Source: Tubulanus polymorphus (taxonomy: Eukaryota > Animalia > Nemertea). Taken from it: a stretch of DNA of 64,000 nucleotides. Shown piece after piece: positions 1 to 64,000 of the stretch; the first letter of the stretch is position 1, and each line of letters starts with the position of its first letter. The notes beneath the pieces were generated by a model that was given only the letters and a program-made list of their open reading frames with translations, was not told the origin of the DNA and searched no databases. Where the stretch lies: positions 2,584,778 to 2,648,777 of the forward strand of contig NC_134030.1 of the NCBI RefSeq assembly GCF_964204645.1. The letters run 5' to 3'. Both the position numbers and the translations under genes were made by a program.

Positions 1-1279
1 GCCATCCTCGTGATCATTTGGGCCTCATCATTGATCTATAGATTTTTTTATTGGAGGTCTCCAAGTCTCAGAGACCGATATCACGACTCAGTTGTAACTT
101 CTTAACCGCTTAATGGGTTTTTTAATCAGAACTCTTACCTTAATTTTCGGTCGCGTTCAATAAGCGTTCGACCCGTTATTCCCGTATTGAGTAAATACAG
201 CGAGTGTATTACGTTTATATGACTAGCCAGGCGCGCGAGCGACTGTCAGTATAGTTTTATACCACGACGACGCACATGCTGCTAGCTGCTGTATGTAACA
301 TACAACATCTGGTATCAGCTGTTGATTATAACTCTATACACGGCACACACACTGCGCAGCAAGTACACTGCACTGCAGTGAGGTAGAGGGAATCGGCACG
401 CGTTACCTGGTGACAGAAAAATTGTCGAGTCGATATACTACCTAGATGATGAGTCACATAGGATATCTGCCGCCCTCCAGGAGCATCTTTCATCAAGCGA
501 ATTTCATGGCCCGCGCTCGCGGGTAATCCCCATCGCCGCCTTCAACTAAATCGAAGATGGCCAGGGCTTGTACTTTCACGGAATATTACTAGGCCCAAAA
601 ATCATAATGGCTGAGCAAGTATACCAGTAGTAATCGAGATTTGGCTGTACAGTTTACGCGTTATAATTTAGAGTATGACAATTAATAAACTCAAGTGATA
701 GCCCCACTCTCGTTCACTTAAGGTGAATATCCATCATTTTATGAATGGGGAAATAGAATTCTAAAATTTTGTGTTCATTATAAATAAAAAATTTAAAAGA
801 AATAATGTATCAATTATGAAAAAAATGAATAAGTCATATAAAGTAATGATGATAATAATGTAGATAAAAAATACAAACAATAATGTAGATGAATGAAATT
901 AGTTACATTGTTTACCTTACGAGTTAAAGATAGTCGAAAAAATATCTTGTATTTTGTTGAATTTTTGTGTAGAATTTGCTTGCTTTTGTATTGATCGAAA
1001 AGGTCAATTAAATAATATATGCCAATCAAATTATTGTGAGTTTTTGATTTTTTGTTTGGAAACCAGTTTTTAGTCCAAAAATGGTTTGCTGATACGTCTT
1101 GTTCCATAAAGTCTATGCTATTATAGTTTCCACCCGTTACTTGTTGTAGATCCGTCGGTTCATGACTGCTGATGACCAAGTATATAGAAATCTGCATGCA
1201 GTTGGACCCTGTCTCCGCTCTCGGCCTGGTTCCAGCGATCCCCTCGGCCTGGTTCCTGCCTCTCAGTCAGGAGACTCTA

Positions 1280-1390
1280 GGGCCCAGTTGTGCAGTCGGG
1301 ACAAGTTCAAAAGTGGTGTTCGGTTGTAAAATTGGCTATATAACTAATTGTTGGCCTTAGACTGGTCTAAGCTCGGACTTAGCAATTGGC
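1280..1390. mobile_element. Degenerate PIF/Harbinger-like MITE, family A
   Basis: Decayed reverse-orientation match (GGGCCCAGTTG...AAAAGTGG...TTGGCTATA...TTAGACTGGTCTAAG) to the intact copy at 42840-42977. Confidence 0.55.
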
Positions 1391-1630
1391 ATTTATTATG
1401 GCTTGTTTTGGTCGATTTGACAGATCCAAAATGGCGGATTTTTGAATCGTAGTTAGGCCTGCTGTACTTCTGGCTGGTCACACTAATTAGCATCAACTGT
1501 CAACAGGCCCAGTGTAACGTGCAGTGTTGTATTGGTTTTGCCGTTGATATAATCGCATAGTCGGCGGACCAGTTAGTGGGATTATTTATTGGGTTGAAAA
1601 AAAGAAATAGATTGCAAGATTAACATGCAG

Positions 1631-1762
1631 GGGCTCCTATCAGAGTTGTAGGCAGTGTAAAAACGATCTGTTAATCCAGTGTTTATAATGAATGTAAAAT
1701 AACAGACACTGGATTAACAGATTATCGTTTTTACACTTCCTACAACTCAGTGATACGAGCCC
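1631..1762. mobile_element. Fold-back MITE with ~55-bp terminal inverted repeats
   Basis: GGGCTCCTATCAGAGTTGTAGGCAGTGTAAAAACGATCTGTTAATCCAGTGT ... ACACTGGATTAACAGATTATCGTTTTTACACTTCCTACAACTCAGTGATACGAGCCC. Confidence 0.75.
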
Positions 1763-1849
1763 CCGTGGAATAAAATACCATTAGGATCCCTGGGTGAAAC
1801 TGATTGGTCAACAGCAATGCCCACAGCCCAGTTTCATATGGTTTAACTC

Positions 1850-2890
1850 ATAAATCGATTTAATTTCATTAATTCAGTTAACCTTAAATCGATTTAGGCC
1901 GAGTTGCTATATAAAACTTAACAAATTTCAAAATCAATCATATTTATTATTTACATACAACAATTATACAAAATGCCAGGAGTGCTCGAGGAATTTTAAC
2001 TTAAGTTCCTCAAACACGCGGACTTTCAAAAACAACTAGTCCAACCACCATAGGCGTATAAACTATAAACGAGAGTTTATACATCCATGGTCCAACCATA
2101 GACTCTAAAACAAAAAAGTCTATGGCCCAACCATGGACTCTTAACTGTGAGAGTCCATGGCTCCCCGCACTAAAACCAGAGATAAACCTGGCCAAATACT
2201 CTGGAAAGCGTAGGATTAAGTAATCAATCTGATTTACATTCTTACATCATTTTATTTTCACATATAAAATTATTAACTTTTAGCTTATTTTCTCATATTC
2301 TAATATTAATTCTATTTCAATTACTATGTATGAAATTGTACTAACTTAAAACAAAGTTACATGCAAGGTATTTAGAAGTCTTTATCTACGATACATTTCC
2401 ACTACAGCTGATTTATACAATTTGCATCAATAGGAAAATAACAAAAATACACAAAGAATTATAAACTTTGATCCATAAAAAACCGAAAATTGGACTAGTC
2501 TGAAAGTCTAAGATAATGAGATCACGAGGTCAATGTAACCAACACTTTGTTATATTTCATGAAATATAGTCAACTTTTCAAATGACATTGATTGAGGACA
2601 TCTCATTTATCAAGAAAAAGCTCAACTTTATTCGATGGGACCTTAATAAATCAATGTTTTATGAACAATTGACATGAACATGTCGTTTTATCTCCACAAC
2701 AACAATTATACCTAAATGACAGGTATTCATGTACTGGAGAAAGTGTGTCAGTCATTTACAAAAACGTGACCTGTATTTCAAAAAAGTCTCCAACATAAAA
2801 ACCTTTCAACCGGAGATAAAAACCACCAATTCAATCTCGAAAGCTTAAGATAAGTTTAACAAAACAGTCTTTGATTTGATTTTCATTAAC
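1850..2890. repeat. Dispersed ~1.05-kb repeat, copy 1 (copy 2 at 47840-48890)
   Basis: Colinear direct match to 47840-48890, e.g. ATACAAAATGCCAGGAGTGCTCGAGGAATT, CTGGCCAAATACTCTGGAAAGCGTAGGATTAAG, GATACATTTCCACTACAGCTGATTTATACAATTT. Confidence 0.9.
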
Positions 2891-4365
2891 ATTATTTTAC
2901 AAGATAACTAGTTTTGCCACCTTTGCCTTGTCTTTAAGAGGTTTCAAGACATTATCAAAATTGGTTATTTTCTCAAATGTTACATTTAATGCAAAGTATT
3001 TTGGAGGTATTCTCTTCTATGTATTCAACAAGAGTATATAAATCGAGTATATAAATATTGTTCAACTGTCAATTTGAATAGAGCTAGGGCAATTACTAAT
3101 AACTAATGGCTTTGCTACAATTAAGTTAAGATTCAATTACTAACTTTTTGAGGTGCTTCTTGTGCAGATATTTCAGAACCAATATAGACATTGTTAAACC
3201 ATGCTTTTAGAGTCCATAGCTAGATTAATCTACTGATTAATACTGTTCATATATCCTCATTTATCAAAGGACTGCTGCTCTATTTTCCCTTAAGGGCCTT
3301 AATGAAAATAGTATTTTATGAACCATTGATGAGCACCACAGTATGAATGACGAAAGGTATATCATTTTATTCTTACACAACAATTATACCTCGCTAAATG
3401 AGTTATTCAAAAAACAGTTCAACATAAAACCTACAAATTCACTCACTCTGGATAGCGTAAGGTAAACTAATTAATCTTAGTTATTACAAGAAAACTAAAA
3501 ACATTGCCAAAAATTTCCTCGTCTGAGGGATTTCTTTAATTATCAACTAGCTTATTTCACTAATGTTACATTGGAAACAAAGCAGGGTCTGATTCAAGCA
3601 CTAGTCCAATTGCCCGGGACAAGTATATTTTCATTAGGGCATGTAGGTTATCACAATCACTCGTCCACCGGGCTTGTGTAATTCTATGTCTCGAAGCTTT
3701 TATCCCACTCGATGCAAGGGATGATTGTGTCACAATCGGACTGCTCATGTAGGGCAAGTTGATTTTTGAGGGGGCAAGTGATATGACATATGCTTGCCCC
3801 AAGGTCAAGTGGCATTTATTCCTTAAATAGAACCCTGCAAACTATTATAAAGGTTTTTCTTTTCGACAATTTAAGATAAATCGAGTATCTTCATATGGTT
3901 TAACTGACGAAGCTACGGTAACTTCTTAATTGTATTAGTCAACTTGATAGTAGATATAAATACAACTCTATATAAAGATCAGAAATTCTTCTTGTCCAAA
4001 TATTAGGCTAGGACAATTGACCAATAAGCACTGTATCCTCAAGTTATCAAGAAACAGCTCCTATTCTATGCTCCTGCTTTTTTTGACAGGGCCTTAATTG
4101 AATCAGTATTTTATGAACCACTGAAAAGCATGAATGATGAAAATGTACATCGTTTTATTCACCACACAACAATAATATCTTAATCGAGGAATCATCATGC
4201 AAGTTCCTAATTTACAAACATGCGTTATGTGTTACAATAGCAGTCTCCAACATAGAGCATTAAAACTAGAGATGGAACATACAGATTCACTCTGGAAATC
4301 TAAGTATCAACTAATCATTACTTTCACTAGAAAACTAGAATTTTGCCAACTTTGCCCTGACTGAT
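2600..4365. repeat. Old degenerate tandem repeat, 3 recognisable units (~2601, ~3256, ~4038)
   Basis: Recurrent CTCA..TTATCAA...GG(A/G)CCTTAAT...TTTTATGAAC...ACAACAAT...CAACATA...TTGCCA blocks. Confidence 0.7.
3583..3837. mobile_element. Non-autonomous DNA transposon (CAGGG termini, hAT-like)
   Basis: CAGGGTCTGATTCAAG / CTTAAATAGAACCCTG termini, subterminal GGGCAAG repeats, near-TSD CAAAG/CAAAC. Confidence 0.65.
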
Positions 4366-4607
4366 GTCCAAGCACCTTGGCATTAAATACTAAGTATTCT
4401 GATGTTTTTTTCTGGCAGCTTTGAAAACATCAACATAATCATACAATCGGTAACTAATCAATAACATCAGTAACTTAAGTTTATAGCTGTTTTACATTCT
4501 TTCTAAAAAGTAAAATGTATGTACATGATTTTAGATAGTAAGTCTACCCCAGTATAACAATAAACAGTCGCAGCAGTGATTGAGCGCGGCTAGTTCATAG
4601 GACGGTC

Positions 4608-4754
4608 GATCTTTCATCACAGTTATTCAAAGCATTCTATCATATCAGTTATTTTTTTAAGTGTGTTCGCTTTAGTTAAGGTTTATGGTTATTTGTTTTG
4701 TTCATTACAATAACTGAGTCCGATATAATGCTTTGAATAACAACAGAAAAGATC
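4608..4754. mobile_element. Imperfect fold-back/MITE remnant
   Basis: GATCTTT...GTTATTCAAAGCATT.TATC...TCAGTTATTT pairs with AAATAACTGA...GATATAATGCTTTGAATAAC...AAAGATC. Confidence 0.55.
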
Positions 4755-5892
4755 TCGGGTTTTCGCTATACCTAGGGAAGGTTGTTCGATAAATGAATAA
4801 CCTTGTTGATCAATATTTGAAAAAATGCCTTTTCATGTAAATAGAATATTAATTTTTTGTTTGTTTCTAATGTTGTTTATTATTTTTATCTATTTTTTGA
4901 TATTATATATTTATGTATGTACTTGTATTTTGTATTATTTACTACTTATTATTTATTGGTTTTTTTTTAAATTTATTCTTATATTAATTTATGTACTTGT
5001 AGTTTGTATTATGTATTATATATACTCCTCTATTTACAACTGCAGGCATTTTTTCACTGTAAAGTTTCTGGGCCCATTTTAGAAAAGCACTACCGATTCA
5101 CTGCCACTCCTTAATAATCATTATACACCCAATTTGAAGCTAAGTGATTATTCACGAGAGCCATCTCGTGATATGGATTTACCCATTACAATAAAAGAGG
5201 TTCAAACAGCTATAAACGATGTTAAAACGTTCAAAATTAGTCCTAGAAATAACTTTATGCCTTGTTATTCCTAGCTTTACCTCTCAAATGTAAATAATGG
5301 TCTCCTCTCAAATAAAGCTTTTGATTTCAAATACGTAGCTATGATCATCAAACAGATTGATGGAGGCTCAAAGTTAAAACTCGATGTTAAAATCGACATA
5401 CACGATTCAATTGTGAAATCAGTTACATGGGCCTTCGAAAATATAAATCCATCAAATAAATACATCTACAATTCAGCAAATACTTAATATTTGTACATCA
5501 ACACTGGCCTAACGTTATGTTCTGTTTCCTAACTATGTGATATCTACACGGACAAATAGCCATAGTTGACTATGTTTAACTATGGTAAAGTTTAAAGATT
5601 AAACTCACCATATCATGTTGAAACTATATCTCAGTTTAGGAGTTAACTCAACAGACCTGCAGCCCAAACAAGGCGATCGACGCGACCATTTACCCCTAGC
5701 GACTAACCTAACTTGACTTCTCTATCAACCAAGGATCGAATACCAATATCGTGAATTAATGGAGCTTAGCTTTTATTAGACTCTCACATTGCATTAAACA
5801 TTATAAAATAATTTCCTTTAAAACACTATATCAGACTGGTTTGAAAAAGGGTGATAAGTAAAACAATCAATACTTTACAACAGAAGTCCGTC

Positions 5893-6092
5893 CGCTATTG
5901 TTTTTGCCGCTCCTGGATCTCAGTGTTTATAAGATGCACTATTGTTTTTACTGCTCCTAATAAGATACACTATTGTCTTTGCTGCTTTTAAAACAGTGCT
6001 TATCCTGAATCAGTGTTTATGAGATAATCCATTAGCTTTGTCGCTCGAATCAGTGTTTATAAGATTCACTATAGTCTCTGCTGCGCCTGATA
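5893..6092. repeat. Degenerate ~43-bp tandem repeat (~5 units)
   Basis: Repeated CTATTGTTTTTGC(C/T)GCTCCT...TCAGTGTTTATAAGAT(G/A/T)CA. Confidence 0.75.
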
Positions 6093-6227
6093 AAATATTT
6101 TATAGAAATCAACCACCGTTTGTAGAAGAATCCATCGTTGAGTGAGTAATCCGTTGCTGGTTCCTCAACTTCTCATCTGGGCTTCTGCAGTTTTCATCAG
6201 CAAATGGGTCAATCAGTATTCATCTAC

Positions 6228-9200
6228 TTGTAGATTTTCTGATGAGTAGTTGATCTCAAGCTGAGTTTTTTCTCATAGTTGATATTTAGCTGCAATGATT
6301 AAAAGAAGATATTCTGTAATGACAAAATAGTTCAATAAGAATTAATCGTAACAATTTCATGTATATCAAGTTACCTTTTATGATTGCCTGGTCGTTATCG
6401 GCGTGGATCATCTAAAGTTTGTACGTTAATGAGTTCGATTCTGTTGGCCCCATCTGTGCGCTGTTTAAGTTGGTCGATTTTGGACGAGTAGTTGTTCTCA
6501 AGCTGGGTTTTTTCTCATAGTTGAAATTTGGCTGCAATGATTAAAAGAAGATATCCTTTAATAACAAAATATTTCAATAAGAATTAATTGAAATAATTCC
6601 ATGTACATCAAGTTACCTTTTATGATGGATGGTTTCATAATCGGCGATTATCTTATTAGTTGACTGGTTAATGAGTTCGATCCTAGTTGGCTGTGCACCG
6701 TTCAAGTTGGTTGATTTTAGATGAGTAGTTGTTCTCAAACTGGGTTTTTTCGCATAGTTGAAATTTAGCTGCAATGATCAAAAGAAGATATCCCGTTATG
6801 ACAAAATATTTCAATAAGAATTAATCGAAATAATTCCATGTATATCAAGTTACCTTTTATGATGGCTGGTTTCATTATCGGCGATTATCTTATTTGTTGA
6901 TTGGTTCATGAGTTCGATCCTAGTTGGCTGTGCACCGTTCAAGTTGGTTGATTTTAGATGAGTAGTTGTTCTCAAACTGGGTTTTTTTCGCATAGTTGAA
7001 ATTTAGCTGCAATGATCAAAAGAAGATATCCTTTAATGACAAAATATTTCAATAAGAATTAATCGTAATAATTTCATGTATATCAAGTTACCTTTTATGA
7101 TTGCTGGGTTCGTTATCGGCAATTATCTTATTAGTTGGTTGGTAAATGAGTTCGATTCTGTTGGCCTCATCTGTTTGCTGTACCAGTTTGTAGATCTTGG
7201 ACTAGTAGTTGTTCTCAAGCTGGGTTTCTTCTTAGAGTTGAAACTAAGCTGCAATGATTAAAAGAAGATATTCTGTAATGACCAAATATTTCAATAAGAA
7301 TTAATCGTAATAATTTCATGTAAGTCAAGTTACCTTTTATGATTGCTTGGTTCGTTATTGGTGCGGATCATCTAAAGTCGGTGGGTAAATGAGTTCGATT
7401 CTGTTGGCCTCATCTGTGCGCTGTTCAAGTTGGTCAATTTTTGACTAGTAGTTGATCTCAAGCTGGGTTTTTTCTTATTGTTGAAATTTAGCTGCAATGA
7501 TTAAAAGAAGATATCCTGTAATGACAAAATATTTCAAAAAGAATTAATCATAATACTTTCATGTATATCAAGTTACCTTTTATGATGGCTGGTTTCATTA
7601 TCGGCGATAATCTTATTAGTTGATTGGGCGATCTTGGGCGAGTAGTTGTTCTCAAGCTGGGTTTTTTCTCATAGGTGAAATTTAGCTGCAATGATTAAAA
7701 GAAGATATCCTTTAATAACAAAATATTTCAATAAGAATTAATCGTAATAATTTCATGTAAGTCAAGTTACCTTTTATGATTGCTGGGTTCGTTATTGGTG
7801 CGGATCATCTAAAGTCGGTGGGTAAATGAGTTCGATTCTGTTGGCCTCATCTGTGCTCTGTTCAAGTTGGTCGATTTTGGACTAGTAGTTGATCTCAAGC
7901 TGGGTTTTTTCTTATAGTTGAAATTTAGCTGCAATGATCAAAAGAAGATATCCCGTTATGACAAAATATTTCAATAAGAATTAATCGAAATAATTCCATG
8001 TATATCAAGTTACCTTTTATGATGGCTGGTTTCATTATTGGCGATTATCTTATTAGTTGATTGGGCGATTTTGGGCGAGTAGTTGATCTCAAGCTGGGTT
8101 TTTTCGCATAGTTGAAATTTAGCTGCAATGATCAAAAGAAGATATCCTTTAATAACAAAATATTTCAATAAGAATTAATCGAAATAATTCCATGTATATC
8201 AAGTTACCTTTTATGATGGCTGGTTTCATTATTGGCGATTATCTTATTAGTTGATTGGGCGATTTTGGGCGAGTAGTTGATCTCAAGCTGGGTTTTTTCT
8301 CATAGTTGAAATTTAGCTGCAATGATCAAAAGAAGATATCCTTTAATAACAAAATATTTCAATAAGAATTAATCGTAATAATTTCATGTATATCAAGTTA
8401 CCTTTTATGATTGCTGGGTTCGTTATCGGCAATTATCTTATTAGTTGGTTGGTAAATGAGTTCGATTCTGTTGGCCTCATCTGTTTGCTGTACCAGTTTG
8501 TAGATTTTGGACTAGTAGTTGATCTCAAGCTGGGTTTTTTCTTATAGTTGAAATTTAGCTGCAATGATCAAAAGAAGATATCCTGTAATGACAAAATATT
8601 TCAATAAGAATTAATCGTAATACTTTCATGTATATCAAGTTACCTTTTATGATGGCTGGTTTCATTATTGGCGATTATCTTATTAGTTGATTGGGCGATT
8701 TTGGGCAAGTAGTTGATCTCAAGCTGGGTTTTTTCTCATAGTTGAAATTTAGCTGCAATGATCAAAAGAAGATATCCTTTAATGACAAAATATTTCAATA
8801 AGAATTAATCGAAATAATTCCATGTACATCAAGTTACCTTTTATGATGGATGGTTTCATAATCGGCGATTATCTTATTAGTTGGTTGGTTAATGAGTTCG
8901 ATTCTGTTGGCCTCATCTGTTTGCTGTACCAGTTTGTAGATTTTGGACTAGTAGTTGATCTCAAGCTGGGTTTTTTCTTATAGTTGAAATTTAGCTGCAA
9001 TGATCAAAAGAAGATATCCTGTAATGACAAAATATTTCAATAAGAATTAATCGTAATACTTTCATGTATATCAAGTTACCTTTTATGATGGCTGGTTTCA
9101 TTATTGGCGATTATCTTATTAGTTGATTGGGCGATTTTGGGCAAGTAGTTGTTCTCAAGCTGGGTTTTTTCTCATAGTTGAAATTTAGCTGCAATGATCA

Positions 9201-12200
9201 AAAGAAGATATCCTTTAATAACAAAATATTTCAATAAGAATTAATCGTAATAATTTCATGTAAGTCAAGTTACCTTTTATGATTGCTGGGTTCGTTATTG
9301 GTGCGGATCATCTAAAGTCGGTGGGTAAATGAGTTCGATTCTGTTGGCCTCATCTGTGCTCTGTTCAAGTTGGTCGATTTTGGACGAGTAGTTGATCTCA
9401 AGCTGGGTTTTTTCTTATAGTTGAAATTTAGCTGCAATGATCAAAAGAAGATATCCCGTTATGACAAAATATTTCAATAAGAATTAATCGAAATAATTCC
9501 ATGTATCAAGTTACCTTTTATGATGGCTGGTTTCATTATTGGCGATTATCTTATTAGTTGATTGGGCGATTTTGGGCGAGTAGTTGATCTCAAGCTGGGT
9601 TTTTTCTCATAGTTGAAATTTAGCTGCAATGATCAAAAGAAGATATCCTTTAATAACAAAATATTTCAATAAGAATTAATCGTAATAATTTCATGTATAT
9701 CAAGTTACCTTTTATGATTGCTGGGTTCGTTATCGGCAATTATCTTATTAGTTGGTTGGTAAATGAGTTCGATTCTGTTGGCCTCATCTGTTTGCTGTAC
9801 CAGTTTGTAGATTTTGGACTAGTAGTTGATCTCAAGCTGGGTTTTTTCTTATAGTTGAAATTTAGCTGCAATGATCAAAAGAACATATCCTGTAATGACA
9901 AAATATTTCAATAAGAATTAATCGTAATACTTTCATGTATATCAAGTTACCTTTTATGATGGCTGGTTTCATTATTGGCGATTATCTTATTAGTTGATTG
10001 GGCGATTTTGGGCAAGTAGTTGTTCTCAAGCTGGGTTTTTTCTCATAGTTGAAATTTAGCTGCAATGATCAAAAGAAGATATCCTTTAATAACAAAATAT
10101 TTCAATAAGAATTAATCGTAATAATTTCATGTAAGTCAAGTTACCTTTTATGATTGCTGGGTTCGTTATTGGTGCGGATCATCTAAAGTCGGTGGGTAAA
10201 TGAGTTCGATTCTGTTGGCCTCATCTGTGCTCTGTTCAAGTTGGTCGATTTTGGACGAGTAGTTAATCTCAAGCTGGGTTTTTTCTTATAGTTGAAATTT
10301 AGCTGCAATGATCAAAAGAAGATATCCCGTTATGACAAAATATTTCAATAAGAATTAATCGAAATAATTCCATGTATATCAAGTTACCTTTTATGATGGC
10401 TGGTTTCATTATCGGCGATTATCTTATTTGTTGATTGGTTCATGAGTTCGATCCTAGTTGGCTGCGCACCGTTCAAGTTGGTTGATTTTAGATGAGTAGT
10501 TGTTCTCAAACTGGGTTTTTTTCGCATAGTTGAAATTTAGCTGCAATGATCAAAAGAAGATATCCTTTAATGACAAAATATTTCAATAAGAATTAATCGT
10601 AATAATTTCATGTATATCAAGTTACCTTTTATGATTGCTGGGTTCGTTATTGGTGCGTCTCATCTAAAGTCGGTGGGTAAATGAGTTCGATTCTGTTGGC
10701 CTCATCTGTTTGCTGTACCAGTTTGTAGATTTTGGACTAGTAGTTGATCTCAAGCTGGGTTTCTTCTTATAGTTGAAATTTAGCTGCAATGATTAAAAGA
10801 AGATATCCTGTAATGACAAAATATTTCAATAAGAATTAATCGTAATAATTTCATGTATATCAAGTTACCTTTTATGATTGCTGGGTTCGTTATCGGCAAT
10901 TATCTTATTAGTTGGTTGGTAAATGAGTTCGATTCTGTTGGCCTCATCTGTTTGCTGTACCAGTTTGTAGATTTTGGACTAGTAGTTGATCTCAAGCTGG
11001 GTTTTTTCTTATAGTTGAAATTTAGCTGCAATGATCAAAAGAAGATATCCTGTAATGACAAAATATTTCAATAAGAATTAATCGTAATACTTTCATGTAT
11101 ATCAAGTTACCTTTTATGATGGCTGGTTTCATTATTGGCGATTATCTTATTAGTTGATTGGGCGATTTTGGGCAAGTAGTTGTTCTCAAGCTGGGTTTTT
11201 TCTCATAGTTAAAATTTAGCTGCAATGATCAAAAGAAGATATCCTTTAATGACAAAATATTTCAATAAGAATTAATCGAAATAATTCCATGTACATCAAG
11301 TTACCTTTTATGATGGATGGTCTCATAATCGGCGATTATCTTATTAGTTGGTTGGTTAATGAGTTCGATTCTGTTGGCCTCATCTGTTTGCTGTACCAGT
11401 TTGTAGATTTTGGACGAGTAGTTGATCTCAAACTGGGTTTCTTCTTAGAGTTGAAATTAAGCTGCAATGATTAAAAGAAGATATTCTGTAATGACCAAAT
11501 ATTTCAATAAGAATTAATCGTAATAATTTCATGTAAGTCAAGTTACCTTTTATGATTGCTGGGTTCGTTATTGGTGCGTCTCATCTAAAGTCGGTGGGTA
11601 AATGAGTTCGATTCTGTTGGCCTCATCTGTGCTCTGTTCAAGTTGGTCGATTTTGGACGAGTAGTTGATCTCAAGCTGGGTTTTTTCTTATAGTTGAAAT
11701 TTAGCTGCAATGATCAAAAGAACATATCCCGTTATGACAAAATATTTCAATAAGAATTAATCGAAATAATTCCATGTATATCAAGTTACCTTTTATGATG
11801 GCTGGTTTCATTATTGGCGATTATCTTATTAGTTGATAGGGCGATTTTGGGCGAGTAGTTGATCTCAAGCTGGGTTTTTTCTCATAGTTGAAATTTAGCT
11901 GCAATGATCAAAAGAAGATATCCTTTAATAACAAAATATTTCAATAAGAATTAATCGTAATAATTTCATGTATATCAAGTTACCTTTTATGACTGCTGGG
12001 TTCGTTATCGGCAATTATCTTATTAGTTGGTTGGTAAATGAGTTCGATTCTGTTGGCCTCATCTGTTTGCTGTACCAGTTTGTAGATTTTGGACTAGTAG
12101 TTGATCTCAAGCTGGGTTTTTTCTTATAGTTGAAATTTAGCTGCAATGATCAAAAGAAGATATCCTGTAATGACAAAATATTTCAATAAGAATTAATCGT

Positions 12201-15200
12201 AATACTTTCATGTATATCAAGTTACCTTTTATGATGGCTGGTTTCATTATTGGCGATTATCTTATTAGTTGATTGGGCGATTTTGGGCAAGTAGTTGTTC
12301 TCAAGCTGGGTTTTTTCTCATAGTTGAAATTTAGCTGCAATGATCAAAAGAAGATATCCTTTAATGACAAAATATTTCAATAAGAATTAATCGAAATAAT
12401 TCCATGTACATCAAGTTACCTTTTATGATGGATGGTTTCATAATCGGCGATTATCTTATTAGTTGGTTGGTTAATGAGTTCGATTCTGTTGGCCTCATCT
12501 GTTTGCTGTACCAGTTTGTAGATTTTGGACTAGTAGTTGATCTCAAGCTGGGTTTCTTCTTAGAGTTGAAATTAAGCTGCAATGATTAAAAGAAGATATT
12601 CTGTAATGACCAAATATTTCAATAAGAATTAATCGTAATAATTTCATGTAAGTCAAGTTACCTTTTATGATTGCTGGGTTCGTTATTGGTGCGGATCATC
12701 TAAAGTCGGTGGGTAAATGAGTTCGATTCTGTTGGCCTCATCTGTGCTCTGTTCAAGTTGGTCGATTTTGGACGAGTAGTTGATCTCAAGCTGGGTTTTT
12801 TCTTATAGTTGAAATTTAGCTGCAATGATCAAAAGAAGATATCCCGTTATGACAAAATATTTCAATAAGAATTAATCGAAATAATTCCATGTATATCAAG
12901 TTACCTTTTATGATGGCTGGTTTCATTATTGGCGATTATCTTATTAGTTGATTGGGCGATTTTGGGCGAGTAGTTGATCTCAAGCTGGGTTTTTTCTCAT
13001 AGTTGAAATTTAGCTGCAATGATCAAAAGAAGATATTCTTTAATAACAAAATATTTCAATAAGAATTAATCGTAATAATTTCATGTATATCAAGTTACCT
13101 TTTATGATTGCTGGGTTCGTTATCGGCAATTATCTTATTAGTTGGTTGGTAAATGAGTTCGATTCTGTTGGCCTCATCTGTTTGCTGTACCAGTTTGTAG
13201 ATTTTGGACTAGTAGTTGATCTCAAGCTGGGTTTTTTCTTATAGTTGAAATTTAGCTGCAATGATCAAAAGAAGATATCCTGTAATGACAAAATATTTCA
13301 ATAAGAATTAATCGTAATACTTTCATGTATATCAAGTTACCTTTTATGATGGCTGGTTTCATTATTGGCGATTATCTTATTAGTTGATTGGGCGATTTTG
13401 GGCAAGTAGTTGTTCTCAAGCTGGGTTTTTTCTCATAGTTGAAATTTAGCTGCAATGATCAAAAGAAGATATCCTTTAATGACAAAATATTTCAATAAGA
13501 ATTAATCGAAATAATTCCATGTACATCAAGTTACCTTTTATGATGGATGGTTTCATAATCGGCGATTATCTTATTAGTTGGTTGGTTAATGAGTTCGATT
13601 CTGTTGGCCTCATCTGTTTGCTGTACCAGTTTGTAGATTTTGGACTAGTAGTTGATCTCAAGCTGGGTTTCTTCTTAGAGTTGAAATTAAGCTGCAATGA
13701 TTAAAAGAAGATATTCTGTAATGACCAAATATTTCAATAAGAATTAATCGTAATAATTTCATGTAAGTCAAGTTACCTTTTATGATTGCTGGGTTCGTTA
13801 TTGGTGCGTCTCATCTAAAGTCGGTGGGTAAATGAGTTCGATTCTGTTGGCCTCATCTGTGCTCTGTTCAAGTTGGTCGATTTTGGACGAGTAGTTGATC
13901 TCAAGCTGGGTTTTTTCTTATAGTTGAAATTTAGCTGCAATGATCAAAAGAAGATATCCCGTTATGACAAAATATTTCAATAAGAATTAATCGAAATAAT
14001 TCCATGTATATCAAGTTACCTTTTATGATGGCTGGTTTCATTATTGGCGATTATCTTATTAGTTGATTGGGCGATTTTGGGCGAGTAGTTGATCTCAAGC
14101 TGGGTTTTTTCTCATAGTTGAAATTTAGCTGCAATGATCAAAAGAAGATATCCTTTAATAACAAAATATTTCAATAAGAATTAATCGTAATAATTTCATG
14201 TATATCAAGTTACCTTTTATGATTGCTGGGTTCGTTATCGGCAATTATCTTATTAGTTGGTTGGTAAATGAGTTCGATTCTGTTGGCCTCATCTGTTTGC
14301 TGTACCAGTTTGTAGATTTTGGACTAGTAGTTGATCTCAAGCTGGGTTTTTTCTTATAGTTGAAATTTAGCTGCAATGATCAAAAGAACATATCCTGTAA
14401 TGACAAAATATTTCAATAAGAATTAATCGTAATACTTTCATGTATATCAAGTTACCTTTTATGATGGCTGGTTTCATTATTGGCGATTATCTTATTAGTT
14501 GATTGGGCGATTTTGGGCAAGTAGTTGTTCTCAAGCTGGGTTTTTTCTCATAGTTGAAATTTAGCTGCAATGATCAAAAGAAGATATCCTTTAATAACAA
14601 AATATTTCAATAAGAATTAATCGTAATAATTTCATGTAAGTCAAGTTACCTTTTATGATTGCTGGGTTCGTTATTGGTGCGGATCATCTAAAGTCGGTGG
14701 GTAAATGAGTTCGATTCTGTTGGCCTCATCTGTGCTCTGTTCAAGTTGGTCAATTTTGGACGAGTAGTTGATCTCAAGCTGGGTTTTTTCTTATAGTTGA
14801 AATTTAGCTGCAATGATCAAAAGAAGATATCCCGTTATGACAAAATATTTCAATAAGAATTAATCGAAATAATTCCATGTATATCAAGTTACCTTTTATG
14901 ATGGCTGGTTTCATTATTGGCGATTATCTTATTAGTTGATTGGGCGATTTTGGGCGAGTAGTTGATCTCAAGCTGGGTTTTTTCTCATAGTTGAAATTTA
15001 GCTGCAATGATCAAAAGAAGATATCCTTTAATAACAAAATATTTCAATAAGAATTAATCGTAATAATTTCATGTAAGTCAAGTTACCTTTTATGATTGCT
15101 GGGTTCGTTATTGGTGCGGATCATCTAAAGTCGGTGGGTAAATGAGTTCGATTCTGTTGGCCTCATCTGTGCTCTGTTCAAGTTGGTCGATTTTGGACGA

Positions 15201-18200
15201 GTAGTTGATCTCAAGCTGGGTTTTTTCTTATAGTTGAAATTTAGCTGCAATGATCAAAAGAAGATATCCCGTTATGACAAAATATTTCAATAACAATTAA
15301 TCGAAATAATTCCATGTATATCAAGTTACCTTTTATGATGGCTGGTTTCATTATTGGCGATTATCTTATTAGTTGATTGGGCGATTTTGGGCGAGTAGTT
15401 GATCTCAAGCTGGGTTTTTTCTCATAGTTGAAATTTAGCTGCACTGATCAAAAGAAGATATCCTTTAATAACAAAATATTTCAATAAGAATTAATCGTAA
15501 TAATTTCATGTATATCAAGTTACCTTTTATGATTGCTGGGTTCGTTATCGGCAATTATCTTATTAGTTGGTTGGTAAATGAGTTCGATTCTGTTGGCCTC
15601 ATCTGTTTGCTGTACCAGTTTGTAGATTTTGGACTAGTAGTTGATCTCAAGCTGGGTTTTTTCTTATAGTTGAAATTTAGCTGCAATGATCAAAAGAAGA
15701 TATCCTGTAATGACAAAATATTTCAATAAGAATTAATCGTAATACTTTCATGTATATCAAGTTACCTTTTATGATGGCTGGTTTCATTATTGGCGATTAT
15801 CTTATTAGTTGATTGGGCGATTTTGGGCAAGTAGTTGTTCTCAAGCTGGGTTTTTTCTCATAGTTGAAATTTAGCTGCAATGATCAAAAGAAGATATCCT
15901 TTAATAACAAAATATTTCAATAAGAATTAATCGTAATAATTTCATGTAAGTCAAGTTACCTTTTATGATTGCTGGGTTCGTTATTGGTGCGGATCATCTA
16001 AAGTCGGTGGGTAAATGAGTTCGATTCTGTTGGCCTCATCTGTGCTCTGTTCAAGTTGGTCAATTTTGGACGAGTAGTTGATCTCAAGCTGGGTTTTTTC
16101 TTATAGTTGAAATTTAGCTGCAATGATCAAAAGAAGATATCCCGTTATGACAAAATATTTCAATAAGAATTAATCGAAATAATTCCATGTATATCAAGTT
16201 ACCTTTTATGATGGCTGGTTTCATTATTGGCGATTATCTTATTAGTTGATTGGGCGATTTTGGGCGAGTAGTTGATCTCAAGCTGGGTTTTTTCTCATAG
16301 TTGAAATTTAGCTGCAATGATCAAAAGAAGATATCCTTTAATAACAAAATATTTCAATAAGAATTAATCGTAATAATTTCATGTATATCAAGTTACCTTT
16401 TATGATTGCTGGGTTCGTTATCGGCAATTATCTTATTAGTTGGTTGGTAAATGAGTTCGATTCTGTTGGCCTCATCTGTTTGCTGTACCAGTTTGTAGAT
16501 TTTGGACTAGTAGTTGATCTCAAGCTGGGTTTTTTCTTATAGTTGAAATTTAGCTGCAATGATCAAAAGAAGATATCCTGTAATGACAAAATATTTCAAT
16601 AAGAATTAATCGTAATACTTTCATGTATATCAAGTTACCTTTTATGATGGCTGGTTTCATTATTGGCGATTATCTTATTAGTTGATTGGGCGATTTTGGG
16701 CAAGTAGTTGTTCTCAAGCTGGGTTTTTTCTCATAGTTGAAATTTAGCTGCAATGATCAAAAGAAGATATCCTTTAATAACAAAATATTTCAATAAGAAT
16801 TAATCGTAATAATTTCATGTAAGTCAAGTTACCTTTTATGATTGCTGGGTTCGTTATTGGTGCGGATCATCTAAAGTCGGTGGGTAAATGAGTTCGATTC
16901 TGTTGGCCTCATCTGTGCTCTGTTCAAGTTGGTCGACTTTGGACTAGTAGTTGATCTCAAGCTGGGTTTTTTCTTATAGTTGAAATTTAGCTGCAATGAT
17001 CAAAAGAACATATCCCGTTATGACAAAATATTTCAATAAGAATTAATCGAAATAATTCCATGTATATCAAGTTACCTTTTATGATGGCTGGTTTCATTAT
17101 TGGCGATTATCTTATTAGTTGATTGGGCGATTTTGGGCGAGTAGTTGATCTCAAGCTGGGTTTTTTCTCATAGTTGAAATTTAGCTGCAATGATCAAAAG
17201 AAAATCCTTTAATAACAAAATATTTCAATAAGAATTAATCGTAATAATTTCATGTATATCAAGTTACCTTTTATGATTGCTGGGTTCGTTATCGGCAATT
17301 ATCTTATTAGTTGGTTGGTAAATGAGTTCGATTCTGTTGGCCTCATCTGTTTGCTGTACCAGTTTGTAGATTTTGGACTAGTAGTTGATCTCAAGCTGGG
17401 TTTTTTCTTATAGTTGAAATTTAGCTGCAATGATCAAAAGAAGATATCCTGTAATGACAAAATATTTCAATAAGAATTAATCGTAATACTTTCATGTATA
17501 TCAAGTTACCTTTTATGATGGCTGGTTTCATTATTGGCGATTATCTTATTAGTTGATTGGGCGATTTTGGGCAAGTAGTTGTTCTCAAGCTGGGTTTTTT
17601 CTCATAGTTGAAATTTAGCTGCAATGATCAAAAGAAGATATCCTTTAATGACAAAATATTTCAATAAGAATTAATCGAAATAATTCCATGTACATCAAGT
17701 TACCTTTTATGATGGATGGTTTCATAATCGGCGATTATCTTATTTGTTGGTTGGTTAATGAGTTCGATTCTGTTGGCCTCATCTGTTTGCTGTACCAGTT
17801 TGTAGATTTTGGACTAGTAGTTGATCTCAAGCTGGGTTTCTTCTTAGAGTTGAAATTAAGCTGCAATGATTAAAAGAAGATATTCTGTAATGACCAAATA
17901 TTTCAATAAGAATTAATCGTAATAATTTCATGTAAGTCAAGTTACCTTTTATGATTGCTGGGTTCGTTATTGGTGCGGATCATCTAAAGTCGGTGGGTAA
18001 ATGAGTTCGATTCTGTTGGCCTCATCTGTGCTCTGTTCAAGTTGGTCGATTTTGGACGAGTAGTTGATCTCAAGCTGGGTTTTTTCTTATAGTTGAAATT
18101 TAGCTGCAATGATCAAAAGAAGATATCCCGTTATGACAAAATATTTCAATAAGAATTAATCGAAATAATTCCATGTATATCAAGTTACCTTTTATGATGG

Positions 18201-21200
18201 CTGGTTTCATTATTGGCGATTATCTTATTAGTTGATTGGGCGATTTTGGGCGAGTAGTTGATCTCAAGCTGGGTTTTTTCTCATAGTTGAAATTTAGCTG
18301 CAATGATCAAAAGAAGATATCCTTTAATAACAAAATATTTCAATAAGAATTAATCGTAATAATTTCATGTATATCAAGTTACCTTTTATGATTGCTGGGT
18401 TCGTTATCGGCAATTATCTTATTAGTTGGTTGGTAAATGAGTTCGATTCTGTTGGCCTCATCTGTTTGCTGTACCAGTTTGTAGATTTTGGACTAGTAGT
18501 TGATCTCAAGCTGGGTTTTTTCTTATAGTTGAAATTTAGCTGCAATGATCAAAAGAAGATATCCTGTAATGACAAAATATTTCAATAAGAATTAATCGTA
18601 ATACTTTCATGTATATCAAGTTACCTTTTATGATGGCTGGTTTCATTATTGGCGATTATCTTATTAGTTGATTGGGCGATTTTGGGCAAGTAGTTGTTCT
18701 CAAGCTGGGTTTTTTCTCATAGTTGAAATTTAGCTGCAATGATCAAAAGAAGATATCCTTTAATGACAAAATATTTCAATAAGAATTAATCGAAATAATT
18801 CCATGTACATCAAGTTACCTTTTATGATGGATGGTTTCATAATCGGCGATTATCTTATTAGTTGGTTGGTTAATGAGTTCGATTCTGTTGGCCTCATCTG
18901 TTTGCTGTACCAGTTTGTAGATTTTGGACTAGTAGTTGATCTCAAGCTGGGTTTTTTCTTATAGTTGAAATTTAGCTGCAATGATCAAAAGAAGATATCC
19001 TGTAATGACAAAATATTTCAATAAGAATTAATCGTAATACTTTCATGTATATCAAGTTACCTTTTATGATGGCTGGTTTCATTATTGGCGATTATCTTAT
19101 TAGTTGATTGGGCGATTTTGGGCAAGTAGTTGTTCTCAAGCTTGGTTTTTTCTCATAGTTGAAATTTAGCTGCAATGATCAAAAGAAGATATCCTTTAAT
19201 AACAAAATATTTCAATAAGAATTAATCGTAATAATTTCATGTAAGTCAAGTTACCTTTTATGATTGCTGGGTTCGTTATTGGTGCGGATCATCTAAAGTC
19301 GGTGGGTAAATGAGTTCGATTCTGTTGGCCTCATCTGTGCTCTGTTCAAGTTGGTCGATTTTGGACGAGTAGTTGATCTCAAGCTGGGTTTTTTCTTATA
19401 GTTGAAATTAAGCTGCAATGATCAAAAGAAGATATCCCGTTATGACAAAATATTTCAATAAGAATTAATCGAAATAATTCCATGTATCAAGTTACCTTTT
19501 ATGATGGCTGGTTTCATTATTGGCGATTATCTTATTAGTTGATTGGGCGATTTTGGGCGAGTAGTTGATCTCAAGCTGGGTTTTTTCTCATAGTTGAAAT
19601 TTAGCTGCAATGATCAAAAGAAGATATCCTTTAATAACAAAATATTTCAATAAGAATTAATCGTAATAATTTCATGTATATCAAGTTACCTTTTATGATT
19701 GCTGGGTTCGTTATCGGCAATTATCTTATTAGTTGGTTGGTAAATGAGTTCGATTCTGTTGGCCTCATCTGTTTGCTGTACCAGTTTGTAGATTTTGGAC
19801 TAGTAGTTGATCTCAAGCTGGGTTTTTTCTTATAGTTGAAATTTAGCTGCAATGATCAAAAGAACATATCCTGTAATGACAAAATATTTCAATAAGAATT
19901 AATCGTAATACTTTCATGTATATCAAGTTACCTTTTATGATGGCTGGTTTCATTATTGGCGATTATCTTATTAGTTGATTGGGCGATTTTGGGCAAGTAG
20001 TTGTTCTCAAGCTGGGTTTTTTCTCATAGTTGAAATTTAGCTGCAATGATCAAAAGAAGATATCCTTTAATAACAAAATATTTCAATAAGAATTAATCGT
20101 AATAATTTCATGTAAGTCAAGTTACCTTTTATGATTGCTGGGTTCGTTATTGGTGCGGATCATCTAAAGTCGGTGGGTAAATGAGTTCGATTCTGTTGGC
20201 CTCATCTGTGCTCTGTTCAAGTTGGTCGATTTTGGACGAGTAGTTGATCTCAAGCTGGGTTTTTTCTTATAGTTGAAATTTAGCTGCAATGATCAAAAGA
20301 AGATATCCCGTTATGACAAAATATTTCAATAAGAATTAATCGAAATTATTCCATGTATATCAAGTTACCTTTTATGATGGCTGGTTTCATTATTGGCGAT
20401 TATCTTATTAGTTGATTGGGCGATTTTGGGCGAGTAGTTGATCTCAAGCTGGGTTTTTTCTCATAGTTGAAATTTAGCTGCAATGATCAAAAGAACATAT
20501 CCCGTTATGACAAAATATTTCAATAAGAATTAATCGAAATAATTCCATGTATATCAAGTTACCCTGATGGCTGGTTTCATTATTGGCGATTATCTTATTA
20601 GTTGATTGGGCGATTTTGGGCGAGTAGTTGTTCTCAAGCTGGGTTTTTTCTCATAGTTAAAATTTAGCTGCAATTATCAAAAGAAGATATCCTTTAATGA
20701 CAAAATATTTCAATAAGAATTAATCGAAATAATTCCATGTACATCAAGTTACCTTTTATGATGGATGGTTTCATAATCGGCGATTATCTTATTAGTTGGT
20801 TGGTTAATGAGTTCGATTCTGTTGGCCTCATCTGTTTGCTGTACCAGTTTGTAGATTTTGGACGAGTAGTTGATCTCAAACTGGGTTTCTTCTTAGAGTT
20901 GAAATTAAGCTGCAATGATTAAAAGAAGATATTCTGTAATGACCAAATATTTCAATAAGAATTAATCGTAATAATTTCATGTAAGTCAAGTTACCTTTTA
21001 TGATTGCTGGGTTCGTTATTGGTGCGTCTCATCTAAAGTCGGTGGGTAAATGAGTTCGATTCTGTTGGCCTCATCTGTGCTCTGTTCAAGTTGGTCGATT
21101 TTGGACGAGTAGTTGATCTCAAGCTGGGTTTTTTCTTATAGTTGAAATTTAGCTGCAATGATCAAAAGAAGATATCCCGTTATGACAAAATATTTCAATA

Positions 21201-24200
21201 ACAATTAATCGAAATAATTCCATGTATATCAAGTTACCTTTTATGATGGCTGGTTTCATTATTGGCGATTATCTTATTAGTTGATTGGGCGATTTTGGGC
21301 GAGTAGTTGATCTCAAGCTGGGTTTTTTCTCATAGTTGAAATTTAGCTGCAATGATCAAAAGAAGATATCCTTTAATAACAAAATATTTCAATAAGAATT
21401 AATCGTAATAATTTCATGTATACCAAGTTACCTTTTATGATTGCTGGGTTCGTTATCGGCAATTATCTTATTAGTTGGTTGGTAAATGAGTTCGATTCTG
21501 TTGGCCTCATCTGTTTGCTGTACCAGTTTGTAGATTTTGGACTAGTAGTTGATCTCAAGCTGGGTTTTTTCTTATAGTTGAAATTTAGCTGCAATGATCA
21601 AAAGAAGATATCCTGTAATGACAAAATATTTCAATAAGAATTAATCGTAATACTTTCATGTATATCAAGTTACCTTTTATGATGGCTGGTTTCATTATTG
21701 GCGATTATCTTATTAGTTGATTGGGCGATTTTGGGCAAGTAGTTGTTCTCAAGCTGGGTTTTTTCTCATAGTTGAAATTTAGCTGCAATGATCAAAAGAA
21801 GATATCCTTTAATGACAAAATATTTCAATAAGAATTAATCGAAATAATTCCATGTACATCAAGTTACCTTTTATGATGGATGGTTTCATAATCGGCGATT
21901 ATCTTATTAGTTGGTTGGTTAATGAGTTCGATTCTGTTGGCCTCATCTGTTTGCTGTACCAGTTTGTAGATTTTGGACGAGTAGTTGATCTCAAACTGGG
22001 TTTTTTCTCACAATTGAAATTTAGCTGCAATGATTAAAAGAAGATATTCTGTAATGACAAAATATTTCAATAAGAATTAATCGTAATAATTTCATGTATA
22101 TCAAGTTACCTTTTATGATTGCTGGTTTCATTATCGGTGATTATCTTATTAGTTGATTGGTAAATGAGTTCGATCCTAGTTGGCTGTGCACCGTTCAAGT
22201 TGGTTGATTTTTGACGAGTAGTTGTTCTCAAACTGGGTTTTTTTTCGCATAGTTGAAATTTAGCTGCAATGATCAAAAGAAGATATCCTTTAATGACAAA
22301 ATATTTCAATAAGAATTGATCGTAATAATTTCATGTATATCAAGTTACCTTTTATGATTGCTGGTTTCATAATCGGCGATTATCTTATCAATTGGTTGGT
22401 AAATGAGTTCGATTCTGTTGGCCTCATCTGTTTGCTGTACCAGTTTGTAGATTTTGGACTAGTAGTTGATCTCAAGCTGGGTTTCTTCTTATAGTTGAAA
22501 TTTAGCTGCAATGATTAAAAGAAGATATCCTGTAATGACAAAATATTTCAATAAGAATTAATCGTAATAATTTCATGTATATCAAGTTACCTTTTATGAT
22601 TGCTGGGTTCGTTATCGGCAATTATCTTATTAGTTGGTTGGTAAATGAGTTCGATTCTGTTGGCCTCATCTGTTTGCTGTACCAGTTTGTAGATTTTGGA
22701 CTAGTAGTTGATCTCAAGCTGGGTTTTTTCTTATAGTTGAAATTTAGCTGCAATGATCAAAAGAAGATATCCTGTAATGACAAAATATTTCAATAAGAAT
22801 TAATCGTAATACTTTCATGTATATCAAGTTACCTTTTATGATGGCTGGTTTCATTATTGGCGATTATCTTATTAGTTGATTGGGCGATTTTGGGCAAGTA
22901 GTTGTTCTCAAGCTGGGTTTTTTCTCATAGTTAAAATTTAGCTGCAATTATCAAAAGAAGATATCCTTTAATGACAAAATATTTCAATAAGAATTAATCG
23001 AAATAATTCCATGTACATCAAGTTACCTTTTATGATGGATGGTTTCATAATCGGCGATTATCTTATTAGTTGGTTGGTTAATGAGTTCGATTCTGTTGGC
23101 CTCATCTGTTTGCTGTACCAGTTTGTAGATTTTGGACGAGTAGTTGATCTCAAACTGGGTTTCTTCTTAGAGTTGAAATTAAGCTGCAATGATTAAAAGA
23201 AGATATTCTGTAATGACCAAATATTTCAATAAGAATTAATCGTAATAATTTCATGTAAGTCAAGTTACCTTTTATGATTGCTGGGTTCGTTATTGGTGCG
23301 TCTCATCTAAAGTCGGTGGGTAAATGAGTTCGATTCTGTTGGCCTCATCTGTGCTCTGTTCAAGTTGGTCGATTTTGGACGAGTAGTTGATCTCAAGCTG
23401 GGTTTTTTCTTATAGTTGAAATTTAGCTGCAACGATCAAAAGAAGATATCCCGTTATGACAAAATATTTCAATAAGAATTAATCGAAATAATTCCATGTA
23501 TATCAAGTTACCTTTTATGATGGCTGGTTTCATTATTGGCGATTATCTTATTAGTTGATTGGGCGATTTTGGGCGAGTAGTTGATCTCAAGCTGGGTTTT
23601 TTCTCATAGTTGAAATTTAGCTGCAATGATCAAAAGAAGATATCCTTTAATAACAAAATATTTCAATAAGAATTAATCGTAATAATTTCATGTATATCAA
23701 GTTACCTTTTATGATTGCTGGGTTCGTTATCGGCAATTATCTTATTAGTTGGTTGGTAAATGAGTTCGATTCTGTTGGCCTCATCTGTTTGCTGTACCAG
23801 TTTGTAGATTTTGGACTAGTAGTTGATCTCAAGCTGGGTTTTTTCTTATAGTTGAAATTTAGCTGCAATGATCAAAAGAAGATATCCTGTAATGACAAAA
23901 TATTTCAATAAGAATTAATCGTAATACTTTCATGTATATCAAGTTACCTTTTATGATGGCTGGTTTCATTATTGGCGATTATCTTATTAGTTGATTGGGC
24001 GATTTTGGGCAAGTAGTTGTTCTCAAGCTGGGTTTTTTCTCATAGTTGAAATTTAGCTGCAATGATCAAAAGAAGATATCCTTTAATGACAAAATATTTC
24101 AATAAGAATTAATCGTTATAATTTCATGTATATCAAGTTACCTTTTATGATTGCTTGGTTCGTTATCGGTGTGGATCATCTAAAGTTTGTGGGTTAATAA

Positions 24201-25253
24201 GTTCGATTCTGTTGGCCTCATCTGTGCGCTGTGCAAGTTGGTCGATTTTTGACGAGTAGTAGTTCTCAAACTGGGTTTTTCTCGAAGTTGAAATTTTGCT
24301 GCAATGATTAAAAGAAGATATCCTGTAATGACCAAATATTTCAATAAGAATTAATCGTAATAATTTCATGTATATCAAGTTACCTTTTATGATGGCTGGT
24401 TTCATTATTGGCGCGATTATCTTATTAGTTGACTGTTTAATGAGTTCGATCCTAGTTGGCTGTGCACCGTTCAAGTTGGTTGATTTTTGAGTGGTAGTTG
24501 TTCTCAAACTGGGTTTTTTCGCATAATTGAAATTTAGCTGCAATGATCAAAAGAAGATATCCTTTAATGACAAAATATTTCAATAAGAATTAATCGTAAT
24601 AATTTCATGTATATCAAGTTACCTTTTATGATTGCTTGGTTCGTTATCGGCAATTATCTTATTAATTGGTTGGTAAATGAGTTCGATTCTGTTGGCCTCA
24701 TCTGTGCGCTGTGCAAGTTGGTCGATTTTTGACGAGTAGTAGTTCTCAAACTGGGTTTTTCTCAAAGTTGAAATTTTGCTGCTATGATTAAAAGAAGATA
24801 TCCTGTAATGGAAAAATATTTCAATAAGAATTAATCGTAATAATTTCATGTATATCAAGTTACCTTTTATGATTGCTTGGTTCGTTATCGGCGTGGATCA
24901 TCTAAAGTTTGTGTGTTAATGAGTTTGATCCTGTTGGCCCCATCTGTGCGCTGTTCAAGTTGGTCGATTATAGGCGAGTAGTTGTTCTCAAGCTGGGTTT
25001 TTTCTCATAGTTGAAATTTAGCTGCAATGATCAAAAGACGATATCCTTTAATAACAAAATATTTCAATAAGAATTAATCGTAATAATTCTATGTATATCA
25101 AGTTACCTTTTATGATTGCTGGTTTCATTATCGGCGATTATCTTATTAGTTGATTGGTAAATGAGTTCGATCCTAGTTGGCTGTGCGCCATTTAAGTTGG
25201 TCGATTTTTGACGAGTAGTTGTTCTCAAACTGGGTTTTTTTTCGCATAGTTGA
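6228..25253. repeat. ~19-kb tandem satellite array, ~85 monomers of 194/237/242/243 bp with higher-order structure
   Basis: Near-invariant core CTGCAATGAT(C/T)AAAAGAAGATAT...AAATATTTCAATAAGAATTAATCG...CATGTA...CAAGTTACCTTTTATGAT; successive monomer anchors 11289, 11531, 11774, 11968, 12210, 12404 (242+243+194+242+194=1115). Confidence 0.99.
24623..24778 (-). pseudogene. Intact-looking symmetric phase-2 coding exon (156 nt) in an edge monomer of the array
   Basis: TAGCAG|CAAAATTTC...CATAAAAG|GTAACT; reads SKISTLRKTQFENYYSSKIDQLAQRTDEANRIELIYQPINKIIADNEPSNHK with no stop; the interior copies translated are frameshifted or stopped. Confidence 0.55.
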
Positions 25254-25280
25254 TTATCGGTAAGGTCTCCTAAGTTGGTT

Positions 25281-25433
25281 GTCTAATTTTACATTTCTTT
25301 GCTCTTTTTTTCGTGTAAATAGTCCGAAAGTTTACAAGGTTTAAGATAATTTCGTCTAATTTTTACATTTCTTTGGTTTTTTTTTTCATGTAAATAGTCC
25401 GAAAGCTTACAAGGTCGTAATTTTGTCTAATTT
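25281..25433. repeat. Short ~73-bp tandem duplication at the array boundary
   Basis: GTCTAATTTT(T)ACATTTCTTTG...TGTAAATAGTCCGAAAG(T/C)TTACAAGGT twice plus a partial third. Confidence 0.85.
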
Positions 25434-25879
25434 TTTTTGGTTTAGGTTTTTTCAAAATCGGAAATCGAAGTACAGATATAGTTGTGTGATCGGCGGTCGA
25501 TTTCACATAAATTTCTTTTTCTTTAAATCCGAGCACATAATTGTGAAATTTGGTTCCGGTTCATTCAATTAATCTCGCAACCAGTCTGAACCGGCAAGCG
25601 ACTGATTGGGGTCAATTAAGTTGACTGCCTATTTTAATACATCGAGATTTGGAATATCTATATTACAAGGTTGAAGATCATTTTTATACGTTTTATGTTT
25701 AGTTGATTAGTAGTATAGCTGAAAAAAGAGCAGAATCTGGTGAGCAGAAAATCCTTTCGAATATCACTGATCATGATTAACGTGTCAATTCATATATATA
25801 TATATATAAGATCAGCAATGTGGACCGGTAAGTAGATTTTGATAATAGTCGATTATCAAAAATAACTATATGAAATTCA

Positions 25880-28515
25880 ACTCATATCGTAATTCATATT
25901 TATTCAAGATATCTAAGCAATGGTTGATTATTATAGTTTAAAAACAATTCGACTAAAGCATCTCTAGGAATACCAGAGTTACAACAAATTTAATAATGCA
26001 TAATCAATGTTATCAAATTGTTTTTGTACTGATTCCCTATATACTTTTCGATTGTCAGCTAAACCATGTTCGTATTATCAAATTAACTTCATCGTCAATT
26101 AATAAACTTTAAGAGATATGTTTTCTACCCATAGGTGGTGACATCTGTGCCCAGTGAATGTTATTCTAATCCATTCCAGTAATTCTAAATATTGCTCCTT
26201 ATATATACAATAATCTTGTAATTATGATAATATGACTAACTGTGCGCTGCCAGCATTGAGCACACTGATCCTGGTCAACATGGTTCTACGGATTTAAGAA
26301 ACCTTGAATCATTCCATGACAAATCCAGAATTCTGCAAAGCCTTAAAGATTCAATAAATCCCACGCACAAAGGACAGAGTTTAAACACACCCTGTTTTCT
26401 TTAGATATCAAGCAATTAGATTATACAGTTTTCTTATCAGCCCCTACGGTTTAGATTTGAGAACTTTTACCTTATATGAAGATGCTGAATTAATCTTCAT
26501 CTTAGATAACTAATCACTCAATTTATTTCCTAGCTATAATTAAAATTGTCTCTGACAATATTTTATGCGGGGCTTGATATTTCTACACGACAAGAATTTC
26601 AGATCTGGTTTCGATTGATCACTATTTCGAAATGCTGATTTTGCATCAGAGCTTTTGATATCTAGTTTGACGAATCCAGAATTCCCCAAAACCTAACTGA
26701 TTCAACAGATCCCACACACATGTGGCCCAGTTATGACGCAGGTGACATTGCACAATAGTCTCATCCACTACACTATTTTTTAAATAATTTTCACTTATAT
26801 TCATTACATTGAATTAATTTTAATTAATCTTCTAGATATCTAAGCGATCCTTTTATTAGTAATCATACTAGCTACATTTTAATTTTCAGTTGAACATGGA
26901 GCCTGAAAATCTACATGAGTAGAATTTCAGATGTGGTGAATTCATTACTATTTGAATTCATCAGAAATTAAGATAAAAGCACATTTAAGTGGTAAATTAG
27001 AAATTCCCTTATAGCCGAATTGCTATATAATCTTTATATCCCTTTTATAATAGTACACTGTGTATAAGGACCAAAAGACCTTGTTATGACCGGACCACCC
27101 TGGTGCGTTGCAAGACATGATGCTAGAAAAAAGTTTGAAGGAGAGGGGTTAGTAAAAGAGAGCTATTAGCAAGAGGAATAAGACCTAAGTTTAGGATATC
27201 CTGTCAGAATAAGGCTCTCAATCTGACATACACAGTGAAATTGAAATATTCCCCCTTCCAAATTCAGGAATGTATTTGTGCACGTACAGATTTGTTTTAT
27301 CTCCCTTCGATCGGAAGTTAATCTGCGTGAAATGATTTTGGCAATATGTATCAAAACATATACAGCTGTATGAAGACACAATAGGTTCACAAGATACAGA
27401 TAAATAAATGTGCTCAGATACACATGTATCAGCTAAATTTTAAATGTCCATGGACCTGAATTAAAAACAATTTCACATAACATATTGAATTTACCTTAAT
27501 CGTAGATATCTTGTAGTAATACATTAATGAGTTATTCACCTTTGATTCTAATTGTCAGTTAAACAATATCTATTATGCGTTACTTGACACACAGTATGGC
27601 TTTTGATGAATCAGTTAGGTTTAGGTAAATTTTGGAAATTGTGAAGAACATGACCAGTTGCCCTACCATAAGCACAGCAGTGAGAGATGTTAATACTAAT
27701 CAGTCGATGAGACTGATTCAGATGTGCTCATACATATATCAGCTATATTTAAATCATTCAGTTTTACGACATTCATAGTATTACCTGTATTACATACCGT
27801 ATAAACAGTTTTTGATCTTAGAAATATTGAATTCATCTTAATTGTGGATCTAAGCCATTGGTTAATGAGCAATTTTTCCTAGCTATATATATGATAATTG
27901 TCAGTTAAACAATAATCATAGCGAAAAACAAGGCACAGAGTATGGCTGTTGGGAATGATTTGAACCAATTAAAGCTTTGTTTTATTCTAGATTTGTCAAA
28001 GTGCTGAGACCTAATCACAGTTTCTAAAAGACCCGCAGTCCATAGTTTTCCCCATATATATTACACCAGATCTCGATATAGCCCTAGACACTATTTTATA
28101 CATCTTTCCCCCAGTTATTCATCAATGCAATGGGTAAAGCAGCATATATTATAGGCTATACTGTAAAGTGCCCCAATGTTTAAAAATGACATATGTATCA
28201 ATATATTATTTGTAAAAAAATCTATTAACCGACGATAAAGTTTAATAGATATATATCTTTACAAGTAAAGCCAGTCTAAATGTATATGGGGCCTTAAATA
28301 ATCTATATGTGAAGAATTTCTCGTCAAACATTACAAGATATTGAATGATTGCTAATATCTAAGCGATTGGTTAATTAGTAAATTGTCCTATCTATATCTT
28401 GATTGTCAGTTAAACAAGCCATATGAGGCCTGAAATATCAATCATTTCATCTAATATTGTAAATATTCAAGCAATCATTGCCCTAGCTATATTTCAATTT
28501 ACTTTTAACAATATA
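25880..28515. repeat. Old degenerate tandem repeat (~330-bp period)
   Basis: Motif ATCTAAGC.ATTGGTTAAT.AG.AATT...CCTAGCTATA...ATTGTCAGTTAAACAA at ~25908, 26502, 26832, 27502, 27844, 28354; AGAATTTCAGAT at 26593/26921; ATGTGCTCA...ATCAGCTA at 27408/27722. Confidence 0.7.
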
Positions 28516-28623
28516 CCGGCCATAGAGCTTCAATAAAGTAGTGTGAGAATGGTGAGCTTGACCAGCATCTGTATCCTCACTAGTGCCTATGCATTCTACC
28601 CCAGATATGAAAAATCAACTTAG

Positions 28624-28939
28624 CTTTATGTATGTATGCATTCCTGTTGCCATGCAGGATGAGACTGCCAGGTTTGGTTGCGGCAGGTCTTTCGGTGTTT
28701 GGTTCATTCAACATGGAGTCTTTTGTGGGCACTTCTAGTGGGTAGATTTTAGATGGGCCTTTCCGGATTAACCTGAAATGAGTAGAAGAACGATATTCTG
28801 TAGTTACACAATCCTTTCTGTATCATACATTGTAATTTACACATGTATCAACTTAACTTTCAATATTACTGAGTTCAGTGTTCTTTTTTCGCCATCTTCT
28901 GTAGTCGCCTTCAGCATCTTCTTCTTCATCTTGGGAGTC
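28624..28939 (-). pseudogene. Two putative exons separated by an 84-85-nt intron homologous to the satellite intron
   Basis: Strong acceptors at 28940 (CTCTTTTTTTTCAG) and 28773 (CTTCTACTCATTTCAG); exons read DSQDEEEDAEGDYRRWRKKNTELSNIER and LIRKGPSKIYPLEVPTKDSMLNEPNTERPAATKPG...; donors degenerate (AAAG TTAAGTTGAT, AAAG CTAAGTTGAT vs satellite AAAG GTAACTTGAT). Confidence 0.5.
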
Positions 28940-28975
28940 CTGAAAAAAAAGAGAAGAGCGATGAAAACCTGGTAC

Positions 28976-29225
28976 GGAACAAAACTAATGTCCGAAAGCT
29001 TTTCAGCTCTCCGTCGCCGGTCACATGCCGAGAACACCAGACAAAGAGCCAGCCAGGAATATACTGCCCTCTACACGCCCTCACACAGAACACAAAAACC
29101 AGGATGACGACGCCTTACTTTCACCATTTACCGACAGGGTGTGCCGGGTGACATCAGTAACTGACAAACCTATCAAATTGCCCAAGCCAAAAATAGGGCA
29201 GCGCAACTGGATTGCCCGCACTAGC
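28976..29225 (+). mobile_element. RTE-like LINE 3' fragment (copy 1 of an inverted pair)
   Basis: Frameshifted QLS.AGHM.R.PDKE...ALYTPSHRTQKPG resembles the RRLRWAGHVxRM...LYxPxxGxRxPGRP C-terminus of RTE-clade ORF2. Confidence 0.6.
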
Positions 29226-29466
29226 ATCAAAGGAAGACAAGACTTAGCCCTGCCCGAAGCAACCCACGCGGAACCAATGAATACTAACACTCAAGGGAAG
29301 ACAGGGAAATTAATCCCTGCCCGAAGCAATCCCTTAAAAGGAATCAATGAAAATGCTAGCATCCAAGTGATCCCACAGTGAATCAATGAATCCTAGCACG
29401 CAAAGGAAGACAGGGAAATTAATCCCTGTCCGAAGCAATCCCTGAAAAGGAATCAATGAATACTAG
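29220..29466. repeat. ~65-bp tandem repeat (3 full units plus 1 partial) between the inverted LINE fragments
   Basis: CAA(A/G)GGAAGACAGGGAAATTAATCCCTG(C/T)CCGAAGCAATCCC...GGAATCAATGAA repeated. Confidence 0.85.
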
Positions 29467-29707
29467 TAGACAGTCCAACTTTACCACTCCATTTTTAACC
29501 TGTGCAATCCGACTGACTTGCCCGTCATTGACGTCACCCAGCACACTCTGTTGATACGTGGGGAGAGTGAGGTCTTGTCATCCTGGTTTTCGTGTTCCGT
29601 ATGAGGGCATGTAGAGGGCAGCCATTTCCTGACCGACTCTTTGTCTGGCATCCTCGACATGTGACCGGCGAAGGAGAGCTGGCGCTTTCGGACATTAGTT
29701 TTGTTCC
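29460..29707 (-). mobile_element. RTE-like LINE 3' fragment (copy 2, inverted)
   Basis: Minus strand reads NVRKRQLSFAGHMSRMPDKESVRK; starts at the same GGAACAAAACTAATGTCCGAAAG as copy 1. Confidence 0.6.
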
Positions 29708-29924
29708 AGCAAACGTTGAAAATCGACATGGAAATCGGCCCTGAAAAATAAAACGGATTAGACCCTGAAAAATAAAACGGATTAATAAACACGGAACAGT
29801 ACAGGACAGTATGGAGACGAACAGTAACACATAAAACATAAAGACGTCGTTCCTCAGGAAGCAGGAACAGGAGCGCAGCGAAGATCGCCAGGATCATGAT
29901 CGCCAGGAGAATCCACGGAAGCAT
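29481..29924 (-). other. ORF with signal-peptide/TM-like N-terminus running into LINE-derived sequence; candidate first exon of a minus-strand (pseudo)gene
   Basis: MLPWILLAIMILAIFAALLFLLPEERR, GCAGACATG context, TATAAG ~50 nt upstream. Confidence 0.35.
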
Positions 29925-29949
29925 GTCTGCACAGTGTGAGAGAGCGGAG

Positions 29950-30000
29950 GTGAATGAGCTCGCCTATGCTTATACACTGTGGTCAGCTGGTGACGTATTC
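29950..30000 (-). promoter_or_regulatory. Candidate core promoter (TATAAG 29969-29974, Inr-like TCATTC, nearby CAGCTG and TGACGT)
   Basis: Motif match only, upstream of ATG 29924. Confidence 0.25.
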
Positions 30001-30486
30001 CAATTGTGATCAATAGCGCGTATGAATGTTATCAACAACTCTGAAAAACCGCAATTGTGTCTCTATTGTTGAATGGATTTACATTGAGAGCTTATAGGCC
30101 TAGAAGGTTCCACTGGGTTGAACACGCGCCAGTATCCAGCTGAACAATATCGTGGAAATATAAGGCCATAAAATAAATTATATACGGTACTTCATTACCA
30201 ACAGCTCCCCTCCGAATCCGGAATCTTTAACCGCCGCCACCTGTTTTTTTTCTCAGATTTTATAATAATTCAAACTATAGACCGATAGCTCTCCAGTTAC
30301 TAAGTTCACGCCAACAAAATCTTACACAAAAGTCATCTATTTTTTCTGCAAAACATTGCGTAAACACTTGAAGAAACGATCAGCTGATGCCGTCTGAACA
30401 TTCGGTCGGACGCTGCGCGAGTTCACTAAGTTTATTGATTATTTTATAGTACACGTTCCAGCTGCACAGTCCCGCTTTGAGTTTTA

Positions 30487-31525
30487 GGCCAAAAGAAATG
30501 ATACTTGTTTCTCATTCCCGGCCTGGTCAGAAATTAACGTTAAAAATCGTAAAAATACAATGCTACCTTAATACCTTCTTTCGAAGATGAAAATAAAAAC
30601 CGGCAGGGTGGGTCAATTATGAGTTAGTCTAAGTCGTTGATGAGTAATTAGTCTAAGTCGTGGTTCCGTAACATCGACTGGTATTTAAACTCTAAGGACT
30701 AGTTGCATAGACAGGACATAAGTCCAAAAGTGGTCTTAAATCTTAAGACTGATCTTAAGATGTTAGATTTGCTATAGAACTAAATTGGTCTAAGAATATG
30801 CAACCGGCCCCAGTGTGCATTTCCGGACAGGAGTCTCGAAATCATATTGTGTGCCTTCTGTTAGCAAAGGGAGCATTTTGAACTCTTGTTTCTTAAAAAA
30901 CCATTGTTTTTGCAGTGTTAAAAAAACCAGAATTAGTTTAGATACCGTATAAAGTAATTTTTATATTTTGTTCAGTGCTGATGATGGATGATGATGATGA
31001 TTCTTGTCTTGGATTTGGAGAATATATTTTCGTTTACTTTTAGTTTTTTATTGCATCACTGACTTATTCACGTGATTGTATGATAAGTAATGGCGTTTCT
31101 TTGATTTACATAAAGCTTATATATATATATATATATACCGGAACGCTTTGAAGCCACGGGAGAAAAAGCCACGGTCAGGAATGATCCAAGGTTTTGGCTG
31201 CTAAACTAGGCAGACTGAGCCCCTCGCTTTATATTGTTTCCATTCTGGCTATTAGAAAAATAAGAGTTGACTTGCCCTGAAAATTGAAAAAAAAAACAGG
31301 AAGAGGAATGATCCAACATCTTTGACAAAAACCAGATCCTGTACTTGTAATTTTTTTAAGATTTTCAGTGGAAACTGTTTTTAAATAAAAATAAGGCCGG
31401 TGGAAATATGTCAAATTTCACTGATGGAAAAAATAAAATAAAATGCTGCCTGCCGCTGGCCTGGTCAATTTTTGGGCAGTTTTCCTTCATAAATATAAGG
31501 AACAAGGTATCATTTGGCCTTTGGC
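30487..31525. mobile_element. ~1-kb non-autonomous DNA transposon with imperfect TIRs
   Basis: GGCCAAAAGAAATGATACTTGTTTCT vs AGGAACAAGGTATCATTTGGCCTTTGGCC; related TIR core at 45998-46150. Confidence 0.55.
30696..30810. mobile_element. Harbinger-like MITE family A, nested in the 1-kb element
   Basis: Reverse complement of 42840-42977 (AAGTCCAAAAGTGGTCTTAAATCTTAAGACTG...CAACCGGCCC CAG). Confidence 0.8.
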
Positions 31526-32594
31526 CTTGGTGAGGGATTGTTCAGTAAGGATTTAGCCTTCGGGAGATGCTATCCCCTAGTGTCGTCATATGTAGGCCCT
31601 ATCAATTGATGCTTTATGCATGATTGTATTTTGTCATTGTTTGTCTCATGTGTAAATGTCAAGATTGGTCACTGTCTCCTTCGATGACAATGTTTTTACA
31701 ACTTCTGATATATAAAAATCAAGTATTTATTTGCCGCTCAATGAATCTCCAATAAAGTCTCCAAGAAGGCGTACTAAAGGCGTACATTACATTGATCAAA
31801 AGGCGTACATTACCAGCAACATCGCATACATCATATTTGGTTAAAACGTTGTCACAGATTGCTCAACGATTCAACCGTGACGGGAGAGTCTGAACAAAAT
31901 TTAGGGACAGGAATATCCAGATGGAATTATCCATAAATATTTTCTAAGCCGTCACGGATCAGGCTCTTTATTATTTTAGACATTAATTCCTGAAATATTG
32001 CAAAAACGTTTTCCGCTGCTGAATGGGAATTCTAAGTAGCGGCCCGCTACAACATTGGCCCTGTCGGGGACGTGCAGTCCGACTGACCATCTGGAACAAG
32101 AAAAATGGTAATTCCATCAATAAATACATATTATTTAGCATATAAACAACTTAATCGTGTCAAGAACTTCCCAATAGTGCCCAAAAGGAATTTAATTTGA
32201 TCCATTTTCAATTTTTTTGTTGAAAGTTAGGGACATCAGATTAGCGAAGAATGATCCAGCCACCAGAACGCGCATCTCAGACGTTTTAATGATCAATATT
32301 TTCTTGGGGGAGGGCCCCAAACCCCGCCCTTCGTGACATCTGCGCGCCGCGGGTTCGGCGTCCGAGTGCTGTTCTATCTAGGATTTTCGTTGGAGTTATG
32401 GCGATGGGCGAAAGGTGGTATAACGAGTACACTATTTTACATATACTACGAAATGAACTGTGCACTAGGAAATTTTTGGCAATAGGTGAATTTGGCGGTT
32501 GGCGGTAGACGTGTACATCAATAGTTTCAATAAATTTGAATTTAAACTCGAACTCAGTGGCTACTTGTGTACTGTGATTTAGATTGAACTGTGC

Positions 32595-32901
32595 GATCCG
32601 GTCGCGCCAACCAATTAGCTGGTAGCTCGTCTCTGATCGACTAATCAAATCATTCCGGATTGGGCGTGGTCTTTATTTTGATTGGTGGCTTCAAAGTGAT
32701 CAAGGGTTAATACTTTTTTACGGCATGTGCAGGTGGTATTATGAATCCGCGATTTGAAGTAAATTGTGGAGGCCAGGAAGTGTAAAATAATGAAGAAGTG
32801 TAGTGTCTTTTCGCTTTAATACTTCTCACTCATCCAAGTGTCCAAAGTCGTCTAGCTGAAGCCGTTGAATTGTGGTAAAGCCAAAGCCTGTGTAGAAATG
32901 T
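32595..32901 (+). promoter_or_regulatory. Probable promoter and 5' UTR exon of the zinc-finger gene
   Basis: Three CCAAT/ATTGG boxes (~32611, 32659, 32681), GC-box-like GGGCGTGG, GGAAGTG, donor GT|GTAAGC near 32901; the ORF is preceded by an acceptor TTTTAG at 33698. Confidence 0.4.
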
Positions 32902-33139
32902 GTAAGCTCCATCATTTCATTTGGTAGGGCTAATAAATCACTCTGACTTCGACATATAGAGGCCTAAGATGGTCTGCAGTCCAGACTCTTCCCTACCTCC
33001 TCAGTACGGTACTACTAACTGAACAGTAGTGTGTCACTGTCAGCAGAGTAGGAAGAAAGATGCCGCGGTGATGGCATCGAATCCTGGGGAAAGACGAAAG
33101 TGGTCTGGCACAGAGTCAGCGGGGCCTAGCTCAAATTTT

Positions 33140-33259
33140 TCGGTCTAACTGCAGTTTGGGTCACCTATCCACTGGGTGGCGCTAGTGTTATTAAAGAATA
33201 GTGTTATGGTAAGGTTAGGTACATAACCATTAGGGACACCTAAACTGCAGTCATACCGA
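33140..33259. mobile_element. Small MITE with ~27-bp imperfect TIRs
   Basis: TCGGTCTAACTGCAGTTTGGGTCACCT ... AGGGACACCTAAACTGCAGTCATACCGA. Confidence 0.6.
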
Positions 33260-33351
33260 GGGTCCAGAAGGTTCCGTTTTACCCCTAGGGATAGGATTAG
33301 GGTTAGGTGAGGTACTATAAAAAAGATACTTAAAACATTCGGTTGGTTTTC

Positions 33352-33425
33352 AGCGAGCTCGGTGGTCTAGTGATATGATGCTGCGCTAATAATTCTTCCC
33401 GTGTTCGAGTCTCGTTCAATCCGCT
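33352..33425 (+). pseudogene. tRNA-like/SINE-head remnant with Pol III A and B boxes
   Basis: TGGTCTAGTGA (33363) and GTTCGAGTC (33403) at tRNA-like spacing; anticodon and acceptor stems are poor. Confidence 0.45.
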
Positions 33426-33473
33426 CTAATTTCTCTAACTCTGTTCTCCACACTTTCCTTGAATTGTCTAAGT

Positions 33474-33520
33474 CGCGCATCTCTGTGCGCATGCGCGGTG
33501 TAAATCAGCCAATCAGCGAC
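33474..33520 (+). promoter_or_regulatory. NRF1-type site TGCGCATGCGC plus CCAAT box (AGCCAATCAGC)
   Basis: Consensus motif matches ~200 bp upstream of the ZNF ATG. Confidence 0.4.
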
Positions 33521-33708
33521 GATGTACGGTAAAATAGCAGAAATAAACACTTAGCCGTATATGGTAAAATATCCACTGCCCAAATTTCTTGACCCCCATC
33601 AATTAGTTAGTAGGGGTAGGCCTATCCTTCTTAACCGCAGTCTTACAGACATGGGTCATGATTTTATAACGTCAAAAGATATTATTATTAAATTTTAGAT
33701 GAATAACA

Positions 33709-36216
33709 ATGGCTGTGTTTGCTATGGTTACAGCATGGGTAGCGCCGGGACTGATCGATTCAATACCTGGCGGCAAAAAAGACGAATTCTTTCAAAAACT
33801 GCAGAGTGACACCGGAGTTGAATACACGTGTACGACCAATAATATCTGTTTAATTCAAGGTCAATGGGAGTGTATTAAACAGGCTCATTATGCGCTTGAA
33901 AGTCTTGATAATAGTCGTAAAACTGGAGAATTCTCCGACGCTCAAAAAGCAAACGAAACTTCTTCTGGCGGAGAAAAGTTTCTTACAAGCGGAAACTTGA
34001 CATTTCCTCAATCCGCAGAAGACGATGTCAGCAGCGCGAGCTCGCCTCGACGACGCAACAATGCCATCGAAGCCGGTAACCTAGCGCAGGAATCCGTACG
34101 ACGGTGGCAAACTAAATGTCAAAAAGACAAAGCCGACGCTCAGAATTTGAATTATTTCATTTATTCGCAACCGCCGCGAAAAGAACTCGTAGACGAGGAT
34201 GAAAATGACGATAAAGATGACGATGATACGCTGCTGAAGAAATGCACGATTTTTAAAGTTCCCGGCGTCACGTTTCACGGTTTGACGAACAATCGCAACG
34301 ATATCGAAGTCGTTAAAGAATCGACGATTAATTCGTCGTCGGAGTCGACTCCGCATCGACTGAAGACTCTAGCCGGCGAAATCGAAACGGACGAAGTAAC
34401 CGTACGTAAGATCGGAATGGGAGAGAAAAATGATCGGAATGTGGCGAGCGATGAGGTAGAGGATGATAATGAAGGTCGAAATAAAGAAAAAGCGAAGAAA
34501 AAATCGAGCGAAAAGACGACCGAAAGTGATGGCGATGAAATCGATGCTGCTGAAACATCGACCGTTTGTCGTAAATTACAAACGAAAAAATCAGAAAAAG
34601 TAACATTCAATCACCGTCGCAAGGGGAATAAACCGACGAAACGCAAACGGTCGTCGTCGTCGGTCGGTGAAGATTATTACGATGATTTAGTGGAGATGAC
34701 GGCGAAACCGGCGTATAATAAAACACGTCGCGTCACTCGGTCTACGACTCGATCGGCCGCACGAATCATCGCTACGAAACGCCGAAAAATCACATCGCCG
34801 CAACAAATGTTACCGGTCGTCGAGGAAACCGAAACGAATAATTCTCCGGACGATGCGGAAAAAGAAACAAAGAAAAGCAAATGCGAAATTTGCGGCTGCG
34901 AAACGGTCGATCAACGCAATCTGCTGCAGCACGTACAACGAGCTCATCACGAGAGGAATCATCGATGTGAAACGTGCGGTCGACGTTACGCGTTACTGAA
35001 AGATCTTACGATTCATCGTAAAACGCACAATGAACGTTACGTGTGTAACACGTGCGGTCGTGTTTATAAACAGGAATCCGTGTTGAAGAAACACATGTTA
35101 ACGCACACGGCCGACTTCGTGAAACCGGTGTTTAAATGTACGGAATGCGAGCGCACGTTTTCGACGCGGTACACACTGACGACGCACACGGCTGCGGTAC
35201 ACCGCGGCGAGGCGACGTCGTTTCTGTGTCCGACGTGCGGTAAGAGTTTCACGCAGAAGCACACGCTCGTGGAACACCAGAACGTGCACCTCGGCGTTAA
35301 ACCGTTCACGTGCGACGTGTGCGATATGCGATTCACGTTCTCTTCGTCGCTACGGCAACACAGAATGAAACACGACGCGGTTAAACGTTATAAATGCGTC
35401 GAATGCGGTAAAGATTTCACGCATCGCAATTCGCTGCGTTTGCACAAAGTGATTCATCAGAAAGAACGTCCGTTTCAGTGTCAGTTCTGCGGCCGATCGT
35501 TCACGCAGAAACAAGCGTTACAACGACACGAGCGAATACATCGCGGCGAGAGACCGTTCATCTGCGAGGTGTGCGGTCGTTCGTTTACCGATAACTCGAC
35601 GTTACGTCGTCATATAAACACTCACAGTAAAACACCTGCGACGACGACGACGACACCTGCGAATTCGACCTCCGTTAAAATAACGGGGAATACTTCGACT
35701 CAAATTCCTCAGACGTCGCAACCTTTAATCAATCATTTATCCCCGTTATCTCTACCCGCATCAGCAGCAACGGCTCTACCGACCGAACATCCTCAATCTC
35801 CTCAGGTCAACAATCGATTGTCCCCGATCTCATCGTCGCGGCAACAATCTACGCTGACTATGTTGCCGTCGGTAACAATGCCGTCGTCGTCGATCGATAT
35901 TCATCAGATGCAACTCGCGCCGCCGCATCAACATCCGCTACATCATCATCATTCTCATCATCATCACCAGCAGCAGCAACATTTACACCCTCAACAACAT
36001 CATCTACAGCATCCTCAGCATCAGCAGCTGCCGCAGCCTCCTCCGACTATTCATCAACAGATGTTACACCCGGGACAGCAGTATAGCATCGCAGCAGCGG
36101 CAGCAGCAGTGCCACCTATATCTAATAGTGTATATCATACAGGATTATACGATGATTCAGTAATGATTCCGATGTCAATGATGACTAATGAAGATACAAT
36201 TCCGATGCATTATTAA
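33709..36216 (+). CDS. C2H2 zinc-finger protein, 835 aa, 9 fingers, acidic/basic linker, His/Gln/Pro-rich C-terminus
   Basis: Uninterrupted ORF; nine CxxC-x12-Hxxx(x)H units from CEICGC...HVQRAH to CEVCGR...HINTH with HLGVKPF/HRGERPF linkers. Confidence 0.95.
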   Translation: MAVFAMVTAWVAPGLIDSIPGGKKDEFFQKLQSDTGVEYTCTTNNICLIQGQWECIKQAHYALESLDNSRKTGEFSDAQKANETSSGGEKFLTSGNLTFPQSAEDDVSSASSPRRRNNAIEAGNLAQESVRRWQTKCQKDKADAQNLNYFIYSQPPRKELVDEDENDDKDDDDTLLKKCTIFKVPGVTFHGLTNNRNDIEVVKESTINSSSESTPHRLKTLAGEIETDEVTVRKIGMGEKNDRNVASDEVEDDNEGRNKEKAKKKSSEKTTESDGDEIDAAETSTVCRKLQTKKSEKVTFNHRRKGNKPTKRKRSSSSVGEDYYDDLVEMTAKPAYNKTRRVTRSTTRSAARIIATKRRKITSPQQMLPVVEETETNNSPDDAEKETKKSKCEICGCETVDQRNLLQHVQRAHHERNHRCETCGRRYALLKDLTIHRKTHNERYVCNTCGRVYKQESVLKKHMLTHTADFVKPVFKCTECERTFSTRYTLTTHTAAVHRGEATSFLCPTCGKSFTQKHTLVEHQNVHLGVKPFTCDVCDMRFTFSSSLRQHRMKHDAVKRYKCVECGKDFTHRNSLRLHKVIHQKERPFQCQFCGRSFTQKQALQRHERIHRGERPFICEVCGRSFTDNSTLRRHINTHSKTPATTTTTPANSTSVKITGNTSTQIPQTSQPLINHLSPLSLPASAATALPTEHPQSPQVNNRLSPISSSRQQSTLTMLPSVTMPSSSIDIHQMQLAPPHQHPLHHHHSHHHHQQQQHLHPQQHHLQHPQHQQLPQPPPTIHQQMLHPGQQYSIAAAAAAVPPISNSVYHTGLYDDSVMIPMSMMTNEDTIPMHY

Positions 36217-36345
36217 CTGTTAATTTACTTGCAATTTAATGTGTCAAAATTAGTTCAACTCGATGTCTCGAAATCGCTTTCGGTAGGGAGTCGAACGAGT
36301 GATGAATAATAGTATATCTTGAAAAATAGTACCGGAATATATATA

Positions 36346-36519
36346 CAGTCAGCCCCCGATATACCGCCCACATCGGTACCGAACGATTTTGGCGGTATAG
36401 AGTATGGCGGTTTATGGGGGGTTTTTTACTATGTGTGTGTATTGAGATGTACATTGAGAAAACCTGGCGGTAGGCGGGGGTGGTGGTTAATGGGAGGGAG
36501 GTATATCGGGGGTTGACTG
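36346..36519. mobile_element. Tc1/mariner(pogo)-type MITE in the presumed ZNF 3' UTR
   Basis: TA|CAGTCAGCCCCCGATATACC ... GGTATATCGGGGGTTGACTG|TA. Confidence 0.85.
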
Positions 36520-38036
36520 TATATCAGAGCGCGATTGATTTCACTGAGTCACTTCAGCCTCATCAGGTAGGCTATAGTTTACCGGTATGAAATAGAATAT
36601 GTTTGGAAAGGCATATTATTCAACAGTAGATAACTATTGGAACTATAACTAATACGACAATATGAATATGAAGATTTACACGGATCAATACTAGACGTGA
36701 GGCATCACTTGCGCAATAAATGTGAGTTCAGTTTAGGTTAGCAAGGATTCTACGAGTAAGGCCTGCTTGATTGAAAATTCAAAATCATATGGTCTGAAAA
36801 TGAGTTTAACTCAATGTCTCAAAATGAGTTCGGTAAAAGCATTCCCTCAATAAAACATTTCGCCCAGAAATCGAGGGTGGGTCCAAAATTTGAGACGATA
36901 TCCTATGGAGATAGAGTAAAATATGTAGCATGTATGTCTTCCCACATGATTTTAATGCTTCGAAATTGCTGATGATTTTAAACGAATACCATGTTATAGA
37001 TTCTGCTAATATCGGTGAAAATGTTTTTAATTTGTATCAATCTCGGAAGTTTAGTTTGTAGACTTGATTCAATGGTCGTTAATTGTTAGTTTACATATTT
37101 ATAAACAGGTAAATTGCGTGTGCCATAATATTATATATACTTGGACTCTATGTTTGTTAAAAACTAAAAGGCCACATGCCCAATATATAGAATATCGTGT
37201 ATAAGTTGTTGTTAGTTTAATACATTTAATGTATTTGTGATTAGGAAGTAATTGTTGTAAGAAATAATCATGAATTATAAAGAACAATTAGATTTTAGTA
37301 GAAGCGCTCTTGAATTGTATATTTTGAGTATACAATGGTATCTTTTTTAGGCATTGTATTATGACCATTATATTTATAGTTTTTGCTTCATTTGATACAA
37401 TAAAACGATATCTATCTGAATAAAAAGATTTCAAATTAAATTTATTTTAACTTCAGCTTTTCCAGCAGGATAGAATAACTTCGTATTCCTGTTCCATCAT
37501 TTCTGAGGTTTTCAATAAGTCTTTGGCTTGGTGTGTTGGTGGTTAGTTGTCATTGTGGTCACGGTCGGAGTGCTCGTTCCTTTCGATTGGCCACTCGTTT
37601 TAGCAATCTAGAAACCGAAGCTGGGCTAAAAATATATCTATTTCCTTTCTTTCTCTTCATCAGAGTAATCTAACTTGTGGAATAATTTCTTTTCTGAGAA
37701 CGAGGCATCTTTCATATGTATGGCATCAGGGTTACGATAGTGGTGGAGTATTCCTTGACAGGACATAGGCTGAGAGGGCAACAAGTGTGATCATATAGGT
37801 GGAGCACTCCCGACTAAATATGTATGGTGAACCAGGCATAAGGCGTATATTTCACCCGGACCTGGATTCAGCCACAGAGATTAGAATTGGCTCAGAAATA
37901 TCACTCTATCTTAAAAAAAAACACTTTGATAAGCGAATGCATGACATTCTAAACTGAACTAATCAAAGGAATCCAACTAGGCCTATACAATTCAATTCAA
38001 CTATATTCTAGCTGCGGCAAGTGAGTCCAATATAAA

Positions 38037-41000
38037 ATGGCCGCCGAAGTTGCAGAGGGAAATTTGGTAGGCATTTTCAAACTATTTCAGGCTATTGGTG
38101 CTTTAATTTTACATGTTTCAACCATCATCAGTTAATCATAACGTAGAGTAAACTCATTAGCAATTGACTAATTAACTGTGTGAATTTTTAGAGCTCCCGA
38201 TTTTAATCAGCAGTCGTTTAAAGTAACGAATCGAATGTGCAGTTTGTATGTAGATTGCTAATTACCGCAATTATCCTTTTAAATTTTTAGGTTTTTTTTT
38301 TCAGAATATCCGAAAAATGGACGAAGCCTTCCAAAGAGCGTATGATGTATGACGTCATTTATTTCTTAGAGACTTTCAGATGAGATTTTCGTGCTAATTT
38401 AGTAAAATTTCGAATTTAGCAAATGTCAAAAGCCAAAGGGTCTGGTCAAGAAGATTCCTCATTAGCTAAAACAATGAATATAATGGTTTTATTGGTTGCT
38501 ATTTTCAGAGTGAAATGAACGCCTGGGATGAAGTAAATAGAGATCTTCGTCATTATGGATTACAACCAATTTCTGCCCTGCATCCAGCTCATTTAACCAC
38601 TCAAAATGGTAAACAAAATTCTTTGATATGAATACCTCCGTTAATTCCCCCTATGACATCATTAAGTCGTTGTTAAAGTAATTGTGTTCTGTTTTGATAA
38701 AAATAAAAATCGACAGTAGATTTGTAGAAAACTTTATTTTCTAACAGTTTTGGGGTTGCTTGTAAACCCCAAACCAAAATGATACAATAATGAATTACAC
38801 AGTAATTCAAAAATATAGAAGTTTAGAATTAATTGTTAGATGATAAACTTTCCTATAGGGCCAATATCTACTGTGTGTTTTTATTTGTTAACTCTACGCT
38901 GATATTAATATCAGTTCAGTATAGTCATGTTCTGTTGTGTTGATAGAGATTATATTCATGGATCCGATGATGATGCGGTCAATTCGTCATAGTTTAAATA
39001 CGTTGATGTTAGATTGCGAGCGACGTCAGAATCTAGTTCAAGATTTGATCCTCAATAATAATAAACTCAGGTTCGTTGAAAAAAAGGCTACTTACCTGAA
39101 TTGCCGCTGTGATTTCAGTAGAATTTTACTCAAAATGGTCTGGTGAATTTTTCTTTATTTGTCTTTTTTTTTAAGGGATGATTTGAAACAGCAAAATGAA
39201 ATGGCTGAAAACTATGAACAGCGCGCTAAAGATCTAAAACTGATGCTGGAAAGTTCGAAATATAAATTAAAGGTAAGAAAAAACTTCATATAAACGCAGA
39301 CATATCACACTTTGAAATGTGTTAATAGTTTCACAGTATAAATTTTACACAAAAAAAACATGGAAAACTCAGGGAATTTAGATGTGCTTATAACCGCAAA
39401 AAATGAATGAATTGTAACATTTCAAACCAAAAAATTTCTCTGATTCAATCAAGGGAATTTTGTGTAATTCTGTGAAAAAAAATCGGCAAGAATTCCGAGG
39501 ATTAGTAAATGATATTTATTTGCAGGAGTTGGAGGAAGATAACTCGTTGGAGCGTTCACTGTTGGAGGAACGCGAAGAAAAATTGCGTAATACAAAACAC
39601 GTCGTACAATCACAGAACAAACAACTAGATCGAAAACTACAACTTCAGCAGGATGAAATATCACGATTGAGAAATAAAATCAAACTCATTAATGAACAGG
39701 TAAAATAGACACAGTAAATAATAACAAATTCAACCCTCTGCTCAGTTCAGTATCACAGCCCAATCGGAGGCAGTATGCAGGCCTACCCCTGTGGTTGAAG
39801 TTTGTAATTTTCGCTACTGAATCCAGTTCTGTAAATTCTAATTGATAAGCATGGACTTCAGTAGTCAAAATGAAGGTCAATCTGTATAATTTCTAAACCC
39901 AACACTAGAAGAGGACTACTACCACAATTTATGATATCTAAAATCATTTTTCGGACAGTTTTGAGAATAGATTCATCGGAGAATCAATATGCAGTTACCA
40001 TTGTGTATTATCTGGATTCCTTCCGACTCCTCTAATCCCTCAAAACCCCTCTAATACCAAAATTAAATTTTTGGGCTTAAAAAATCTTCAAATTCTGGGT
40101 TTTAGCTCTTGGCCCCTCATATTGTAAAGATGTGCATTTAAAAAAACTTTTCAAGGGTTCCTCAAAGGTTTTTTCTATTTTGTGCCAGTGAGTGAAGACG
40201 TTCATTGCGTCTTAGTAAAAATCCCAGTAGTCGCTGTGATTGCTGTGTACGCGATGAATTAGAATTTTATACACGGCATTAATTTCGAATCGCTTTATTA
40301 TTTCAGGATGAAAATCGCATAAAACGTCAGAGACAAGTATTCGAGAAACTGAAACGTCGATCCGTTCGTTCGCACAATCCTCACGATGAGAAACTACTCG
40401 ATATCATCGATAATTACGAAACACAAATTCAACATCTTCAAAAACAACTCGATTTACGCGACACTGATTCCGATGTTGATGACGACGACGATGATATTAC
40501 TCCTCCTCCGTCTGTCAAACAGAACGATTCGTCTTCACATTACAAACGATTGTTTAAGGTACATTTTGCGATAATATTAAAACCCTTTCGGTGTATCTAC
40601 ACTACAGTGCACGACACTGCAGCCTTATACCTGTTATTCAACGCACTGAGGTGGAATGGTTAAAAATTTTCAAATTATCTCCAGGACCCGGTTCCACAGT
40701 AGTTAACTCTTGAGTTAAAATTAGTTCATTTTGAATGAGTTAACTCTGAGTTAAATCTTAACTCAGAACTGTGGAACTGGACCCAGCACTTTCGTGTATT
40801 ACTTAGTGACTACTGAAAGGGTTAAAACCCATCAAATTTGATTTAGAAGTAGACGCACTATAGCCGTGAACCTGTTATTCAACGCACTGAGATGGGATAG
40901 TTAAAACTTTTCGAATTATCTCAAGCACTTTTAGGTATTAATTAGCAGAGCTGCCAACTGTTCTTGATTTTCAGTATTTGTTACTCTTTTATAATGAGAA

Positions 41001-44000
41001 ATACTGATTAGATTCGTTTGATGCATTTGAACAGAAATATGAAAGATGTTTAATACTGAGGGTCTCACTGTTGATTACGGATTGATTTGAACATTTTCTT
41101 TAATATTTCTATTAAATGTTACTGAAAAAAATTCAATATGTCAGTTTTCAGACGTTGGCAGACCTGAATTACTGGTAGTGACTACAGAGTTAAAACCCAT
41201 TGAATTTCATTTAGAAGATGAAATGAAATTTATATATCTTGAATTGAAATGAAGGATTTACCAAATCATTCAAGTTCAACATGATTGATAAGTTTTCTCT
41301 GTATTTTTTATAGACGTATGAGAAGGAACTGCACGACAGTAAACAGGTTATAAAAGATTTGGAAGATCGAAATGAACTGATTAAAATGGAACTCGATTCC
41401 AGGTAATTTAACCCACATTTCATATACTTAATTTTAAGCGTTATAACAGACTGTTTACCCTAGACTATTTTGTCTGGGATAATCACACCTCTTCAGGAGT
41501 TCATGTAAATATGATTCTGATCATCAAATTAATCCTGTTCCTGGACCAAGTTCCACAATTGTAGTTGGAGTTAACTCCAGTTAAAGTTAGTTCATTTTCA
41601 ATGTTTTAACCCAGGGGCTAATCTCAACTCAGAACTGCGGAACTGGACCCTGGTGGGTGCGTAGGATGTGCTATTTTCCTGTTATGTTCCCTGTGAGGGT
41701 TCCCCAAAAATTGCACCCTTACCCACCATTGCTAGTAGGCGGTGCGTGAGTGGTATGTGATACCTGATTGGTGTCAGCAAGCCTGTTCTCACTACACGGT
41801 CATTGAACATGCGTGCTCCCCCAGACAACGACGGTTAGATTAACAGTGGGCATTCACTTGTATTTGTCAATGTTTGTGAACCTTCAGTAAAATGGTGTTT
41901 GAAACAATTACAACATTAAAGATTCTAATTAAAATTTTCTTAATCATCGGCCTATATTCAACGTCACCTTTAAATGAGCTGTTTTATTTCCAGATTTATA
42001 GCTTTCAAATAGTCAACAGGAAATTAACCCTTATCCCAGAAAACTGTCTAAATGATTCCTAGTTGTTCATCTATAATATTTGATTCTACCAATTGGTGGA
42101 GCCACTGTATTTTACCCACAATAATATTTTGCCCAAAGAGAATAGAGATCCAAGGGCCGGTCGCACAGTCATGGTTTAGAGCAGGCTTTTATTCTATACC
42201 CAATCTAACAACTTGGGACAAATCTTAAGATTTAAGACAATTTTCAGACTTATTTAATGACTGTGCATCTGACCCCAGGGGGTTCACTGAAGTGACTACA
42301 GTAAGACCCTCAATATTTTGAGTGCCTCACTTTGAAGGCAAAATGAATCATATACTGTGTAACGAAAGCTGAATTTGGTATAAATAATTCTGTAGAATTA
42401 GAAATAATTCCTGTTTAACAATTAACCTTAAGATACTGGTTAAGATGCGCTCAATACGATGCCTCCGTATCCCAAGTTTGACCTAGATATTTACTGTTAT
42501 TCTTACAGACCTCTGATGAAAGATTTCCGCACGCTGCAGGCACGAAATAAAAAACTCGAGAAAATCATCGCGAAACATAAAATCAACGTCACCGAAGAGA
42601 GAATAGAGACTACAGGAATAGATCGTAAATATAGCACGTTAGCGGAAGATATCGATTATCTGCCGCTCGGTCACTGCAGACATCATCTTAAACAAATCTG
42701 TTCAAAATTCGGATTAATGGATTTGGCGGACGTGATGCCACAAATCGGTAAAAATCTCAAACAAGTCGAAATTCAACCTAAACTTGAACAGGTAATTAGA
42801 TTAGTGTTTTAGCTTCTCTCGAGGATCTAGTGCCACCAGGGGCCAGTCGCATAGTCATGGCTTAGACTGAAGACCAGTCTAAGACCAACTTAGTTCTATA
42901 GCCAATCTAACAACTTAAGACCAGTCTTAAGATTTAAGACCACTTTCGGACTTAAGTCACGGCTGTGGAACTGGCCCCAGGTTCTAGGTTTAAACTTTGA
43001 CTCTTTATTTTAGATATTATGATCATCACCAAACATAAACTCTTAGGGATCGGGGAAAGTCAGGGCAATTTGTTGAGATTGCTGAATCGGACATTAAATC
43101 TAACTGTTTCTATATTGTCTAACATTTTTGACTGTGCTAATTAATAGGAATGTTAGCAGATCAAGTCAGGAAATAGTCAGGGAAAAAGCGTGTCAAATAA
43201 AAGTGGCAACCATGTTGAATCATCTGAATGGAATAGATTGATTGTTTGTATTTTCTAGTTTGCTCGTGATGTGTTGAATATAGTAAACTCGAGAAACGCA
43301 CTACGGCCTCCTAACAATGATGATCTACAGCCTGTTTCACCGGCGAAAGCGCACGCTGTTTGGTGCGAACAAACGTGGGCTCATGTTATACCTACTCTTC
43401 AACACTGGTTAGAACAGTTGTCTAGTTTAAAGGTTTGTGTTCAAATATTTTAACCCTTTCAGTGCTGGTTAATTAATACCCTATAGTGCTGAAGATAATT
43501 TGAAAATTCTGAAAAATTCCACCCTAGTGTGTTTAATAACGGGAATACCGCTATAGTGCGTCTACACCGCGGTGCGGTATATCGTTAGTTACTAGTATTT
43601 CACTATGTTTGACAGGTGCTGCCATCTTTAAAGAGAGATAATTAGTAATTACTAATTAAATCAATACACGAATCACTGATTCGTACACCGCACTGCGGTG
43701 TAGACGCACTGAAAGGGTTAACCGTTAAACTCTCGAGATAATTCTTTGAGATGTTTGTGGAAATATTCTTCTGACCCTAATGAATTATCATCACCATTTG
43801 GTTGGACAAATATTGTCCGACTTGAATGGCTGGTCAGACAGTCTCCTGACTGTAGTCCAGACAGCAATGAGAGATACATCGAGATATTTGTTATTTTGTA
43901 GGAATTGAAACAGTCAGTGAAACGTCTTGCGATTCATTTGATTCCGTGGAAACCGATTCGTTTTACGGACGATTCCGACATGTACGACGTGATAGAGGCG

Positions 44001-45857
44001 ATCGATGATCTGAGCAATGAGGATTTCAAATTTGACAAAGTAAGAAATAGGATTTGATTTATCAGCACCGGTTCAATAGATCTACTAATCACAGGGTGGT
44101 CACTTACTTACCTTCAAATCAGGGAAAAGTCTGGGAATGTTGAGATTGCTAGATTGCGCGTAAACAAACAGTTTTTACAGGGTGACCACGAATCTGGAAA
44201 ACAGGGAAAACACAGGGAAATGATTTTTCTCATGGAAAACACAGGGAAATTGGTAAAAATCTGGAAAACACAGGGAAATTACTTTTGTCTCTTTGTTTTC
44301 ACCGCGAATGTTTACAATTGTCTACCTGATTATATATCGAGGATCATATGGTAAGTAATACAAAGTTATAGCGCCACTTTCTAACAAATTTGTAAAATCA
44401 CAGCGGAGCTATATCAGACGATAGGCTGCTTGTCTTTAATTTTATATTTGTCATGGTCTCCATATGACGCCCAGCACAGGGAAAATCAACTTTTCACAGG
44501 GAAAACACAGGGAATTTGCAAGTGGGTGGTTTGTTGTCACCCTGTTTTATGTCTTATGTATTTGACTGCGTTAATTGATGGGATTCTTAGTAGATCGAGT
44601 CACTCGTAAAACAACGCGCTTTTCAGGAAATGATCTGGGGAAAGGCAAGTAAAAAAAAAGTTGCCCCTTGAATCAACTGATCAATTAACATTTGTCCAAT
44701 TACCGGTAATTAAATCCAGTTGATAAAGAGACTTTAATAGGAAAATGGACTGGAGAATTCCTTCTTGACCAGTCTGATTTTTGGTGCGATGTTAGTTTCA
44801 CCGTTTTAAACGAGAAGGGCGGAGAAATGAATACAGATTTTTTACCCTCCGTTATTTGACGTTGATACGATTTTCGATGTGATATTTCAGGATTCGATCC
44901 CGGAGACGAAACCTCCGCCGCCGCCGATGATGGAAGCGATGATCGCGCACTTTCAGAAACTGTTCGACGTCCCGTCGTTATCGGGAGTTTATCCGCGAAT
45001 GAATGAGATTTATAGTAAATTAGGAGAAGTTCACAACGTAATGCATTCTATAAAGACTCTTCTGGCGCTCGGTGAGTTTAACATTGAATGCTATAGTATC
45101 AATAATCAATTGGTTTTAATTAAATTTCAGTAGCGCCATTTTCACAGTGATACAACAGTGTTTTCCATTAACCCTTTTACTGCGCATGGCGCACAAGACT
45201 GGCACCTGATGTGCATGTCATTCACGTTTTGATTTTGAGCTCCAACCCGCATATAGCAAACAGTAAAGAAACGTGTATGAGATAATTTTGGTAGGAAATA
45301 GAATTAAGAATACAGATTTTTTTTTTTAAATGCAATACGCGCTGGGTAGTGCAAGCGCGTATGCTACCACAGGGGTAAACAGTTATTTTAATTCCGATGA
45401 GAGAAATCCCAGAATAGATCCAACCAAAAATGAACAAGTTCTATAGTAAAATGATATATTTCGAGCAACCTATCGGCTAAAAATACTATAAGCCATCATC
45501 AGTTGTAATCAAATCAGGCGTACTCATTAATTCCCCCATTTTGTGGAATTTGTTTCAAGTCTATCATGAAGTAAAAACGAGTGCGTAATTTATGTTTTAG
45601 ATGAAGATTGCAAATCGTCCTGCGTCGTCGATACGGTCGGTAAACTGTGTCAGTTACAAAACGCGGCCACCGCCGAGCAACTCGAAGGTCTACTCAACGG
45701 CGACGACCTCGACCTCATACTGCAGAAGTTGGAGATGTACGACGAGTTTTTCCCGGCGTTCGAAGAAACGGTGACGAAATTGATGGAAATTCTCGAGATT
45801 CAGAGAATGGAGCAGATAATACCCGCTGTGAGGGCTGTGAAATTACTCGCATCATAG
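38037..45857 (+). CDS. CEP70: Centrosomal protein of 70 kDa, 13 coding exons, ~646 aa: 38037-38066, 38305-38346, 38509-38608, 38947-39070, 39176-39272, 39526-39699, 40307-40558, 41314-41402, 42509-42791, 43259-43432, 43902-44039, 44891-45071, 45601-45857
   Basis: Phase-consistent GT-AG exon chain; coiled-coil N-half (WDEVNRDLRHYGLQP, RQNLVQDLI, YEQRAKDL) and C-terminal HFQKLFDVPSLSGVYPRMNEIYSKLGE...YDEFFPAF...IIPAVRAVKLL, recognised from memory as CEP70; the first two exons are less certain. Confidence 0.9.
40578..40825. mobile_element. Deleted piggyBac-like MITE (reverse relative of 43454-43717) with a nested Harbinger MITE
   Basis: CCCTTTCGGTG ... CTGAAAGGGTTAA termini; internal CTGTTATTCAACGCACT...AAATTATCT matches the reverse complement of 43454-43717. 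Confidence 0.7.
40685..40783. mobile_element. PIF/Harbinger-like MITE family B, CAG TSD
   Basis: CAG|GACCCGGTTCCACAGT...ACTGTGGAACTGGACC|CAG; the empty site in sister copies lacks the duplication. Confidence 0.85.
40946..41166. mobile_element. MITE with CAGAGCTGCCAAC/GTTGGCAGACCTG termini
   Basis: 13-bp imperfect TIR, AATTA on both flanks, interrupts a duplicated piggyBac-MITE end. Confidence 0.7.
41544..41649. mobile_element. Harbinger-like MITE family B, CTG TSD
   Basis: CTG|GACCAAGTTCCACA...TGCGGAACTGGACC|CTG. Confidence 0.85.
42154..42275. mobile_element. Harbinger-like MITE family A (diverged)
   Basis: GGGCCGGTCGCACAGTCATGG...CAATCTAACAACTT...TCTTAAGATTTAAGAC...ATGACTGTGCATCTGACCC. 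Confidence 0.75.
42840..42977. mobile_element. Harbinger-like MITE family A, intact, CAG TSD
   Basis: CAG|GGGCCAGTCGCATAGTCATGGCTTAG...CTTAAGTCACGGCTGTGGAACTGGCCC|CAG. Confidence 0.88.
43454..43717. mobile_element. piggyBac-like MITE, TTAA TSD
   Basis: TTAA|CCCTTTCAGTGC ... GCACTGAAAGGG|TTAA with internal inverted AGTGCGTCTACACCGC(G/A)GTGCGGT. Confidence 0.9.
44178..44544. mobile_element. CAGGG-terminated MITE with 5-bp TSD (TTTTA)
   Basis: TTTTA|CAGGGTGACCA ... TTGTCACCCTG|TTTTA; subterminal AAAACACAGGGAA repeats; related CAGGGAA-rich fragments at ~43050-43210, 44092, 52735, 58162, 63040. Confidence 0.85.
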
Positions 45858-45997
45858 AAACAACAACTGTCTCTTCCGATATTAATGATCATTGCATTTA
45901 TATTTTATTCTGTATTTAACTCAAAGCTGAATCACAATATCCATGATTAAACAACAAGTGTAAAATCCCACAATTGTTGAAAGACTAAAAGTTAAAG

Positions 45998-46150
45998 AAA
46001 ATTGATACCTTGTTTCTGCGTTCTGCTGAGCTTAAAAGTTGATCTAGCCGGCCGCCTATCTACCCTGTACATTACTTTTTTTAAATCGTGATCAATTTTA
46101 CCAATTTTCAATTTGACCCGGCCGCTGCGTAGAAACTAGGTATCATTTTT
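45998..46150. mobile_element. Short MITE related to the 30487-31525 TIRs
   Basis: AAAATTGATACCTTGTTTCTGCG ... CGTAGAAACTAGGTATCATTTTT. Confidence 0.65.
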
Positions 46151-47250
46151 GTTTAGCGAAAAAAATGATAGAAATATCTCTGGTATAGAAATATCTCCTA
46201 CCACCCCTCTTCAGCCTAAAATGCTATGTCAACTAAATACACAGTATATACATGTACATGTAGAGATTCGTGCCTTTTGTGGGATTTTACAGTTTTTAGT
46301 CGACACCGTCTTATGTCTTACGAGGCAGGTTTTGATTGAACTTATTCCATATAGGAACGAATATCAATTCCGGATTACAAACTCTACCACGCGCCGGAAT
46401 CTCTTGATCTTGTATTCTGGTCGAAATGAATGAGTCAGTAGAGAATTGTGAAGTCGGTAAAGACCAATCAAGACCTGCCTAGAATTCCATTCAGAATTAG
46501 CCAGTTGTTTTGGTACTGCTTTAAATATTTCACTAAGTTGAAAAAGAAATATTTTAGTCAGATTAATCAGTTGTAATACTTAATACATTCCATACATGAA
46601 TATCCTCATTTATACTCAGTATTAAACACTTTAATCTATGCATCATTTAGATATTCAGCTGATCAATTTCTGTGGACAGATTTTGAAGATTGCTATTAAT
46701 ATGTTATATTTTAACCATGTAGTACAGTTTATGTTTTAGTCTTCCGAATTATGAGAATTAGTTTTATCTGCAGACTGCTGGACAGTCTCGGCGATGTAGT
46801 AGTACTCATTATTTTATGTTAATTTTAAGGCAGACGGAATTTAGATTTTAGAACAAATGGATTTGTGTTAAGAAACGTCTCATGAATATTGTGTTTTTTT
46901 ATTGGCATTATTAGTAGCAAAGGATTTGAATTGCTGACTATTTCTGATTTGCCATTTATGGTTATATTAATAAAATTCAAATGAGATTCTTCCCATTTTG
47001 TTCTATGGTAAAACAACACGCACTGCATGTTTGAATTCATTTTATCGTTTTGGTTTCGCTACAGTTCTCGACCCAGTCCCACTTTCCCCAGACCTAGTTC
47101 GACAGTTCGACATGAACCCAGATCCACAGTTCTGGAATGTTAAGAAAATCTATCAAACGACCAACATCTCAGAGGCTATACAAGAGAATACTTAATACTC
47201 CATCTCTTACTGTGAACAGCAATATTATAGTCCTACCGACAAATTTTGTA

Positions 47251-47352
47251 GCCAGTTCAACTGCTGCATTTTGACATCTGATATCAACCTGCTCCGAGAG
47301 GCCAGTTCAACTGCTGCATTTTGACATCTGATATCAACCTGTCCTGAGAGGC
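47251..47352. repeat. 50-bp tandem duplication
   Basis: GCCAGTTCAACTGCTGCATTTTGACATCTGATATCAACCTG...GAGAG twice. Confidence 0.95.
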
Positions 47353-47839
47353 TAGTTGTCACAAGTTTGGCTAGTGGCTTTGGGATCATTCATTTATTAC
47401 GTACACATAAAATTTGAATTTTTCAACCCTCTTCCCATATACAAATATCGGCCATTTTTTAGCCCATTTTTTAGCTATTGCGTTCACTTTTTGCCCACTT
47501 GGGACTTTGAGTCCTGTAGCTTCCTACTGGTTTGCCATTTCTCATTGCAATTAGTGATGGGTATTCTTTGGAAAGGGAAGTTTTATACCTGAGACAGGTA
47601 TTTTTGATCAGCCAATTATGGCGCAATTGGCGGCCATCTTGGTGTCATCAGTACTCATTCGTAGGTGGCAAAAAGTTTTTCCATATTATGATGATACCTA
47701 AACATAATTTGTTACCACAATCAATAAGAAAGTTGTAGCGAGCGATACAATTTCTTGTGTTATTTAAATATGTGCATTCGTTAATTTATTGGTACAAACA
47801 AGATTGAGAAATATATATAAAGGTAACATAAACAAGAGC

Positions 47840-48890
47840 TTTCACTAATTCAGTTTAAATCGATTAAATCTTAAATCGATTCAGGCCTTTATCCCAGGAG
47901 TTGCTATATTAAACTGAACAAATTTCAAAATCAATCATATTTACTCTCATACAACGATTATACAAAATGCCAGGAGTGCTCGAGGAATTATAATGTAAGC
48001 GCCTCAAACACGTGGACTTTCAAAAACAACTAGTCCAACCACTATAGGCGTATAAACTATAAACGGGGTTTATACGCCCATGGTCCAAACATAGACTCTA
48101 AAACAAAAAAGTCTATGACCCAACCATGGACTCAATTGTCCATGGCCCCCGCACTAAAACAAGAGATAACCCTGGCCAAATACTCTGGAAAGCGTAGGAT
48201 TAAGTTATCAATCTGATTTACATTTTTACATCATTTTATTTCACATATCAAATTATCAAATTTTAGCTTATTTTCTCAAATTTTAATAGTAATTTTATTT
48301 CTATCAAAAATGTACTATGTATGAAATTGTACAAACTTTAAAACCACAAAAGTTACATGTAAGGTATTTATAAGTCTTTATATATGATACATTTCCACTA
48401 CAGCTGATTTATACAATTTACATCAATAGGAAAATAACAAAAATACACAAAGAATTGTAAACTTTTATCCATAAAACACCGAAAATTGGACTAGTCTGAA
48501 AGTCATTAGATTATGAATTTGACAATTCATGAGGTCAATATAACCAACACTTTGTTATATTTCATGAAATATGAACCTATCATATCAACTTTTCAAATGA
48601 CATCTCAATTATCAAGAAAAAGCTCAACTATATTTGATTAGGGCCTTAATAAATCAGTGTTTTATGAACGATTGACATGAACATGTTGTTTTATCCCCAC
48701 AACAACAATTATACCTAAATGACAGGTATTTATGTACTCGAGGAAGTGCCTCAGTCATTTACAAAAACATGACCTGTATTTTTAAAACAATTCTCCAATA
48801 TAAAATATAAAAACATTCAAACCAGAGATAAAAACACAAATTAAAACTTGAAAGCTTATGATTAACTAAACAGTCTTTGATTTAATTTTC
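47840..48890. repeat. Dispersed ~1.05-kb repeat, copy 2, between CEP70 and POLE
   Basis: Colinear match to 1850-2890. Confidence 0.9.
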
Positions 48891-49331
48891 TATTTTACGA
48901 TTGAAAACGTCAGTTCGTTTGAATTTCCCAATAATCTTGACTTGCCACCGTTTCAGCTATCTCTGTGGTGAAAGGGTTTTTATTTTCTATTGACTCAGGC
49001 CTCATTTGGGGGAAACCCGCCAATTGCCAGAGACTGTACAATTCAATTCAATTACAACGTTATTGATCAGCATATTAGTACTTACACATCATATCGTATA
49101 CAAAAGCAATAGAGAAGAAAATGAAATGTTTGAAAAAAGCAATTACAAAATTTGCATATGAACTGAATAGTAAAATGTACGCTTGGACGATTAAACAAAC
49201 AAAATTAGAGGAAATTGAAGTGGGGACAATATAGTTTATTTAATTTGATTTATTATGGCGCGGGTTAATCGGTTTCAATTAGAGAAATAATGCACAGAAA
49301 TCTGTGATACCTAGAGCTGACTTTACTGAAA

Positions 49332-64000
<14,669 letters not shown>

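What the first reader, a model, noticed from the sequence alone, without database searches (positions are those of the whole stretch)
6228..25253. The 19-kb satellite is a tandemly amplified exon + 85-nt intron module (minus strand): candidate ~85-exon spliced transcript
Seen: on the minus strand essentially every monomer contains AAAAG|GTAACTTGAT...TCTTCTTTT(A/G)ATCATTGCAG|CT. This is a canonical donor and a pyrimidine-rich acceptor exactly 85 nt apart (e.g. plus 11220-11304), the same size as the short genuine POLE introns here (77-88 nt). The intervening 'exons' are 157/158/152/109 nt. The splice sites and intron are the most invariant part of the monomer, while exon middles differ between monomer types. 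The interior exon types I translated (157, 158 and 109 nt) are stopped in all three frames. Inference: either a satellite born from a gene's exon-intron unit, or a functional multi-exon repeat lncRNA able to splice combinatorially (skipping, back-splicing to circular RNA).
Basis: partly seen in the sequence, partly recalled or inferred. Interest (0 to 1): 0.9.

Follow-up and report, generated by a model that had tools for sequence, protein, structure and literature searches.

The report
Mobile-element satellite with intron-like monomers
The 19-kb repeat block is a recently expanded copy of the internal tandem repeat of a large repeat unit scattered over all chromosomes; each monomer does carry an intron-looking GT...AG segment of 85 bases, but nothing available shows that it is ever spliced.

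Summary
Window 6228-25253 has 86 head-to-tail monomers of 194, 242 or 243 bp. On the minus strand, 84 donors (AAAAG|GTAACTTGA) and 85 acceptors (TTGCAG|CT) alternate, 85 nt apart in 81 of 84 cases.

The array sits inside a dispersed unit, window ~1903-30316, whose flanks recur at 84-94% identity at 25-40 or more places on chromosomes C1-C12. Arrays in other copies run from ~0.4 kb to ~21 kb. The window array is a local, very recent expansion: its 1115-bp higher-order units are 99.1-99.8% identical. Invariance across its 84 sites is therefore not independent evidence.

Against splicing:
- On a matrix trained on 17 POLE introns, the donor is average and lacks the +5 G; the acceptor is weak.
- 11-40% of shuffled monomers carry an equally good pair.
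- The "intron" interior is more conserved than the "exons".
- No intron-less copies exist in the genome.
- No RNA run holds the sequence.

For an intron-like origin or constraint:
- GT and AG are among the better-kept dinucleotides genome-wide.
- The 85-nt size and the GC contrast match real introns.

Splicing is untested, and I put it at about 15-20%. The scan noted what look like sister arrays before (s1-508809, s1-509269, s1-493058).

The parts
6228..25253 (-). Satellite array: 86 monomers (194/242/243 bp) in higher-order units of 436, about 873 and 1115 bp. Every monomer carries GT...AG 85 nt apart on the minus strand.
11220..11304 (-). One example of the 85-nt intron-like segment (GTAACTTGAT...CATTGCAG). 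No Rfam family and no significant fold.
25254..30316 (-). 5' flank (in the GT-AG sense) of the dispersed unit. It is 78-92% identical to the sequence upstream of the arrays at L033, L035, L036, L038, L041, L042 and L043. Homology with the window ends sharply at 30316, while several other copies run on further.
1903..6227 (-). 3' flank of the dispersed unit, 85-94% identical to the sequence downstream of the arrays at L031, L032, L034, L037, L039 and L040. AATAAA lies about 35-40 nt before the end of homology.
28773..28857 (-). Solo diverged homologue of the intron-like segment, 3.4 kb upstream of the array and also 85 nt GT..AG. The GT is shifted by 1 nt (AAA|GTTAAGT; the homologous position reads TT). 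It is present in the same place in other copies of the unit.
   Evidence: nhmmer E 2e-6 over window 28766-28879
28858..28939 (-). 'Exon A'-like piece before the solo segment (82 nt, open frame in this copy).
28624..28772 (-). 'Exon B'-like piece after the solo segment (149 nt, open in this copy; its frame is broken by indels in L038, L042 and L043). The next donor position reads CT, not GT, in all copies.
25281..25435 (.). 75-bp tandem repeat (2.2 copies) next to the array. The same piece is amplified to long arrays of about 69-bp period in other copies of the unit (for example C10:1.978 Mb).
29004..29681 (.). Inverted repeat inside the 5' flank (arms 29004-29194 and 29491-29681, 191 nt, 77% complementary). 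The 147-aa ORF at 29481-29924 (-) runs through one arm, has no Pfam match, and its frame is not kept between copies.
47918..48890 (-). Separate fragment of the unit's 3' flank (86% identical to window 1921-2884), upstream of POLE.
   Evidence: G000:C6:2632695-2633667

Best explanation
The 19-kb block is the internal tandem repeat of a large dispersed, mobile-element-like repeat unit. The unit has about 5.1 kb of 5' flank, then the array, then about 4.3 kb of 3' flank, and it occupies window ~1903-30316 on the minus strand. Shown: the same flanks, in the same order and orientation around the same satellite, recur at 25-40 or more places on C1-C12 at 84-94% identity. Array length differs from copy to copy, from about 0.4 kb to about 21 kb, and most arrays that could be sized are 1-7 kb. 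Shown: in this copy the array grew by repeated duplication of blocks of 2-5 monomers (436-1115 bp), which are still 99.1-99.8% identical. Inferred: the growth happened by unequal crossing-over or replication slippage. Inferred: every monomer inherited its GT...AG from a founder monomer, so uniformity inside the window reflects recent copying, not 84 independently maintained sites. Inferred, moderately likely: the founder may itself descend from an exon-intron piece of a gene. The 85-nt size, the GC contrast, the good conservation of GT and AG, and a diverged solo copy with the same 85-nt spacing all point that way. Present-day splicing or function of the RNA is not shown by any data available here, and I consider it unlikely.
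For: Dispersed unit:
- blastn of the window's flanks against 13 other loci gives 2-4.4 kb alignments at 84-94% on both sides of the array.
- Whole-genome searches with 2 kb of each flank give 251 and 84 matches on C1-C12, with paired 5' and 3' hits 3-25 kb apart.
- Complete arrays in fetched loci are 1.3-1.9 kb: L032 has 6 monomers and L033-L035 have 8-9.
- The monomer words occur about 600-700 times genome-wide, at many places with only a few monomers.

Recent local expansion:
- 1115-bp units are 99.1-99.8% identical.
- There are only 14, 16 and 11 distinct sequences among the 30, 26 and 18 monomers of each type.

Splice-likeness is not above chance:
- The matrix comes from 17 POLE introns solved against Hydra POLE.
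- The donor AAG|GTAACT scores 5.3 bits (real donors 2.3-11.6) and has C at +5, where 15 of 17 real donors have G.
- The acceptor scores 1.2 bits in the TTTTGATC form (the commonest 194- and 242-bp monomers) and 5.6 bits in the TTTTAATC form (the commonest 243-bp monomer); real acceptors score -0.8 to 14.5.
- 11-40% of dinucleotide-shuffled monomers have an equally good pair 60-150 nt apart.

Conservation is not shaped like a splicing constraint. Per-base non-consensus is 2.2% at the donor, 4.6% in the intron interior, 3.9% at the acceptor and 9.8% in the exons.

Other negatives:
- No intron-less monomers: the junction word is absent, and the near matches that lie inside arrays are acceptor variants.
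- No coding signal.
- No Rfam family and no stable hairpin in the 85-nt segment.
Against: - GT is invariant in 137 monomers from other arrays (top 10 of 241 dinucleotide windows), and AG varies in only 3 of 138 (top 33 of 241). The joint chance is roughly 0.006 before allowing for post-hoc choice.
- Genome-wide, GT and AG vary 3-7 times less than three neighbouring dinucleotides. Those neighbours are dominated by a few inherited variants, so this counts copies, not events.
- The putative donor and acceptor are the best-scoring ones on their strand.
- The 85-nt length falls in the genome's short-intron class.
- The GC contrast between intron and exon parts (25% against 38%) resembles the real one (35% against 43%).
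- The diverged solo copy kept an 85-nt GT..AG through a 1-nt donor shift.
'Mobile element' therefore rests on copy number and dispersal alone.
- The splice matrix rests on only 17 introns.
Confidence: 0.65

Rival explanations
1. The arrays are transcribed on the GT-AG strand, and the 85-nt segment of every monomer is removed by the spliceosome. This would give multi-exon repeat RNAs of up to about 85 exons here and more elsewhere. Selection would keep the splice signals: a functional repeat lncRNA family, possibly with exon skipping or back-splicing.
For: - GT and AG are among the best-kept dinucleotides.
- The pair is the best donor and best acceptor on its strand.
- The length equals the short-intron class, 77-86 nt.
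- The segment is AT-rich between GC-richer 'exons'.
- The solo relic kept an 85-nt GT..AG.
- An AATAAA lies on the same strand near the 3' end of the unit.
- An earlier follow-up on a probable sister array reached this reading (s1-509269). That is a lead, not evidence.
Against: - No RNA has been seen: X3 (guessed RNA) holds none of the words and nothing of it was laid. X1 and X2 behave like fragmented DNA assemblies and show no 85-nt joints among those listed.
- The donor lacks +5 G, the acceptor is weak in the commonest 194- and 242-bp monomers, and shuffles match the pair 11-40% of the time.
- The exons, which would make the mature RNA, are the least conserved part, and the intron interior is as conserved as the acceptor.
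- 3 of 138 monomers elsewhere have lost AG.
- The second donor of the solo relic is dead in all copies.
- The intron holds no small-RNA-like content.
Confidence: 0.15
2. The monomer is a fossil. An exon-intron piece of a once real gene was captured by, or lay within, the dispersed unit and was then tandemly duplicated. The splice signals are leftovers that decay slowly because the arrays keep being homogenised and re-amplified.
For: - 85-nt size, GC contrast and a good donor context AAG|GT.
- Frame 0 of most exons has a single stop.
- The solo relic 3.4 kb upstream looks like exon-intron-exon with both exon pieces open in this copy.
- The scan has followed up another tandem array of a dead gene in this genome (s1-487589; not checked by me).
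Against: - No parent gene was found.
- Open exon-frames are fewer than in shuffles: 6 against 17.5.
- The frames of the solo 'exons' are broken by indels in other copies.
- Exon lengths of 109, 157 and 158 nt do not keep a reading frame.
- The pair could arise by chance.
Confidence: 0.25

Closest known systems
Satellite-like central repeats carried by non-autonomous Helentron elements (Cg_HINE) in the Pacific oyster (PMC7492417); more generally, satellites that arise from transposon-internal tandem repeats (reviews PMC12628747, PMC9659126)
   Same: The same satellite family occurs as many arrays across all chromosomes. Each array is framed by the same two flanking sequences in fixed order and orientation. 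The repeat number differs from copy to copy. A few copies have grown into long, classical-looking satellite arrays.
   Different: The flanks here are 4-5 kb or more each, and mosaic, with variable outer limits; those elements have short flanks as I recall. No Helentron or Helitron terminal features, no transposase or Rep gene and no target-site evidence were found or could be tested. The monomer's intron-like design is not, to my knowledge, a feature of those elements.
Higher-order-repeat satellites (for example primate alpha satellite) - from general knowledge
   Same: Diverged monomer types (83-93% alike) are arranged in multi-monomer units that are themselves nearly identical (99%+). This is the signature of recent unequal exchange.
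   Different: The arrays are not tied to one chromosomal site such as a centromere. They lie in chromosome arms inside a dispersed unit. The unit structure is irregular, with periods of 436, about 873 and 1115 bp.
Tandem exon-intron units of non-coding host genes (SNORD116/115 cluster; C19MC) - review PMC5054931 and general knowledge
   Different: In those loci the intron carries a snoRNA or miRNA and the transcripts are documented. Here the 85-nt segment matches no Rfam family and has no significant fold, it is too short to house a snoRNA in the usual way, and no transcript is known.

Membership tests
Spliceosomal (U2-type GT-AG) intron | GT at the 5' end and AG at the 3' end | tested here: met
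   84 of 84 donors and 85 of 85 acceptors in the window. 137 of 137 GT and 135 of 138 AG in other arrays.
Spliceosomal (U2-type GT-AG) intron | Donor and acceptor context like that of the species' own introns, and better than chance | tested here: not met
   The donor scores 5.3 bits but has C at +5, where 15 of 17 real donors have G. The acceptor scores 1.2 bits in the commonest 194- and 242-bp monomers and 5.6 bits in the commonest 243-bp monomer. 11-40% of shuffled monomers do as well. The matrix rests on only 17 introns.
Spliceosomal (U2-type GT-AG) intron | Length within the species' intron size range | tested here: met
   85 nt; POLE introns of 77, 79, 85 and 86 nt exist.
Spliceosomal (U2-type GT-AG) intron | Removed from RNA (junction reads) | tested here: inconclusive
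   No RNA run holds the sequence. The runs that hold it look like DNA and list no 85-nt skip. The junction word is absent from genomic DNA.
Satellite DNA with higher-order repeats | Long head-to-tail array of 150-400-bp monomers, with multi-monomer units more alike than neighbouring monomers | tested here: met
   86 monomers over 19 kb. Monomer types are 83-93% alike, and the 1115-bp units are 99.1-99.8% alike.
Transposon-borne central tandem repeat (HINE-like or other) | The same array family framed by the same flanks at many dispersed sites, with variable repeat number | tested here: met
Transposon-borne central tandem repeat (HINE-like or other) | Defined termini, target-site duplication or empty sites, and superfamily hallmarks (for example a Helentron terminal structure or an autonomous partner) | tested here: inconclusive
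   The window copy ends sharply at 30316 and about 1903, with no obvious duplication or terminal inverted repeat. Other copies extend further and are mosaic. There are no ORFs of 180 aa or more inside the shared flanks. More loci could not be fetched.
Small-RNA host gene with tandem exon-intron units (SNORD116 / C19MC type) | The intron encodes a snoRNA or miRNA | tested here: not met
   No Rfam match better than E of about 0.7 to 10 on 1.2 kb of array. Fold z-scores are -1.3 to +1.6. No C/D box motifs were seen by eye.

The most novel reading that the evidence does not exclude
A mobile-element-borne satellite whose arrays are transcribed and spliced monomer by monomer. That would be a family of dispersed loci producing repeat RNAs with tens to hundreds of tiny exons, with the GT/AG signals held by selection while the exon sequence drifts. 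This is the reading an earlier follow-up gave for a probable sister array.
Probability: 0.15. Interest if true: 0.75.

Novelty: new member of a known kind. Interest (0 to 1): 0.33.

Why it matters
As it stands, this is one more example of a satellite that lives inside, and spreads with, a dispersed repeat unit and occasionally balloons into a long array. That is useful for annotating this genome: at least four first-stage notes probably describe the same family. It also shows satellite birth from interspersed repeats, but it is not surprising. It would matter much more if the arrays proved to be transcribed and spliced. That would be a repeat RNA made of up to hundreds of exons, carried around the genome by a mobile unit, and a natural system for studying intron definition on a perfectly periodic template. 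The modest excess conservation of GT and AG keeps that door open, and one RNA experiment would close or open it.

Tried and rejected
- Rfam at the gathering threshold on the whole window found only U4atac at 41700-41835. With permissive E-values on 1.2 kb of array it found only noise.
- Mirtron or hairpin idea: folds of the 85-nt segment are no better than shuffles.
- The 48-nt insert of the 242/243-bp monomers (CAGATGAGGCC...CGAAC) looks faintly like a hammerhead core or a tRNA B box by eye. No Rfam support, so I dropped it.
- Coding potential of the exons: fewer open frames than shuffles.
- The 147-aa ORF at 29481-29924 (-), which starts like a signal peptide, has no Pfam family. It lies across an inverted repeat and its frame is not kept between copies, so it is not a gene. 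It contains a motif that I recall from LINE reverse-transcriptase tails. That is memory only and was not tested.
- Positional orthology of monomers between short arrays was not seen; the arrays have turned over independently.
- My first monomer alignment began and ended at the acceptor, which made AG look invariant through end-trimming. I redid it with a rotated model.
- Organism identity: the ZNF protein look-up found nothing, and the POLE exon's best full-length relatives are Macrostomum and Hydra, which is not informative. Another agent's guess of 'ribbon worm' was not checked.
The exons were handled by reference, and the one exception was the 20-nt junction word, the junction quoted in the finding extended by 2 nt at its 5' end and trimmed by 2 nt at its 3' end, used as a genome pattern.
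Full report
**1. What is there**

Tandem Repeats Finder reports one continuous array at window 6244-25253, with periods of 194, 242/243 and 436. This gave 84 donors (AAAAG|GTAACTTGA) and 85 acceptors (ATCATTGCAG|CT) in strict alternation. The spacing is 85 nt in 81 cases and 83 nt in 3. The 'exons' are 109 nt (32), 157 (27), 158 (18) and 152-156 (6). The single apparent exception, at 20478-20667, has a 4-nt deletion that still leaves AGG|GTAACT.

The consensus exons are stopped in all frames. Only 6 of 249 exon-frames are open, against 17.5 +/- 3.8 in shuffles, so there is no coding signal.

**2. The array is young**

Monomer types differ by 7-17%. The multi-monomer units are almost identical: 1115-bp units at 10970, 12085, 13200, 17369 and 22692 are 99.1-99.8% alike. 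The 30, 26 and 18 monomers of the three types comprise only 14, 16 and 11 distinct sequences. The 84 'invariant' splice sites in the window are therefore copies made very recently, not 84 independent observations.

**3. The array is part of a dispersed unit**

A 436-bp dimer finds arrays on C1, C2, C4, C5, C6 (three further sites), C8, C9, C10 and C11. I fetched 13 of these sites.

- In each of the six '+'-oriented loci where the model gave such a hit, a lone partial monomer hit lies 2.9-3.6 kb upstream of the array. In four of them (L038, L041-L043) it is the counterpart of the window's diverged copy at 28.6-28.9 kb. In L033 and L035 the hit lies in a different repeat.
- blastn of the window's flanks against the others gives long alignments on both sides. 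The 5' side matches from window 25254 to 30316, and the 3' side from 6227 down to about 1903-1921. Identity is 84-94%.
- Whole-genome searches with 2 kb of each flank give 251 and 84 matches on C1-C12.
- Pairing 5' and 3' hits gives array sizes from about 0.4 kb (C6:0.79 Mb) through 1.7-6.6 kb (most of the copies that could be paired) to about 17-21 kb (C8:9.88 Mb, C8:10.61 Mb, C11:10.39 Mb and this window).
- Complete arrays in the fetched loci have 6-9 monomers.
- The donor and acceptor words occur about 600-700 times genome-wide, at many sites with only a few monomers.

The '19-kb satellite' is thus one expanded copy of the internal tandem repeat of a repeat family. This is the pattern described for oyster Cg_HINE elements (PMC7492417) and in reviews of transposon-derived satellites.

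I could not classify the unit.
- There is no ORF of 180 aa or more inside the shared flanks.
- The 147-aa ORF near the 5' end has no Pfam family, lies across a 191-nt inverted repeat, and is frame-shifted between copies.
- The window copy ends sharply with no evident target duplication or terminal inverted repeat. Other copies extend further and are mosaic.

'Mobile element' therefore rests on copy number, dispersal and constant architecture. Its mechanism of spread is unknown.

**4. Is the GT...AG more splice-like than chance?**

I solved 17 POLE introns by aligning Hydra POLE (P0036, found with a POLE exon of the window) to window 50-62 kb. They are 77-869 nt long, with a short class of 77, 79, 85 and 86 nt. 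15 of 17 have G at +5 and all have T at -5.

On matrices built from them:
- The satellite donor AAG|GTAACT scores 5.3 bits (leave-one-out real donors 2.3-11.6) and has C at +5.
- The acceptor scores 1.2 bits in the TTTTGATCATTGCAG form, the commonest 194- and 242-bp monomers.
- It scores 5.6 bits in the TTTTAATC form, the commonest 243-bp monomer. Real acceptors score -0.8 to 14.5.
- The pair is the best on its strand, but the other strand has donors and acceptors about as good.
- Among 1000 dinucleotide-preserving shuffles per monomer type, 27%, 40% and 11% carry a GT..AG pair 60-150 nt apart that is at least as good at both sites.

The caveat is that the matrix rests on 17 introns.

**5. Is there selection on the sites?**

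My first alignment started and ended at the acceptor, and local-alignment trimming made AG look invariant. I rebuilt the model rotated by 62 nt. Results for 138 monomers from about a dozen other arrays:

| Measure | Result |
|---|---|
| GT variants | 0 of 137 (among the 10 best of 241 dinucleotide windows) |
| AG variants | 3 of 138 (AC, TG, AT; among the 33 best) |
| Per-base non-consensus, donor +1..+6 | 2.2% |
| Per-base non-consensus, intron interior | 4.6% |
| Per-base non-consensus, last 20 nt of the intron | 3.9% |
| Per-base non-consensus, exons | 9.8% |

Genome-wide word counts with two free positions:

| Position | Non-consensus |
|---|---|
| Donor GT | 8 of 601 |
| Donor +3+4 | 25 of 618 |
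| Donor +5+6 | 39 of 632 |
| Acceptor AG | 8 of 662 |
| Exon +2+3 | 59 of 713 |

GT and AG are thus among the better-kept positions. The joint chance is roughly 0.006 before allowing for post-hoc choice. This agrees in direction with the earlier follow-up on a probable sister array (s1-509269).

It is weak evidence, for three reasons.
- The counts are copies, not events. The neighbours' variants are mostly one or two inherited forms such as GTAATT and CTGAAT.
- 38 of 242 columns are equally invariant.
- The whole ~165-nt core is conserved, not just the splice signals. An intron interior twice as conserved as the exons is the opposite of what a spliced RNA with a functional mature product predicts.

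**6. Features that do look intron-like**

- The 85-nt length.
- GC of 25% in the segment against 38% in the 'exons'; POLE introns have 35% and exons 43%.
- A diverged solo copy at window 28766-28879 (nhmmer E 2e-6). Its GT has moved by one base (AAA|GTTAAGT), yet it is again exactly 85 nt from a good acceptor. Both flanking pieces are open in this copy.

Against this:
- The solo donor scores only 2.1 bits.
- The next donor position is CT in all copies.
- The flanking frames are broken by indels in other copies.

A fossil exon-intron origin is plausible but unproven, and no parent gene was found.

**7. RNA**

X1 and X2 are of unknown kind and hold 23% of the words. X3 is guessed to be RNA and holds none.

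I laid them on window 24350-30330, which covers four edge monomers plus the whole 5' flank.
- X1 and X2 are very short contigs that cover every bin, including the non-repeat-array parts. X2's longest contig is 83 kb.
- The joints listed are copy-to-copy rearrangements. None is an 85-nt CT..AC skip. 43 further joints were not shown.
- Nothing from X3 was laid.

X1 and X2 look like DNA. The test says nothing firm about expression.

Near matches number 18 against 8 for the reversed control. The four that lie inside arrays are acceptor variants, and none reads as a clean exon-exon junction. So there are no processed, intron-less copies. Apart from that word, I built and searched no joined (spliced) model.

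**8. Small-RNA ideas**

There is no Rfam family for the monomer, and no fold better than shuffles.

**9. Verdict**

- The object is a member of a known kind: a satellite carried inside a dispersed, mobile-element-like unit, here expanded very recently into higher-order repeats.
- The exon-intron look is real at the sequence level and may be a fossil.
- Active splicing is untested. I give it about 15-20%, and a selected function less.

Noticed in passing
window 41700-41835 (-): A full-length U4atac minor-spliceosome snRNA gene (Rfam RF00618, 73 bits, gathering score 53). The organism therefore has the minor spliceosome.
   Followed up: no
window 50134-63998 (+): DNA polymerase epsilon catalytic subunit gene. 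About 28 exons match Hydra and Macrostomum POLE up to about residue 1400, and the gene runs off the window's end. 17 introns were solved (77-869 nt). Two introns hold tandem repeats: a 46-bp unit at 55482-56201 and a GT-rich minisatellite at 57191-57962.
   Followed up: partly
window 33709-36216 (+): A single 835-aa open frame with at least six C2H2 zinc fingers (Pfam PF00096, E 9.5e-35). It is probably an intronless zinc-finger gene. No exact product is on record.
   Followed up: partly
window 25281-25435, and G000:C10:1978046-1978850, C10:12449284-12449940, C10:1223112-1223559: The 75-bp repeat beside the array (2.2 copies here) is itself amplified into arrays of about 69-bp period in other copies of the unit. 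The unit thus carries at least two independent tandem-repeat seeds.
   Followed up: no
window 26470-28430 (-): The 3.4-kb spacer between the solo relic and the array holds four or five loosely similar modules (each with ...ttcag|G(C/T)C... followed by gtttaactgacaat... and ...cttagat...), every 350-650 bp. This may be an older, decayed tandem repeat. It was seen by eye only.
   Followed up: no
window 29481-29924 (-) and its inverted partner at 29004-29194: The ORF across the inverted repeat contains ...RKRQLSFAGHMSRM..., which I recall as resembling the C-terminal tail of LINE reverse transcriptases. If so, the 5' flank holds two inverted LINE 3' fragments. This is memory only, and there is no Pfam hit.
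   Followed up: no
window 47918-48890 (-): An isolated 1-kb fragment of the unit's 3' flank (86% identical) lies about 1.2 kb upstream of the first detected POLE exon.
   Followed up: no
window 38400-45900 (+): A run of open frames rich in charged and coiled-coil-like sequence (for example 39418-39705, 40283-40660, 42444-42809, 44831-45130, 45570-45854) suggests another multi-exon gene between the zinc-finger gene and POLE. The U4atac gene lies on the opposite strand within it.
   Followed up: no
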